Source of the DNA: Blasia pusilla
Taxonomy: Eukaryota
NCBI GenBank assembly: GCA_050084515.1
Contig: CM114271.1
Span: forward strand, 868,001 to 932,000
Direction: 5' to 3'
Length of the DNA stretch: 64,000 bases
Part shown: positions 1-64,000 of the stretch, piece after piece
Numbering within the stretch: position 1 is the stretch's first letter
How the letters are laid out: the number at the start of each line of letters is the position of its first letter
Translations under genes and position numbers: made by a program
The notes under the pieces: model-generated
Databases searched by the model: none
Told to the model about the DNA's origin: nothing
What the model saw: only the letters and a program-made list of their open reading frames with translations

Positions 1-498
1 CATGTTGGGTGAGCACGGCTCCAAACCCCAACATGCTCCAATCGGTATGCAACTAGAAAGGACGCCACTAGTACAAAAACTCCTTCCCGTGAGGATGAAT
101 GCCCCAAAATGTCATCTTCTGCCTGTCCTCCAATCTGATAGGCAGCTGATGGTATGCGGCTTGCCAATCCAACGAACTGAAGACCATTGCATACCCAATC
201 GCATCAAAGATCTCCTCAAGGGTGGGCATGGCATACCTATCGGACTTCATCTGCCAATTGATAGGTCGGTAATCTCCACACATCCGTCTATCCGTCTAGT
301 TGCCATGCACATCCTTCTTGGCGGGCATGGCAGTGGCAGATGCATACTCTCCATGCGACATCTCCACTAGTCTTGCTCCAACCAAGTCATGGCTCCTATT
401 GTGAATCAGAGCCCTCTCCATGTCACTATACCTGTAGGGTTGTCGGAAGATTGGCGTGTCACTCGATAACTCAATGCAGATCCCTACACCCTTCAGTG
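1..498 (-). mobile_element. Inverted, internally deleted Ty3/Gypsy pol fragment (RT N-terminus joined directly to RNase H start), second copy of the family at 500-6925
   Basis: ORF 68..283 (MCGDYRPIN..DRYAMPTLEEIFDAIG) is Gypsy RT and is the reverse complement of about 3660-4100. Bases 1-66 are the reverse complement of about 4615-4680 (RNase H start). The two parts are joined across a GGCG microhomology. Confidence 0.85.
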
Positions 499-790
499 GC
501 CATATTGAGGAACTTACTACTTTAGGTAAGTACCATTTTGAGTATATGATCGACTTACTATTTTTGGTAAGTGGCCCTTGACCTCCTACATCAGGTCAAG
601 AGCCAAGGAGGTGACGTGGGAGAATAGGTTACCATGGAGAGAGCTTGGGAGAGGGGAGGGGTATACCTCAAGGAGAGAGAGCTTGAGAGCTCATTCTCTC
701 TTTGTTGAACCTCTTGGCATGAGGCGGCGGAGTTATGGTCCCTTGCCTTGTGAGTGTAACCCGAGCCTCTCATTAGGAGAGTGGGTTCGG

Positions 791-1293
791 TGCGCGTCTC
801 ACTACGACATGTGGCGCAATTACGCCTATGTTTTCTTGACTTATTGCCTGTGTCCGCAGTACAGGGGTACCAAAGTTCCCTACCGAGGGATATTTTGTTG
901 TTGGGGGCGCTGGACTTAGAGCGGGTAGGGACCATTGATTTGGTCATTGTCGGTTGGCCATGTCAGGGCCAATCGAGTGTTGGACGAGGCAGCGGGTTGG
1001 CTGACACTCGGTCTTGGTTGTTTTGGGAGATGTTGAGGGTCTTACGGCAGTTGCAGGAGCACCAGTCTCGTTCTCCATCCTACATTCTGGAGAATGTGCC
1101 GATCTTAGGAGACTCCAGGTCACGGGTCGTGACGAGTGCTCATCAGGTGCTCGCATGGATCGGCCCAGCAGTGTTCTTGGATGCGGCGAGTGTAGGTTCT
1201 AGAGCCCATTGCCCGCGTCTATGATGGACCAACTTGGTGCCCCATGCGGTGTTATGGAGGGCGTATGCGAGAGTGGAACGCCCCTCCCCTTTG
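791..1293 (+). pseudogene. C5 cytosine DNA methyltransferase (DNMT3-like) domain, catalytic half (motifs IV, VI, VIII)
   Basis: DLVIVGWPCQG (motif IV, catalytic PC), RSWLFWEMLRVL, YILENV (motif VI), DAASVGSRAHCPRL*WTN (motif VIII; TGA at 1222-1224 where TGG is expected). Motif I (FxGxG) is not in the window. Confidence 0.85.
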
Positions 1294-1410
1294 TTGACAT
1301 GAGAGAGAGTGCACACCTTTGAGAGCTATGGTGTGAGATGGTGTAGAGAGAGATTGGATCTTACTTTACAAAGAGAGAATGAGCTCTCAAGCTCTCTCTC
1401 CCCATACCCC

Positions 1411-1437
1411 ATGCTGATGCTCTCGGGAGCACCATGT
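1411..1437 (-). promoter_or_regulatory. Putative primer-binding site of the Gypsy element, inverted
   Basis: Minus strand reads ACA|TGGTGCTCCCGAGAGC, i.e. the LTR terminal ACA followed by TGG, complementary to a tRNA CCA end. tRNA identity not verified. Confidence 0.55.
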
Positions 1438-2862
1438 AGCTTGCTGATTTGTATTTTTACAGATGTTACATTTTCGTTGGGAGAAATCAGCGCGGGAGCG
1501 CTGCCGAATTTTGTGTAGGAGAAAGAGACATTGGGCTTTACGACATTCCCTCTCAGTTTTTACTGAAATGTCTGATATTTTTTTGTGCTGGCGTAGATCG
1601 TGAAACTGTGCACGTTGTGCAACAAATAGTGCGCAATTTGGAGTTGCGAGCAAAAAGTTATGGTCAATCTTGTAAAGCTGCCATTGCTAGGTGATTTTTA
1701 GGGTTAAATTGTGCAAACCCTAAATCAGCCGCCACACCGGCGGCGGCCGTCGCCATCATAGTCACCGTCAACGGTCAACCGTCACCGTCGACGGTCAACT
1801 GTCACCGTCACCATCAGCGGTCAACCGTCACTGTCAACGGTCCACCGTCCATTGTCCACCCTTTGGGTGCCATTGCCGCCATTACGGAGTGGAGGGTCTT
1901 CCACGACGTTCGTTGATTCCTTGACTTGCGTCGCCACCACGTACTTTGTTTTGGCCGTCACTGTCATCGCAGTTTCTTCATCAACCAGTGATGGCAGATG
2001 ACCTCCGATTATGGTGTTTGAGTTTTGATTTCATGCTGTTATGTTGTGATTGGTAGCCGCTCGACGACGATCGAGTATCGTCTTTGTGGCGCTGTAAGCC
2101 GCGCGCCGCCGATTGTTGCCGCTTCGTGGCGGACCGCACCGTCTCGATCGCGGAGCCGCACCGTCATTGTGGAGCAGAGTGTGGGATTATTATTGATTGA
2201 GGATGGTATGCCGCCGAGTTCCGCATCCCACCATCGAGGGCCGTGCCGTTCGTAGCCGTTCCGTGCCGCCTGCAACGCCGCACCGTTCCCCTGGGACCGC
2301 ACTGTCTATCGAGGAGTTTTGAGCAGCATCAGTATGGGAGGAGTATGACTTGCTGATTGGAGGAGTTGTCTCCATGATCGAGTTGGGGTCGAGATTTGCA
2401 GTTGCTGAGGAGCGACATCGACATGTGTTCAAGTTACCCATTCTGGTCCTTTACCCTCCACGTGTGAGGGATTCTGGGATTTATTTGGGGATATTGGGTG
2501 TGTGGATGCTGAGAGCATCATTTATGTATGTGGTCTAGGGGACATAGACCTGTGTGGGATGTCCGGAGTTGAGGGTAGGTTGTTGATGAGATGAGCCTGG
2601 TCGATTTGCCTCACCACGCCGCGTGTTGCCGCACGTTACACGTCTCGGGGAGAGAGAGTGTGAGATCGAGGCGTGGAGGCTCTACTATGACCCACATTAT
2701 GTGTCATGGATGGAGCCGTTCCCAGATGAGGAGGAGGAGTTAGGAGACGCTACTGCCTCTTCCACTAGTGACGTTTTAGGAGGAGTCACTCACACGGGAG
2801 CAGTTGCACCGTCTAGTCGGGTTTGTCCCAGGTTCAACCCTGTGGTTGAGTTCTTTGCTGAG

Positions 2863-3200
2863 TAGTGGATTCCATTCTGGATCCAGGTCGTCAATCACAG
2901 GCAGTGAGGCACGATGATCGACCACCGCTGACTGTGGTCAACAGGGTAGGCAGGCCGCGGGCAGCCTTGCCCACGTTTGTGAGTTTTCCCGCTTCCTATG
3001 CATACAAGGAGGCCGAACCTGGCTTGGTTTGGGATGACCAGGTTCAGCGGTTGGTGGAGCCCAACGCCGACGAGAGAGAGCGAGCGATGGGATTTCCCAC
3101 AGGAGTGACGACAGTACCATCAGTGTCAGAGGCATCACGACGCCATGTCTTGGGTCAGGCAATGGACCTAAACTGCTTGACATGGATCCTCAGCTTGGGA
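2863..3200 (+). pseudogene. C5 cytosine DNA methyltransferase domain, C-terminal half (motifs IX-X), upstream of RT
   Basis: EPNADERERAMGFPTGVT (motif IX, resembles DNMT3 ExERxxGFPxxYT) and SRRHVLGQAMD (motif X). Joining 1293 to 2863 gives a continuous frame ..ERPSPLLVDSILDPGR.. Confidence 0.82.
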
Positions 3201-5303
3201 GTGGCTGAGCAGCGTCGTATGAGATCGCGACAGATCACAGCGGTTGCGTTGGTGAGCCCCATGCCTACCGAGACGATGGAGGCAGTGGCTGGGGGCGAGA
3301 CCCGAGGAGATCTACGCACCAGGGGAGATTGGGAGAGACACCCTTGGACTTCTTCGGATGTTTTGAAGGTACGCAAGGAGATGATAGCCACAACATCGAG
3401 CGTGGTTTCGGGCACTGCACGTGGAGGAGATCAGAGTTTGCAGTTGGCTGCAGGAGAGTGGCAGAGTGTTGTTGTTCGAGACGGGGTTGCACTATAGCAA
3501 CCACCGATACCCGCGCCGGAGAGTCCTACCGTAGTCACGATGGAGACTTGGGAGCCAGATATGGGCCCTAAGTTGACAGGAGGAGAGCGGCGCCGAATAC
3601 ATCAATTCCTCAAGAGCTATAGGAGCTGCTTTGCGGTTACCATGGAGGATTTGGGTACGTTGAAGGGACCGGGGATCCGCATTGAGTTGTCGAGTGATAT
3701 GTCGATCTTCCGACGACCCTACAGGTACAGTGAATCCTACTCTGAATCAGAGAGGGCTTTGATTCAGAGTAGGAGCCAGGACTTGGTCGGAGCAGGACTA
3801 GTGGAGATGTCGCATGGGGAGTATGCATCTGCCACTGTCATGCCCGCCAAGAAGGATGTGCATGGCAACTGGACGGATAGACGGATGTGTGGGGATTACC
3901 GACCTATCAATCGCGATTTAAGTCCGATAGGTATGCCATGCCCACCCTCGAGGAGATCTTTGATGCGATTGGTCATGCAAAGGTCTTGATTCATTGATTT
4001 ATGAGCCGAATACCATCACCGCCTATCAGATTGGAGGACAAAGCGTAAGACGGCATTTTGGGGCATCGATCCTCACGGGAAGGATTGTTTGTACCGGTGG
4101 CGGTTCTTACCATCAGGTTAAAGAACGCCTCGGATGAGTTTTAGAGGGTCATGGATAGGATCTTGGCTGATGTCCGGATTACGCTAGGTGTTATATTGAT
4201 GACATCGTAGTCTTTAGCGCCACGATTGAGGAGCATGAGCAACATCTAGAGGAGGTGTTTCAACGATTGCAATTACATGGGTGAAGCTACATCGAGGCAA
4301 GTGCAAGTTCTTCTACGACCAGATTGAGTACTTGGGTCATACGATATACCGGGGCCTTGGTGTTCAGCAAACGAAGGTAGAGGCTATCTCACGCATTCCA
4401 CGCCCTCTGAGATGTGAGCCGTGTTCGGCGCATTCATGGGATTGGCAAACTTCTATCGGCGATCACGTCAAAGGGATTGGTGATTATGAAGCCGCTCACC
4501 TTGCTGACCAAGGTGGATCACGAGTGGCACTTTGGGGGATAAGCGAGGAGCGAGCATTTGAGTTGCTCAGGGACAAAGTTGACATCCGCACCCATCTTGA
4601 GGAGACCGATCGGGGGCGTCCTTTCGATTGCACCTGATTGGAGCATGTTGGGGCTTGGAGCGGTGCTCACCCAAAGATGATGATGAGGGTAGAGAGTTCG
4701 TGGTGGCTTACGCTAGCCGCTCGAACAACGTTGCAGAGGCGAAGTAACAGCTCATATGAGGGTGAGTGCTTGGTCGGTGTGGGTGTCGCGCATTTCAGGT
4801 GTTACTTATTCGGCAACCCTTTACCATCATCATCGATCATCAACCCATGAAGTGGTTGATCGAGTCCGACAAGCTTACAGGGAAGCTTGCGAGATGGGCT
4901 CTGTTGTTGAAGGAGTATGATTTTCAAGTGGTACATAGACCTCGGACGCTCAACCAGGATGCAGATGGGTTGAGTCGTAACCCATGCGCAAGTCGGCCGA
5001 GATGCGATCGACCAGCTCGATGGCATGGAGAGTGATGAGGAGTTGGTGCCAGGATGGCACGCGTCCACCTATTTAGGCATGTTGGCTATGGAGAGCCGAG
5101 TGTGGAGACCGATGGCGAGGTCTAGTGGAGAGTCCTTGGATCCCGAGGCCAGTGAGGACACGACAAGTGGCCGAGATATTCATGATGATGGAGTAGTCTT
5201 GGAGTACCTTCGTACTGGCAGCGTTGAGAACATCGTGGATGCTAGAGAGCGGGATCGGATCCTATAGCGGGCCAGACGGTTCCGTTGGGAGGGGACACAT
5301 GTT

Positions 5304-6617
5304 TTGAGTGTTTGGGAGGATGGCAGAGTACGCGTAGTGCCACATCTTTCGCAGAGAGCACGACTAGTGCAGCATGCCCATGAGGAGTTGGGTCACTTTG
5401 GGGTGAAGCGGACGTACAGCTTGCTCCAGATTCAGTATTGGTGGCGAGGCATGCAGACTGACGTTCAGCAGTTTGTTGCCAGGTGCATGGTGTGTGATCG
5501 GGTCCGAGCATCGTTCAATGCTCCGACTCCACAGTTGCATCCATTACCGATCATGGGCTTAGGGTATAGATGGAGTTTGGATTTTGCAGGACCTTTGCCC
5601 TTGACGGGCGTCCGCGATCGTTATGTGTTGGTGATGGTCGAGCACTTCTCGGAGTGGATCGAGTTGGTTGCATTGCCTGAAAAAGCGAGTGAGGGAGTAG
5701 CTTATGCCTTCCTTGACAGAGTGTTGAGTCATTATGGCGCACCGGCTGAGGTGTTGACAGACCAGGGTACCGAGTTTCGCGGTGAATTCCAGGCCTTGTG
5801 TGATCAGGCGCTGATCAACCACCACCGACGGTCGCGAGATCATCCTGAGGCGGATGGATTAGCGGAGAGAGTTGTGCAGACGGTGAAGAGGGGTTTACGC
5901 AAGTTTGGCTTGCAGAGAAGTCACCTAGGAGATTGGGACCTCCAGTTGCCATGGTTGGCGATGGGATACAGATTCAACAGGCAGGCATCCTTAGCGTCTT
6001 TTTCACCGTACTTGCTACTTTATGGCCGAGAGCCAGATTTACCTGCGGCCATTCGTCGAGATGCTGGTGAGGTGCTTGACCTTGATGACCCAGATGTATG
6101 GGTGCGAGCATGTTCTCAGAGGGCTGAGTTATTTTGGAGAGTGATGCCCATGGCGTTCGAGAACTTGGCGATTGCACAACATCGGGATACGTTGAGGTAT
6201 GCGACTATTCGGGGTGGTGGTTATCGACCAACTATCCGGAGGTTTCATCAGGGAGATTATGTCTACTTGCAGCAGATGGCACCGACGACATTGGATGTGA
6301 CTGTAGGGCGCACTATCCTGAGAGTGCGTGACATTTTGCCATCAGGTGTTCTCTTGCCGGAGGGACGCGATGGTATGGTATGGAAGGACCATGTGCGTAA
6401 TTGTGCACCATGTCACCTTCCTAACATTGATGGTACAGTAGATCCGAGCTTAGCAGTAGTTCCTGCAGGCTTGCGTTGTATGTTGTGTGGTTCTGCCCGT
6501 GGTGCGACCACAATGCTAGTCTGTGATGGGTGTTTGAGAGGATGGCATATGGCATGTTTGACGCCACCTCTCACTAGGGTTCCTCAGGGACGATGGATGT
6601 GTCCCAGATGTATATAG
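5304..6617 (+). CDS. Gypsy integrase (HHCC + DDE) with C-terminal PHD finger; open remnant of pol
   Basis: HAHEELGHFG..CMVC; DFAGP..DQGTEF..GLAER; terminal CMLC..VCDGC..WHMAC..WMCPRC is a C4HC3 PHD finger (about 6477-6611). Confidence 0.9.
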   Translation: MSVWEDGRVRVVPHLSQRARLVQHAHEELGHFGVKRTYSLLQIQYWWRGMQTDVQQFVARCMVCDRVRASFNAPTPQLHPLPIMGLGYRWSLDFAGPLPLTGVRDRYVLVMVEHFSEWIELVALPEKASEGVAYAFLDRVLSHYGAPAEVLTDQGTEFRGEFQALCDQALINHHRRSRDHPEADGLAERVVQTVKRGLRKFGLQRSHLGDWDLQLPWLAMGYRFNRQASLASFSPYLLLYGREPDLPAAIRRDAGEVLDLDDPDVWVRACSQRAELFWRVMPMAFENLAIAQHRDTLRYATIRGGGYRPTIRRFHQGDYVYLQQMAPTTLDVTVGRTILRVRDILPSGVLLPEGRDGMVWKDHVRNCAPCHLPNIDGTVDPSLAVVPAGLRCMLCGSARGATTMLVCDGCLRGWHMACLTPPLTRVPQGRWMCPRCI

Positions 6618-9600
6618 AGTAGGTAGTTCTACATTCCGACTTGTGTCTGTGACATGGATGACAAGGAGGCGACTAACGATGGGGCCACATGAGCATCCGG
6701 CCTTCTTGCTCTTAGCGTCCGAGAGATGTATGTCATGGTAGGTAGGGATAGATGGCTATCTGGAGTTAGAGGGACCTAACCACCAGCTAGGGGGGCGATT
6801 GGAGATATTTTGGTACTTCTTGTCTCGTTGTTTGGATGCCATGAGTTAGCATGGGATCATGCGTGTTTGTGTGTGTGTTTGGTGACAGCGATGTATGTTG
6901 TGTAGCGATGTGTATGCGCACGATACCACTAAGGAGATCTTTTCTTTGGTTTCTTATGAGATTCATATAACTCACTAATAATATGATAGCAATATGTGTT
7001 TATCATATACAAATATTTTTTATCATATTATTAGAAAGTTATATGAAATCATTATATTATTTCTATATTACTTCTTCTTTTGTCATATCATATGCCTTTC
7101 TAATCCTTTACAAATTTACTCTTGAATTTATCATATTAAAATTTCTAAGACATGTAGGGCTAGATCAAGAATCATTCGCAAATTTGTATTCAGAGGTTGG
7201 GAAGGATTATGTCCTTTTACATTTGGATCTAGGTGATGATTTTATACAAGTTCCATATGTGATGATTATCAAGACCATAACACTTTATAATCTCATTAAT
7301 ACATTTCAAGGAGATAATGATGATAAATGAAGTGATTTGGACTTCTTGATTGGTACAACCATTCCTTTGACAAATAATAATACAATGGATGTTATTATTG
7401 TGTATGTCTTTTTTTGTTTTATATATATATCCTTGATGTACAATTATGGTTGAAGCCTATCTTTTGATTGTCTAAATGGGGGACCAAAGGGTAAGACAAC
7501 ATGAGGATGACATCTCCATGACTCGGTGTAGCTTTGAGTTTATTTTAGGTTTGTTGATGTTATGTACAACAACTCTTGTGTCCGGTATATTATCCACAAA
7601 ACTCTTAAATACATCCTTGTTGTGGTATGCTAAAAGGGTTGCCATGACAAATGCTAAGAAACAAGTATATTCTTGTCTCAAACTGCACTTTAGATCACTT
7701 ATTCTTTCAATGTACGTGTTGTTGTCATTGTTGACAAAATCGAGAAGATTCCAAGTGTATTGAGCTACTCATGCGATTCTCCGTTTTGTAGTCAAGGGCT
7801 TCTATATATGTTGATGAGTGTAGCTTCATCTACATTCCCAATGATACTTTCTCATCTTAAGATTGGACTAGTGGTCAATGGTAAGGGAATATCTTATTAC
7901 GTATCGATTATTGAGCGAGGTTGACTCTTACCCTTACGCATGGGTGCAAAATTTTCAAAGTCTCATTATCTCAACTCCTATTGTAGAGACCAAATAACAT
8001 TGCATACAACGTTAACTAATATCCATGGGATAAAAAACTCAAGACTAAAGATGGAAAATTTTACACGCATTGGGAAGTTAACCTTTTGTATACGTGTGTG
8101 CCTGAACTTATTATGGAATATAATAGCCAATGAAAGGAAAAGTAGCAAAGTGCGAGCATCATTTTATGAATATTTAAGCAAATCGTGTCAAATTTTCCAA
8201 ATTACAATTTTCATAGTTGAAAACTAGTAAGAATTGACAAACCCAATTTGAAAGAACATGGTTAAAATATCATTCAAAAGACATAATGACATGACAAAGT
8301 AAAAATCATGCAAAGAGATACAAAACATGTTATGAATTTTTCGTGTAATAATTTCGCAATGCTAATATAAGTTGTCATATCATGATTGTCGAAATGTGAA
8401 TGTGATCTTGATTAAAACTAGGTATAAGCTAAGATATTTAGACTATCTTTCGAAATGTAGTCCAAATTAGTGTTTTGTGCAAACATAACATGGAGTAGTG
8501 TGAACACATGCAATGTTCAAAAGTGGCTCTAAAAATTTGCAAAAATCATAAAAGATAGTACGCACATGGTGCAAAATGAGGACACATTTGCATTGATATG
8601 CACAAAAAATTAACATTGATCAAGTAGAAACATTATGTGGAGGTGTCTAGATTGAAATGCAGAAAAGAGACATATTTAGTTCAATGGGCCTTAATGGAGT
8701 AACACATTTTCTCATTTTCTTTCCTCCTACAAAAACAAAGATCCACAATTTCCTCATACTTGATCAACACTGTTCATGCACAAGACCACCACCAATGAGA
8801 CATAAAATTAGGGCATGAGTATACGATAATAGGAGTATGCATGATGACACTTGCAAGACTACTCGGAGAAGTAAAGATTATGAATGCAAAACTAGACGAA
8901 AATGATAGCGAGCATGCAAAAGATTATGAGGGATGAATATGATTGCAAACCCAATGAGAATTGCAATGTTATCTCATGAGAGTAATGTGCAAATGCTATA
9001 GGAAAAGAGTGCAAACGCAAAAGTGGAGGGAAGGCAAACCATGTGTGCAATGAAAGATTTACCATGTGAATACGCAATGGGAGTACCACGAAAATAAAAC
9101 AAACCAATGATAATAGAGGAAATCATGATGTAAAAGCCCATTGCGCCGCCACTTAACTCCAATAGGGAAACAAATTTCCACTTAGTCTTGAGAGTTTAAG
9201 TTATGCATCAAATGATGAGACAAAAGACAACTTCCACGCCATTACTAGATTGAAGAGAAGGAAAATGTGTTTAAAGGTCGCTTCCTTAAACATTGTAGAT
9301 GGGCAATTAACTACAAACTACAAAATAAGGTTGTTCAATCTGTCTCCACTCCCTAACTAATTACTAATAGGAATGTCCGCTGTAACGTCACATGATCACT
9401 AATGCAATAGGACGTTTCATAAACATACCGTAGGGTCAGACATCTGAGTATGTAATTTTTTATATGGCCAAATGCGGTCCGGGGGTGTCATATGAGGTGG
9501 ACACTCATCTCTTTCAGATGGATGTCTAAGATCACTATGGGTGTATTTACCACATACGCCTTAGAGATCACGTAATCTATGAGGATTGAACTTCCTTCGA

Positions 9601-10279
9601 GATAAATGGAAGTTGTCCCTATTTTATGGTCAAACGCTTGAAGGCTGTCAAAAAATTTACGTCCTCCAAGTGAGATGCCCTATTTTTGTTTCTCAAGACT
9701 TTACCTTACATACGGGGCGACAAGACATGAGCAATTACTTAAGAATGCGGGGATCATCTTGCCTTGCCCCAATCCTTAAACCATATCTAAGACAAGTGAT
9801 TGGATGTCCAACATCAAAGAAAATAAGGAGGCGCATCAATGGCAATGACAATTGGGACACTTTCCTTGCTTTCTTGCATTTAGAAGGGACGTGGCTTGGG
9901 ATATGACGGATGCCATACATATTCCGAGAATGTAGATATCTATATTATTAAAAGAGGACGGGGTTTGGAGAACCCCTCCTATGGTGTCGAAACGTAAGCG
10001 TTTTGAAACCTTCCCGTGTTGACACAAGTAAGGGGCCAAAGATACGATTAATTAAGTGATAAACGCTCATTTTTTCACTCGCACAACGCGTAGGAAGCAT
10101 ACTAATAGGGATTATAACTAGTGTGCGACCCTTTTCCCCACCCCCACTCAATAAGGGTGGGGAAGATCTACTCTTTCTAAAAATACTTAGAAAATAAAAT
10201 AAAATGTATTTTAAAAATTATGCTACCAAAGGCATAACACCTCTTACAAATCTCATTATATTTGGGACCCTAATCACAT

Positions 10280-10420
10280 GATTAGAGGATTTATACGGAC
10301 GGATCCTATAAAAGAAGTCACCGAACTAGAGGGCCTATACGTACGGATTCCATAAACGAGTCACGGAATCATAGGGCCTATACGGACGCATTCCATAAAA
10401 GAAGTCACGGGATTAGAGCG
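10280..10420. repeat. About 44-bp tandem repeat, 3 copies
   Basis: Unit approximates TAGAGGGCCTATACGGACGGATTCCATAAAAGAAGTCACGGAA, repeated three times upstream of the CTF7 gene. Confidence 0.75.
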
Positions 10421-10689
10421 CGTATGGGGCCTTTGGAGGTGCCCTGTGGAAGTAGAGGAGCTCCCGTCCGTCCCCCTCCACTCCACTCCCACTACGGGAA
10501 CACTAAATTTGAACGGACGGGATACCTATAATTCCAACAACAATTCGCCTATAGATCTCCGATTTCGACGCGCTACTGCTGCGAAATCGCTCCTTCTCCG
10601 TCGCGCAACCACTGCAATCGAGGTACGCAATTGCAGAAGTGGATGGTATTTCCGGCGATCAGATCGCCTTGAGAGAACACGTAGAGCGA

Positions 10690-10738
10690 GATGGAGAGAG
10701 AGAGAGGGGCTGAAACTTTGAACTATTGAGAGAGAGTG

Positions 10739-10782
<44 letters not shown>

Positions 10783-10923
10783 TGAAGGAATTGATTTGTT
10801 GTCTACGGGGATCCAAAGGACCATGGGATTTTGATGAGAGAGAGAGAGGGGATCCAAAGGACATAAAGAAGGAGAGATCAAGAGATCCAGAGGAATCAAT
10901 TGTTTTTGAACACTCTAGAGCAT

Positions 10924-10956
<33 letters not shown>
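10690..10956. repeat. Interrupted (GA)n microsatellite cluster in the CTF7 5' region
   Basis: GA runs at about 10693-10706, 10742-10777, 10835-10847 and 10926-10956. Confidence 0.9.
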
Positions 10957-10959
<3 letters not shown>

Positions 10960-11028
10960 ACGTCTCGAAATTACAGGAATTGGTCGCCCAAGAAAACACG
11001 GACTGAGACTGTGGGGCAGGCGATACCA

Positions 11029-13225
11029 ATGATGAGCGAGTGGAAGAGTCTCACGGGATCGAAGAAGACTGTCAGCCCCAAGCCCGGACGCATTACAGGG
11101 CAATATTTTCTCGACCTAGGTCAATCGGACTTCTCTTACTCCACGTGTTCTGTTTGCGGATTGCTGTACGCCCGTGGTCACGAGAATGATGAAAAGGTTC
11201 ACAAAGTTTTCCACAGGAACCGCACTCGAGGCATTCAGTTCAAGGTACAAAGTCGCGGATACCGCATTGTTCCTATCAGTAGTCCTGGAATCCTTCACTT
11301 TTGCTCCGCTTGTTCTTAACTTGCCCATGTTATCTTCTTGGGAAGGTGAATGAGGCTACGTCGGAGATGCTATGTTTTCTCGCTCCTGACTTCTGCCTGC
11401 TATGGCGAGTCAAATTGCATTATGTGAAACTCGTGGAGCCTGCCAGTTGAACTCTGTAGAATATGTATAGAGTTCGGGGACGTTACTGAAGATTTCATAC
11501 TGAGTAGATGCAACTTCTCTGCTGTTGCCTTTCTGCACAAGAACTGTCAGTAAATTGACTGTGCTAGTATGCATCTAAGATATGCAGGGTTGGAAGAGTG
11601 AGCGGGTCATTAGCAGAGAAGAAGGCACAGAAACCCGGGTTGTACTCGTACTTCCGGAGGATGCACTCCATCAAGCGAAGGTTTGTGGTCTTGTGTCTTT
11701 TTGCACTCAAAAGTATTGTGACACCTGTCTTTGGTGCCACACTTGTTTGGTACCCTTGGTAGTCGGATTCCCTGATATGGTCTTAACTTCTTGGGGCAAT
11801 GTCTAACTGAATTCAGGATGATCTTGACATAGTTAGATTCAATTCCTTGCATTTGATTTGGTGTGTTGTCCTGTGGAGCGGATGGTATCCTGAGAATATA
11901 GGTTGAAGGCTGGGAAAAGTGAGTTCGTAAGTCATTACAAGTTTGGCTGCATGACCTTGATCGTACATAAATATCTGCTACCTTCTAGCCTAGGTGTATG
12001 CCTGAACTATGTTTATTCCATTCTTCTCTCGTGTCATTCAGGTGAAAGAAGTGGTTGACGTTATGGAAGTCGAGCTAGGGCTTAGTCCTGGCTGGCTGCT
12101 TCAGAGACCATGTAAGGTAAGTGGTCGGGTTTCTTGTCCAGCATATCTCCCGTGGAGAACATTGGACTGTCCGCATACTACAACCAGTGGAGAGTATATC
12201 AATTCTCTTCTCAGGGGAATTAGGATAACTTTGCTGATTATTTTATGTCATGAAGGGAGCTGATCTGTGTGCTCGTACACAGGTTTACCTCTTCATTTCT
12301 TCTTCAAAGAAGATTGTAGGTTGTGCAATGGCCGAGCCAATTAGACATGCCTTCCGAGTGATGCCTGTCAAACAGCAGAAACATAAGGAAGATCAATGTG
12401 ATGGAGAAGGGATCAGACTTTCAACAGCTTTCAGGGAATGTCCCCATGGTTCTGTGCAGGTTGATAAGAGAGTGTCAGGACCCCCGATTGCCGCAGAAAT
12501 TGCTATTGAACAGATAACAGGAGCAACAAGCTCTATAGATATTGTGGCGATGGGCATGAAAGGGGAGGATGATCGTCATCAATCAGCTACTATTAGATTA
12601 GCCAACACTGAAAGATTAGTTAATTGTGGTGATTCGCATGTAATTAGGCCAAATCATGTACAGATAAAAGAGGAAAATAGATCTATCCCCAGTTGTACTA
12701 GTAATACCGTGGTAAAAAACCAATCAAATGTGGGGGGAAAATGTGGACGTATGATTGTACAGCGGGAGGATTCTCCGGGGCTGGGAAGTCAAGCAGCCAA
12801 TGTCATGCTCTTCGGGAATGTAAAGTTTATTCGAGAAGTGGCACCTAGAAAGAAACTGCGGCAGGAACGAACACAGGAATTGGGGAGTGCAATTATGTGT
12901 AGTAAGACACCTGTGCCAGCCATTTGTGGTGTACGAGTCATTTGGGTCTCTCATTCTGAAAGGAGGAAGGGCATTGCCTCTCAACTTATAGATGCCATGA
13001 GGTACATCTCTCGGTCTTGACTAAATTTGCTGTCATGCTCATATCTATCTTGGAGCTATATTTCCAAAATTGTCTAACTTCAAGTGCTTTCCCTGCAGGA
13101 GAACTTTTTGTCTGGGAATTGTTTTGGAGCCTTCTCAAATTGCCTTTTCCCAACCAACACCGGATGGGAAAGGATTTGCGGCACAGTATTGTCAAACAGA
13201 TGAGTTTTTGATTTATACCAAGTAA
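11029..13225 (+). CDS. CTF7: Cohesin acetyltransferase CTF7/ECO1; exons 11029-11244, 11588-11680, 12042-12116, 12283-13001, 13099-13225
   Basis: QYFLDLGQ followed by C2H2 finger CSVCGLLY..DEKVHKVFH; GNAT motifs IVGCAMAEPI, CGVRVIWVSHSERRKGIASQLID and IAFSQPTPDGK. All four introns are GT-AG and keep frame to TAA 13223-13225. The start ATG is the first in-frame one; an upstream exon cannot be excluded. Confidence 0.92.
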
Positions 13226-13339
13226 GGATTCTTTAAAGGGGTATATGATGTGTAACACCAGGAGCAACTGTGTGACCTTACTTCTTGTGGAACCCACAGT
13301 TGAATCGGGACTGCAGTCAGTCAAGAGTACAGGAAGCAT

Positions 13340-14125
13340 CCGGATCAGCAATGGGGGAGGGTCTGTGTCGGCTATCTCAATCGGCAACGGCAGTGTTCGA
13401 TCTAATAACTCCTTACAGTTCTGACACATCCAGACCTCCAAACAAAGAACAGGACTACAACGTCACAATCACACAGTGAGGTTATTCCCAGTAGCAGGGC
13501 CACACGACATCATGCTGTAGACGAAGATCTTGTGACTTCGCACTTGATGCATCAGAGGTATTCAACAGATGGATTGGAGGGTTACGATGATTGAACAGTT
13601 GACTTTTGGTGGTTGCACATGGGCCTGCCTTTTTCCCAAAGGGCTTTTGGATGGCTGTACAGAGGGACATATAATGGCCAGGATGTTGTAGTGAAATTTA
13701 GTCTTGAGAGGACCAAAAACAATCTTGATAGAACTCCATTAATGGAGAGCCAGTTTGCAAGTGAATTAACTATGCTTGCCACTGCAAACTTTCAAAATGC
13801 GGTTAGATTTGTAGGTGCATGTCAGAAACGTATTGTATGGTGGATTGTCACTGAGTTTGCCAAAGGGAGGCTCATTTCAATCATTCTAAAGTAGAAGGTC
13901 ATCAAGACATGTTCCCTTGAAGGTTGTTGTGAGCAGACACTCGATGTAGGTCTAGGGATGGAGTATCTACAGAGTTTGGATATCATACATAGGGACATGA
14001 AGCATGATAGCTTGCTGATCACCACAGATGAGTCAATCAAAATTGCTTATTTTAGTGTCACTTCAATCGAAATACAAACGGAGGGCATGACCCCAGAAAC
14101 TGGAACATATCAATGGATGGCACTG
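13340..14125 (+). pseudogene. Raf-like STY13/STY17-type protein kinase pseudogene (first-exon fragment)
   Basis: SNGGGSVSAISIGNGSV N-terminal motif, [69 protein letters not shown] then a GTAAG donor. In-frame stops (about 13592 and 13892) and damaged GxGxFG/DFG motifs. Confidence 0.85.
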
Positions 14126-16049
14126 TAAGCTTTGGAATTCGGATGCTGCTTCACTGTTTCATAACTCCTTTCTTTCAGCTCACAGAGTTGGACCTTTCTA
14201 CAGTTTTGTTTTTTGTTTTAAATAAGAAATAACTTTAAGCCCTATATATTGACTAGTGATATGTTACTCTTGGGGCTGCTCGTACTGCCTTAGTGCAGTG
14301 GACAGATTGGTATAGGAGTATATCCTATTATTGAGTTGTAGTGAATGCTTTGTTGGTAATGGCATGTGACTAACATTGCTAATTCATGGACTAGCTCACT
14401 CTAAATAGGTGGAACACGGGGTAAGACATCACATCCGAGCATGAGTTCTACATTGAAAATAGTCATGTTTTGGTCATTGAAGGAGGTCTTTGTCTACTCC
14501 TTAACAAGGATCCTGTAGCTGCTGATGGCCTTTAACAAGTTGGATTTTTCTGTGGGATCTGCTGGCTATATAGTTTATGTTTCTAAAATTGTGGGTGTTA
14601 GAGTTATTCTGTGGCAGCTCACATTTTCGTCCTTAGAAATGTTATAAAGTTTGTTTAACTTATATGATTAAGAACCTGAACAAAATGGACTCTTGTTTAT
14701 ATCCTGCATGCTATATTGGAGCTTTTCTCTCAAAATTTGATTTTGTGAACCTTGATGATACATCAGTGGTTGTCAATTGCAGGACTAAGAGGGCTTTAAG
14801 TGGATTCTCCACTAATAATTCAAAATTGTTGTGCAGGGAGGTGATGACCTGGTTTTACCCCCTCAAGTGGTGAACATGTTGGAAGGTGTGGAAGTGGAAA
14901 TAGTGACAGTTCGCCATGCCAGGTTTCACTGTGGGTGTATGATTCATCCTCTATCAAGTGACTGAGTATCATTGTTTCACCTCCTGCTTTCGTGTCTTGG
15001 AACTTGTTTCGTACTGACATTTGGAAGTCCTTAGTGCACTATTAATGAACCTTAATGGTCTAAGAATGTCTCATGTATTCTATATGTTCCATTCAGAGAT
15101 ACAATTGAAGAAATTTTCTGTTTTTCCAATATCTCAGTTTTCCAATGGACGTGGGTTCCAGATACCAAAGGATTTGCATGGAACTCTAGTTCTTCCATAG
15201 AGAACTATCCATGTTCTTTCTGAAGAACTGGAACACAGAGCTGGTTTTAGTATGATGCCATACTCTGTCATGTGCTCACTCACTCGTGATCTTTTCTAGG
15301 TCTATCATGTCATGGACTTCTCATTTACTGGTCTATCATGTCATGGACTGTTTTCTTGATTTACGTGAAGAGGATATGAAAGCCTTGTCACAATTTTGAT
15401 TTTGTAAGAAGTTTTCTTTTGAGTCATTGAGACGGGGATGTCAAGACGCAACTTTCAGGATTGTCTAGAAATATCATTGCCATGCTTTGTTATGCGTGGG
15501 ATAAGAGGAACCCAACAAGATGTTACCTATGAAGGAATTCACTTAGTTAAGAAGAAGGTCCTCTTCCTTTCTTGACATGATGATAGTTTGTGGAAGTAGT
15601 TGGTATCAGTGCCCGGGAAGGCTGGTGGAGTTCTTGTTGGAAATTCATGTTATAAATCAGTTTCATGCATGTATCAAAGAACTCTTGTGATGCACACACA
15701 GGAAGTGTTCCTGCATCATGTTAATGTTGTAATGAGACTTAACACTAAGACACTCTCAGCTGGTAGACTACAAAACTGCCAACCTACACTAGTCACGACC
15801 CCTAAGAAAACGGGACACTATTGAAATGATCTGTGTGAGCCCAGTAATCAACCAAGAGGGGAACAGTAGTGGCTCCAGGAGAAGGCCCGTTAGGAGTGAG
15901 CTTCCAGTATCGTGAATAAATGCATTCCTTCACTGTCCTAATATCTACAGGACGAAATATAAATTGGAAGCAGGTCTGATCAGATTTATATTAGTCATCA
16001 CACAATGTGCAGCTTCATACTTTTATTGGAACCCTAGTCCCATGTACAA

Positions 16050-17540
16050 GTCATTATGCTCCGTGTTGGTAGAGATACGAAGCACCATGCTTTCAGTAGT
16101 GCAGGGTTGAACTTTGGCTTCTTTGATTCTATGCCATACAAAGTGATAGTGAATGTCCACTAGTAGGAAACTACAGGGACAAAGACAATACTGAGACAGA
16201 GGACGCTGCTGCAGGCTCAATTCTGAACTCTACTAACTCATTGAGTCACAGGAGGCATGAGGCCATGTTTAGGCCAGCTCCCCGCACGATTTCACCCTCT
16301 CAACCTCTCTGTGTTTAGAAAACCCACTAAAGACTCTTCAGCCAAAGGGTCATTGCAACACAAGCTATGTCGAGGTCATACAGAAGGCATACAGGTAGCA
16401 AACAAAATGAACAGATCAGAATATGGAAGACCTTGTTGTTGCAGCATCCTGTAGGAAATTGAATGATTCACAATGGAGCTGATCAGCACTGGCTGGACAG
16501 GGCAACAAGTTGGGGACATATACAGTAGAGGCTTGGACGAGAGGGAGAGACTCGATATTCACATGTTCGCATACTCATCGTTAGTGCTTGAGAAACAATA
16601 CTCTGGAGCTCCAAGTCATACAATCATTACTGCGTAGACGACAATTTCTGAAGTTGATTTCCTTGAATCAAAACCTCCTGGGTCCAAGATTGGGCATGTA
16701 TTCAACTGCGTCGGGTAGGTCCCGTCTGGTGCAGATCATAGCCCAACAGCACCCATTTCAGCCTACTTCACCCTGTTGTCATCAGTCTCAGGGCAGTTCT
16801 CTTCAGTTTGTTTCTTTTCAGTTTCCATAGAGCTGTAGATTTGGGTTGCAATCCTCCATCCGAAACTTCTCATGCCTACACAGATAGATCTTCTCTGATC
16901 ACTTCAAATCCACCCTTCTTGTTTATTTCTTCTGATTCCTATACCAAGGCGCTGCTTGATTTCTCAGAGGTCTGTCATTCCAAAGTACCGACACAACCTT
17001 GTGGAGGACGTTTTGATCATTGCTACAATGAATGAATGTACCTGTGTGCAATTACATTGAAATCAAATTGAAACAGGTAGGAATCAAGTCTTGAAAGCAG
17101 AGTCTAGAGGCTTGTTTCAAATTACTGACTCTTTTCGGATGCTTAGAATCAACCAATACTCCGGACATCTGTAACAATACTTCCTCTTGAAGTACACCAT
17201 TCAGAAAGGACGTCTTCAAGTACATCTGCTCGACCTGTGAGTCATAACGAGCAGCCAGAGCCGGTATTGCTCTGGTGGATGTGATCCTAGCTACTTGTGA
17301 GAAGGCATCAGTGTAGTCAATTCCATGCACTTCTCAGTAACCCTTTGCAAAGGAAGGAGCCTCGCGTACCTCTCAACAGTGCCATCAACATTGAACTCGT
17401 TCTTTAAGACCTACACTTCACATGCTTTTTCCTCCCTTAAAGAGTCCACATATTATTCTTTTCGCATGATCTCAGCTCACTCTATACTACTTCTGCCTTT
17501 ACTTGGCTTCTGACTATTTTGGAGGATCAGTAGGGTCATT
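16050..17540 (-). mobile_element. Old degenerate Ty1/Copia RT-RNase H remnant
   Basis: GIDYTDAFSQVARITSTR..VEQMYLKTSFLNGVLQEEV (17052-17330) and VDIHYHFV (about 16140-16165) are decayed Copia RT and RNase H motifs. Confidence 0.75.
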
Positions 17541-17585
17541 CCATTAGTGATGTACATTAGTAGGACATGTAGTGGGCCCATAACC

Positions 17586-18271
17586 TGAGAAAATGATTGA
17601 CCAGCAGAAGTATCTCCTTGTACAAAGTCAGAGCTAGCATCACCTAGACCATCCATGATTTCAGCTTGTACACAAACAACAAGTCAATTCCTATCTCTAT
17701 TGCCAAATCAGAGCCCTACCATGATGTGACTCTTCTTACTATCTAAGAGATACTAAGAAGGATTTTACACAACCACACCTTGCACTCACACTACAGGTCC
17801 TCACATGTCACCATCTCAGAGATCAGACATGGCTCACCATTGAGCACAAACAATCTCCATCAGCATACTAGACAAAACAACCTGCCTTCCAGTGAGGCTC
17901 TAGCAAGCACAGCAATTAGTCTCAATCTCCTCTTCTTACTCTCTGATCACTCTGCAGCAGGACCAAGAGCCTCAGGAGTCCTCACCAAAATTGTGCATCT
18001 TTGTAGAGAATTGGCTTCTGCTCTCTAAAGAGAGACATTATATACATGAGGGTGAGCACTTCTGGTCCTTGGATCTTCTTGAACAGATCCATACCCTAAA
18101 TAACAGATGGTGGCTAACCCTAACTCGAGAATTGCCCTAATTCAAGGTTACCCTAAAAAGATAGAGGAACACTAAGTTATCTCTAGCTAACTAAATTAGT
18201 ATCCAACTAAGTTAGTATCTGACTAACTACTTTTAGAGCATGACTAAACTAGATATTAACAAATTTCAACA
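17586..18271 (-). repeat. Copia 3' LTR (about 686 bp)
   Basis: Near-identical to 22356-23039; preceded on the minus strand by the PPT. Confidence 0.93.
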
Positions 18272-21200
18272 CTCCCTCTTAATGAGAGTTTAGAGTAATG
18301 CCCCTCATAGATATACACTTTCTATGTTTGTCCTGTGATAGAGGTTTGGTCAGGACATCAGCTGCCATATTCTCTGTTGGACAGTAAACCAAGGAGATTT
18401 CTCTTCCTATCATTTCTCTTACAAAGTGATGTTTGATGTCAATGTGTTTTGTTCTAGGATGATGAACAGGATTTTTGCTTAATGCAATACTTCCTTTGTT
18501 GTCAACCTGTAGGGATGTAGGAGTCATCTGTTCATATCCAAGATCATTCAATAAGCTCCTTAACCAGATCACCTCCTGAGCAGCAAGAGAAAGCGCCATT
18601 ACTCTGCCTCAGTTGTAGAGAGTGCAACCGTTCTTTGTTTCTTCTGCAGCTGATCACCCCTCCACTTAACAAGAAGACATATCCACTTGTTGATCTTCTT
18701 TCATCGGTATCATCTCCCCAACTTGCATCTGAAAACCCTTCCAAGATTGGTCCATTTTCTTGATGCCTGTATTCCAAGTATGTTCTTGTTGTGCCACGCA
18801 AATATCTGAGTACTCTCTTCAGACATTTCCAATGTTCTATTGTAGGTTTGCTGGTGTACTGGCTAAGACACCAACTGGGTATGCTAAGTCTGCTCTGGTA
18901 CAGACCATAGCAAACATCAATGACCCTACAACACTTTGATATAGTGCTTGCAAATTGTCAACCTTTTCAGTTGAAATTCCCATATCTTTGCTGAGTTTGC
19001 AGCCAGGATCTAGGGGTGTTGATACAGGCTTACAATCTTGCATGTTGTACCTGATCAAGATACTCTCTATATACTTTTCTTGACTCAATCGAATCCAGCT
19101 CTCTTCCCGATTTCTCTCAATCTGAATCCCCAATAGCCACTTTGCTGGACCCAGATCAACCATCTCAAAGTTGCAACAGAGGTCTTTCTTCACTCTCTTT
19201 ACAGTGTCTAAGCTCCCTCCTAGCATCAGAGGATCATCAACATACAATGCTATGTACATAGTGGAGTCTAAGGAGTACACTCCTTGATCTGCATTGCTAC
19301 GTTGGAATCCTTTCCTGATCAGGTAAGCATCCATCTTCTCATACCAGCATCTAGGTGCTTGCTTTAGGCCATAAAGGGCTTTCTTCAAGAGACACACCTT
19401 GCCTGGATGAGTATATCCATCTGGTACCTCCATGTAGATCTCCTCTTTGAGTTCTCCATTTAAGAATGCAGTCTTCACATCCATCTGTTCCACCTCCCAA
19501 TTTTGTTGAGCTGCTAATGCCAAGAGAACTCTAATGGATCCATACCTTGCAACAGGAGCAAAGGTCTCCTGATAGTCTAAACCAGCCTCCTGATTGAAGC
19601 CTTTTGCAACCAGACGTGCCTTGTACTTCAAGATCTCATTCTTTGGTCCCCTTTTTATTCTGAAGACCCATTTGCAACCAATGGTCTTTCTACCAGGTGG
19701 CAAATCTACAAACTCCCATGTCTCATTTTTCTCTAATGAGACCTTTTCTTCTGCCACAGCCTGCTCCCCACTGTTTCAATCATTCCTGCTCATAGCCTCA
19801 CTCAAAGAGTTGGGCTCTACAACTCCTTCTTCAATAGAATGAGCTTCGTTTATCCCCAACCTTTCTACAGGTTTGGAAATTCTTCCAGATCTCCTTTGCT
19901 CTGAGATCTCCTTGATCACTCCCTCTGTGGACTCATGTGCCTCTAGAACTTGCTTGGCTGCACTTCTCCTTTGGTACACCTTCATAGGCTGATCATTTTC
20001 AACATGATCTTCCTCTCTTACACCTTGGGTGCAAGTATCTAATCCTCCACTACATTCTGCAAGTGTATCCTTTGATACTTCCTCCTTATCAGCATCTTGA
20101 TGTGAGTTCGACACTACAGGGATGTTTACAGGAGTGACAACAGAAGTGATTACTGGCATCACTCTGGTGACCATTGACTCTTTGTGCTCAGAGTCTTTCC
20201 AAAAACTCTTCTCATCAAAAGTCACATCATTGCTTGAATTGCCTTGCAGGTTCTAGGATTATACAACATGTATCCTTTCAGCCCTTCTTCATACCCAACA
20301 AATATGTACTTGTCAGCCTTTGCATCTAGTTTCCTCCTTTGTGTATCAGGGGTGAGGGCATAGCCAACACAACCAAACACTTTCAATCTAGAAATGTCAG
20401 GTTTCTTACAGACCAACACTCTTCTGGAGTTACATTCTTCAAGGCCGCTGTGGGACTGATGTTCCTCAGATAATTCGCTGTCATGATAGCTGCTCCCAGA
20501 ATTCTTGACCAAGCTTGGCATGTTGCAACATGCTCAAGGCTTTCTCATGCAAGGTTCTATTCAGCCTTTCAGCTACTCCATTTTGGTGGGGGCTGTCACG
20601 TGCCGTAACATCTTTTAATATCCCCTTGGCTGAGAGATATGCTTGAAAGTCTTTACTTGCATATTCTCCTCCTCCATCAGACCTAAGTCTCTTCACTCTT
20701 CGTTCAACTTGCCTCTCTGTCATGTTGACAAAGATAACAAATTTCTCTAGAACTTGAGCCTTGCTGCTTATCAGGTACACAAAGCTCTTTCTACTCTTGT
20801 CGTCCACAAATGACACAAAATAGCGTGCTCCTCCTAGTGACTTTACAGGCATTGGTCCACACACATCAGAGTGAATCAGGTCCAATAATCTTTCAGACCT
20901 GTTAAGTGACCTTCTGGGAGCGGGTGACTTGTGAGCTTTCCCTTGCACACAAGCCTCACAGAACTCAAGCTTCTGTGACTTCTCAATCTCCACACCACAT
21001 GACATTCCTTGCAGAGCTCGAATCTGTGTCCGATAGGTGCCCCAATCTGCAATGCCACAGATTCAGCAAGCTCCTATTCTCAGTGAGATTTACCTGCTCC
21101 TCTGGATCACATTCCAGCAGTTTGAACAAATTTCCTTGTACCACTCCTCGGCACAAGACTTTCCCGTTTCTCTCAAGTGTGCAAGTCTGGTTTGAGTTCC

Positions 21201-22355
21201 AGAAGTGCACATCAATTCCTGCCTCCAATAATTTCTTAACTGACAACAGATTTTTTATGTAATCTGCAACATATAACACTCCACGCAACTGCCATTTCAT
21301 CAATTTGCTTTCATCAGCACTGAAGAAAATAGAAACTGAGCCAACCCCTCCCACAGGACTTAACAATCCAGAAGCACTTCTCACGTGATGATTACTTGCT
21401 GGTTTTAGGTCTGAGAACAACTCCTCTTGATAACAGACATGTGATGTTGCACCGGAGTCCACCCACCATCCACTGCTCCTCTTAAGATCTTTCTCACACG
21501 AGGCCATCATGAAAGAACAACAACTTTCATCAGATGTGTATTCAGTAGTCATCACTCCAGCAACCTTTGCCTTATCCTTCTCCCTGTAGGAGGTACTTTG
21601 CTTCTCCATCAACTTCTCTTGATTCTTGACTGCAGATCCACTCCTTTTAACTTTCTCTCCCCTTTTCAACTTCTTTGACAATTCGAGCAAGATGTCCCTT
21701 CTCTGCCACAAATGTAACAAGTTCTGGTCTCTTTCCACTTCCTATCCCTGTTGAGCATGACTGTTTTTCCACAATCACCTCGCTTCTGGTCATATCTCAG
21801 GAGCTTGTTGGTCCTGATTCCCATGTAAGCAAATCTGCCTCCCAGGTTTCAAAGATTGTAACCATTGTATCAAATCGAGGAGGTAAGGAGGATAGCAACA
21901 TGGTTACCTTCCATATAGGAATCAGTTCTGTCCAACTGCTTTCACTTGTGCAAAAGTTGACTCCATTTTGGCAATGTGAGCGCAACTCTTTCTGTGTCAG
22001 CCATCCTTGTCGAGCTCAATGTCTTCCACCTTTGCATAGCTAGAGTCAAAGCTGACTCCTTGTTCAAACTCTTCAGCTTGGACCAGATCTCCCAAGCATT
22101 GCTTATACCATCCAACTCCTCATAGAGGAGTTAGGTCTGACTTTGAGTAAGATAGCTGCCAATTGATTTTCTTGTCTCCAAGCGAAGTTTACCACAAGCT
22201 CTTCTAGATTGTGAGGTTTCATCTCAACATACACCCACAACCCTTTCAGCATTAGAATGTCCATCATGGTTCTGGACCATTCTCTATAGTTCCCACCATC
22301 TAACTTCTCTCACTGCTGAAATCACTAAGGAGAAAGGTTTGGGTGGGCCCATAAC

Positions 22356-23039
22356 TGAGAATATGATTGACCAGCGAAGTATCTCCTTGTACAAAGTCAG
22401 AGCTAGCATCAGCTAGACCATCCATGATTTCAGCTTGTACACAATCAACAAATCAATTCCTATCTCTATTGCCAAATCAGAGCCCTACCATGATGTGACT
22501 CTTCTTACTATCTAAGAGATACTAAGAAGGATTTACACCAACCACACCTTGCACTCACACTACAGGTCCTCACATGTCACCATCTCGAGATCGACATGGC
22601 TCACCATTGAGCACAAACAATCTCCATCAACATACTAGACAAAACAACCTGCCTTCCGGTGAGGCTCTAGCAAGCACAATTAGTCTAATCTCCTCTTCTA
22701 CTCTCTGCTCACTTTCACTTTGCGGGACCAAGAGCCTCAGGAGTCCTCACCAAAATTGTGCATCTTCAGAGAATTGGCTTCTGCTCTCTAAAACAGAGAC
22801 ATTATATACATGAGGGTGAGCACCGGCGGCCCTTAGATCTTCTTGAATGCAGATCCATACCCTAAATAAATGTGATGGTGGCTAACCCTAACTCGAGAAT
22901 TGCCCTAATTCAAGGTTACCCTAAAAAGATAGAGGAACACTAAGTTATCTCTAGCTAACTAAATTAGTATCCAACTAAGTTAGTATCCGACTAACTATTT
23001 TTAGAGCATGACTAAACTAGATATTAACAAATTTCAACA
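22356..23039 (-). repeat. Copia 5' LTR (about 684 bp)
   Basis: Near-identical to 17586-18271; followed on the minus strand by PBS and gag. Confidence 0.93.
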
Positions 23040-23074
23040 TTGTGAGCCTCCTGTTGAAGAACGTTTGTTCTACA

Positions 23075-23554
23075 CCATTAGTGATGTACATTAGTAGGAC
23101 ATGTTTGGGCCCATAACGAAAATGATTGAAGTATATCCCTTGTACAAAGTGGGGTTAATATGCCCCAAAGACATCCATGATTTAGGGTACACAAACAACA
23201 AGTCAATTCCTTCTCTATTGCCAAGTCAGAGCCCGTGTGCCCATGATGAGACTCTTCTTACTATCTAAGAGATACTAAAAGGATTCTGCAACCACACCGT
23301 TTTGTCCCTAAACTCCTCACATGTCACCATCTCGGAATGTTGGGACATGGCTCACCATTGAGCACAAACAATCTCCATCAAAGATACTAGACAAAACAAC
23401 CTGCCTTCCGGTGAGGCCTGGGTTTGACATTGTCTCAATCTCCTCTTCCTACTCTGCTCACTTTGCAGCGGGACCAAGAGCCCAGATCCCACCAAAACTC
23501 AGTGCATCCGAGAATTGGCGCTCTCTGGGCCGGACATTATATACATGAGGGTGA
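23075..23554 (-). repeat. Third, truncated and indel-rich Copia LTR with PBS and flanking leader
   Basis: Duplicates 17541-18056, including CCATTAGTGATGTACATTAGTAGGACATGT and GGGCCCATAAC. Confidence 0.85.
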
Positions 23555-23582
23555 CCTCCCGGGAAGTCCTGGTGCTGCATCC
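23549..23582 (+). pseudogene. 5S rRNA 3'-terminal fragment
   Basis: GGGTGACCTCCCGGGAAGTCCTGGTGCTGCATCC matches the last about 34 nt of plant 5S rRNA and the 5S-like copy at 44842-44958. Confidence 0.85.
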
Positions 23583-23592
23583 AACCTCTTCC

Positions 23593-23960
23593 TCGCCCAT
23601 CATCTCCACTCGAGAAATGGGTTGTCCTTAGCTACTGCGATTGTGTATTGTAGGCAGCGGGTCTCCATAGCGTTGTAGCGTGCCCAGGCTAATGTGATTT
23701 TGCGGCGGGCTCACGCTGTGGGAGATGCCGGCGCTAGAGGCCCACTTAGTAGTAGTCATGACTCTCTTGTTGTTGCTGATATTGTCTCTGCTGTTGGTGA
23801 GATTCGTCGTTAAGGGGGGGATTCCCCCCCTTCTTCCTTTTCTGGTCTTGTTGTGGACTTCAGGTTTTGACTCTTTGAGTCCCCCTCTTTTGTACTTCCG
23901 ATGGGTTTTTCCATCACTAGTTTTTATCGAAGTGCATCTTCTTTTTTCATTGTCTGGATA
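23593..23960 (+). mobile_element. 3' end fragment of the CRE-like non-LTR element
   Basis: CGCCCATCATCTCCACTCGAGAAATGGGTTGTCCTTAGC.. aligns with 62881-63240 (ATAIVYCRQRVSIAL vs AIAILYCRQRVSIAL, plus the 3' UTR). Confidence 0.88.
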
Positions 23961-24039
23961 AGGGGTTTTCCCATACTGCCTTGGTTGGAACTTATTGGTG
24001 ACTCTCTCCAACAAAGCTTCTCCCCAATTGGAGAAAGCT

Positions 24040-24300
24040 TTAGAAGTTAATGGACTTTGGAGGTGGGCTCAAGCTGTCGAAGATGCCAGAGCCAAAGAGC
24101 CAGATGCCCATTTAATAGTAATCATAATATCAGCTGTGAGTCTGATATTGTCTCTACTGTTGGTAAGTAAGTTGAGTAGACAAGAGGATGCACCCTCTTC
24201 TTCCTTCGCAGGGCCGGATGTGGCCTTTACAGATACTTGACCCTGAATCCCCGTCTTTTGTTTTCATGCATATTTATTGAGGTTCATTTTTCCAATTGGA
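24040..24300 (+). mobile_element. Second, more decayed CRE-like 3' fragment
   Basis: NGLWRWAQAVEDARA resembles ENGLLWRAHAVGDANA at 62975-63025; CTGATATTGTCTCTACTGTTGGT is shared. Confidence 0.65.
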
Positions 24301-25070
24301 TACATGATAGTCAAGCACATGTCATTTTTCCAATTGGATACATGATAGTCAAGCACACTCAGTACGTATGCACAAGAACCTATAGACCTGTTGTGTCCAT
24401 AGACTGAAGGAGACTGAATTTCCATTGTTTACTAATTCTTTTGTACATCAACGGCAGTTCTGCGAGTTCAACCCAACGATTATCTGATAATAGTGTTTAC
24501 AAGAAATCTCCAATTGATATCTTCCAACTTCGGATGCTGGGCGTGCTATCAGAGAAATCAACTATCATATCACACTACTTCTAGTAGGCTTGAGAGCTTG
24601 CAACTGTCATATATGTTAAGCCGTAGCCAGTATCGATGTGGTTTGGGCAGTACCATCATACGCACTTCTATTGGGTCTTGTAATGATTGAGAAAATTTCA
24701 TGACCCAATTCTACCTACTGGCAATCCAATACCTGATCTGAAGACTTCACACTGCAACGGGGTAAAATATTCGAGGGGAGTATCTATAGGGTGGGGCTTG
24801 TCTATGAATACTATCAACTCGTGTACATGAATGCCGACGATGAGTTCATCATCACGGTTTAATATAGTGAACTTTGTGAAGTCCTCTCAAGTTTTGCACC
24901 TGCCACTGCCAGAACACCTTCAACGTGCTGTGCTGAATGTGTGGTTCTCTACAGGCTATAAAACGAATCGCACACACTACCCGCGAGAAGTGGCAGAACT
25001 ATGACCTTGGTTTTATTTGTTACTAATACATGGGGAAGGAACCCTCGCTGCCAAGCCCGATCTATCCTTT

Positions 25071-28000
25071 CTAAACACAGAATGACACTTGTCTGACAAC
25101 ATTGCTATTGAAGATGGCGTAGGCCTGCGCAGGAACACAAGTAATAATGGTAAGCTTTCATCCTCTTACTACACCGCTGGTCTTACGGCGTCCCAGTTTG
25201 GAAAATCAAACATAAAACGAACTTGTGAATCACTTTCTGACGAACCCCCGCCCTGAAAGTGCACTACTTACTTGCTTGCTGCTGAGACCAATCTTCTCGA
25301 GGTCGTCAAGCTGCAAGGACAGATGCAACGCATCATATGATCAAAATCAATGGTAAGAAGTTGGCGATGGTGTTCGATCAAGCACGGTAAAGGATGGGAT
25401 GTGTATGATTTAGGGTTGATGTGGAGGGTGGACAACCTAGGAGTTGTAGCGGATGCATAGAAATCGAGATATATCCTCAATTGTTTCACTTAGCCTAGGA
25501 AGAATTGTCAGAGCACGTACATGCTTTAGTGGCCGCGGAGACGCTTTCCGGAGCTCTAAAATGGAATCAGTTCTTCTTTCTCCAAACCCCTGCACAAGAA
25601 AATGTTGTTAGATTCAAATGAGTCTTACTTCAGCAGCCTGAAGGATCGGGCCCTGGGGTTGAACAAGATGCTCGAAATCAAGTAGCTGTCGACGAGGGAT
25701 GCACAGATTCTTACTTTCAGTAGAAGAAGTTGCTCCCTGCAATAGTTACAAAACAATATCAACATGTCAGATTACAGAGTTCCAAATGGGACATACTACC
25801 CGAGCACCTACCTGCGTATGAAAGCAACTACTCTAGGCACCATAATTTGACCAGGTTCCATCTTGCATTACATAGACACAAAATAAATACATAAATAAAG
25901 CATCTGCGTCATACCTCGGAGCTGTGTTTAGAATGTCCAGGTACTGCTCCACCAATATATGCTGAGAAAAGTACCCAAATCCAAAACTTTTGTTAGAGGG
26001 ATGTTCCGCAATCGACAAAGGTTTCTTAGAATAAATTCTCGCATGTTATATCAAAGAGACGACTACAGCAGCACCAGTCCAAGGCGGAAAGAGGAGGACC
26101 ACTTCTGTACATCTACTTGGGTGGATGTCGACAATAGTCTCGTACTAGTGAGGAGAGGGAAGGATTGAGGAATCTAACCCGTATGGCTAAACTTGATCTG
26201 CTGAATCTTTCATAGGGAGTCTCCGCATCGTTTGTCGAAGGACTCATCATAGGAGTCCTCATGGGAGTTCCATCGCATGAGTTGAAGAGATTAAACAAAC
26301 CAGAATCCCCTGGAGTGCTTGGAATCGTTGGAGAGTCTGCATTGGTAGCATTAGGACTAAGAGGAGCTAGGGCTCTTGCCAAACTCTTCAGCTTGGCACT
26401 TAGTGGAGGAGATGCGTGGACTTGCAGTAGCAGTTTGGCGCTGGTTGGTGTACAGGGGGAAGATTGTCCCTGAAATTCGTTCTCCTTATCTGCTTCATCG
26501 CCTGAATAACATGTCATCAAGAACAATAAGTAATACAATCTTCAGTGGGCTCCAGCAGCCGTTCAGACATGACAAACTGAAAGCAGACTTCAGGAAACAT
26601 AGAGCAAGATCTTTACCGAAGAAATCTGTTAGCCCATCTGCATCTTGAAACAAGGGATTGGTGAAATTGTTGGAGTTATCCTCGCTGAATTGTCGTGGCA
26701 GCTCACAGACAGGATGCGCAAGCTCATCAGTTCGCAGGCTATGCACGGCATCCAAAGAGTCCATTGACTTTCGGAGTGGGCTCGTATGTGCGATGGGGTT
26801 CTCCTGCATAAAAAGTGAAGATGGCTTGCTTAGGTGTGGAACTAGAACTTTACTCTACTGAATAGCTAATGCCACAAAGTCTAAACGCTTCAATCTGTGT
26901 TTCCTACTTCAATATGACCTGGGTGAAGATGAGATGTGTACCTTGTTCGGAGAGGCCAGACGTGTTGCGTTAATCTTCACCCTGCACGCATACCCGAAAG
27001 CTCGCAGGTGTTAGATCATTGCTGTTTACTCTAAATGATAATCACAGTTGTCATGAAAGAGCGATGCAGTAAAACGAGCATCCGACCTTGTCTTGATACT
27101 GGCGCGCTCCAAAAGATTTCTCTGACTACTGGGTGTCTTCGGACTCTGAGCGTGGGGCGGAGATTTCATGAGTGCTTTGAGTTGTGCAGGACTACTGGGT
27201 ACGGTCACATTTTTGCTCGTTGTCCTTGAAGCCTTAGCTTCTCTCCAAGCTTGAAGTCTAGCTGCCATGTCTAGCTTTTCTCTCGCGGATTCATCATGGC
27301 GTTCTCCATGATTTATTTGCCTTGACCTAGCTGCGAGGCTCAAAGTTTTGGTCGCCTCAAGGTAGGATCCTGGATTCTGCAGTCACAAAAAAGTATTTCT
27401 CAAGCATAGACACGGACTCTGACGTTGGTCTGGACCATGCATCACTTTCTAGTCAACAACAACTACGCTCACTTGCTTGCCGACACCAAACAAGCTCAGG
27501 GCAAGGGACGAACTAGGAGGCATATAACTAGATTCAGATGAACTAACTAGGAGTCCAGATTGCTGATATCGAAGGAGGAACATATTGAAAAAATAGTTGT
27601 CTGAAGGCGAGTATTGTTTACCAAGCAGGCAACCATCACAGAACGACTAGAACCACCGAGAGAATCTCGCAATATACGAGTTAACTTGCTGTCCCGGTAG
27701 GGCACCCGTGCTTCATTCGCATTTAGAGCATTGATAACGTTCGACAAGGCGAACAGAGATTGGTTTATTTGACTGCTTTCGGCAATCCTCACACCATCAT
27801 TACCAGTCTTGCGATTATCCTCGTTCCCTGCAACAGTCCAAATTCAATGAGGAACTTACCAGGAATCGTTTGCTAATGAATAAGCCCAACATGTCAAGGT
27901 CTCGAATGGTAGTGGCAGAGGGATGACTTCACCACGGCTCTACAATGTCTTCGCAACGTAGTTGATTTAGTTCACGTACTTTACAAAACAACTACAGACA

Positions 28001-29819
28001 TGATGCAACAGAGCATCACCAGAGCAAAGGACCTACCAGCCAAATCAATTAAGTTGAGCTTGGCTTCTCTTTCCACGTTGGTGACAGCATCAGTAGAGGT
28101 GGTTGTTACGACTAGCACTCCATGGCTACGGCTAGACACGTCGTTGAGTGCCGTCGGCCCAACTCTACGTCTTGCACATCCGTCTGCCAAAAGAGTACTG
28201 AACTCCTCGACACTGTGAATCTGAACCTGTTGCAAATCCACACACGTTTAACGTTCTCACCAAGAATCCTCAGCCGAGACCTAACTGGCATAACTATAGT
28301 TTTGTGGTGACTATCGTCGTAGCTCTACCTTGGCCAACCCGCGAAATTGTATGTTACCATTCTGGTCCTCCATCACTGAAACCTCATTTCTCATCGCCAA
28401 AAGATCGTAGCAGCGATCCATGTAGACTTCATAATAAGAGATTGCCACCTTGCAATTGGCTCTACCGAAAATACACCTCACTGCCAACAACATGAATCCT
28501 GGATCCATCTCTGTACCCTGCAATTTGGAGAAGTATAGCTGAAGGAGTTAGTATCGTTTCACAATATCCAAAGAAATTTCAGACAATAAGTACTGAATGG
28601 GAGTTTAACCAATGGAGGTTTTTGGAAGAGGGGGAGGGGGAGGGGGCGGGGTATACCTGCATAGTGTGAGTCTTCCCGCTACCAGTTGCACCGTAGGCGA
28701 AAACAGTGTTGTTACACCCTTCGAACAGGGAGGACAACAGAGGCTCCACCTCCTTTGCGAACAATTCATCGTTTTTGGGTGTTTCGCCATAGCATGCGTC
28801 CAGCTTATACTCCTCACACCGACTGCAATCGCAAGAACTCTAATTACACAAAATTTCCCCGTTATCCCTTGCCTGCTCTTACATAGTTATAACTCTCGCA
28901 TGCCTAATTAGTTGTGACTAGGAATCAGCTCTTCAAAACGATCTTGCAGATAAAATACTCGGTCCAAAGCTAAGGTCATCGGCTAAAAACTATTATAGTT
29001 TAGTGTAGGTGGAAAGATTCGTTGGCAGCTTCTGATTTTAGAAGAATGTAGTTTGATCTTCGCTACATTTGCCTGGTGTAGATCATTAGGCATGAGATCT
29101 GATCACAAAGAGTGGATCTTTTACCAGACTTTTGACCTCAGAAGCCAGGAGATTCGTAAATTGATTCTCTTAGTAGGCATTGAAGTAGTAGCCCCTTCGT
29201 CGAGTACCGGGCTGTGCACAATGAAAGGAAGCCTTCATTGTCTATGGTTCGCTGTCGCAATGGATTAAACTCTTAATTCTTTTGGCGATCTTAGTCACCC
29301 GGTCCCACTTCTGGAAGGGCAAAGAGAGTGTTTGATGGTCTGTACAATTTTCTTTCAATCTTCCTCCACTAGGATTCCTTCATCATTGCAAGAATTTCAT
29401 ATTCATATTCAGGCCACATTTGGAAGTTAGAATTTCCTTTCCAGCTTCCGAAACGGCATTTAGTGTTTGTGAGTCGTAGCAAACTCCCTAAGATATCTTG
29501 TGACCGAATCCATTTTCCCTACTGGGCCTACCTAGAGCTTCCAACCCACACGAAATGTAATGAGCAACAGGAAAAATAACCCGAACCTTGAGGGTTCGGC
29601 AGAAATTGTGAGGCTGTCCTCTGCATGGCCCTTAGCAATACAGGTGCAATTGCGCCGTCCTCCCGGTGCACTCGAGATTTCCGACGGAAGAAAGGGGCGG
29701 ACTCTCACTACAACCCGCACTTTATGTCCACTTCCCGTTTCGATGATCCGCTGAGGAGGCCCTAGTCTCGATCGGCCCGGCGTCGATCGACCAGGAGTCC
29801 CTTTCAATGGACTTATCAT
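25071..29819 (-). CDS. Kinesin-10 family motor (KIF22/Kid-like, plant KIN10B/C type) with C-terminal HhH; 14 exons: 29819-29587, 28822-28657, 28517-28329, 28226-28037, 27827-27622, 27376-27087, 26981-26942, 26803-26617, 26501-26179, 25961-25915, 25736-25715, 25589-25521, 25310-25272, 25124-25071
   Basis: [11 protein letters not shown]-loop [55 protein letters not shown]; Hh[30 protein letters not shown]. All 13 introns are GT-AG with consistent phases. Confidence 0.92.
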
Positions 29820-30259
29820 GTCTTCGAACTTTCCAAGTTAACAGCGGATATTTCTTTTGACCTCTATGTGCAGTGCATAGAAGAGCCTTCAATATCTGTA
29901 AGAGAAACGGAAGACAATGTTTAAATTTCCGAAGGTGGGAGCTCCTGGAGTGGACGTCTTAGACGCACACCGAGTCCACTTAGAAGCTCCGTCCTTCAAT
30001 TCCGCACACGACAGGCGAAAACGACAGGAATATGGGGCCTCTCTCAGACCACGAAGATGGCTAAAATAATTGCCAACACACTTAAAAGAAACTCGTACTT
30101 TTTTCCTTTCTCCAGAGCTTTGTAATCTGGCGCTCGCATTTCCAAATTGACCGAAGAGTGCCGAGATGCAGCTTTGAGTTCCATGACTGGGACAGACTGC
30201 GACCGAGCAAGAACTATAGCTCCTCACGACGGGAACTTCAAGAATACATCAAGATCTCT

Positions 30260-30262
<3 letters not shown>

Positions 30263-30299
<37 letters not shown>
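30263..30299. repeat. (GA)n microsatellite
   Basis: About 18 GA units upstream of the kinesin start. Confidence 0.95.
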
Positions 30300-30302
<3 letters not shown>

Positions 30303-30309
30303 CTCACCT

Positions 30310-31450
30310 CATACTGCTCGAGAATGCAAAATCACGAAACCATCGTTGCGAGTATTCCTGTCACTGCCCGCACTGAAAGTTCAACCGAAGCACCTTGAAT
30401 GAGCTTACATGAACATCATAATTGTACCAGACTCGCTTTGCAAGACCAACAGTCATCGCGATACGCGCATTCCTTCAAACATAGAATTACTGTCACAGTT
30501 CTCACTACCTGTCACTGATCGCGGAAACTTCAACCGATGGTAAGCGATCAACTACCACACCTGTAATAAGCCTCAATGAGTGTAACTATTATGGTAGACT
30601 CACTTCGCCTGACCACTCTCTTCGCAATTAGGCATTCATTCAATCACAGAAGCATAAAATTACTCTCACGACGATCACTATCTATCACTAACCGCGGGAA
30701 CTTCGACCAACAGAAAACCATCAGCCAAGGCACCTGTCATGAGCTTACATGAACATTCTTGCTGTGGCAGACTCACTTCGTTCGACAACTGTCAACGCGA
30801 TTTGGCTATCATTCAAAAACGGGAGCATAGAATTACAGTCACAACTCTCAGTACTTTTCACTAACCGCAGAATTTTCAAACGATCAGCCAAAGCATCTTG
30901 AGTGAGCTCACATATGCATGGGCATTCTTACTGTGGCAGTGGCAGACTCACTTCGCTCGAACACAGATTTCGCGATTTGGCTTTTATTCAAACATAGGGA
31001 CATGGAAGTACAGTCACAACTCTCACTGCCCTTCACGAACCGCGGAAACTTCAAGCGATCAGCCAAAGCACCTTAAATGAGCTTAAATGAACATTCTCAC
31101 TGTGACAGACTCACTTCGCTAAACCATCGTCATCGCTATTTGGAATTCCTTCAGACTTACAAACGTAGAATTGCTGCACACCTTTCACTAACCGCGGAAA
31201 CTTCAAACGATCACCCACGGCACCTCGAGTGAGCTTACATATACAATAGCATTCTCACTGAGACGGACTCAACTCCGCTCGATCACAGTCATCGCGATTT
31301 GGCATTCATTCAAACATTGAAAAATAGAATTGCAACCACACCTCTCACTGACCTCAGAAACTGCGAACGAAGAACAACGTTCAGCCCTTCAATGCACTTG
31401 AATGAAGAACAGTTTTGTTGCTGCAGACTCGCTTCGCTGGGGCACACAGT
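30310..31450. repeat. Diverged tandem repeat, about 160-175 bp unit, about 7 copies
   Basis: Anchor AGACTC(A/G)CTT(C)G recurs near 30430, 30596, 30769, 30944, 31106, 31266 and 31425, with CATAGAATTAC, AACCGCGGAAACTTCAA and GAGCTTACATGAACATT in each unit. Confidence 0.85.
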
Positions 31451-31691
31451 CCGACTAGAGTTGCATTCGTTCACTCCATCAAACATTCACTCATTTCAAA
31501 CTTTGAAACACGGAGACCTACAAATTCCGATTCCACGTTCACACATCTGTAGGTGCGCGCTTCTCAGTGGCGTCTGGAAGAAGCCGCGGGCGCCCGCGGG
31601 GGGTGCCAACGTCTGTTTTCAAAAAGGCCATCCGACCGTTGGAGTCACGGAGCGTGGACGGACGGCGTTAGGCGTGGAAACGCGAAGTGGA

Positions 31692-31978
31692 GCCTCTTGG
31701 ATGGAATTCCTTGACGAAAGACCGACTCGTGGATGGTATTCGTTGGAGGAAAGACCGCCTCGCGGATGGTATCCGTTGAGTAAGGACCGCCTCGTGGATG
31801 GAATCCGTTGAGTAAGGACCTCCTCGTGGATGGAGTTCGTTGATGAAGGACCGCCTCATGGATGGAAGTCGTTGAGCAAGGATCGCCTCGTGGATGGAGT
31901 TCGTTGATGAAGGACCGCCTCGGAGATGGGATCGATCAAGGAGAAAACAGCGTCGTGGATGGAATCCGTTGACGAAAC
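31692..31978. repeat. 32-33 bp minisatellite, about 9 copies
   Basis: Unit CCTCGTGGATGGAATCCGTTGAGTAAGGACCG repeated head to tail with no spacers. Confidence 0.92.
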
Positions 31979-32965
31979 ATAGTGAAGTACCGTTACATCC
32001 ATTCGTTGAAAGGTTGCTCTGGTCGACATACGGATGTACGTATTTGAACGAGTTGATTCTTTGTAGTGACGCGTGTCCTATGGGCTAGCTAGGCTATGGT
32101 ACCATCTATGTTACAGGTAAGGAGCCGTGCCATGTGCGGAAGATAAAAAAGTATTTAAGGGTTTGGGAAATGAAAACTTGTTCAATAGTTAGTGTATAGC
32201 TAAGGGAGACATTAGTGATGTTGTATACAAATTAAAAAAAATTCATGTGGCAACCCGATTGTCACATGTCAAGAAGAAGGTGTTTGCAAATCATGTGTCA
32301 CAGTCTCTTATAATTTTATAATCATCATACTATTAAGGGCAACCTTGGCTAGAGCTCCAGGTGTTAAACTTTTGTTTAATTTTTGCTTATATTAAGCCAT
32401 TAGCCCGAACTCAAATGCTCCCCGTGAAACCCATGTGTTTTATTTGAATAAATTTAAATGGAAAAAATATTCATGGAAAGATCGTGAGGTTTTCATGATC
32501 AATTTATTATTTCAATATTTAGGAAAAAAACTAAACATTTTAATTTTTAATTTCAAGTTAATTTTGGAAGGTAAATTATATATTAATTTAGAAAAAATGA
32601 AAAAGATAATAGTAGAATAGTGGAAATCTATTATTCTTCACAAAGATGAAAATTGATTTAATTTCTTTGTTTATTTTCGAGCTTTAATTGCCATGGATTT
32701 CTGGAGATTATTTTGATACAAACTTTGGATCAATATGAGTGGTTTTCTTTTTACTAATCAAGAGATAGGGGTTGGAAAAATAAAGATACATGATTTCTTT
32801 CTAAATTAATAAGGGAAAAGATAAGCATTTTTAAAAATTAAAATTAAAATCTCTTGACTATTCATATATTTAAGCAAAAACTTATCTTCATTATTTATTT
32901 TTCCAACATTATAATTTCATTATATTTTCCATTTATGAAGTATTTTGATTTTCATCCATTCAACT

Positions 32966-34502
32966 CCGTGCATTGCACGAGCAAAAAATTACTAGTATAG
33001 ATTATTGGAGAGTGCTTTTTTTATTTGCAAACACGTGGGTAATAACATAATGTTTTCTTATATTATGGGCAAAAAAAAAATTTGAATTAGTCCCTTCACT
33101 CCCATACATGGCACAGGTTGTACAGAAGTTTCCATATGTTTTACTAGTCTAAGAGCCTATGCATATGTTTAAATTACATCCCATAAATAATTTGCAAGTG
33201 TTATTTTTAATTAATTTCAAATTATCTTCGTGGCTCAAGAGGTAAGCAATCCCCCAATAGTTTAGTGCAAATGGGATAGCTTGCCTTGTGAGCCAATAGG
33301 ATTGCTAGAAATTGATTTTAAAATGGCCCTTGAGAATCTTTAGAGGTAATTATGGAAGGTACTTTAAATACGTGCATCGCACGTGCTTACACTAGTATAG
33401 ATTATAAGAGACATGCCTCCAAGCAACAAACATTCATGTGGTCGACATCTTCCATAGTGGTCTTGCATCTAAGATAGTTTGGGCGTGATCACCAGAGCTT
33501 GTGCATGTTGTTGAAGTAGAGATGGAACCTAAACATCTTCAATCTTTCTCCCATTGTGACACTTATCTCATCTAATTAGTCACTCATGTCTAACTAAGTT
33601 AAGGCAAACCAGTATATAATTCATGCTCATCACTAGTTCGGCCATGTATGGCATCCACTAGTGGCAAGGTATGCATGCCTGCCTTGAAGAACGTCTAGAC
33701 CATCTTCATTGAGCAAGAACACGACAAAAGAGATGAGATTATCACGAGTCCAAGGCAGTGAGAGAAGAAGAGGAAAGGCCGTATGAATTGATAAGACAAG
33801 CACATCAAGATAGTAAATACTGAAAATTAAAGAATTGGCAGCTCACGGCGACTAAGATCGATTTTACAAGGTGAAATGAGGAGCTCAATTTGGACATTTC
33901 AAAAATTGATTCCATTTCTACTTAATTGAAGAGTTGGGATTACAACCTAATGTTTCTTTGACTAGTTTGTAGGAACATGCATATAATTCAAGAAGAGATG
34001 CAAGAAAAATTTCTTGTTATGAAAATTAGAACTATGGTAGAAGATTTAGCTCTTAAGGTTTAAAAAAAAAAACACTTGCAAGATTTATTTATTTTTTAAA
34101 TAAGGATCATCACCAAACAAAATTTGGGAGAGGCAAGGAAAACTTCAAAGATAAAAGGAATGCCCACACTCAAGGTTATTAATCGCTTGGATCTTGTGAC
34201 TATTACAAATCATATTAAATTCTATTATGCTAAGGAGTGATTCAAGAAAATTCAAATCTAAAGTTCTTCCATAACAAAATTATGTGGAACAATAGTACAA
34301 TAATGAAGTGTTGACCATAAATAATATCATGGGAAATATCATGGAGTTAGATAACCAACTATCACTAGTAAAATTGGTTCATCGATTAAGAAGCATCAAA
34401 TTAAATGATTATTCATGGAGAATGGTTTATCAACATGGAACCATTGAAGACTCAAGCAATTGTAGTCATAAGAGACTAGTAGGCAGTCTGTGCCATGCAC
34501 GG
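32966..34502. mobile_element. Cluster of non-autonomous Helitron-like 3' termini
   Basis: GC-rich hairpin followed about 6-11 nt later by CTAG-T: 32966-32996 (+), 33370-33396 (+), 34475-34502 (-). Confidence 0.55.
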
Positions 34503-34980
34503 TAGTGAAGGAACTAATCATGTCGCATGCAAAATTCTTTCCTTGTTGCCCTTAGAGGGAAAAATATTTTCTTGCCGCCCATAGAATACAAAATATTTTC
34601 TTGTTGCTCGGCTACCACATCTCAAGCATGGAGGTGTTTGCAAATCAAGAAGGCACTCTCCCATAATAATATAGATGATGCATATCATCAAATTACTCAC
34701 ATAGGTAGAACTCCAATCACCCTCCCATCCTCTAGTATCAATGTAGAGTAAGAGATGTATCCATTTCTATCCTTCAAGATCCTATATACTTAATTTTTTA
34801 GTTAATTTATCTTTATTTTCTTGTCATTTTTTATCAAATCATTCTCAAGAATTTTCATTCTTTCTTAAATGGAAATCTACTATAAATGTGCAAAATTTAT
34901 TTCAACATGTCTATACCTAAAGTTACACATCATCAAAGCACAATTTGTGTCAACCATATAAACTTGTTAGTGCTTATGCC

Positions 34981-35622
34981 TGTCACGTCTTTTAGGATAG
35001 ATCGATGAGATCTAGTAGAGCGCCTTCGTGAGTAGTGGACAACAGATCAGTAGGTTGAGGATGACCTACTCAGGCCCCGGGAAACCTGAGAGAGCAAGTT
35101 TCCCCTTCGTTTCGGCTCATTTTGAGCCATATTGAGGAACTTACTATTTTAGGTAATTACCATTTTGAGTATATGATCAACTTTGTATTTTTGGTAAGTG
35201 GCCCTTGATCTCCTACATCAGGTCAAGAGCCAAGGAGGTGACTTGGGAGAATAGGTTACCATGGAGAGAGCTTGGGAGAGGGGAGGGGTATACCTCGTGG
35301 AGAGAGAGCTTGAGAGTTCATTCTCTCTTTGTTGAACCTCTTGGCATGAGGCGGCGGAGCTATGGTCCTTCGCCTTGTGAGTGTAACCCAAGCCTCTCAT
35401 TAGTAGAGTGGGTTTGGTTTGACATGAGGGAGAGTGCACACCTTTGAGATCTATGGTGTAAGATGGTGTAGAGAGAGATTGGATCTTACTTTATTGGAGA
35501 TATTTTGGTACTTCTCACCTCTGTGTTTGGATGTCATGAGTTAGAATGGGATCGTGCGTGTTTGTGTGTGTGTGTTCGGTGACAGAGATGTATGTTGTGT
35601 AGCGATGTGTATGCGCACAACA
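34981..35622 (+). mobile_element. Solo LTR (about 640 bp) of the DNMT-Gypsy family
   Basis: TGTCACG...GCGCACAACA (TG..CA). Contains contiguously the pieces found at 500-790, 1294-1368 and 6798-6925. Confidence 0.88.
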
Positions 35623-38600
35623 TGACCAATATGATGCCCAATTTTATATATGATTTTTTTTTAAATATTTCATTACTAAATCTTGTCCATAACTACTCAT
35701 GTTTTCCTTGCTTCTTGCCCTTGATTTGGCAATTGGCTCAAAGGTTTCAAACTTTGCTTGTCTTGCCTTTGTCTCAGCAAGTAGCTACCCCTCTTTCTCA
35801 CCTAAGCCTAATCATAAGACACGTGCGCATCTCGCCCACTGTTAGTCTCACGGTTGGTTTCGCCGCCCTTCCTACTCTCGCGACTAGCTAATTTAGGTTT
35901 TGATTTTTGTGGGTCACACCAAGGTTTTTCATGCTTGGAACCATGATCCTGACCCGATTCCCAAGTGCTCGATAGCATGGGCGTTATAAACTTAGCCATC
36001 CACGACATCATATCTACACTATATATATCACCAATCTTCCCAAAATATTGGTAGATCCACACGCAAAAATATATACTCACACATGTATACCAAGACAACG
36101 CAAAACAAATGAACTAAAAATCATATGGCCAAATCATCCTCAAGTATATATTGGCATATTGAGTGATATCCATCCTTTATCATGAGGGAATCCAAACTCT
36201 AACACGATAACACTTTAGCTCCAACCAAACCCTAGCAATAGAGGTGCTCCAAAGACTCAACATGAGAAAGATGGTTGGAGAAAGTCATTTCTCCCTCTCG
36301 TCTACCCTTGGGAAGAGCCAAAAGAGCTCTTTAAAAAAAAAAAGCTCAAACTAGCAACATGCGCACAAAAATTATTGAGTGACCTTTGACTTGACTAGTG
36401 GATCATATGGCCCAAATAGTGAAAAAGAAGAATTGTGCTAGACAAAAATCTCAATGCGATAGAGACGTTCAACCTCATTCGACATCTTGAGACGAAGTTA
36501 TATTTGAACATCCCGTTGGTCCTCTACACTGTTGACACGATAGAACCCTACTTATAAGCTAACTAAGATGTGACAATACACTCATATCCCCATTACCAAA
36601 ATTTTATTTTTTGGATATTATATAACTATCTATCTACTTTTAGAAAAAGTACAATTTCTATTCTTAAAAAAAGTGCGATCTTTAAAAATATTTAAACTCT
36701 ATAATAGTCTAGAGACACTTCACCATTTTATAAAAATGATTCTTATTCTACAATATTCCTTAGAAATTAAAATAAAATCATTTCTTTTAGTTAGATTATA
36801 TAAGAAATAATTATGTTCTCCATTCATAGACATCCATGTATAATTCATCTTATTTTCTTTCCACAAAAGCTAATATAAAACTCACATTTCCTCTTTGGAA
36901 AGAACATCATTTCTTTTGACAGAGTTGCTATCTTTCCCCAATTAAAAGTGATTAATATTGATACTATCAAAATACTGATGAAAAACATTATTCAAAGTAT
37001 TGGTATTCTATCAAAACATATTTAGTTTATATAATGGTAGATACCTCTCTATCATTTTATCTATTATATCTATTATTCTTCTCTTTATTGTAAAATAAAT
37101 CCATCATTCCATTATGAGATGAGCATTCAATTCTTTCAGCAATTCCTTTCAACTTCTTGTAACCTTCCTCCTCATTCCTTAATTATAACGTACGTAAGAT
37201 ACATCATAACTCAATAATTATGGTGGACTATCTCCAACATCCATATCTATACTATTAATAGAGGGAAAGTTCTTCATTTGCAAGAGCTTACTTGCTTGAA
37301 ACACAATAGTGGGGCAACAAGAAAATGGTTTCACAAATATGGCAATAATTGATCTATTTTAGATTATTAAGAGATGAACGTTTCTTGTTTTTCTAAAGCC
37401 TCTTTGCTTGATAAACAACAAGAAAATATTTTCATAATAGGAGGAAAAAAGAAAGTTAGCTTAGAGATAATTTCGCAACCCTCATAACCAAACACATGCT
37501 AATAGGGAATATTATAACTCTAGGCTCACACTAGGATGGAAGCGTGTCGAAATCTCACGAATGAGAAATGAGTTGCAGATGCAAGACGTAAGCTTTGAGG
37601 GGCGTCTTAAATGATGAAGGTTATGACTTGGTTGAACAAGACTAGACGACAAGCAAGACTTAAGAAGAGCTTAAGTCCCATAAGATTTGGCCGCCAAGGA
37701 GACTACAACCTGACTTGGAACTTGATTTAGCGTTTTGGGGTTCTCGATGTTTGAGTTCACAACGGGAGGATCCAAGATGTATTTGGGATAACTAAATTGG
37801 CATTGGAAAGCTCGTGAGAAGATGATTCTAACGTACTAAATATGTAAAACAAACGCATGAGCAGAGATCTAGAAACCAACCCAAGCTATCATAACGATAG
37901 TTGGGTTGAGGGCCACAAGGTGCAAGTCAAGAGGACTTTCCTAAAATTATATGTAAGGGGAAGGGTCTCCAAGGATGTTGGGAACTTGAATCCCACCTTG
38001 GAAACTATAAGGATGAACCAAGGGCAAAAGATGGATTGAGAGATTGGCTTTGAGGTTTGGACACCAACCTTGGACGTTGATCTGTGACTCATATATCAAG
38101 TTCAGGTTAGAGACTCGTCTTAGGTCCATTGGGCAGTTGGGATTGCTAGGCGCACAAACATCGTTTTAATTTCATAGACTATTAAGGAAGTATATCCCAA
38201 GTCTTGAAGGGCTTTCATGTATTGTGGAGTGAAGGTTTGGGTTGGTATCCGACCTCGTCTAGATCGGTTGAGCTTGAAGGATGGCTCTAGACTAAGACTT
38301 CGGAAACACAAGGATGGTTAATCTAAAATGTGGCTTATATGAATGTGTTTGGGAGCAGATAAATAAGGAGAGTTTTTCAAAAACTTATTGAATATTCAAT
38401 CATGAATTTTCCATTGGACATCCCATCATTGACATGAAACCTATTTTCTTACCTATATGTAGATAATAAACATATAAACTCAATAATGGAATATTAGAAA
38501 AATTATATAACATTGAAAATTCCATAAATTTTCTTAAAATTTTGACAAAAATTGCATACCAAATATTTCGGTAAACCTTGATAATATGACTATCCAATAT

Positions 38601-38669
38601 ATGCATAACACAAACTTTATGAGAAACAAAAATATGAACAAATCATGCAATTCAAAACAAATCCTCTAT

Positions 38670-38797
38670 AATGCGCATATACATCGCTACACAACATACA
38701 TGGTTGTCACCATCCATACATATATAAAAACAAGATACTGTACTCTCACACGATATCTACACATATAAATAATTATTTACCAAAATATCTCCAATAA
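38670..38797 (-). repeat. Decayed fragment of the same LTR (3' part)
   Basis: TGCGCATATACATCGCTACACAACATACAT..GTCACC and TACCAAAATATCTCCAATAA are reverse complements of the LTR 3' end. Confidence 0.65.
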
Positions 38798-41345
38798 TCT
38801 AGCCAATAATCTAAGAGCATAACAAAGCTAAACCCTAATAACTCATTCGACCTCTAAGTCCGAGGAAAAATTAGGATACAAGGGACCATTGAGATAACCT
38901 ATACTATCAGAGGAATGGGTTTCAAATGGCGACACAAGAGAGTTTACCACATGGCATGAGCATTCAAGTAGGGGACATTCAAGTAGCAGAACGGGACATT
39001 CAAGGTTACGGACCATAGAGTAGACCCGGAATGGGGTGTTTAGGGTTAGGGACCGTGGAATGGTTCGTGCATCGCACGATCGCCTCACGGGTCCTAACTA
39101 GTGGTGTGAAAGAAAGAACAAAATGTCGAACATCTAACGAAATTTTTGGATAGAATTCTATTATTATGGAATCACACCATATATGACTAACTTACCATCT
39201 TTATAGCCCAAATTACATTACTTTTTTTTGGATGAAGGACATGAATTCATCCACACGAGTGAAATAACCATCTTGAGCTTTATGATGGATATATACTTCA
39301 ATAAATATATATGTAGGGATCTCCTCTTCATACATCTCGTACCATCTCCATGAGGTTGCTACACTAGTTGATGTAAGTGGATCAAAATGAAAAAAAAATG
39401 AAACAACAACATAAGGAAGCAAAAGGTATTCATCTTCTTTGAGAAACTATTGATGAAAAACTCTTGGACGAACAAGAACTATGACTTGTGTGAACTAGGA
39501 TTCAGTTATTGTTCCTAAAATTCATATCATATATTGTGTAAAAAGCAAAATAACCAATAAAATATTGAACTTAATGTAAGTTGTTTAGAGATATGACCAC
39601 CTGGGTCCAAGGATCATACAATGATTTTACTGAATGAACTAAATCTAAACTGAAAATGAACTCATGACAACATACCTATAACCAAATTTCGAGTTGAGAT
39701 TATGGGGAGAGGGTTTAGTTGGCCATGGAGTTTTTAGAGCGTGTTGCACCATATTCCTTGACTTCCATACATCATGTGATGATAACATTGTTATTTGCCC
39801 GGTACCTATCGGGCTACCTTTTGTGACATTGAAAACAAACCATTCAACCAATCCTAGGAAACGAATTTAAACTTCCATTTATGATAATATGAAAGTCATA
39901 TCATAACCCTAGTAACAACAAAATAACCATACCATTTCAAGTATCCCAAAGAACTTGATTTGCCTACGTCTATAGACTTTCCCCCTCCTCCCACTGAGGG
40001 TATGCCCATGGTATACAAAAAGCAAATTACAAAATTTCAAAATAGTGGAGGACCCCTTTAATTGCCCACTTTATCATTTGTCTATCCTCATATAAAGGAT
40101 GCATGATGAGATCAGATTTTTTTTTAAATGTGTTGAACTTTTTTTTCGCCTCGTTTGCATCTAAGCATATCCTACTCTTTACTACATTCTATGTGACTTC
40201 CACAACGTAATGAGTAATGCCAAGCTCATTTCTATTTGCATTCATGACAATAGCTCAACAAAGTCGACTTAACAATCGAGAGAAGTTATGGATGGCTACC
40301 TCCCTCAAAGTATGGGGGATCTATATTCTCATCCACAAGATGTCTTGAACTTGGAGTGTTGTTGCAAGCATGTCATATTGCTACATTCCAATCGTTGAAG
40401 TATCTCAAATTTGGTATGATTGATATGAGAATATGACACTTTTTATCATTCCAGGAAAATCACAAGAGTGTCGCGTGCAAGTCCAACATGACACTTCCTT
40501 CCCCACACGTGATTACAAGAGTTGCACGAGTGCTTCATCAATCAATCCCACCATCCCAACCTGTAGAGCCCAAAGTAAGAAGAGTCGGCTTCGATACGGG
40601 AGAAACCAATGGCCTATCTACATCTCCAAGGTTATCTCCATCTGCACTACATCCTTGGGTCGCCTCATTCTCCATCTACTATTCTCATCATGTAGACACA
40701 CACATCCCTTGAGGAGATCAACAAGATGAGGTAAGTCTAAATTTCCCAACTTTCAGATTCAATTCCCTTTCTCCACATTTGAACTAGTTTAACCCCACAT
40801 CATCATTGAGATGAAGTTCACAAAAGCCCATAATTCAAGAGCAATGATTGACATTCTCCTCATGTACACATATTGGCCCTAATGAGATCATGGAGATGAG
40901 ACGAACCACTTGAAAGCCAGCTGCAACTCTCCCCATGCAAACACACACACCCCAATGAGATTATTGAGGTGCGAAAACCCACACCCTGACTTCGATGCCA
41001 GTTGCCGTTATCCTCATGTAGAGGTGCACAAACAAGGTGAACCAAACCCTAAATCAAGGGCTTTCAACCATTTTCCCATTTAGACAAGCATAACCTAAAG
41101 CAATTGTTGTCAAGGTGAGTTAACCCAAACGCCGAATTGAAAAGTCACCCGCCATCTTTCGAAACCCCCATAAAAATCAGTGAGTCAAACCCTATATTGC
41201 CATTCTTTTCCCTAATGAGATGAGTGAGCTAAGCTAAGCCAAGCCCTGCCCTAAACCGTGGACCCCATTCTCCCCGTGTACACTTGTCCGCTTCAGAAAG
41301 ATGAGGAGCCCAACCCTAATATGAAAGCCAGAGATGCAGTTTCTA

Positions 41346-44300
41346 CTACTTCTTGGACGGCGCCTTCTTGCCGCCGAGCTTGCTGACGGCGGCGCACAGA
41401 CGGCACGGGAGCGTGTCCAGACTGACGGCGCGCGTGTGGTTGTAGTTACCCAGAGCGCCGCAACGCCGCCACGCGTGGTACTCTGCGTACTCCACGGGGC
41501 TGTCTGCGAGGCGCTTGACGTAGTTGGCGAGGTCCTCCATGGACGTGAAGTCGGAGCCCAAGATGATGGATTTGGGCGGCACCAAGTCCAGGACGTTGGG
41601 GGCGCCGAAGTAGATGGGGACAGAGCCCACGTCCAGCGCGTAGAACAGCTTCTCAGTCACGTAGCTTTCCGTGAGCGTGTTCTCTATGGCGAGGACGAAC
41701 TTGTAGTGGGACATGGCGCAGTGCAGGCTCTGGCTCCAGCTCCTGCCGCCGCCGCCCTCTCTGCATCTGGGGTACATGTCCAGCATGGCGTCCTGCCCGC
41801 CCACGTTGTTCAGGCACTTGCCGAACGAATGGTGGGGGAGCAGAGGGAGGAGGCTGCGCGCGGTTTCCTGTCGCTCCTTGAGGCAGCGCGATGAAGACCA
41901 GTATACCAGGATCTCCTGCAAGAAAAAGAGAGAGAGAGAGAGTGCCACACACACCACGCGAGTTCAGGCTTTCAGGATCCATGAATTCCACCACAACCCT
42001 CCTGGAAGTAAGTCTACAGACAAGTCCAGGCTTCGAGAACTCGTGAGTTTCTAGCTATCTACAATGCAAGTCTGCCTGCGGCAAGAGGTTTTCTCGTAAG
42101 CTCAGGCTTTGAGGAGTCGTGAATTCCTGGCTGCACTGCAGGTCTGCCTACGGCAAGAGGTTTCCTCGCAGGCTCAAGCTTTGAGGACTGATCGATCCCT
42201 CACCATAGTTGAAGTAGGTATCCAGGCAGCTTCAGGCTTTGAGGACGCTAATGCAAGTGAATCTCCACACGAGCTCAGGCTTTGAGGACCCTAATGCAAG
42301 TGAATCTCCGTACAAGCTCAGGCTTTGAGGAGCCTATGGGAGTGAGTCTCAACACAAGTTTCAGGCTTTGAGAGCTCTTGAATCCTTGACCCTAATGCAC
42401 TTACGCATCCACACGAGTTTATCTTGTGGGGACTCGGGAATCCCGATTCTAGTTCCGATCCCATACAAGTTCAGGCAAGAGGTCCCATGAATCCAGACAA
42501 CCGAGTCTCCTGACGAGTTCAAGCCACGAGGATTCATAGCTCCATGACCCTCATGCAAGTCAGTCGTCATCCACGTTCAGGCCTTGAGGACCCTAATGCG
42601 AGTAAGTCTCAACACAAGGTCAGGCTTTACCCGTAAATCCCTGGCCCTCTGAGGGTAGGTCTCCACTCCTAGTTCAGTCTGGAGGACAAATGAATCTGGA
42701 CGGCGTGGTGGTTCGGGCATCTTGGGCAAACACCGAGTGTGTGACACACTCGGTGTATCCCCAGCTAACAACGAATATAGTTGAGAAATCTCAGCACAGA
42801 TACAGGCTCAATGTGTATGCAGTTGTGTACAATTTGTAATCTCAGCACAAGTACGATTGAAGGGTTCCCCCATCATTTTTTTCTTCAATTTGTCTTTTAA
42901 CTTTTGTGTAATGACTGTTAGGGAGGTTTCCTGATCTGCAACACACTTATTCCAATAAAAAGCAGGTTTTTTTGGGGGTTTATATTTTGGAGCAGTGCAC
43001 ACATGAACTTGGGAGAAATCAAGACTAGACTTTGGGGTAAGAAATGCATGACACTGAGAAAGCACAAGCTGTGACAAATGCACGTACAGGATTTTTCTCT
43101 GTGGAAATGTAGTGATTGCGGTTCATGTGAAAGAAGCTTCCTGCATAAGTCACTTGCAAATCATCCTTGGCGTGATAGCTGACAAAAATATCCTGCGAAG
43201 CTCGAAGTTTTGCTGGTTCCAAATCCATGAAGACCCTCAGAGGATCCCCCACACTCCTCTGTTTGCAGCACAACAAAACATTGTATTAGATGACACATCT
43301 CCTCCCTCAGAGCCTCTCAGAACCATCGACCATGACTAGCTATGGTGATCATACCCTGCTACATTTCAAGGTGCATTCCCACTGCTCGATCTCTGCTGCT
43401 TCAGGAACGAAAACAAGGAATTCAAAATCTACTGTTCAATAGGGTGCCACTACCTTGTGATTTGGAGCATTACACATGGTCATAATCAGGTTTCATCTAA
43501 CCACCTGGTCCCTTTGGTATGCCGCATCCTAATCTAATGCAATCAGATCATCAGAATTAGAGGACAAATTTTCAGAGTGGTTTCACTATTTATGACCTGG
43601 TTCATGAGGGCAAGGATTGGTTCTCGCGAGGACAACCTGGTCCATGGAGGCAGGACCTTACCGTCAAGAATGAATGATGGATTTTTGCTGACAGATTTTA
43701 ATTCAGTGCTATGGCACAGATGTGCAATTTACCTGCAGGACAGTCCAGTGCATGGGACCATGACCTTCTCCTGCATAGTGCACACACAGAGAAACTGTGC
43801 TCATTAAGTAGTGTCTGTCTTAGCCTTGTGACTATGGACTCTGGACCTGTGCTAGAGACTGGGATGGGTGCACAGAGGAAGAAGAGAAGAAAGTGCCATA
43901 TGATAGGACGGAAACTCTCTCATGTAGTGTGAGTGCTAGGTACACAAAGTGTTGGTGCAGAGTTTCTGAGTATCAACCAAGAAGCACTTTACCACATTAT
44001 CTACCTTACCTGATTGGGATCCCCTATACCCGATACTTACCAGTGCAGCACCTTTGGTAATCTATGCTACTGAACATGTTCAACAGTCCTTGTGCTATCA
44101 GCGTAGCAATGAACATGTTAACTGTACTCCTTAACTAGTGCCTGTCATAGACTTGTGACCAGAGACCCTGCACCCTGGTAAGCCAGTGCCAGGCACTGGG
44201 ATGGGCGTGGGCGTCGGAAGAGGAAGAAGTGAAGAGAGTATCATGTCAGAGGAGGGAGCCAACACTCTGTATGGTCAGCACTCATAGAGTGCGAGCGCTG

Positions 44301-47300
44301 ACTATACAGAGTGTTGGTTCAGAGCTTCCAAGTTTTGACTAAGAAGCTCTTTACTACACAATCTACCTTCCCTGATTGGGATCCCCTATACATTTTTCTT
44401 CCCAGTGACTGCTGCATATGTTGAAGATTGGTGTAAGCTATTGCTATGTTGTGAACTTTGCACAGGTGGTCAGGTAGTGACCATAGAATTCATCCCCATC
44501 ATCTCGCAGAGAGCAGGACTTTAGTTCTGTTCCCGTCCTACTTTTTTTCTGGTTCAAGGGGGTTGCCCCTATCCTGAACTTGAACTCAAGCCGGGTTCCT
44601 AAACAACAGGCTCCTCACAGATAGTTCTTCAGTTCTGCTTGTTCAGGATTTACAGTCAAGAGAAAAGGTTTTGATATTTTTCATGGCTTCCAAAATACTG
44701 TTTACCTGTTAGAGTTTCTCCCCTGCTTTGGTTTCTCCTCTTGCTCCGCAGTTTGGGCCCTGTAGCCTGAACGTGTGAAGGGTGAGACTGTTGATGCCTC
44801 TCGTAGCCTTGCATTAAGCTGTGCCTGACGTATTATGGGCGGGATGCAGCTCCAAGACTTCCCAGGTGGTCACCCATCCCGGTACTATTGCAGCCCAAGA
44901 GTGCATAAGTGCGGACTTTAGATGGGATCACCTGTGTTAGCCCTGGCATGACCGCATCACCTAATGAGACTGTACTGATTAAGTAGTGCCTGTAGTAGCC
45001 TTGCGACCATAGACCCTGGGCCCTGGTTGGGCGGTGCTAGAGACTGGGATGGGTGTCGAGAGAGGAAGAGGTGATGAAGGTACCATATGAGAGGAGGGAG
45101 AAATCCTCCTATAGTGTGAGTGCTGACCATACAAAGTGTTCCTGCGAAGCGTCCGAGTGCCAACCAGGAAGCTCCTTACACCACCAACCTCGTTAATTGA
45201 GTGGGATTCCCTCTACACCTTACTTAACCAGTACAGCAGCTTTTGGGCAGTGAATCTAGACCACTGAATGTGTTGAACAGTTGTGGTGTTACCAGCTTAG
45301 CAGAATCAGGATATGCTCTTGCTCTATATTATGAATTTTGGGCAGGAGACCAAGTAGTGACGAAAGGTTTTATCCCCATCATCACACAAGGTGCAAGAAT
45401 TAAGGTGTGTTCCCATCCTGCTTTTCTTGTGGTTCAAGAGGATTGCCTCAGTCCTGAACTTGAACTTAAGCTTGGTTTAAGCAAGGGGTACCCTGCCAAT
45501 AGTTCTTCAGTTGTGCTTGTTCAGGATATACAGTCAACAGAGAGAGGTCGGTATCCACAAATTGTTTCTCATCTTGCTTAGGGCCTTGAAGGGAGCTTGG
45601 TTGCTTGCACAATCCTTCAAACTTTTCCATCCAAGATTTGGCCTGTTTTTTACTGTCCTTTGGGTCGAAATTTTCCCCATCACCACTTTAGGATATTGAT
45701 GGGAATCCATTGCCTCCGGTTGCCACTGCCATTTCAACTTGGCGATGTCATGTTCTATCCTCTATGGGGTTCCACTCCAAGTTCTGATCTCACATCGACT
45801 CTGGCCGTTTGTGAGGAAGCTAACATTATACCCCAAAACGCTTTCAGCTGAACAGCTTCAAGAGAGAAATTCTCTTTGAGGAATCAAACCCTCCCAAACT
45901 GTACCGTCATGCTGACTGCCTAGAATCTCCTGTTTTCAGAGAGGGTGACTGTCAACTCTTAGTCGCTCTAATGGAGACGAATTACTTCATTGATGCTGGA
46001 ACTGAATCGTGGCTGGCGTATGCTCTTGCCTCTCTAACCACTGCAAATTCTATTCTAGGGGTGGGTGGGTTATCGACAGTCCACTTTTGGCAAATGTTCA
46101 ACAGCTTGGAAGTTAGAAGCTGAAGTCTTTCTAGAAATTGGCGAATCCAAATTGGGAAAGGTGGACTGGGCTCCTGACGGATAAAATCGTTAATCCTGCA
46201 AGACCATTCTACTCAAATTTGAACATTTTGAAGAGTCAAAACCTGAAGTGACTCTAGAAATTGGCGAATCCACATTGCAGGGGAGCAGTGAGCCCCTGAG
46301 GAAAATCAAACCCCTAATCCTTGGAGACCGTGCTACCAGCATCGCATTCAACCACCAATGGCGGCGAAAGGTTTGGGATCAGGCTCACGGCATATGTTCA
46401 GCATCTTGGAAAGTCAGAGGCTGAAGTCTCTCAAGAGATTGGCGATTCCGAATTGCGGAGGTGCAGTGAGCCCCTGAAGACAATCCAATCCCTAATGCTC
46501 GGAGACCGTGCTACCAGCATCGTACTCCCCTACCGACAGCAGCGAAAGGTTTGGCATCAGACTCATGGCACAAATTCAATTGACATCGTGGAACTGCCGT
46601 CTCCCCAGACACGGGCGTTTAAATCCAAACTGCGGAGGCGCAGACCGTGCAGTGAGTCCTGGGAAGAAATTAGATCCCCCAATCCTCGAAGACCGTGCTA
46701 CCTATATCGCGGAGCTGAAGTTTCTTTAGACATGGGCGAATCCAAATTGCGTTTGGTGCAGTGAGCCACGGGAAGAGCATTAAAGCCCCTAATCCTCGAA
46801 GACCGTGCTACAAGTACCGACAACAGCGGAAGGCTTCCTCGTTCTCCGTGCACCAGACGCAATCATCCCTCCCATCCATGGAAGCCCTAAATGGCGATTC
46901 CTCGATTGCTGCAGCGCATGTGACCTACGTGCCTCACACAGATGGACAACAAATTGCAAGCAGAGGAGAGCTAATGCCGTTGATTCCACATACCTTTTCC
47001 GGGGGTTTGTACAGCTCGTAGAAATGAGCATCAGGGTCGTCAGCAATCACCGGGGATTTTGTCCACAAGCACGTCAAACCACAGCTACAGGCGTAGAGAT
47101 TGTTCAAGGAATCCGGTATCCATGTATGCTCCTTCACGAGCACGGAAACATGGTGCTGCTTCAAATGGGCGCATGGCACACGATTCGCATTCTGCAGGAA
47201 TGTGGAGCGATTGGAGGGCGCAAGCTTCTCTCTGAAAGTCGCACAACCGACTTGATCATCCCACTGCCTAAACGCTTGTACGATTGAAGTGAACGACGGT

Positions 47301-47545
47301 TGGACAGTGACGACAGGATCGGAATCTGTCACCTCCTCCTCCGTTTTTGCTTCCCCCTCCTGTTCCTTTTCGAACCAGACTGCGACGGATCTCGCCGGAT
47401 TGACGAACGCCTGAGGATGGAGGTCTATGCGCGGGCCGAGCATGAAAGTCGCGCTCAAAAAAAACATGACGAAGCAGAAGCACAGGATCTGCACATTGGA
47501 GACTAGCGACAGACATGGGACTCGTTTCGCATAAGGCTGCTTCAT
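41346..47545 (-). CDS. FUT13: Alpha-(1,4)-fucosyltransferase, GT10 family (about 430 aa); exons 47545-46994, 43258-43088, 41915-41346
   Basis: N-terminal TM helix, TWIPDSLNNLYACSCGLTCLWTKS, GDPLRVFMDLE, DIFVSYHAKDD, VYWSSSRC, GT10 motif YKFVLAIENT..YVTEKLFYAL..VPIYFG, YHAWRRCG..SLDTLPCRLC. Two phase-0 GT-AG introns. Confidence 0.93.
41960..42640. repeat. Irregular tandem repeat in FUT13 intron 2 (core about 43 bp)
   Basis: TCAGGCTTTGAGGA(C)CCTAATGCAAGTGAATCTCC recurs, with more than 10 TCAGGCTTT-like anchors. Confidence 0.8.
43790..45560. repeat. Three diverged copies of a 300-600 bp unit in FUT13 intron 1
   Basis: TAAGTAGTG..AGCCTTG(T/C)GAC..ACTGGGATGGG..GTGTGAGTGCT..GGGATCCCCTATAC starts near 43805, 44133 and 44980. 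Confidence 0.75.
44842..44958 (-). pseudogene. Full-length diverged 5S rRNA pseudogene in FUT13 intron 1
   Basis: Minus strand GATGCGGTCATGCCAGGGCTAACACAGGTGATCCCATC..AATAGTACCGGGATGGGTGACCACCTGGGAAGTCTTGGAGCTGCATCC follows the plant 5S consensus with many substitutions and has no oligo-T terminator. Confidence 0.88.
46110..46830. repeat. Diverged tandem repeat (about 5-6 copies) at the 5' end of FUT13 intron 1
   Basis: GAAGT..CTAGAAATTGGCGAATCCAAATTG..GCAGTGAGCCCCTGA..CCCTAATCCTCGAAGACCGTGCTA recurs at 120-180 bp spacing. Confidence 0.75.
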
Positions 47546-50500
47546 CTTCGCCTCGGAGAATTCTCCGATGCTACGCAGCGGCAGTAGCAACAGCACCAGC
47601 AACAACGACTACCACTGAGAGCGTTCTACAAACTCATACCGAATTCCGCAAACGCGGTGCTCGCATTCGAAACCATCGGAGCTCTCTTCTGCTACGATCT
47701 CCGCTCCTCTTCCTCCCCTCTCCTCCACTCACGCATCCGTCACACGTTTCCTGCCCACACCATCACCCCTCAATTCATGGCCCCAAATCCTCCCTCCCTC
47801 CCTCCCTCACTCAAAACAAAAGAAAACAAACGGTAGCGACCTCTCCATCTCTCGCAGACATCTAATTGCCTGTCCGGACCGCCTTCCACTCTCCAATCGA
47901 GCAAGAAAATCGGCAGCTGAATACAAATCTCCACACCCCATACTTGTCTCCCTCCCCCTCTCTCTCTCTCTCTCCGCTCCTCGTCCTATCCTCAGCTTTC
48001 CTCGCGATTCGAACAGCGAAACACCTGACGCCTACGGCAGTCCGCGCAAGGCAGTCCAATCCATGGAGCGACGGACGGACGGACTGACCAATTGGTCCAG
48101 CCTCTCTGCATTTTTAGATCACAGAGCTCCTTTCCAATTCACCATCGCTGGGCGATCGACTCATCGATTCTTTCTTTCCGGAGAGGAGGAAGGAAGGAAG
48201 GAAGAATCGATTCTACGCCTCCGACGTGCTGACAAACTAACTAGTCAGGAAAGAGACCGAAGTTCACTTCGTCGGAATCCGAAGCGTACGTAGCTCCTCC
48301 GCTCGACACCTCCTCCTCCGGCACGCTCTGGCCATAGCGCGCGTGGCGAAGGGAGGAGGCGCGGAGGGGAGAGAGAGAGAAAGCGATTGCTTCGCAAGGG
48401 ACCGGTTTCAGAACGGACTGCGGTGATTTCTCCGGGCAGTACGGCGCGAAAAGTGCCGTCTTTATTAACTGGGCGATCTACCAAGAGTTCGCAAATTGCA
48501 ACTTTGCACAGCGACAGAGGGCGAAAAAGGGCATCTTGCGAGTTACGAGCGAGTTACTACTGTGACGTGCATTAAAAAATTGGGACCGCAAGCGACTGCG
48601 GTATTTTCCAAGTTTCAAATGGAAGGAAAGAGACGGTCATACCGCCCGCCACTTCTAGAAATAGAATAAACAACTCCTGGTTAATAAAAATAATAGAAAA
48701 AAAAAAAAAAACGCTTCCCTAAGTTTTTTACTTAATGGCGTCTCATTTCACTCGATTACCCCCCATTCATTTATTTCTTCAGAATTTATGCCCACCTGCC
48801 TAACTAATTTTCCCTTCTTTAGTCTAATTTTTTATTTCGCTTCTCTGCTTTTGATTTTTTTAATAATAAAGTGGATTTTTAAATGGATAGATACGGACTA
48901 TTGTGTATAACCAAATAAAGAGGGCCCCAACGACTTTGAGCTTCCTTAGGGTGTAGAGGTTTTCTATTTAAGAAGGACCCATTGGAACTCTTGCATCTTG
49001 ATATGGGTGCATGGAACTTTCCTTCCCTACTAGGCCTCCTCACTTTCTCCATGTCATGAAGTTACCATTAGACATGGAGGTAAGACGGTGAACTCGCATG
49101 TCAAGTGTGGGTTTAGAGAGTGAGGATCAATTCAAAGGGGGGTTGAAGGTATAGGTGTGTCATACAATTATAGGGCTAAATGGGACATGAAGCCACATAG
49201 TTGAACATGGGGTTACATATGAGGTTGGGACTAAGGTGTTCAATTAGATGGAATGAGAAGGGTCAAGTAGGTGTAGACTCACAAGAGGTGATGTAGGGAT
49301 GAGCTACTTGGTAAGTGCTGGAACGTAGATGAGGTCCTTGGACATGGGACCAAGCTTGATACAAGATTTGCAGCCCACCTTGAGTTATCAATTGTTCACT
49401 CACTAGTATTATGTAGACATGTGACGAGATGATTAATCCACACAGAGGTTTGCGAAAGAGTTCAAGAGGCTAGGTGGTGAATCTGGTGATAAGGGTGCCA
49501 ATGCTAATAGGTAGTCTACATCTACATATAGAAAATTGGACTTATTTTTTGAGAAGGTTATCATCATCCGGAAGTTTCCATGCCATAGGGAGCAAATATT
49601 GTTGATCATTTAGAGGAGTGATGATGGGCATGTTTAGGTTATCTATTTGAGTTCGATTATTGTACTTGTCTCTTGCCATTGAGGATGATGGATAGTATGC
49701 TAGATGGGTGTAGTCATGGTGTCGATTGTAGACTACTTTCATGTGTAGCGTGGTTGTGGGTAAAGGGCGGTTTCTTGAGTAGGGATCTTATGTATGACTT
49801 GAAGTTGTTGCTAGTTTGGTTGAGCTAGCGCAAAAAGCGCAAGATGAGCTCAACTGTTTGAGTGTGTGAGACAAGGTTTTTGTTAGGGGACTATCATTTT
49901 CGGAGGTGAAATGGTGAGAAGTGTGGGAGACTTAATCTGAGTTTAAGTGCTCGAGTGTGCAAGACAAGTTTATCATCACGACATTCTTCTAGGGTTTGGA
50001 AGTATCAAGGAGTTTGATTGGTGATGAAGAAGAAACATAGAGTGAAGTGAGATATCAAGAGGTTTTGAGTAAGGAACCACCTAGACTTCCATCTATGGTT
50101 GGATGATCATTGTTGGATAAAGAGTCTAGCATTGAGATCATTAATAGAGATCTAACAACTCTGTCGCCTATTCATACCATCCATTTTGTAGACTGCATCG
50201 AGCTGGTCTAGCATGCACCAACCCGCCCTAAGCCCACTATGGCTCATAGGGCGAGCATAGTATAGACCCTACAGGCCTTATGTGGGCGTTGAGCCCACCC
50301 AGTGTAGGCTTTGTGTGCATGCTAGATGTGAGCCTCAGGCACGCTCATAGCCCGCACACCCATTCGATCCTTGCCTGCCTCCCTTAATCCGAGCCCGCAC
50401 GAGACACTAGGGTACCAAAAAAACTAGAGTTAGGAACCCATTGGTTGCCCATGGCGATTGCACCATGGTTACAACCACTAAAGGCCAAAATGATGGTTGC

Positions 50501-51683
50501 ACCATGGTTGTATATGTGATGCTTAACCTCCCCTCTTTACGTGATTCCCATGAGACAATGGGTGTATCCCAAATGGATGTGATGTGGGCTACCTACAATT
50601 AAGTGGCCTAATTTCTAATAAGGGGGCAATTATGTGATTTTGATGTACATGTATGAGTGTATTTTTGTATGTATACGGATATGGCGATGGGTTGGGAAGA
50701 TCAATAGTACTTGTTGTGTGGATGTGAACAAAAATATAGATTATGTTATGATGTGTATGCGTATGATACAGAACACAAAGCTTGAATAAATCAGGATGAG
50801 AGAACCTATCAAAAGTGAAAAAACAAAGGACTTGGAGAGCCGGTGAAATCCAAGGCTACAACTGAATAGATGCAAGAGGAAAGGGAGACCTCCCAAAACA
50901 TAACTTCACCAATAGAGGAAAACTTTCTTTCATGAAAATTAAAGGAATGGGACATGACCATTTTTTTGATCCTATAAACCTCGGTTAACAAGATGAAGTG
51001 ATGTCCTTCATAAAGAAAGTTGAATCTTCCTAACCATCGTTGCTGCTACATGTAGCAACCATGAAATGCCAACTTTTACGTAAAAGTGTTTTGACATCCT
51101 ATAAGTTGTTTGGCTTAAATTCTACTCACTTGATACACATTTAGTTTGAACTCAAACAATCTAGGTTTATAGCAACACCCCATCAAACACCAACATTTTT
51201 CCTTTTTTTTTGTCTTCAAAATGCTCCCATGTCTTTTCTTGATTCCGAATTAGGCCCATGGGAAGTTTATTGCTTGCTATGTCCCATCAACTAAAATAAC
51301 TTTAGAAAATATTTGAACTCCCACGTTATTTTGGCTGTAGGGTCCTAGCAAGCAACAAATTATCCCATAGGCCCTATCAAGGAGCTTTCATATGCTCGCT
51401 ATGGATGCCATAACACCACATCTCCCTCTTTGATAAGCTTGTAGAGCTTTCTGTCTTGCAATTACTAAAACCCGTGGCTTTTGAAGAAGAAAAGTATTGG
51501 AAATGTTTTTAGTCTGGAAATGATATCTAAACTTTTCTTCTCTATCACACCCCCAACTACCCCACTACCCTATTTCATTAACTCATTCTTCCCATTTGAT
51601 CATAATCTATATATAATCTCTAGAGAATTGAGATCTTCTTCGTATAGGGATCTAGTTTTCCTCCATAGTGAAATTTTCTCCTA

Positions 51684-51830
51684 TCTATATACTAATGGAG
51701 GTTGTAGATTGCGGGTTGACGCCTGGCAATAAACTTTTGTCAAAAATATTTTGGTCACCTAAGTGGCATTCATGGGAAGAAAAAATGATACATAATAAAT
51801 AGGAATCCGTGCATTCATGTCCCTTACTAG
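51684..51830 (+). mobile_element. Possible miniature Helitron-like element
   Basis: 5' A|TCTATATACTAAT and 3' decayed hairpin CCGTGCATTCATG..TTACTAG. Confidence 0.35.
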
Positions 51831-53681
51831 CCCTAACTAATATTTAGATATTAATCGATGAAATTAAAATAACATGAAATTCTTCCAATTTTTTTGAAAT
51901 CTTTTGTTGAAATCTTTTACATGTTATTTCTTTTTAAAATGATATAATTTTAATCTTTATAATGTGATAAATTATTAAAAGAAATGTCTACGTGCAAGTA
52001 TATTTATTGATTATAATTAATAGTTGTGATCTTTTTAAAATACGGTAAACACGAAATTCGAAATGAATTCCATGAGACTCCAATGGATGGATGGGAAAGT
52101 GGACGGAAAATATGGATATTTTACGTACACCAACTTCTTTAGGTGTGTTCACTATGATGACAAAATGGGGTCTTTTGGGGAATGGAGTTTATTATGGGAT
52201 AGCTAAAATGGATAATGCTTTGACCATAATAAATCAAACAAGTAAAGATACCATTATTTTTTAATGCTAAATTTTCAGTTCTACTCCAACAATTTCTCTG
52301 GGAAATTAATTCGTTAATTAATTTCCCAGGAATTATGATTGACTGACAGCTGGACTATAAATGCGCCTTTAGCTTTCTGAAAAAGGATTTTAAATATTTA
52401 ACAGACAAACGTAATTAATTCAATGTGTGATTATGAAGGGATCTTTCGGATTAGATGAGGGTGAGGAAATGATCTCCTTTAATTTCACAAGTGAGGAAGT
52501 GCGTTTTTCCAACACTACTAGAGAATTAATTGGTTAAAAGTATGATCACAAGCCTTTCATATATAGGAAAGTGGCTGGGGATTGCACTAAAAATAAAAGT
52601 AAAATTTGAGAATCCCACCATTAATTTCATTTTCTAGCAAGCCAAAAAAAAAAAAAATTTAAGAAGAAGTGCACTCACACTAAAACAACTGAACTTACGT
52701 GGACAAAGATTTGTTTTTCCTAAAAGAGAAGAGATTAAATCACCCCCATAAGGAAAGCGAAGTTATAAGAGGATGCATGTTAAAGTGACCTCGTTCTATC
52801 TATTAACATTAGTTAGGATCCGTAAAGGGACCGTGCGATGCACGGTCTTCTCCATATTCCCCACCCATAAGGCCTGAATTTGAATGCCCTCCCTTACCCA
52901 AGCGTCGTCTTCTGGATTAAATAAGATATGTGTCTCATTTTTTCGTGTCGTGATGAGAAAGCGCTCCTCTGTTAATCATATAAATATAGAGGATTATATT
53001 TTCAGATCAAAGTAAATGACTAAAAACAAGCAAAACTTTCATAAGCGAGTTGATTGAGGAAACTTAGGTCTAATTTTGGGTGTTCATTATTGTCTTGTTT
53101 ATGATTATAGGGTATAACATAATCACAAAAGCTAATATACCACAAACAATAGGAATGGCATCCAATCATTAAAATGGGCTGGATATTATAGAGGAAATTC
53201 ACTCATAAATGGAGGATAGCAAAAAGGAGGTCCCACGACATATGAAGTAATGGTGAAATAAGTTAGTTTTACAAATTTGGTAATTTAGCCCAAAGGTTTA
53301 TGATCTCTAGATGAATTCATATTTAATATTCACCACTCTAAATTGGTTAGGTGATGCACACATAAAATAGGTAAAGGTGAGAAAAGGGAGAAGAAGAAAA
53401 AGGAAAAATGACAACTTTTTTGAGAAACTTAAAGTACATAAATTGAAACAAAAATATGAAGCTTGATACGAGTATGGGATATGAAGCGGACTCTTTGAGG
53501 GGATGGGCATGAGATTATGATGACAAAAAATTTACACTATCAAAAAAATTCTAAAATGAAAAAATCCACGGCATTCATAAATTTCCTTAAAGTCAACCTT
53601 TTTAATACCATGGACTACTAGTAAAGATGCTTGCAACAAGTCTTATAAAATAACTTAGAGTTATAAGTAGACCAACAACCT

Positions 53682-54201
53682 TGTCGTGCACATACACATC
53701 CTTATATAATATACATCGTTGTCACCAAATGCACATACAAGCACACATGATCCCATGCTAACTCATGGAATCCACACAACGAGACAATAAGTACCAAAAT
53801 AACAAGGCAAGGAGAACCATAGCTCCGTCGTCTCATGCCAAAAGGTTCAACAAAGAGAGAATGAGCTCTCAAGCTCTCTCTCTTGGAAGTATACCCCTTC
53901 CTTTTCCCAAGCTCTCTCCACGGTGACCTATGCTCTCATGTCACCTCCTTGGCTCTTGACCTGCTGTAGTGACTCAAGGGCCAATTCCTAAAGTGGAATG
54001 TCAACTTATGTGCAATATGGAAACTTACCCAAAATATTAAGTTTCTCTATATGGCTCAAAATGAGCCGAAACGAAGGGGAAATCTACTCTCTCAAGTTAC
54101 CCGTGGCTTCAGCAAGTCATTATCAACTTTTTGAGGTTGTCCTCCAATATCTCCGAAGGCGATCTACTAGATCTCATTGATCCATCATAAAAGACGTGAC
54201 A
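53682..54201 (-). mobile_element. Solo LTR of the DNMT-Gypsy family with an internal deletion
   Basis: Reverse complement of 34981-35622 lacking about 120 bp; flanked by AACCT/AACTT (near-perfect 5-bp TSD). Confidence 0.85.
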
Positions 54202-56815
54202 AACTTTAAGGGCTTGATTCCATGCGCTAAGGGTCATGGAGAGCATAGAGGGTTGCTAACTTTTCTGCGCCCAAAACTTTTGGGCGTGGAATTGGCGTGG
54301 CATACTCCCAACCTTATTTAACGAAGGATTGGAAGAACTTAGGTGAGACCAACATTCCTTTCTCCATAGATCGTTAGATAACCATTTTGGTCACAAAAAA
54401 TGGATCTCCGCGACCTCTGTGAGTGCCCATGGGACAAGACCCTAAGAGTTAGGGAGTAGAAAAGAGGAGGATTCTCGTGAGGGCTATATACTTAGATTCA
54501 ATACGCCTAAGCTTCGAGCGAAGAACGTTTTGAATATGGTTAGAAGTTCATAGGCCAACACCTACAATATCTCCAAGAAATCAATGGAATTAGCCACATT
54601 TAAGCGCACCCATGAGGAATGAGGGTAGCCAATTATTTAGAAAAATTGGTATATGAAAACGAATGTGCGGCCCTTTGAGAGGGTGGGGAGAAAGTAATTA
54701 TCAAACACATGTTTAGGGCACGTGGATAAGCTAGACAGAGAGAAAAAAAAATAGGGAGAACTTGTAAGGGCCATAATCAAAACTTTGACGTAAAGTCCAC
54801 TAAGGCAACACAAAGTAATCAATTAACTAGTTGAGGGCCAAGTATGATTTCTATGGAGGATAGCTCACAAAAACCTCACACACCATCAATCTCTTGCGAG
54901 TCTAAAAGAGGGGATATAGAAACCTCTAAACATCCTATGTGGTGACCGACCAACTAGAGTCTCAATGTACCATTGGGTTGTGGTACACTGCTCAAAATAG
55001 GCATCTTTGCCTCCACGATTCGTGGTTGACACGAGGAATTAGAATATTTTAACTTTGGGCTAGGTAGATTGTCTCTATTGAGAGATTTCTTTGAGAATTT
55101 GTGAGTTGTTTGTCCCTTTGTAAATCACCTCTCACTCAATCTTCTAGAGCTCTTCTGATAGTGTTTGATGGAATGCGGGAGGTTTGAGTTACAACCTACA
55201 TAGAAATATATATCTAGATTAGAGGTGTTATATGAATAATATGAAATGTTTTAGATAAAAAATCCAATCTAAATTGAAGATGGGGGTTATTACAAGTAGA
55301 GAGGAAACCATATCTTATTCTAAAATAAATGAAGCTTTCTACAATTGGATAGCATCTATGTGTTTTAAATAGAAGTAAAGAAATATACTCATATATTAAA
55401 GTTATTTGAGAAAAAAAAGTACCGCCCCCAATGTGAACCTCAAATGATTTTATAACTCTTTTGTTACTCTATACGATAACATACAACCTGAAATCATGTC
55501 ATGGTTCTGATGATAACATTTGCACATTAAACTTGAATACTGCTAATACTATCCACTTTTGTACCATTTTTAGTTTCACTCTACGGGTTAGATTAATTAA
55601 TAGTGAATAAAGAGTTTACAAGCCACAAGAGAAATTAAATTATTACAATAGTAGATCCTTGAATTTCTTTCCCAAGCTAAAAGAAAAAATATATCTATAT
55701 TCAGAGGTTTATTTGACTACTTTGATATTTTTACAAAATAAAAATACATTATATATTGAATCCTATATTATTAATTTTCTTCTCTTGTAGCTTGGAAAAA
55801 TCAAATTATTGATTAAGCACAATTTAGAAAATTTCGTAAGATTTCCTAATTGTGAAAAATTTAGCATCCCATCGGGGTCAAGATGCCATATAGCAACAAT
55901 AGTCATCATATCAATTTTGAGAACATAAATGATCAAAGTGATTATGTCTCCTCTCTTTTGATAAATTTTTTCTCTAACTATCTTGGTACGGAGAAAGTCA
56001 GCATAAAAATAGGGTAGAAAACCTATTATGAAAAGAAAAAAAGGAGAATAAAATAGTAGAGAACCAAACATTTTTCATCCTCAAATTAATCACTTATTGA
56101 TGCAAACAAGGGGAGTGAGACCAAAGGGGAATCCACCTCAAATTAGCAAACACTATCACTAAGCTATGCTATAAGATGCAAAACTCAAGGGAACTTTCCT
56201 TCCTAATATCAAGATCTCTTTCCCCATTAGCATGGCTTCTAAGCATGTTTATTTCCACATGGTTCAATGCAACAAAAATGCATTGGAGAAAGCAAGGCAC
56301 TAGGTGAAAAGACGTAGCCTCGTCCTCATTCTGAAAGAGATGTGAATACCATCCATAGAATGAATTGAACTAGTCGCCCATGGACCTATGAATCTCTTAG
56401 CTAAGGCAAGCGTGAAATTGACATCCATTTTAAAGCTACTATATATATTCAGTATTATTATAATAATAATACTGAATATATCGTCCTAGTAGTAGAAGTA
56501 TATATATATATATATGTAAAATAAAGCATAATCTTCATCTCAAACATGTCCTCGCTTCTTGTAGCTATCTCCCTTTGGTAGTCATATGTACATATATCTT
56601 CCACGAATCCACATAACTTCATTTGTTAAAACAACATCGTCCACCAAGATATCAATTTCTTTCACTCTATAAAAACTACTTAGAACAATATCTTCCATTG
56701 CTCATGGAAACAATTGCAATGAGCAACATAGAGTGATGTAAGTCCACCACCTTGAGCCCTCATGAAAATGATTCTCACAAAAAACATCAAAAGAAGTTTA
56801 AAGAACTATCCTACA

Positions 56816-57449
56816 TGTTGTGCGCATACACATTGCTTCAGAACATACATCGCTGTTGCCAAACATACACACAAACATGCACAATCCCATGTTAACTCAT
56901 GGTTTCCAAACAACGAGACAAGAAGTACCAAAATATCTCCAATAAATCAAGTAGATCCAATCTCTCTCAACACCATAACTCTCAAATATGTGCTCTCTCA
57001 CATGTCTGTCTCAATGTCAAACCAAACCCACTCTCCTAATGAGAGGCTTGGGTTACACTCACAAGACAAGGGACCATAGCTTCGTCGCCTCATGCCAAGA
57101 GGTTTAACAAAGAGAGAATGAGCTCTCAAGCTCTCTCTCCTTGAGGTATAGCCCCTTTCCTCTCCCAAGCTCTCTCCTCGGTAACCTATGCTCGCAGGTC
57201 ACCTCCTTGGCTCTTGACGTGTTGTAGCGCGTCAAGGGCTGCTTCCAAAAATGGAAAGTAAACTCTACCAAACATGGAAACTTACCCAAAATGCTAAGTT
57301 TCTCTATATGGTTCCAAACGAAGGAGAAACCTGCTCTCTCAGGTTTCCTGGGACATCAACAAGTCATCCTTGACCTCCTGAGCATGTCCTCCGCTACTCG
57401 CGAAGGCGCTCTACCAGATCTCTCCGATCTATCCAAAAAAGTCGTGACA
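56816..57449 (-). mobile_element. Solo LTR of the DNMT-Gypsy family
   Basis: TGTTGTGCGCATAC...GTCGTGACA is the reverse complement of the 34981-35622 LTR across its length. Confidence 0.87.
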
Positions 57450-60227
57450 CACATTACATCATTACTATCTATGAAATAAAACGAATAAATATACATTTGT
57501 TTTGCTCTTGCAAGAAACTAAGCCAACTAACCTCGGAAAAAAATTTCAATGCGAAAAGATTTTGGAGACATGTCCAATACAGAACATTCCGCACTTTTTT
57601 ACATATCCTAAACAATGTTCGGGGAGATATAGGGTTAGAAGTGATTGTCGGTAGTTAAATTTGTTTTTTCATTTTGAAGTAGTCGGAAAACAATTGACCT
57701 GAAATGAGGCATTTCTTTGTCTAGGCTATTTGAAAATTTGTTTGAAAAGTGGATTTACCATTTATGACAGTAAAATATCGGGAACCAACGGGTTATGGAA
57801 AAAATCCCCGGACCCCAATCGGTAACCCTCTACCACACATCACAGTAGCCATTGGTATTTCTAAGAATTTATTAAAATCATCTATAGTATTATTGGAGAG
57901 TGCGCCCCCTTCAGTTTTCAAACTCCTCTATGTTCGACACCTAACCCTTTAGACCAATACGATCGTTTGTTTTCCGAACCAATAAGATCACTCAATTGCT
58001 CAACGAATAAAATCCTCTGAAATTAATTTAAAATATTATTTAACAGTTATAGGAAGTAGCCAAACATTAATCATATTTATGAGTAATGTAAACCTATGGA
58101 GAGCGCATATTTAAATCTAAACTAGTTCGTGGTTTAAAATATCATCTAAAGATAATAATAATAAAATGGGGAAATAGTGGGAGGTATTATTGTTTGAAAC
58201 TACTGACTGAGACAAAACAAAGCCCAACGGCTAATTAATTAAAGAATATCTGATAATTCAGTAAAGAATATTTGCGCGAAAAGAATATATTCATTAGAGA
58301 CAGGATTTGACTACAGCATTCCTTCGTAATCACGACGCACGAGCAGTTCTGAGAGACATCTGGAGCTTCCGAGAAGAGCTTCAGGAGCTGTGGAAGTGCG
58401 TTTAGGGTTTAGGGAGCTATGGAAGTGCTGGAATCTATGCTTTGTAAATCTGTATTGTACGCTTTCTTAGGACTAGAATGCTTATTCTTGAAGTGATTTT
58501 CCGGAAATTCGCGCATCTTCGCTACGGAGTTGCTCGCTGCTGAAGTTTCTTCGTTGGGTAGGATTAACTTTGAGGGGTTGGATATAGGGCCGATGTTTAT
58601 CGGAGTGTGTCGGAATGCATGGAATGTTGAAGGTTCGGGATCGTGGAAAGGGAAGGATGTGTAGGTAGATTTGTGGATCGGTTCCAGTGGTGTGACTGCG
58701 TCGGACAGAAAGGATACGTGCTTGAGTCGAGTCGTAGGAGAGATATCGTATGCTTTTCCAGAAATTCTAGAAGCCTATTTTTCCGTTCATGTAGAGTTGA
58801 CTGATTTAGACAGAAATCCCGCTAAGCCGTATTGTGCGCGGCGACATGGCTGCTTTAGATGTATATCAGACGTGTTCGCGAAGCCGTATTTTGCGTGTCG
58901 GGTTGATATCTTTAGACGTTTAAACAACACATCTAAGCGTGCCTGTTGATCGATGTGATGTGTGTTCTCCAAAACGCATATTCCACATTGAGTTGACTGA
59001 TTTACACAGAAAATTTAAGCAAATTTGTCCCCGGAACCTCATTTTTCTTCTCGAGTTGACTCCATCGCACAGATATGTTCCACTCTTTCGTTCGCGGAGC
59101 TAAGATTAGTGAACCGGTTGACCGCGTCACCTTTCAATCGCCGGTCCTTACGAGGAATGGGAGGATGGCGATGGAGTAGCCTGACCAATAATGACAACTC
59201 TAATCATCAAAGTGTCCGCAAGAACGACGACGAGGATCATGGGATTGATAAAAGGCCTACTATGCACGTGGATCTCCTGCGCTAAACAGGTATGGAGACT
59301 TTGACGGTCTTCAGTCGCACGGACTCGCACCTTGCAAATCTTCTAGGAAATCTGTCACGACTACGTGTTCGCAAGCTCATGATTTCCTAGAGCAGCAGTG
59401 GTGGACATGCAGACATGCGATGGATGGATGCTTCACATCGAGAAAGAAACATGTTTCTCGAGAGGGCTACAAGTCCACTCAGCGAGCATCGTGTCAAGAA
59501 TGCGTGCATAACCTGTGAAGCTTCCTGTGCACATTGGAATATGTTATGAGACGATAGTACTTTATCTTTGTATGGATATCAGATGTGTTCCATGGCACAC
59601 TTAAACCATGACTAAGATTAGATTGGAAGTAGAGGGTGTAATTCAGATCATGGACTCGCAGATTTCCGATCTTTCCCATGCTCTTGGTAAGGATTGAAAA
59701 TATCCTTACGATGCAAGCAGTTTTTAAAAGCATAACGTCCAATCTATAAATCAACGGAGTCCATTTTCAAAATCTCTTTCGTGCGTGAAAACTTTCGCTC
59801 ATTTATTTAGAGAAGAGGGCACACAGAAGAAAAGTGTTCCCTCTTGGTATATCCTACTCTTTCCTTTCCCTTCGGAAATTCCGAGCAGTGGAGGTAGGAA
59901 TTTCGCTACTTTCAGGCATCATCTAGCCAGGCAGGTTTGAGTGTCATACATAGTAGTTGTGTCTTCTGGTTCATTATGATCCAGAAGAGCTAACACGTTC
60001 TGTAACGACGTCGCTAAGCTAAGGTATTGCTAGCATGGATGAGGGTGTGTGTTCAGAGTGAATGTAATATGATCACTGCTTATTTGTTAGTAGCCATAGA
60101 TGGTCTACTGTCTCGAAACGAGAGTCGAGTGAGTAGCAGTCACCACCACCTACTGTGATTTATTAGTCCTCATGATCGCAACTAAGGCTTAGGGTAGATC
60201 ATTTCCACCGTTGTCTCGTTGGTTTAG

Positions 60228-63200
60228 ATGTACTTGTGGAAGGGCATCTATCTACTTGTGTACCGTTTTCCCTGCCCGAGGTTGTTTCATAGGATCCCCC
60301 ATGCCATTCAGGATGAGCTTCGCCAGACTTTCCTCCTTCCCCTATCTAAGATCGTGCTTGATCCTATGGATGAGGTCTCGTGGTATCTACTACTTCTCCT
60401 TCCATGCTGGTGTTTTTGCTATACCCGAGGAGGGAAGGCTGGCCATAGAGAGGTTGTGGCCCGATTATGGTGCTTCTGAGGAGGCGATTGGGAGTCTCTG
60501 CAGAGCGAGTTCGTGGCATACTCCGGAGGTAGCACTTGACTTGGTTTCCCAACGGACGATCTTGTAGCAGCTAGATTGCGACGATGTAGGACACTTGGGC
60601 GAGCCGGGGAGTACTCACGAGCGGCTCGTGCGCTTTGCTCTATGGATATGGCTCCTCCTTCTGCTCTTACCATCGACGCCCTCCGGAGGCTACATCCTCG
60701 TCCAGCGGTTGACATCCCAGTATTTTTACGTGACTTCCATCCTGACACGACCTTATGCCTAGACCCATCCGTCTTTGCATGGGCTCTCGGGCGTTCCCCC
60801 AGAAGAACAGCTGGAGGGTTTCCCGATATGATGTACGAACACCTTTGTGATTGCTTTCCCCCCGAGGACTCTGCTAGCGGCTTTTCCGAGTTGCTTCAGG
60901 TTGCCTCTCACCTAGCTCAGGGGAGAGTGCCAACAGCAGTAGTCCAGGTATTGGGGGCGGGGCGACTTTTGGCGTTGTCAAAGGAGGGTGGAGGGATCCA
61001 TCCGATCGCCATAGGGGAGGTGCTCTTGCGGTTGGTGAGTCACACTATCGCTTTGCAATTCCATGAGGCTTTCCAGTCACATCTGAGTCCGCACCAGTTC
61101 GGAGTTGCCAAGCCAGCCGGTTGTGAGGCGGTAGCCTTAGGTTTGAGGGCTTGTTTAGATACACATCCTCAGTGGGTGGTTCTCCAAGTTGATGTGGAGA
61201 ACGCCTTGAACTCAGTGTATCGAGCAACTATCTTCATGGAGCTGAGAGACGCAGGGGCTCCTATAGCGAATCTGATTTCCTTCGTGCATGCTTTTTATGG
61301 GCCCCCCTTAGCCCTCTATTTTCACCACGGTAGGTTCGAGGAGGGGATCACGGACTTGGAGTCTCCTACCGAGATGCGTCAGGGTGATCCCTTGGGTGGT
61401 ACATTGTTTTCTTTGGCTCATTATCGAGCGGTTCTTTCTACGGTGGAGGCTTTCTCGGGTTGCATTTTCCCTTCATGGGCAGATGATACTCACATTGTTG
61501 GCCCTCGAGACCTGGTCGTTCCTGCATTTCAGCACTTTTCAGCACAGTTGGCACTTGTCAGCCTCGCGGTGAAGGTGGGAAAGTGCAAGGCTTGGTCTTC
61601 ATTAGGCTTGTCCGCGGATATTCATTTACCCGACGGTTTTTTGACACATGTTGGAGGGCTTCGCGTCTTGGGAGTCCCACTCGGGAGCCATGACTTTGTA
61701 TCGAGTTTTGTGGCGGCGGCTCTTACCGTGGATCTTCTCCACGTCGACGATCTCACGAGGATTGGTGACCCTTAAGTAGCTTATGGAATCCTCTTGTCAT
61801 GTTTTGCTCCTAGACCTGGTTATCTGTGTAGAACCGTGTGGGCGTCTAGCCATATTTCTTCCTTGTATAGATCCTTTGATAGAAAGATCATGCAGGCGTT
61901 TGGGGATCTTCTCGGACCCAACTCATTAGAGTGCCTAGCGGGGGAGTTAGCTCATAGACAAGATTCTTGGCCGATTGCCTTTGGTAGCGTAGGTCTCATA
62001 GCGACTGAGTTAGTGGTGTCTTCAACTTTTTTAGGGAGTTGGGCCACTGTAGCACCCCTCCTTTGCTCCCAATTTTTGGTTAGGGATAGACCGCTACTTT
62101 TACGGTACGTTTCCCATGTTGAAGATGGTCCTTTCCCACTTCAGTCTTCACTCACAGCTTGTAGAGACTTCCTTCTTGTTGAGGCTAGAGCAATTCTTCC
62201 TGCTTTCTCTTCCCTAGTTACCTCTGGATAGTCCGGGCTTCAATCTTCTTTGATGGAAGCCCACTTTGATGCATTATTTAGAGCTACTATGTCGGACGGG
62301 AATATCCCCATGGAGGTTCAGGCCTGTATTCGCTCTTGCTCTGGAAAGGGGGCAGACTCATGGGTGGGGGCTTGTCCCCTCATCTCGGCTTTCCGCATCG
62401 CACCACTTACCTACACTACAACGATGCGGTTCCGACTGGGATGCCCCAACCATCGGTAGTTGGTTCCACACATTGCGAGTGTCGCCGGAGTCTGGATCCA
62501 CTTGGTGTGCATTTGGCACGGTGTCCAATTGGGGGTGAGAGGATGGCCACTTACGATGCAATGCGGGATATTATGTTCTCTATTGCTCGGGAGAGTGGAT
62601 TCCATGTACACTCCTCCATACGGGATTCCCTTATCCGTGTTGATCTCAACATGACAAGGGAGTCTGAGGTGGTGGTAGCGGATGTTGTAGTGACGGATCC
62701 TACGCGAGAGTCGGTGCAAGCCTAAGTGGTGGCACAAGGGAGATTGCTACAAGGAGCAGCCGCGGCGGTCAAGAAGACCCACATTTATAGTCGACTTCAT
62801 GATGGACATCGATTTATCCCCCTAGCCATTGAGATGTACGGGGCTATGGGGGAGAGGTTTGACTTGTTCCTTATGGATTGCGCCCATCATCTCCAGTCGA
62901 GAAATGGGTTGTCCTTAGCAATTGCGATACTTTATTGTAGGCAACGGGTCTCCATAGCTTTGAGCCGTGCCCAGGAAAATGGGCTTTTGTGGCGAGCTCA
63001 CGCGGTTGGAGACGCCAATGCTAGAGGCCCTCTTAGTAGTGGTCATAGTTCTCTAGGTGCTGCTGATATTGATTCTGCTGTTGGTGATTTTGGTCGTTAG
63101 GGGGAAGGCCCCCTTCTTTCTGCGCACGGCCGATTTTGACCCTCGAAGTATTTTTGGCTCTCTATGCCCCCTCATTTGTATGCTGATGGGTTTCCCATCC

Positions 63201-63245
63201 TATTTTCTATTTATTATTACACTTTTCTTCTCTATCAGGCCCAAT
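60228..63245 (+). mobile_element. CRE-clade-like non-LTR retrotransposon (RT + zinc knuckle + restriction-like endonuclease), pseudogenised and probably 5'-truncated
   Basis: RT: LLALSKEGGGIHPIAIGE, HQFGV..GCEA, VLQVDVENALNSV, RQGDPLGG, SWADDTHI, GLRVLGVPLG. Zinc knuckle CEC..GVHLARC; RLE-like RVDL..ADVVVTDP..KK...Y..FIPLAIEMYG. One long frame broken by about 5 stops and 1 frameshift; no APE domain seen. Confidence 0.85.
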
Positions 63246-64000
63246 GGGTAATAGACGCCCAGAGGGATAACCATGAACGGTATCGTGTCATGCATCCCTC
63301 CTCCATAGGAATTCTCGACTGTGCACGATTCGCTTGTCACCCCCATCTTCAAAGTTTCAGAACCCGAGAAATTCATTCCTATTGTCCTCGAAGAGTTCTG
63401 GGAGGAGGTTTGCTCGTATTAAACCGGTGCTGGTGCTTGGTTTCAGCTTGTGCGATGTGAATAATGATTCAACGCCAAGACGGGGATTTTTTCACAATGT
63501 GAGAATTGCTCGCCATCATGTGAGAACATACATGAACACACAACGAATCGGTTGCCTAAACCTGTCGACGAGATTGGAAAGCTCTGTCTAAACGAGCTGA
63601 CTATGATGGGGATTTGTACTTTGAGGTTGGAAGAGCTCTGCACGCTCACGGGTCCGTTATCCTATTAGGTCCGGTTGCAACGAGTTCAACATTTCACAAG
63701 GTAATTGAGTTGTGCTTCTCGGACATTTGCACAACAGCTGAACAGATAGCACTTACTGGGTACTCAAAGGATTGTCATCTATGTCATCCTCACCCATTGT
63801 TTCTTCTCGAGCTGATGAAGAGCCCACAGTGCATTACGATGGGTCTCAGGGCTGCATTTTGTTAGCAGTAGTAACGAAGATCAAACTAGTGAGAGGTTGA
63901 AGATTCCAAGGGAGTTGCCGCCTTCTTACCAAATTTTGGTGGTCACTGCATCTGGGATCTGGAACCAACAAAATGACGAAGGAAGGAAGCAGACTTTTTT

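What the first reader, a model, noticed from the sequence alone, without database searches (positions are those of the whole stretch)
791..6617. Gypsy retrotransposon carrying its own DNMT3-like cytosine methyltransferase and a PHD histone-reader finger
Seen in sequence: C5-MTase motifs IV (GWPCQ), VI (ENV), VIII, IX (ERERAMGFP) and X (RRHVLGQA) in linear DNMT3-like order, directly upstream of RT. The C-terminal half (2865 frame) is in the same frame as the RT start (3540), separated by one TAG. Established: DNMT-carrying retrotransposons are known from dinoflagellates and the charophyte alga Klebsormidium, but are not a standard part of land-plant Gypsy lineages. Inference: this family may methylate its own cDNA or insertion site (self-silencing or camouflage) and target chromatin through the PHD. 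This would be a mobile epigenetic writer plus reader, here in a genome whose host genes look like land-plant genes.
Basis: partly seen in the sequence, partly recalled or inferred. Interest (0 to 1): 0.92.

Follow-up and report, generated by a model that had tools for sequence, protein, structure and literature searches.

The report
Dead liverwort retrotransposon carrying DNMT3 methyltransferase
This is a broken, rearranged copy of a family of Gypsy-type jumping genes that carry their own DNMT3-like DNA methyltransferase and a PHD histone-reading finger; the kind was described from one green alga, and here it turns up in liverworts and mosses.

Summary
The window has C5-methyltransferase motifs IV, VI and VIII (792-1294; PF00145 E=1.9e-10) and IX and X (2863-3200). 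These are followed in frame by RT, RNase H, and an integrase ending in a PHD finger.

It is not a one-off capture:
- Other genomic and transcribed copies in the same species join 1294 directly to 2863.
- All 80 metagenome loci fetched have a contiguous DNMT.
- Fragments are annotated in Marchantia, Calypogeia, Riccia and Sphagnum. Intact polyproteins occur in Closterium, Monoraphidium and metagenomes.

The domain is DNMT3-like by profile (DNMT3A E=1.4e-19) and by fold (TM about 0.8). Among copies its dN/dS is 0.2-0.5, like RT and integrase.

The family has DIRS-like split direct repeats, as reported for KnitGypsy-Dnmt3 of Klebsormidium.

The TAG before RT is a conserved feature, present in 53 of 58 loci. 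In the window it reads TAG-CAA-CCA, a leaky-stop context. This points to two ORFs: gag-PR-DNMT, then RT-RH-INT-PHD by readthrough.

This copy is dead. Motifs I-III are lost, the N-half is displaced into a repeat, there is a private TGA, and RT-RH changes frame at least 8 times.

Methylation activity and PHD targeting remain inferred. A host gene places the window in a liverwort. My paper searches found no land-plant report.

The parts
1..495 (-). Inverted, 5'-truncated RT fragment of a second copy of the same family
   Evidence: 63-495 is 84.5% identical to 4102-3661 and 5-66 is 88.7% identical to 4674-4615. tblastn of the RT ORF hits 520-257 on the minus strand at 74%.
499..791 (+). Repeat A1, part a (positions 146-438 of the 640-bp A-B unit); its 5' end is cut off
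   Evidence: 94.5% identical to 35126-35418. Alignment of the repeat copies. Reads continue upstream of 499 with repeat sequence (loose ends).
792..1294 (+). DNMT N-half (motifs IV, VI, VIII), displaced into repeat A1; private TGA at 1222-1224
   Evidence: PF00145 E=1.9e-10. Motif places. At 1224, A>G in depth 50981 of 52012 (X1) and in 51/51 and 37/37 first-mate-minus RNA reads. Aligns to relatives up to the residue where the C-half begins.
1295..1368 (+). Repeat A1, part b (positions 439-513 of the A-B unit)
   Evidence: 96% identical to 35419-35493. The joint 791->1294 in other copies shows that a and b are normally contiguous.
1369..2862 (+). Internal leader region F: 20/46-bp tandem repeat (1761-1849), trace of protease (2338-2370), stretch upstream of the DNMT ending in the start of motif I (2704-2862)
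   Evidence: Weak peptide matches to ORFs of L063 and L001 (E 2.0-9.6), read by eye against the L001 ORF. Tandem repeat. No gag or PR hit at E<=1e-3.
2863..3494 (+). DNMT C-half (target-recognition region, motifs IX and X) plus linker; end of ORF1
   Evidence: 60% identical to Calypogeia P0002 residues 90-258.
3495..3503 (+). Conserved in-frame stop with leaky-stop context, TAG-CAA-CCA
   Evidence: A stop at this place in 53 of 58 loci. CAA follows in 52 of 54. 9 of 11 database proteins that reach this region end here, Calypogeia and Sphagnum ones included. The UAG-CAR-YYA motif is from PMC3159437.
3498..5035 (+). Reverse transcriptase and RNase H, degraded: at least 8 frame changes between 3900 and 4800
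   Evidence: Ungapped tblastn of an intact RT ORF (L014) switches frame repeatedly. Private indels at 4112, 4170, 4427, 4611, 4816 and 5027 against other copies (table 4). RT_RNaseH hit.
5268..6617 (+). Integrase ORF, open for 449 aa: H2C2 zinc finger (5349-5510), DDE core (5565-5828), C-terminal PHD finger (6477-6611)
   Evidence: Pfam hits. 54% identical to P0169 and sister to it in the tree. PHD nearest to CHD4, PHF12, KDM5A/B, DPF, BHC80 and AIRE fingers.
6785..6797 (+). Polypurine-tract-like run just before repeat B
   Evidence: AGCTAGGGGGGCGA read directly. The same run stands before repeat B in L055 and L056.
6798..6921 (+). Repeat B1 (positions 513-640 of the A-B unit); no A2-B2 follows
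   Evidence: 90% identical to 35493-35618. Aligns to repeat B of loci. Loci with A..B only also exist.
34981..35622 (+).
   Evidence: Depth of the a, b and c parts is 10-30 times that of the internal parts.

Best explanation
The stretch 499-6921 is a dead, rearranged copy of a family of Ty3/Gypsy-type retroelements of bryophytes in which a DNMT3-like C5 cytosine methyltransferase is a built-in part. The intact plan is: repeat A, leader, gag (CCHC), protease, DNMT, conserved TAG, RT, RNase H, integrase with a C-terminal PHD finger, purine tract, then repeats B-A-B. Shown here: the domain content; that the DNMT is contiguous in other copies; that it was kept by selection about as strongly as RT and integrase; that the family is transcribed in this species; that it occurs in liverworts, mosses and green algae. 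Inferred mechanism: ORF1 (gag-PR-DNMT) is made in bulk. ORF2 (RT-RH-INT-PHD) is made by occasional readthrough of the TAG. The methyltransferase acts on the element's own new DNA or its landing site. The PHD finger tethers the integrase to nucleosomes whose H3 tail is unmethylated at K4, steering insertion away from active promoters, much as chromodomains do in chromoviruses. This particular copy does none of this. It lacks gag, most of the protease and DNMT motifs I-III. Its DNMT N-half has been moved about 2 kb upstream into repeat A. Its RT-RH is frameshifted.
For: Domains.

Contiguous DNMT elsewhere: the joint 1294->2863 is seen in 2 DNA contigs of X3 (depth 180) and in 28 and 22 RNA reads of X22 and X23. 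All 80 fetched loci match the N/C-spanning query P0002 in one piece. The halves abut at one residue in 6 of 18 relatives.

DNMT3 type: a profile of 4 intact domains hits DNMT3A at 1.4e-19, DRM at 5e-12 and M.HhaI at 6e-9. The model of the L002 ORF (pLDDT 74.8) has only DNMT3A/B/C chains among the rows listed up to rank 50, with target TM up to 0.80.

Selection: median dN/dS is 0.515 for DNMT (454 pairs), 0.415 for RT and 0.456 for INT. DNMT pairs with dS>1 give 0.20.

Plan: zf-CCHC, Asp_protease, DNMT, RVT, RNase H and integrase stand in that order in P0024. P0169 has the same order plus PHD and is sister to the window's integrase.

Repeats: A1..B1-A2-B2 with all four parts in L051, L055, L056 and L063. 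A read consensus after 6923 runs from the end of B into the start of A.

Stop.

Expression: 6263 and 6960 RNA reads laid, strongly one-stranded (for example 197 against 18 in 5704-5924). Only 17 and 34 reads are 99% or more alike.

Hosts.

Liverwort host gene.
Against: - No intact copy was seen in any land plant. None of the 80 loci has an ORF of 600 aa or more (longest 545), and the DNMT carries 0-11 stops per copy. The named bryophyte proteins are fragments of 250-780 aa.
- Close pairs (dS<0.1) have dN/dS 0.82, so recent history is near neutral.
- The loci used for selection, repeats and the stop come from another host than the window. Their closest named proteins are from Sphagnum.
- Enzyme activity is unproven. 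The Klebsormidium Gypsy DNMT gave no methylation in yeast; the authors call this inconclusive.
- The loci have CAA-CCC, not the full CAR-YYA.
- The PHD reading preference rests on my recall of what its nearest solved relatives bind.
- Pfam finds no RVT_1 in the window's RT ORFs and no gag or PR in the L078 and L063 ORFs.
Confidence: 0.85

Rival explanations
1. Fossil passenger: the DNMT module was useful in algal ancestors, but in land plants the family is extinct and the domain has no present role. The RNA comes from read-through or from silenced relics.
For: There is no ORF of 600 aa or more in the 80 loci. Stops are frequent in every domain. dN/dS is 0.82 for close pairs. Repeats within one element are only 86-95% identical. 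The window copy is dead. Only fragments are annotated in bryophytes.
Against: Transcripts are strongly one-stranded over the whole element in two RNA runs. The catalytic motifs and the stop context are kept across liverwort and moss copies. Only 80 loci of one metagenome set and one 64-kb window were examined, and no whole genome.
Confidence: 0.4
2. Pseudo-enzyme: the domain is kept, but not as a DNA methyltransferase. It could be a DNMT3L-like partner that recruits or blocks host DNMT3, or it could act on RNA.
For: The Klebsormidium domain did not methylate DNA in yeast. The algal type-B relatives have ECQ instead of PCQ in motif IV, and P0012 has SCE.
Against: The bryophyte copies and the window keep PCQ, ENV, the motif VIII arginines and motifs IX and X. 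The L001 and L002 ORFs keep a DNMT3-style motif I. The model fits the DNMT3A catalytic domain at target TM about 0.8.
Confidence: 0.2
3. The odd order at this locus (repeat a, DNMT N-half, repeat b, leader, DNMT C-half) is an assembly error, not a real rearrangement.
For: The region is made of high-copy repeats, with a, b and c at 10-30 times the depth of the internal parts. No listed contig spans the whole stretch. Both break points fall exactly at places that are contiguous in other copies.
Against: The neighbourhood shows other real damage of the kind seen in old repeat nests: an inverted truncated RT at 1-495, a cut repeat A and private indels. There is a 4-base TTTG overlap at the N/b junction, as in repair or template-switch joints. 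No tool result shows a misjoin.
Confidence: 0.15
4. One-off capture, or chance neighbourhood of a host DNMT3 pseudogene and a Gypsy element; or the 1568-nt gap is an intron of a host gene.
For: In this window the two DNMT pieces are apart and the gene is incomplete. RNA reads skip 1295-2862.
Against: The same fusion occurs in 162 metagenome stretches, of which 80 were kept. It also occurs in 99 polyproteins of 900 aa or more and in six named bryophyte species. The joined form also stands in DNA contigs, and the skipped piece ends TG..AG, not GT..AG.
Confidence: 0.02

Closest known systems
KnitGypsy-Dnmt3 of Klebsormidium nitens (de Mendoza et al. 2018, PMC5890265; sections 9-11 read)
   Same: A DNMT3-type, non-rearranged methyltransferase sits inside the polyprotein of a Gypsy-type element. 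The repeat structure is like a DIRS element while the domains are Gypsy. The DNMT is under purifying selection. The copies are methylated or silenced.
   Different: The host is a land plant (liverwort; relatives in mosses), not a charophyte alga. The paper's main text mentions no PHD finger (0 occurrences) and no stop between DNMT and RT. Direct sequence comparison was not possible: no Klebsormidium protein appeared, the figures are not held, and the supplements, which may show the domain map, are closed.
SymbioDIRS-Dnmt3 and SymbioLINE-Dnmt of Symbiodinium (same paper)
   Same: They are retroelements with their own DNMT. SymbioDIRS-Dnmt3 domains methylate CG de novo in yeast.
   Different: They belong to other element classes (tyrosine-recombinase DIRS, LINE), live in another host kingdom and were acquired independently.
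Chromoviruses (Gypsy elements with a chromodomain on the integrase; cited in PMC6673714 and in preprint 10.64898/2026.05.21.726589, passages read)
   Same: A histone-reader module sits at the C-terminus of the integrase and is thought to steer integration.
   Different: Chromoviruses carry no DNMT.
[quoted passage not shown]
   Same: A PHD finger is encoded by a retrotransposon.
   Different: Those papers were not read, and whether any of those elements also carries a DNMT is unknown to me.
EpiLTRs of Cymbomonas and Euglena (preprint 10.64898/2026.05.21.726589, passages read)
   Same: They are LTR elements carrying DNA methyltransferase and chromatin-reader modules.
   Different: Those combine an adenine methylase with a DNMT4-like cytosine methylase and a chromodomain. 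The preprint lists streptophyte Gypsy-DNMT3 as a separate acquisition.
Tobamovirus-type leaky UAG (UAG-CAR-YYA; PMC3159437, passage read)
   Same: The window has TAG-CAA-CCA between an upstream ORF and the polymerase ORF, in the same frame.
   Different: Readthrough is not shown here. The moss-like loci have CAA-CCC.

Membership tests
C5 cytosine DNA methyltransferase (PF00145) | Profile hit above the curated cut-off | tested here: met
   The ORF 760-1224 scores E=1.9e-10, 41.1 bits against a cut-off of 22.
C5 cytosine DNA methyltransferase (PF00145) | Complete catalytic domain, motifs I to X, in this copy | tested here: not met
   Only motifs IV, VI, VIII, IX and X are present. The Pfam match starts at profile position 59 of 324. 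A trace of the start of motif I sits at 2842-2862, and about 26 codons after it are gone. There is a TGA at 1222-1224.
DNMT3 type | Motifs in linear order, not permuted as in DRM | tested here: met
   The order is IV-VI-VIII-IX-X in the window, and I-X in the L001 and L002 ORFs and in P0024, P0165 and P0169.
DNMT3 type | Closer to DNMT3 than to other solved C5 methyltransferases, by sequence profile and by fold | tested here: met
   Profile: DNMT3A 1.4e-19, DNMT3C 3.4e-18, DNMT3B 2.1e-17, DRM 5.4e-12, M.HhaI 6.4e-9, and no DNMT1 among 57 hits. Foldseek: every listed row up to rank 50 is DNMT3A, 3B or 3C. The window's N-half alone is not decisive (HhaI 0.0032, DNMT3A 0.0058).
DNMT3 type | Placement inside the DNMT3 clade in a tree with DNMT1, CMT, DRM, DNMT4/5/6 and host bryophyte DNMT3 | not tested
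   No reference sequences of those families could be obtained.
DNMT3 type | Methylates DNA | not testable with these tools
   This needs an enzyme assay. The algal counterpart was inconclusive in yeast.
Ty3/Gypsy LTR retrotransposon | Polyprotein order PR-RT-RNase H-integrase, with H2C2 and DDE integrase | tested here: met
   RT, RNase H and INT stand in order in the window. PR is only a trace here, but it stands upstream of the DNMT in P0024.
Ty3/Gypsy LTR retrotransposon | Two identical long terminal repeats flanking the element | tested here: not met
   The family has split direct repeats, A1-internal-B1-A2-B2, complete in L051, L055, L056 and L063. Some copies have A..B only. The window copy has a cut A1 and a B1 only.
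KnitGypsy-Dnmt3 lineage | DIRS-like repeat structure combined with Gypsy domains and a DNMT3 module | tested here: met
   against the description in PMC5890265, section 9.
KnitGypsy-Dnmt3 lineage | Sequence and tree affinity to the Klebsormidium copies | not testable with these tools
   No Klebsormidium sequence was returned. The supplements are closed.
Chromovirus | Chromodomain at the integrase C-terminus | tested here: not met
   The C-terminus is a PHD finger (PF00628, 1.5e-10), and there is no chromodomain hit.

The most novel reading that the evidence does not exclude
A lineage of Gypsy-type elements has carried its own DNMT3-type 'writer' and a PHD 'reader' from streptophyte algae into land plants, and is still transcribed in liverworts. 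The writer sits in the abundant gag-protease ORF, upstream of a conserved leaky UAG. It would therefore be made in structural amounts and could methylate the new DNA copy or its landing site, while the PHD-tagged integrase picks chromatin with unmethylated H3K4. If some copies are still active, bryophytes would hold a mobile epigenetic writer-reader system, and part of what is catalogued as bryophyte 'DNMT' genes would be element-borne.
Probability: 0.3. Interest if true: 0.8.

Novelty: new member of a known kind. Interest (0 to 1): 0.6.

Why it matters
DNMT-bearing retrotransposons have been described from dinoflagellates and one charophyte alga (PMC5890265). My searches found no report from land plants.

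Here the family shows up in three liverwort genera, in Sphagnum, in Closterium and Monoraphidium, and widely in metagenomes. That changes the picture from a curiosity of one alga to an old, widespread green-lineage element.

Practical consequences:
- UniRef already names some Sphagnum and Marchantia fragments 'DNA (cytosine-5-)-methyltransferase'. Counts of host DNMT genes in bryophytes can therefore be inflated by element relics.
- The conserved TAG gives a testable case of readthrough control in a plant retroelement.
- Marchantia is a tractable model in which one could ask what an element-borne DNMT3 does.

Tried and rejected
- No whole genome is held for the window, so copy census and insertion ages in this species could not be done.
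- The run index listed no RNA holder. The RNA evidence comes only from the two raw-read runs laid.
- The alignment A2 was too loose for the locus search, so the single protein P0002 was used instead.
- phmmer of the C-half against solved structures found nothing at E<=1.
- phmmer of the N-half was too weak to tell DNMT3 from bacterial enzymes.
- Pfam saw no RVT_1 in the window's RT ORFs. It saw no gag or PR in the L078 and L063 ORFs. There the CCHC and DSG motifs are read by eye only.
- blastn across the TAG gave no alignments. The site was then mapped through protein P0003.
- The ESM Atlas added nothing beyond 'DNA methylase, Streptophyta'.
- The intron reading of the 1568-nt gap was rejected.
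- I considered a template-switch origin for the a-N-b order, because of the TTTG overlap and because both breaks lie at points contiguous elsewhere. I could not test it.
- The integrase tree holds only 3 type-B rows, so it says little on how often the DNMT changed place.
- Figures and supplements of PMC5890265 (domain map, Ka/Ks, alignments) were not available and may bear on the PHD and the stop codon.

Full report
**What is in the window.**
Region 1-7000 is GC-richer (51-55%) than most of the window. Reading stop to stop gives a string of ORFs on the plus strand.
- ORF 760-1224 hits the C5 methylase family PF00145 (E=1.9e-10). ORF 4766-5035 hits RT_RNaseH. ORF 5268-6617 hits Integrase_H2C2, rve and, at its very end, PHD.
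- ORF 2862-3497 and the RT start share a frame, with one TAG between them.

**The DNMT is a built-in part of a family, not a local accident.**
- A HMMER scan of 1.84 billion representative proteins, queried with 2862-3989 (the stop read as X), found 1270 proteins at E<=1e-3, many of them 1000-3400 aa long.
- Local blastp showed that in these proteins the window's N-half and C-half lie side by side, about 28 residues apart. When 18 relatives were laid on the window, the two halves met at the same residue in 6 of them.
- Reads and contigs of the window's own species were laid on 400-7000. They show a joint 1294->2863 (skipping 1568 nt) in 2 DNA contigs of run X3, and in 28 and 22 RNA reads of runs X22 and X23. 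The skipped piece ends TG..AG and the joined form exists as DNA, so it is not an intron.
- A scan of metagenome contigs with a Calypogeia protein that spans the junction gave 162 relatives. All 80 loci kept match it in one piece.

**Type of methyltransferase.**
- The window's halves alone are too short to classify.
- A profile of four intact domains from relatives hits DNMT3A (1.4e-19), 3C and 3B, well ahead of DRM (5e-12) and M.HhaI (6e-9). No DNMT1 appears among the 57 hits.
- An AlphaFold model of the open L002 ORF (pLDDT 74.8; over 90 in most 10-residue blocks of the catalytic core) finds only DNMT3A/B/C chains in the rows listed up to rank 50. Target TM is about 0.78-0.80.
- The motif order is linear, unlike DRM.
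- A proper tree with host DNMT families could not be built, because no reference sequences were available.

**Architecture of the family.**
- P0024 carries zf-CCHC, aspartic protease, DNMT, RVT_1, RNase H and integrase, in that order.
- P0169 has the same order plus PHD. It is the window integrase's sister (54% identity, SH-aLRT 96).
- ORFs of L078 and L063 show CCHC-like and DSG motifs upstream of the DNMT, by eye. Pfam does not confirm them.

**Repeats.**
- The loci explain this. Complete elements are A1-internal-B1-A2-B2 (L051, L055, L056, L063). L005, L018 and L046 show B-A-B. Others carry A..B only.
- In the window, A is the first 513 bp of the unit and B is the last 128 bp. The 640-bp unit is a solo A-B.
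- Read consensus after 6923 runs from the end of B into the start of A. Read consensus after 6797 in other copies begins like repeat B of the loci.

**The TAG is a feature, not damage.**
- Mapped through protein P0003, 58 of the 80 loci cover the site. 53 have a stop there (TAG 39, TAA 14), one has GAG, and four distant copies (under 35% identity) have GTT. None has CAG.
- The next codons are CAA-CCC in 48 of 54 loci. The window has TAG-CAA-CCA.
- Of 11 database proteins that reach this region, 9 end within two residues of it. These include two from Calypogeia fissa and one from Sphagnum jensenii.
- UAG-CAR-YYA is the consensus for efficient readthrough in tobamoviruses and other plant viruses (PMC3159437, passage read).
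- I infer two in-frame ORFs, gag-PR-DNMT and RT-RH-INT-PHD, with the second made by readthrough. This is not shown. The algal relatives P0024, P0165 and P0169 are single ORFs.

**Selection.**
- I used 34 (DNMT), 24 (RT) and 11 (INT) of the 80 loci: those where one tblastn segment covered the region.
- Codons with stops or gaps were left out. Pairs with fewer than 100 shared codons, or saturated, were dropped. That left 454 of 561, 232 of 276 and 45 of 55 pairs.
- Median dN/dS is 0.515 for DNMT, 0.415 for RT and 0.456 for INT. DNMT gives 0.82 for pairs with dS<0.1 and 0.20 for pairs with dS>1.
- The DNMT was therefore conserved while the family diversified, about as much as RT and integrase, and it decays freely after insertion.
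- These loci are from another host than the window. Their closest named proteins are from Sphagnum, at up to 97% identity.

**State of copies.**
- No locus has an ORF of 600 aa or more. Copies carry many stops but few frameshifts.
- The window copy is worse. Repeat A is cut at its position 146 and abuts an inverted RT fragment of another copy (1-495).
- The DNMT N-half (792-1294) sits between parts a and b of repeat A.
- The leader region (1369-2862) ends in the stretch that normally leads into motif I. This rests on weak matches read by eye. It is then joined straight to the C-half. About 26 codons are lost and the N-half lies 2 kb out of place.
- TGA at 1222-1224 is private to this copy. Other copies read G at 1224, which gives Trp as in the relatives.
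- RT-RH changes frame at least 8 times, and private indels are seen against other copies.
- No A2-B2 follows B1. Whether the a-N-b order is real or an assembly error cannot be told here.

**Expression.**
Two RNA runs labelled with the same species gave 6263 and 6960 reads at 80% likeness or more. They are strongly one-stranded along the whole element, DNMT included. Only 17 and 34 reads are 99% or more alike. The family is transcribed, mostly from other copies. By the tool's note on stranded libraries, the RNA is most likely sense.

**Host and range.**
- An exon at 41349-41963 (minus strand) is an alpha-1,4-fucosyltransferase. It is 81% identical to Riccia fluitans, 82% to Marchantia polymorpha and 76% to Calypogeia, against about 70-74% to other land plants. 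The window is therefore from a liverwort.
- Named relatives of the element come from Marchantia polymorpha, Calypogeia fissa, Riccia sorocarpa, three Sphagnum species, Closterium and Monoraphidium.

**The PHD finger.**
- Its nearest solved relatives are the fingers of CHD4, PHF12, KDM5A/B, DPF2/3, KAT6A, BHC80, AIRE, ATXR5 and UHRF1.
- From memory, most of these bind the H3 tail with unmethylated K4. Hence the proposal that the finger steers integration away from active promoters. This is inference.
- PHD fingers in retrotransposons are known (PMC6673714, passage read).

**Literature.**
- Searches found Gypsy-DNMT3 only in PMC5890265, and as a citation in preprint 10.64898/2026.05.21.726589 ('streptophytes (Gypsy-DNMT3)'). 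None reports it from land plants.
- PMC12344493 mentions DNMT3 inside LTR and DIRS elements 'as previously reported'.
- PMC6453930 and PMC11982613 were checked by term search only and say nothing on this.

**Verdict.**
It is a new member, in land plants, of a kind known from one alga. The copy itself is a wreck. The functional claims stay hypotheses.

Noticed in passing
proteins P0012, P0018, P0025, P0029, P0193 and others: A second, commoner architecture exists: RT-RNase H-DNMT-integrase-PHD, with the DNMT between RNase H and integrase. It accounts for 83 of 100 polyproteins of 900 aa or more, against 16 with the window's order. One named example is Monoraphidium neglectum MNEG_11595; the rest are mostly metagenome proteins. 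I found no description of it in the papers searched.
   Followed up: partly
window 3495-3503; loci L001-L080: There is a conserved in-frame TAG/TAA between DNMT and RT, followed by CAA-CC(A/C). This suggests programmed readthrough. It places the DNMT in the gag-protease ORF rather than in pol.
   Followed up: yes
window 17607-23039 (-): A Ty1/Copia element with 97-99% identical LTRs (17607-18271 and 22376-23039). It has RVT_2, an rve integrase and a Pol beta-barrel domain on the minus strand. It looks much younger than the Gypsy-DNMT copy.
   Followed up: partly
window 60540-62725 (+): A long ORF with an RVT_1 hit (7.6e-12) and no LTR-type domains nearby. It is probably a LINE-like element.
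   Followed up: partly
window 41349-41963 (-) and 12238-13017 (+): Two host gene exons: an alpha-1,4-fucosyltransferase (GT10), closest to Riccia and Marchantia, and an ESCO1/2-type acetyltransferase domain.
   Followed up: partly
algal relatives P0024, P0165, P0169: Motif IV reads GWECQ, with Glu in place of the usual Pro before the catalytic Cys. The bryophyte copies and the window read GWPCQ. P0012 reads GWSCE.
   Followed up: no
window 30588-31088 and 46219-46574: Short tandem arrays with units of about 173 bp and 178 bp. Their nature is unknown.
   Followed up: no
one search hit list: UniRef names some Sphagnum and Marchantia fragments of this element 'DNA (cytosine-5-)-methyltransferase', and IMG names some 'site-specific DNA-cytosine methylase'. 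Element relics can be mistaken for host or bacterial methylase genes.
   Followed up: no

Follow-up and report, generated by a model that had tools for sequence, protein, structure and literature searches.

What a PHD finger is doing at the end of a retrotransposon integrase, and whether it has anything to do with the DNA methyltransferase carried by the same elements, are questions raised by a Ty3/Gypsy copy near the start of a 64,000-nucleotide stretch of Blasia pusilla DNA (contig CM114271.1, positions 868,001 to 932,000; hereafter the window). Translation gave an open frame of 449 codons (5268..6614, + strand) that runs from stop to stop and lacks a plausible start codon. Pfam matches to this frame, Integrase_H2C2 at E = 4.9e-18 and rve at E = 1.2e-11, place the HHCC zinc domain at nt 5349-5510 and the DDE core at nt 5565-5828 on the + strand, and strands modelled at residues 331-381 mark an SH3-like C-terminal domain at about nt 6258-6410 (+). 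H38, H43, C73 and C76 of the HHCC domain and D105, D165 and E200 of the D,D35E core are intact and were invariant in 58/58 aligned sequences, and a Foldseek search with the model of the whole integrase returned the PFV intasome (E = 1.8e-20) and the Ty3 intasome (E = 1e-16) as best matches. By its HHCC domain, D,D35E core and SH3-like domain, the frame is a Ty3/Gypsy-type integrase, and it is the only integrase copy within the window.

The finger starts about 20 residues beyond the SH3-like domain and occupies 6477..6611 (+), residues 404-448 of the integrase frame, as a complete C4HC3 PHD finger. Its zinc ligands (C404, C407, C419, C422, H427, C430, C445 and C448, spaced C-x2-C-x11-C-x2-C-x4-H-x2-C-x14-C-x2-C) run from the codon of C404, which begins at nt 6477, to that of C448, which ends at nt 6611. 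Only Ile449 (6612-6614) and a TAG stop (6615-6617) follow (6612..6617, +), ending the polyprotein one residue after the finger, and the translation of window 5268-6617 (+) closes with ...CMLCGSARGATTMLVCDGCLRGWHMACLTPPLTRVPQGRWMCPRCI*. The Pfam PHD model (PF00628) aligned along its whole length (profile positions 1-47 of 47) with residues 404-448, at E = 1.5e-10 and scoring 41.4 bits where the curated threshold is 24, and PHD-type models alone matched the finger, PF23011 doing so weakly. In AlphaFold2 models of the whole ORF and of the finger alone, pLDDT over the finger was about 85-92; the finger-only model, with strands at model residues 32-34 and 41-43, lay within 0.5-1.5 Å of solved PHD fingers over 45-49 residues at 36-50% identity. 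At E <= 0.001 Foldseek matched 47 PDB chains, and every one listed was a PHD finger. The match is far beyond chance, and the modelled structure is assigned to the PHD fold.

Chromoviruses carry a chromodomain behind the SH3-like C-terminal domain of their integrase. The preliminary description, made from the letters of the DNA alone, had placed a complete PHD finger at this spot and proposed a PF00628 search; its coordinates proved exact in the codon-level translation, the search returned a match over the full profile, and the finger does lie at the chromodomain's usual place. A chromodomain itself was not found: the integrase ORF gave no match to Chromo at E <= 0.01, and PF00385 was absent from the Pfam lists of the 240 homologs listed. 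In an Atlas look-up, the nearest integrase clusters without PHD scored 0.84-0.88, all below 0.9 and leads only, and in one cluster 44% of members had Chromo.

The preliminary description would have given up its reading of the finger had it been absent or degenerate in most family members. It is neither, as all eight zinc ligands were kept in 182 of the 192 homologs aligned across residues 404-448 and were invariant in the 58-sequence alignment (A3). Window-type ligand spacing occurred in 144/183 family fingers found by pattern; the variants include a divergent finger in P0213 and fingers ending in C-x2-H in P0208 and P0217. In the nine proteins measured, 210-217 residues separate the end of rve from the start of the PHD, and the finger keeps its position with respect to the integrase and not to the methyltransferase. 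The polyprotein of close relatives ends 1-15 residues beyond the last finger Cys, and about 20 residues ahead of the finger an N-C-A-P-C-H motif is kept, with C382 invariant and P381 and H383 nearly so. Between L007 and L008, two intact relatives found in metagenomes, dN/dS was about 0.04 in the PHD versus 0.02 in the core at dS 0.8-1.6; most pairs were saturated at synonymous sites, leaving L007 versus L008 and L009 and three weak PHD pairs as the usable ones. Only 28 of 67 metagenome loci containing the region had an intact finger, and once a genomic copy is dead its finger decays along with the remainder of the element. In this clade the integrase has the finger as a fixed module under selection. 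The surrounding copy is dead, which would suit a chance pattern of cysteines or a decayed remnant of no meaning at family level, but that reading is refuted by the Pfam match, the ligands kept across homologs, the low dN/dS and the confident fold, and we give it next to no credence.

The window copy is dead, 5'-truncated and interrupted, and its integrase-PHD frame is still open by happenstance. Its 5' end is abutted by an inverted piece of reverse transcriptase from another copy of this family (5..495, - strand), with 84.5% nucleotide identity to 3661-4102 and 88.7% to 4615-4674 of the window copy and minus-strand tblastn matches to the reverse transcriptase of P0122, P0123 and L007. The element's 5' segment (499..791, +) is common to a short repeat, R, with 94.5% identity to 35126-35418 and further matches at 54055-53802 and 57311-57021. 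Gag and protease are missing at this end, where L007 predicts them, and about 970 residues of the gag, protease and methyltransferase start of L007 have no counterpart. The N-terminal part of a DNMT3-like methyltransferase follows at 781..1311 (+), with GWPCQG and ILENVP motifs; it aligns with P0213 residues 66-241 and L007 residues 974-1140, and ORF 760-1224 matched PF00145 at E = 1.9e-10. A 1.55-kb insertion (1312..2861, no strand assigned), placed by homolog alignment and self-comparison, splits the methyltransferase coding region: the homolog alignment leaps from nt 1311 to nt 2862 without loss of protein residues, and the insertion has no counterpart in intact relatives. Within it, sequence of low complexity spans about 1695-2000, and the opening 57 bases are common to repeat R. 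The C-terminal part of the methyltransferase (ERERAMGFPTG) and a linker to the reverse transcriptase occupy 2862..3503 (+) by homolog alignment and translation, with P0213 residues 237 onward and L007 polyprotein residues 1144 onward aligning from nt 2862/2865. Degraded reverse transcriptase and RNase H of the same polyprotein fill 3504..5267 (+), identified by tblastn with P0122, P0123, P0213 and the L007 polyprotein, which were colinear from about 2862/3504 to 6611; a Pfam search of ORF 3498-3989 returned no RVT model. Sixteen in-frame stops lie between 2862 and 5267, most of them in 3504..5267, upstream of the integrase. The 3' non-coding end (6618..6921, +) shares 6798-6921 with repeat R in self-comparison. 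Neither LTRs nor direct or split repeats were found around this truncated copy in 1-20000, nor were repeats between its 5' and 3' ends with 7-base words. With 16 in-frame stops, a split methyltransferase and neither gag nor protease, the copy cannot be active. The possibility that the intact integrase-PHD frame has been domesticated was set aside for two reasons: no start codon precedes residue 62, and when stops brought about by frameshifts are discounted, lesions upstream are only marginally in excess.

The window copy falls in an old Ty3/Gypsy clade of the green lineage that is a relative of KnitGypsy-Dnmt3 of Klebsormidium, with members found in liverworts, Sphagnum, Klebsormidium and volvocine algae. 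The methyltransferase occupies one of two positions, before the reverse transcriptase, as in the window copy, or between RNase H and integrase, an algal architecture that puts it directly N-terminal to integrase-PHD in one ORF. In the family tree, 6/6 rows with the methyltransferase before the reverse transcriptase fell on a 65-row side, and 47/47 rows with it between RNase H and integrase, plus 21 probable ones, fell on a 123-row side. The crude distance-based rule for these two architectures (A and B) mislabelled some rows, for example L080, which is 75% identical to the window integrase, has its methyltransferase match before the reverse transcriptase and is probably a rearranged A-type copy. 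In the algal architecture, tails of 366-399 residues come after the finger; one match at chance level aside, they drew no Pfam family at E <= 1.

The preliminary description had invoked DNMT3-style logic, and the presence of a DNMT3-like methyltransferase in these elements is borne out by the PF00145 match, by colinearity of the window's methyltransferase region with P0132 and P0213 (proteins with methyltransferase, reverse transcriptase, RNase H, integrase and PHD in that order) and by the intact L007 enzyme, whose best PDB matches were DNMT3A/3B/3C at about E = 2e-7. BLASTP with the family's own methyltransferase found it in 69/240 homologs, many of the others being fragments without context; the Marchantia models P0030 and P0097 are fragments with methyltransferase pieces. 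A metagenome scan with alignment A1 gave the 80 loci used here, while one with P0132 as query found no relatives, and the methyltransferase was carried by 24 of the 32 metagenome loci that have at least 3.4 kb upstream of the integrase. In the near-intact L007, the methyltransferase lies in a protease-containing ORF and an in-frame stop separates that ORF from the frame of reverse transcriptase, RNase H, integrase and PHD, which in both L007 and L008 opens just after a stop. The protease match in L007 was weak (Asp_protease_2, E = 2e-4, below the cut-off), and no Pfam protease match appeared in P0132 or P0213 at E <= 5. No direct repeats were found within the 9.3-kb contig of L007, which is possibly too short to show them.

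KnitGypsy-Dnmt3 of Klebsormidium nitens was described as a Gypsy-type pol with a DNMT3-like methyltransferase in its polyprotein (de Mendoza et al. 2018, PMC5890265), an arrangement common to the window family, although in the window copy the methyltransferase is split and truncated. Two K. nitens integrase records, P0010 and P0028, which are not equated with the published copies, are 50-53% identical to the window integrase (E about 1e-146 to 1e-181) and have the same C-terminal PHD, and P0028 falls on the window copy's side of the tree. The term PHD occurs nowhere in the main text of PMC5890265, and neither PHD nor PF00628 in its three text supplements, a count that covers running text. The same work assigned methyltransferase capture to the K. 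nitens lineage, whereas the relatives described here also occur in liverworts, Sphagnum and volvocine algae. The DIRS-like split direct repeats of KnitGypsy-Dnmt3 (A-coding-B-A-B) described in that source were not found around the truncated window copy.

The best PDB sequence matches of the finger were CHD4, PHF12, PHD1 of Lid/KDM5B/KDM5A, KAT6A, DPF2/3, ATXR5, PHF21A, BAZ2A/B, AIRE and UHRF1; PHD1 of Lid/KDM5B/KDM5A has the same spacing as the window finger and scored 54-56 bits. Foldseek neighbours titled as complexes with unmodified H3 included BAZ2A, UHRF1, ORC1b, ATXR5 and DPF3b. The closest solved relatives are H3 tail readers by both sequence and structure, in line with the remark in the preliminary description that PHD fingers commonly read this tail. 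These readers of the unmodified H3 N-terminus (KDM5A/B/Lid PHD1, CHD4/5, BHC80/PHF21A, AIRE PHD1, BAZ2A/B, the second PHD of DPF2/3 and MOZ/MORF, ATXR5 and UHRF1) lie at 36-50% identity and 0.5-1.5 Å from the finger, and KDM5B PHD1 has the window finger's C4HC3 spacing. Readers and finger share C-D-x-C, an aromatic residue before the His and L-x-P-P-L-x-x-V-P-x-G-x-W-x-C-P-x-C, although the family finger, unlike solved PHD readers of unmodified H3, is fused to a retroelement integrase.

Readers of unmodified H3K4 have an Asp after the third Cys, a P-x-G-x-W loop, a strand that pairs with the peptide and no cage Trp two residues before the His. The window finger has this residue set, with D420, P439, G441, W443 and M416-L417-V418 present and G425 at the cage position, and by these residues it resembles the readers of the unmodified H3 N-terminus. 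Across the family the Asp occurs in 94% of fingers and a Gly two residues before the His in 95%; in the P-x-G-x-W before the last Cys pair, P reaches 99%, G 94% and W 91%, and the M-L-L strand is nearly invariant. We take the Asp, P-x-G-x-W and strand residues to be the platform for H3 A1/R2, and the Gly presumably marks the lack of the K4me3 cage Trp.

One surface departs from this pattern. In KDM5-type fingers, the loop between the second Cys and the first strand gives acidic contacts to H3K4, and in the sequence alignment this loop is acidic in KDM5B PHD1 and basic or neutral in the window branch. In the window finger it reads S-A-R-G-A-T-T, with A-G-L-R before the first Cys. On the window side of the tree it is net basic (mean +1.07, 39/55 rows at least +1), on the algal side acidic (mean -1.98, 104/119 rows -1 or lower), and within the streptophyte branch it is variable. 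The ligand preference of the window side may therefore differ, or may not be H3K4me0, and the exact mark that the finger prefers is uncertain, as is even K4me0 for the streptophyte branch. A basic and variable loop would also suit a finger that does not read histones, one that serves as a structural zinc module for integrase multimerisation or binds a host non-histone protein or nucleic acid, for example by way of this loop. Binding to partners other than histones is known for some PHD fingers, UHRF1 PHD appears among the Foldseek neighbours in entries with PAF15 and with Stella peptides, and the conserved N-C-A-P-C-H motif upstream hints at a larger zinc-containing unit. Yet the best-kept surface residues of the family (the Asp after the third Cys, P-x-G-x-W and M-L-L) are those of H3-tail binders, and all top neighbours in sequence and structure are chromatin proteins, which makes a non-histone role quite improbable.

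We favour, with some confidence but not a great deal, a reading based on sequence and structural models in which the C-terminal PHD ties the intasome of active elements to the H3 N-terminal tail and so biases insertion. The finger belongs to the class without a cage, its solved relatives there being readers of the unmodified H3 N-terminus, and in active elements it would bind this tail on nucleosomes, tethering the intasome to a particular chromatin state and thereby biasing where new copies land. The finger would then do the job of the chromodomain in chromoviruses, which likewise have a chromatin-reader domain at the Gypsy integrase C-terminus right after the SH3-like domain, although here the domain is a PHD zinc finger and its likely ligand, judged by sequence, is not H3K9me but the H3 N-terminus. 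In Gypsy elements, chromodomains steer integration (Gao 2008, as cited in PMC6673714), and intergenic insertion of a PHD-carrying Gypsy element in Chlamydomonas was reported at 2.6 times above expectation (PMC9940879). A subclade without methyltransferase (P0186, P0219, L072 and L074), nested in the algal side, retains a perfect finger, and we count this for a role independent of the methyltransferase.

PHD fingers in other mobile elements have been reported for Gypsy-7a_cRei and REM1 of Chlamydomonas (PMC9940879), Chlamys Penelope-like elements (PMC8557442), CR1 LINEs (Kapitonov and Jurka 2003, cited in PMC8557442) and the Ginger1-9_HM transposase, which combines a Gypsy-like integrase with Ulp1 and PHD (PMC2836005), and an influence on chromatin or insertion has been proposed for them in print (PMC9940879, PMC8557442, PMC2836005). 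In Ginger1, the extra domains, including the PHD, are at the C-terminus of a Gypsy-like integrase, as in the window family, but all of these elements belong to other families; in Gypsy-7a_cRei the PHD precedes INT according to the figure legend, unlike the C-terminal finger seen here. In the parts of these sources available, a fixed integrase-terminal finger co-inherited with a methyltransferase is not described for Gypsy-7a_cRei, REM1, Chlamys, CR1 or Ginger1. No description of an integrase-terminal PHD in bryophyte or methyltransferase-carrying Gypsy elements was found in a literature search that covered subscription journals thinly.

Integration targeting through the H3 tail is compatible with a further possibility, that the PHD senses the state of the tail and licenses or directs the element's methyltransferase on the new insertion or its surroundings, as a split analogue of the host DNMT3 ADD-methyltransferase pair. 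The ADD domain of DNMT3A/3B/3L, a GATA-like finger plus PHD, binds H3K4me0, that is, it reads unmodified H3, and relieves autoinhibition of the methyltransferase; ADD domains of the DNMT3/ATRX type consist of a GATA-like finger, an atypical PHD and a C-terminal helix. As in DNMT3, a DNMT3-like catalytic domain and a finger of the unmodified-H3 class occur within the same element family, and the finger class resembles readers of unmodified H3, the ligand of ADD. The two domains occur together on either side of the family tree and in the proportions of homologs and metagenome loci given above, the algal architecture brings them side by side in one ORF, and the methyltransferase is DNMT3-like both by its PDB matches and according to PMC5890265. 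Against this, co-occurrence inside one clade is largely shared ancestry, and the finger follows the integrase rather than the methyltransferase. In the window architecture the methyltransferase lies more than 1000 residues from the finger, upstream of the reverse transcriptase, with reverse transcriptase, RNase H and integrase in between. In L007 it is in an upstream ORF, with a stop before the frame that ends in the PHD, so the domains are probably on separate proteins; the corresponding frame of L008 also starts after a stop. The finger also differs from ADD in kind, being a single canonical PHD without a GATA-like part, preceded by the integrase SH3-like domain and followed by the end of the ORF one residue later, and no ADD model matched the integrase ORF in Pfam.

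The finger retained by the methyltransferase-less subclade leaves such coupling possible but unproven, and we regard it as unlikely. The suggestion in the preliminary description that the element had rebuilt DNMT3 logic from separate parts is likewise unproven. Its most far-reaching form is still more doubtful. Here one ancient Gypsy lineage, ranging from volvocine algae through Klebsormidium to liverworts and mosses, would have held on to both the DNMT3-type enzyme and the integrase finger while its gene order was rearranged, and the two would act as a split reader-writer module: the finger would pick chromatin without active H3K4 marks and the methyltransferase would mark the new copy or what surrounds it, so that the element writes its own epigenetic state on integrating. 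The switch in loop charge between the algal and streptophyte branches would be a retuning to the chromatin of different hosts.

PHD fingers in transposons are already in print, and the window family adds a member. The window copy itself is only a fossil, but with its relatives the range published for DNMT3-carrying Gypsy elements, so far Klebsormidium, extends to land plants and chlorophytes. The family touches on two open questions, how retrotransposons choose their landing sites and why some carry a DNA methyltransferase of their own, and in bryophytes and green algae that lend themselves to experiment it provides a natural system where a PHD finger of the histone-reader type is co-inherited with a DNMT3-like enzyme. 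A finger that steers integration would be a second, independent answer to the problem solved by the chromovirus chromodomain, and should it guide the methyltransferase as well, the family would be a case of a transposon assembling a reader-writer pair.

An open frame of 449 codons, stop to stop, occupies 5268-6617 (+), and its translation ends in the 46 residues CMLCGSARGATTMLVCDGCLRGWHMACLTPPLTRVPQGRWMCPRCI, followed by TAG. The preliminary description had placed a complete PHD finger at this C-terminus, and on translation both its coordinates and its motif were exact, with the first Cys codon beginning at 6477 and the last finishing at 6611. The Pfam search proposed there matched PF00628 at residues 404-448 over the entire 47-position model (E = 1.5e-10, 41.4 bits against a curated cut-off of 24), confirming that the PHD finger ending the window integrase is real. 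Integrase_H2C2 (E = 4.9e-18) and the rve core (E = 1.2e-11) matched in the same frame, and the HHCC residues (H38, H43, C73 and C76) and D,D35E triad (D105, D165 and E200) of this integrase are invariant across a 58-sequence family alignment. For the whole ORF, AlphaFold2 (mean pLDDT 79.6) predicted SH3-like strands at residues 331-381 and then the finger at a pLDDT of about 86-91; among solved structures this model best matched the intasomes of prototype foamy virus (E = 1.8e-20) and Ty3 (E = 1e-16). A model of the finger only (pLDDT 85-92 across it) superposed on solved PHD fingers at 0.5-1.5 Å over 45-49 residues. The window holds one integrase copy. About 20 residues N-terminal to the finger, an N-C-A-P-C-H motif (residues 375-383, window positions ~6390-6416) is conserved in family alignments A1 and A3, C382 being invariant and P381 and H383 nearly so, and a His often stands four residues ahead of the finger's first Cys. 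This motif may form an extra small zinc site between the SH3-like domain and the PHD.

A search of a 5.8-billion-protein collection (E ≤ 0.001) returned 355 matches of similar length and 290 longer ones, from which the best 120 of each were listed. Among those listed, identity to the window integrase ORF was 80% for Calypogeia fissa and 50-53% for Klebsormidium nitens, and further named sources were Marchantia polymorpha, Riccia sorocarpa, Sphagnum fallax, Haematococcus, Chromochloris, Pleodorina and Tetrabaena; a protein labelled as from a Spirochaetia metagenome-assembled genome (P0216) most likely reflects eukaryotic sequence contaminating that bin. The closest matches point to a bryophyte, probably a liverwort, as the source of the window. 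Absence or degeneration of the finger in most members, which the preliminary description had named as refuting its proposals, was not observed: all eight zinc ligands are kept in 182 of the 192 homologs aligned across residues 404-448 (the other 48 of the 240 listed are fragments short of the finger), and the 10 imperfect fingers show mostly Cys to Tyr changes. Of 183 fingers retrieved by pattern matching, 144 have the spacing x11, x2, x4, x14, and the distance from the end of the rve match to the finger was 210-217 residues in nine proteins. Between two near-intact metagenome relatives, L007 and L008, dN/dS was 0.04 for the finger, over only 45 codons, and 0.02 for both the core and the SH3-like part (dS 0.8-1.6). 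These results show the finger to be a selected, position-fixed integrase appendage behind the SH3-like domain and, as judged from the sequences, it is functional at the family level. Among variants, the finger of P0213 is divergent and those of P0208 and P0217 end in Cys-x2-His; broken fingers were found in P0005, P0006, P0016, P0017, P0025, P0027, P0035, P0102, P0105 and P0114.

An alignment-based metagenome scan, from which the best 80 of 422 relatives were kept as loci, yielded mostly dead copies, with an intact finger in only 28 of the 67 loci containing this region. The remainder carried stops, Cys to Tyr or Trp to stop in the finger, matching the decay of the rest of each copy. In loci L002-L077 and the ten proteins above, most lesions of broken fingers convert Cys to Tyr or replace Trp or Gln by a stop; these are G-to-A and C-to-T transitions, such as heavily methylated, silenced copies would be expected to accumulate.

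The best solved sequence relatives of the finger are CHD4 (E = 8.8e-16), PHF12, Drosophila Lid and PHD1 of KDM5B and KDM5A, the last three at 54-56 bits and with identical spacing, followed by KAT6A, DPF2/3, KMT2C/D, ATXR5, PHF21A, BAZ2A/B, AIRE, WSTF, ORC1b and UHRF1. By entry title, its structural neighbours include unmodified-H3 complexes of BAZ2A, UHRF1 and ORC1b, an H3 complex of ATXR5 and DPF double fingers binding H3K14-acylated tails; two of those listed hold methylated K4 peptides (UHRF1-H3K4me3 and Ehd3-H3K4me1). Near-invariant in the family are an M-L-L strand, an Asp after the third Cys (94%), a Gly two residues before the His (95%), an aromatic directly before the His and the stretch L-x-P-P-L-x-x-V-P-x-G-x-W-x-C-P-x-C, residues that we take to be the platform holding H3 Ala1 and Arg2 in this PHD class. 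The Gly occupies the position of the cage Trp of K4me3 readers (e.g., BPTF and ING) and, together with the platform, this places the finger by its sequence in the non-cage class. The loop that follows the second Cys carries a net acidic charge on the algal side of the family (mean -1.98; -1 or below in 104 of 119 rows), as in the aligned KDM5B PHD1, and a net basic charge on the window's side (mean +1.07; at least +1 in 39 of 55 rows), with S-A-R-G-A-T-T in the window. This basic loop is a measured caveat that makes any H3 mark preference predicted for the streptophyte branch tentative, and in that branch a non-histone role for the finger is conceivable though improbable.

Its position behind the SH3-like domain is, we assume, that at which chromoviruses carry a chromodomain, and in Ty3 integrase a C-terminal chromodomain makes contact with the factor bound at the target. 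We predict, as the probable reading, that the finger would bind the H3 tail on nucleosomes and so tether the intasome, and that new copies would preferentially enter one kind of chromatin, in the simplest case chromatin lacking H3K4 trimethylation. Chromodomains steer Gypsy integration to heterochromatin (Gao 2008, as cited in PMC6673714), and a PHD-carrying Chlamydomonas Gypsy element is reported with intergenic insertions at 2.6 times expectation, for which the authors raise targeted insertion as a possibility (PMC9940879).

A DNMT3-like methyltransferase (DNMT) of the same element family was marked by precomputed Pfam labels in only 10 of the best 120 of 290 longer proteins; a BLASTP search using the DNMT from the family itself detected it in 69 of the 240 homologs listed. 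In L007, a first ORF of 1369 codons contains DNMT together with weak matches to a zinc knuckle and to an aspartyl protease (E = 2e-4, below cut-off) and, after an in-frame stop, a second of 1047 codons encodes RT-RNase H-integrase-PHD and ends 13 residues past the finger; L008 has the same 1047-codon second ORF. The stop directly ahead of this frame lies at 5083-5085 in L007, in frame with the upstream gag-protease-DNMT ORF and reminiscent of read-through gag-pol expression, and at 4661-4663 in L008, whereas P0132 and P0213 have DNMT and RT fused in a single frame. The top solved matches of the L007 DNMT were DNMT3A, 3B and 3C (~E = 2e-7), above bacterial M.HaeIII and M.HhaI, in agreement with the published description of KnitGypsy-Dnmt3 of Klebsormidium, a Gypsy element with Dnmt3 in pol (PMC5890265).

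A FastTree of 188 integrase-PHD sequences divided into two sides with 97% local support at the split, 110 rows having too little context for DNMT position. All six rows with DNMT before RT (the window, P0132, P0133, P0213, L007 and L008) fell on the 65-row side, which also includes one Klebsormidium and one Calypogeia row, and all 47 that place DNMT between RNase H and integrase, along with 21 that probably do, fell on the 123-row side. The latter order is found in Pleodorina P0154, while Marchantia P0030 has DNMT pieces with integrase-PHD. In several members of the 123-row side (e.g., P0163, P0172 and P0154) the polyprotein extends 350-400 residues beyond the finger; three such tails (L059 10293-11402, L067 5247-6344 and L069 10636-11832) matched no Pfam domain. 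DNMT was present in 24 of the 32 metagenome loci (from the best 80 of 422) having at least 3.4 kb upstream of the integrase, and a scoring rule put it before RT in 19 and after in five; of the five, L080 is probably a before-RT copy that has been rearranged. All these loci stem from few samples and cannot be counted as independent. The preliminary description had suggested that the element could have rebuilt a DNMT3-style logic from separate parts, coupling finger and DNMT, and the two are co-inherited on both tree sides and adjacent within one ORF in the algal architecture. Co-inheritance inside one clade, however, is mostly shared ancestry, and a subclade nested in the 123-row side (P0186/L072 and P0219/L074) lacks DNMT at either position yet keeps a perfect finger. 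In the window's architecture, moreover, DNMT lies ahead of RT, and in L007 it is set behind a stop in the protease-containing ORF. Such coupling is live but rather improbable, and weaker than tethering of the intasome through the H3 tail.

The window copy is a fossil. A C5 DNA methylase match (Pfam E = 1.9e-10) lies upstream of the finger in an ORF at 760-1224, and the full-length P0132 and P0213, ordered DNMT-RT-RNase H-integrase-PHD, are colinear with the window. Residues 66-241 of P0213 align to 781-1311 and residues 237-1489 to 2862-6614, so that a 1.55-kb insertion at 1312-2861 splits the DNMT coding region; this insertion includes a low-complexity stretch (~1695-2000) encoding repeated T-V-T-V-N-G-like peptides and, at 1368-1401, a 34-base inverted copy of 672-705. 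Only residues 974-1140 and 1144-2404 of the L007 polyprotein are covered, and gag, protease and the DNMT start are therefore missing from this copy. Frame 3 of 2862-5267 has 16 stops in 802 codons, some probably the product of local frameshifts, against none in the 449 integrase-PHD codons. Chance, artefacts of frameshifting or a chimeric origin of the copy could each account for this uneven decay between 2862-5267 and 5268-6614; a domesticated integrase-PHD gene seems unlikely because no start codon precedes residue 62. No direct repeats flanking the window copy were found, and an inverted RT fragment of another copy adjoins it at 5-495. The element's 5′ end (499-791), 75 internal bases (1294-1368) and 3′ end (6798-6921) are colinear with a ~490-bp repeat that has at least three further copies within the window, at 35126-35618 (+), 54055-53684 (-) and 57311-56820 (-), with weaker self-similarity at ~38672-38795. 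Similarity among the other copies extends ~35 bases 5′ of position 499, and the repeat looks like a non-autonomous deletion derivative of the DNMT-PHD family that has since multiplied. Elsewhere, the window contains a Ty1/Copia-type element at 18547-21741 (-), with RVT_2 (E = 1.5e-76), rve, Pol beta-barrel and gag-pre-integrase matches, and a 411-codon frame at 60540-61772 (+) that matches RVT_1 (E = 7.6e-12) and probably belongs to a non-LTR or other retroelement. Host-gene fragments encode an ESCO-type acetyltransferase zinc finger and acetyltransferase domain (10960-13017, +) and a family 10 fucosyltransferase (41349-41963, -).

PHD fingers have been described as accessory domains in CR1 LINEs and Chlamys Penelope-like elements (PMC8557442), in Chlamydomonas elements including REM1 and Gypsy-7a_cRei (PMC9940879) and, with a Gypsy-like integrase, in Ginger1 transposases (PMC2836005), and Gypsy elements carrying Dnmt3 are in print for Klebsormidium (PMC5890265). 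The text of the last, and three supplements searched as text, figures aside, contain no mention of PHD, and in a full-text literature search, with most subscription journals and Repbase outside it, no Gypsy element that carries DNMT or comes from a bryophyte was described as having a PHD at the integrase terminus. The element adds a bryophyte member to the DNMT3-carrying Gypsy elements. Three features of the wider pattern modestly extend published work and yield testable hypotheses: joint retention of the finger and a DNMT3-like enzyme in both chlorophytes and streptophytes, the existence of two gene orders, and the opposite charge of the finger's loop in the two branches.

Follow-up and report, generated by a model that had tools for sequence, protein, structure and literature searches.

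The closest described counterparts of a joint between 5S rRNA and a LINE are the mammalian small-RNA/LINE-1 chimeras (U6/L1; U1-U5, U3 and 5S/L1) and those of the Magnaporthe MGL-LINE, in which a small RNA sequence lies 5' of a 5'-truncated LINE 3' end. These chimeras hold the copy of a Pol III RNA, result from one insertion, have unique junctions and give a product that does not propagate. In the catalogue of L1 chimeras 5S makes up 10.5% of the 253 entries (10.1101/2025.02.02.635956), serial template jumps are described for a fungal LINE (PMC2104539), and template jumping by the R2 reverse transcriptase is documented in vitro (PMC8857657). SINE3 and other 5S-derived SINEs (zebrafish, fruit bats, lizards, fungi) also consist of 5S-derived sequence followed by a LINE-derived tail; their 5S-like head is complete, with its internal promoter, and many copies have one and the same junction. 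Target-specific LINEs, such as Mutsu, R2, Utopia and CRE, have a constant 3' junction in their target, and Mutsu, described as an L1/Tx1-type element, adjoins 5S gene sequence by inserting ~20 nt from the 5S 5' end (PMC5340908). Finally, the plant TRIM Cassandra carries a whole 5S with its promoter inside both LTRs.

The locus described here lies in a window of 64,000 nt, which is the whole stretch of DNA that was analysed. As in the mammalian and Magnaporthe chimeras, a small RNA piece stands 5' of a 5'-truncated LINE 3' end, and the copying of a Pol III RNA, the single insertion, the unique junction and the non-propagating product would apply here as well. Unlike in those chimeras, the partner is an R2-group endonuclease LINE without poly(A), the organism is a liverwort, and the 5S is in sense orientation, has a 3' trailer, is only 35 nt long and comes with no target-site duplication that could be found; in human 5S/L1 chimeras the 5S is reported to be often antisense (10.1101/2025.02.02.635956). 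The succession of 5S-derived and LINE-derived sequence is that of the 5S-derived SINEs, but here 5S is reduced to its last 35 nt, with no family seen. The locus shares with Mutsu the neighbourhood of LINE and 5S gene sequence, and with the R2-type elements the reverse transcriptase and CCHC/RLE architecture; however, neither the L1/Tx1 type nor the insertion site of Mutsu is found here, and a constant 3' junction is displayed by none of the three LINE copies in the window. As in Cassandra, 5S-derived sequence occurs in a retroelement context, although here a 35-nt end adjoins a non-LTR tail. Among the top literature matches, none dealt with small-RNA/LINE chimeras in plants or with 5S-associated retrotransposons in liverworts, which is no proof of their absence.

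Structure of the 5S/LINE locus

The window is transposable element-rich plant DNA with 43.5% G+C and no N. The host is a liverwort, as indicated by a neighbouring ESCO-like exon for which all 4 of the 4 matches at E <= 1e-10 are liverwort proteins (67-72% identity). Elsewhere in the window, an ORF at 5268-6617 encodes an integrase whose C-terminus carries a PHD finger (Integrase_H2C2, rve, PHD). The following features are referred to below.

17572-23039, minus strand: Copia element with RVT_2, integrase and gag-related domains, its LTRs 93.8% identical
23075-23554, minus strand: LTR', a partial, diverged third LTR copy that ends at GGGTGA
23549-23583, plus strand: 5S rRNA 3' end, approximately model positions 86-120, its first 6 nt (GGGTGA) common to LTR'
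23584-23593, plus strand: 10-nt spacer ACCTCTTCCT, matching the 3' flank/trailer of the high-copy 5S rDNA unit and ending where the T-run of that unit begins
23594-23813, plus strand: LINE ORF remnant, the last ~73 codons, in frame with one premature stop; stop codon at 23811-23813
23814-23960, plus strand: LINE 3' UTR without poly(A), delimited by alignment and read depth; 3' end near 23957-23960
23961-24047, no strand: 87 bp between two LINE tails, with no assigned origin
24048-24300, plus strand: second 5'-truncated tail from this LINE group, much older than the first and 68% identical to 23690-23893
60228-63245, plus strand: reference LINE copy of 3 kb, 5'-truncated and frameshifted (RVT_1, E 8e-12)

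Three pieces, namely the relic LTR, the 5S end and the LINE tail, thus follow one another in a fixed order and orientation and with exact boundaries. The preserved 5S 3' end, the spacer of about 10 nt, the LINE tail of about 370 bp homologous to 60228-63245 and the LTR boundary at GGGTGA, all reported in the preliminary description, were each recovered.

On the upstream side, LTR' is 77.6-79% identical to the LTRs of the neighbouring Copia element (17541-18055 and 22344-22819), and it is a separate diverged copy, no LTR of the intact Copia at 17572-23039. Its homology to both full LTRs runs through GGGTGA and stops exactly there, after which the window reads as 5S; both full LTRs go on differently past this 6-nt overlap and there is no 5S in them. 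LTR' lacks the 216 bp that both full LTRs carry beyond this point, and this remainder was not found in 23900-30000. At the other end of LTR', its start (23075-23100) is 100% identical to the 26 bp outside the lower LTR end of the Copia element (17541-17566) while the LTR bodies are only 79% alike, which hints at a possible recombination or conversion between elements.

The 5S piece itself, 23549-23583, is an exact 5S rRNA 3' end. The 34-nt string at 23549-23582 has no other match in the window at up to 3 mismatches, and none of 100 shuffles gave any match. In cmscan, 23549-23583 falls on the final ~35 of the 120 positions of the 5S model; the low score of the whole match, 16.1 bits, is due to LTR sequence making up its "5' part". 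The piece is identical at 30/34 positions to the window's one full-length 5S-like copy at 44841-44959 on the minus strand and, by eye, at 35/35 positions to the 5S fragment of contig L001, the one contig matched in a metagenome scan with the 22-nt 5S end. On that contig, a 5'-truncated 5S and its terminator stand isolated at 1440-1530; the surrounding DNA is AT-rich, non-coding and plant-like, and holds no LINE. As the 5S part of the joint covers only model positions ~86-120, box A, the intermediate element and most of box C, at what we take to be their positions, are absent; with nothing of 5S upstream of position ~86, this copy is without internal promoter.

For the spacer and for the copies described below, contigs from three sequencing runs of one study (X1, X2 and X3) were used, of which 6080, 184 and 282, respectively, were placed at a likeness of at least 80%; the contig evidence consists of the 18 loose ends and 24 contig pieces listed (221 and 6538 lie beyond those). 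The window has a single occurrence of the spacer, AACCTCTTCCT in its 10-11 nt form. One contig of X2 follows the sequence as far as 23593, beyond which it reads TTTTCTCAAACACG... (TTTTCTC...), and two X2 contigs carry 5S body before 23549. By arithmetic on the depth tables, the X2 contigs over 23549-23593 have a depth of ~570-1090 compared to ~3 for single-copy sequence; hence, the contigs there represent the high-copy 5S unit of the species. Furthermore, X2 agrees with the unique flank of the window at 153/154 nt. Together, the contig through 23593, the high depth and the flank match point to the 10-nt spacer being the 5S unit's own 3' flank, with the LINE part apparently starting where the T-run terminator of 5S would start, an assignment of the spacer that rests on one X2 contig. 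By eye, AACCTCTTCCT also fits the LINE at 8/11 positions, in frame, given a 9-nt deletion. The 5S side stops where the 5S unit has the first T of its terminator run, and this end fits a primary transcript and genomic DNA equally. The T-run motif of the 5S flank, TTTTCTCAAACACG, has 0 occurrences on both strands of the window. Likewise, no match to 18S/26S was obtained within the window, and there is no trace of an rDNA or 5S array around the 5S/LINE joint; in bryophytes, 5S genes are reported to be linked to 35S rDNA in every species examined (PMC6739443).

The LINE tail (23594-23927) aligns to 62881-63210 with 77.5% identity over 338 bp (E 5e-66) and, at the protein level, to the LINE copy at 60228-63245 with 67% identity over 89 aa (E 3e-30), the frame and the position of the stop codon being kept. 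The repeat depth on the tail drops to zero past the 23918-23968 bin. Seven runs of at least four T, including T5, T5 and T6, are found in the tail between 23698 and 23947, and runs of this length would stop Pol III. The tail differs from the majority letter of the contigs at 11 listed positions (~3%). These differences are skewed, with G in the window and A elsewhere at 10, 8 and 5 places in X1, X2 and X3, respectively, compared to C in the window and T elsewhere at 1 place in each run.

Compared to related proteins, the reference LINE copy covers aa 174-895 of a Closterium protein of 1340 aa, and hence is 5'-truncated and frameshifted; its CCHC, PD..D (RLE) and C-terminal parts align to the same protein. 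Among 26 relatives of near-equal length, the top 7 are Riccia fluitans proteins (42-52% identity). A profile of 13 full-length relatives matched 19 PDB sequences at E <= 0.01, the best being R2 proteins (E 6e-33) on both the reverse transcriptase and the CCHC/restriction-like endonuclease stretches, whereas L1 ORF2 reaches only 3e-12. Pfam gave no family for two C-terminal segments of the LINE, and a PDB search with a single C-terminal segment gave nothing relevant. The profile matches support an assignment to the R2 group, of the reverse transcriptase plus CCHC/restriction-like endonuclease type, and the earlier label "CRE-like" is borne out to the level of an R2-group restriction-like-endonuclease LINE.

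Downstream of the tail, the 87 bp are not the LTR remainder and show no significant similarity to the LINE or to the first tail (236/500 and 72/500 shuffles score as high). As these 87 bp lie in between, a direct abutment of the two LINE tails was excluded. The second tail carries single-copy read depth only, and its 3' part matches other copies via joints 23909>24264. In X1, a joint 23940>23745 shows another locus in which the LINE 3' end is followed, after 5 other letters, by a 5'-truncated tail; this LINE is therefore arranged tail to tail more than once. A target-site duplication, also raised in the preliminary description, was not found between the flanks of the 5S/LINE locus: they have no common word of at least 7 nt, and none of at least 8 nt even with 1 mismatch. 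The longest word common to both is 6 nt, at 40 nt from the 3' end.

Copies elsewhere in the window and in sequencing contigs

Each of the 3 LINE copies found in the window is 5'-truncated and lies in unrelated flanks, the three 3' flanks being unlike each other. The 5S flank follows the LINE 3' end in 0 of these 3 copies, and no tRNA genes (0 in the window) lie near them. A 5S-like sequence after the 62-kb LINE copy was considered and rejected, since shuffled sequence scored as high in 282/500 and 35/500 cases and the search at E <= 10 gave no 5S match.

In the sequencing contigs the LINE tail is high-copy and dispersed, with a summed depth in the thousands compared to 7-12 (X1) and ~3 (X2) for flanking single-copy sequence, depth not being equal to copy number. 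The loose ends with most support at 23594, 29 contigs in X1 and 6 in X2, extend upstream into LINE sequence like 62855-62880 and not into 5S. A common 3'-flank loose end of the LINE is absent among the six best-supported in X1, of which the lowest listed support is 8 contigs, and none of the contig pieces listed spans the exact 23549-23594 junction. A second 5S::LINE joint is nevertheless present in one X2 contig (depth 6.1), with 5S to 23584, 6 filler nt and LINE from ~23757. Its shorter side measures 27 nt, and as joints so short can arise from repeats its support is thin. The 13 "between" letters of this second X2 joint equal 63045-63057. Since its breakpoints are different, the second joint points to separate events rather than to one propagating master, as far as can be judged from the contig sequences.

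Other stretches of the contig data have a restricted bearing. No run covers 23102-23203 or 23969-24019, and X1 has near-zero depth on the 5S piece, neither of which is informative; exact single-copy X1 contigs lie on 24025-24235 and 24337-24500. X3 has 0 contigs at 99% identity or above, even though it is from the same sample as X1, and in 28 of its contigs a G>A-rich 5S stands before 23554. From this pattern we infer that X3 may be a converted (bisulfite-like) library, a view of X3 that enters none of the arguments made here.

The 5S-like sequence at 44841-44959 on the minus strand is full-length and diverged (56.8 bits) and lies within 43791-45541, between copies of a ~320-575-bp unit, three of them in tandem and 66-72% identical. 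No T-run occurs for ~150 nt after it. For 43791-45541, a relic 5S array, an element like Cassandra and a repeat with a 5S head are all conceivable; a review of such elements appears to hold no report of Cassandra from a bryophyte (PMC10946416). The flank of this 5S-like copy starts with CGCCCATAAT, like the start of the tail, and a LINE tail behind it was tried and rejected (z = -0.7 and 0.0). The window also contains a four-copy dispersed ~640-bp repeat (499-791, 34981-35624, 53802-54208 and 57021-57456). A U6-like match at 57246-57344 was set aside, being weak (23.9 bits, E 0.12) and not reproduced in the paralogous repeat copy.

Origin of the 5S/LINE joint

To a single chimeric retrocopy, formed when the reverse transcriptase jumped from the LINE RNA to an unprocessed 5S transcript, we give an even chance, and of the readings considered this one, listed in the preliminary description as a template-switch chimera, fits best. 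In such an event, reverse transcription of the R2-group LINE would have taken place where old transposon-derived DNA had been nicked or broken. The enzyme would have copied ~367 nt from the 3' end of the LINE RNA, switched to a 5S RNA at its 3' end, copied ~45 nt of it and stopped. The cDNA end would then have joined the upstream target, the relic Copia LTR, via the 6-nt GGGTGA overlap, and the product, without promoter, would be a dead by-product. The template jump, for which a prior ligation of the two RNAs could stand in, the RNA origin of the 5S piece and its origin in a single event are what we infer from the arrangement of the pieces. Indeed, the 5S piece has the orientation of the LINE 3' end and stands 5' of it, with only 10 nt between them, which match the flank of the 5S unit. 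Since the 5S template would have kept this ~10-nt 3' trailer, it would have been a primary or partly trimmed Pol III transcript. One event would account for the order and orientation of the pieces, for the transcript-like 5S end, for a 5' truncation that involves microhomology and for a location outside rDNA. The same layout is described for U6/L1 and other same-orientation small-RNA/LINE chimeras (10.1101/2025.02.02.635956).

Several observations stand against the chimera. There is no target-site duplication, and as the LTR remainder is absent downstream, a deletion of the target must be assumed. Moreover, the template would be a rare unprocessed 5S transcript and not the abundant mature 5S, and genomic DNA is a simpler source of the trailer. 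The older LINE tail 87 bp downstream could also hint at a repeated use of one site.

It is unlikely that the LINE was inserted, by targeting or preference, at a genomic 5S terminator and that a deletion through the GGGTGA overlap then removed the 5' part of 5S up to the LTR. In detail, the endonuclease would cut at or near the T-run just 3' of 5S and leave 5'-truncated copies. The retention of the 10-nt genomic 5S flank, with the LINE beginning at the position where the T-run starts, would be expected from such a cut, and the second 5S::LINE joint in X2 as well as the older LINE tail 87 bp downstream are in line with it. Furthermore, the LINE is of the restriction-like-endonuclease type, most members of which are described as target-specific (PMC4640811), and 5S-specific LINEs exist, as reported for Mutsu in zebrafish (PMC5340908). 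However, 5S flank follows none of the window's three LINE 3' ends, the motif of this flank occurs nowhere in the window, the three LINE 3' flanks are mutually unlike, and no common 3'-flank loose end is seen among the six best-supported in X1. Neither rDNA nor a 5S array is present here, yet 5S is reported to sit in rDNA units in bryophytes (PMC6739443). A whole 5S gene in its native upstream context is missing, 5S being cut at position ~86 and joined to the LTR, and two extra rearrangements would be required, one within 45 nt and one at the 3' side. The 5S-targeted insertion proposed in the preliminary description is thus weakened by the 0/3 result for the LINE 3' ends in the window.

Rather improbable is a patchwork made at the DNA level, in which break repair or illegitimate recombination joined a piece of 5S rDNA to a LINE tail that was already there, with no reverse transcription of 5S. 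The microhomology at the LTR/5S boundary, the absence of a target-site duplication, the transposon-rich and rearranged region and the presence of genomic 5S flank would all agree with such a repair. But it leaves unexplained that the 5S end lies exactly at the start of the T-run and that the LINE part extends exactly to the LINE 3' end, and it would not lead one to expect an independent 5S::LINE joint in X2.

We consider it highly doubtful that the locus is a 5'-truncated copy of a 5S-headed, SINE-like RNA, whose master would have lost its 5S terminator to the LINE tail, would have been transcribed by Pol III read-through and would have been retrotransposed by the LINE. A master gene of this kind is expected to have the structure seen here, that is 5S, flank without T-run and LINE tail; a stringent partner would require the LINE 3' end, which the tail holds, and the 5' truncation with microhomology is compatible with a retrocopy. 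However, only 5S positions ~86-120 are present, so that this copy has no internal promoter, and the seven runs of at least four T lie in the tail. The loose ends listed at 23594 (29 in X1, 6 in X2) read on as LINE, and the contigs listed hold one other joint, with different breakpoints, and no common junction. In addition, no 5S-derived SINE appears to be known in plants according to a review (PMC10946416). For this copy the 5S-derived SINE of the preliminary description is therefore not supported, given the missing promoter, the T-runs and the lack of a common junction seen. It is similarly a long shot that liverworts have a non-autonomous element with a 5S head, moved by an R2-group LINE and made when a LINE tail took the place of a 5S gene's terminator, and that the junction records its origin or a truncated copy of it.

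An assembly artefact joining repeats is scarcely credible: repeats do lie on both sides and no junction-spanning contig is among those listed, but the two junctions are 45 nt apart with overlaps of only 6 nt and 0 nt, which are too short to mislead an assembler, and exact single-copy X1 contigs lie on 24025-24235 and 24337-24500.

Implications

If the joint is a chimeric retrocopy, it would be the in vivo footprint of a template jump by a plant R2-group reverse transcriptase on a Pol III transcript that still bears its trailer. This kind of event is already known from mammals and fungi; here it would involve an R2-group LINE in a bryophyte, and the chimera would add a bryophyte case and a non-L1 partner to events known mainly from mammals and one fungus. 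If instead the reading as a 5S-headed element were true, it would be the first 5S-derived SINE reported in plants. For the annotation of bryophyte genomes, where the practical value is modest, 5S fragments beside LINE tails need not be SINEs or rDNA relics.
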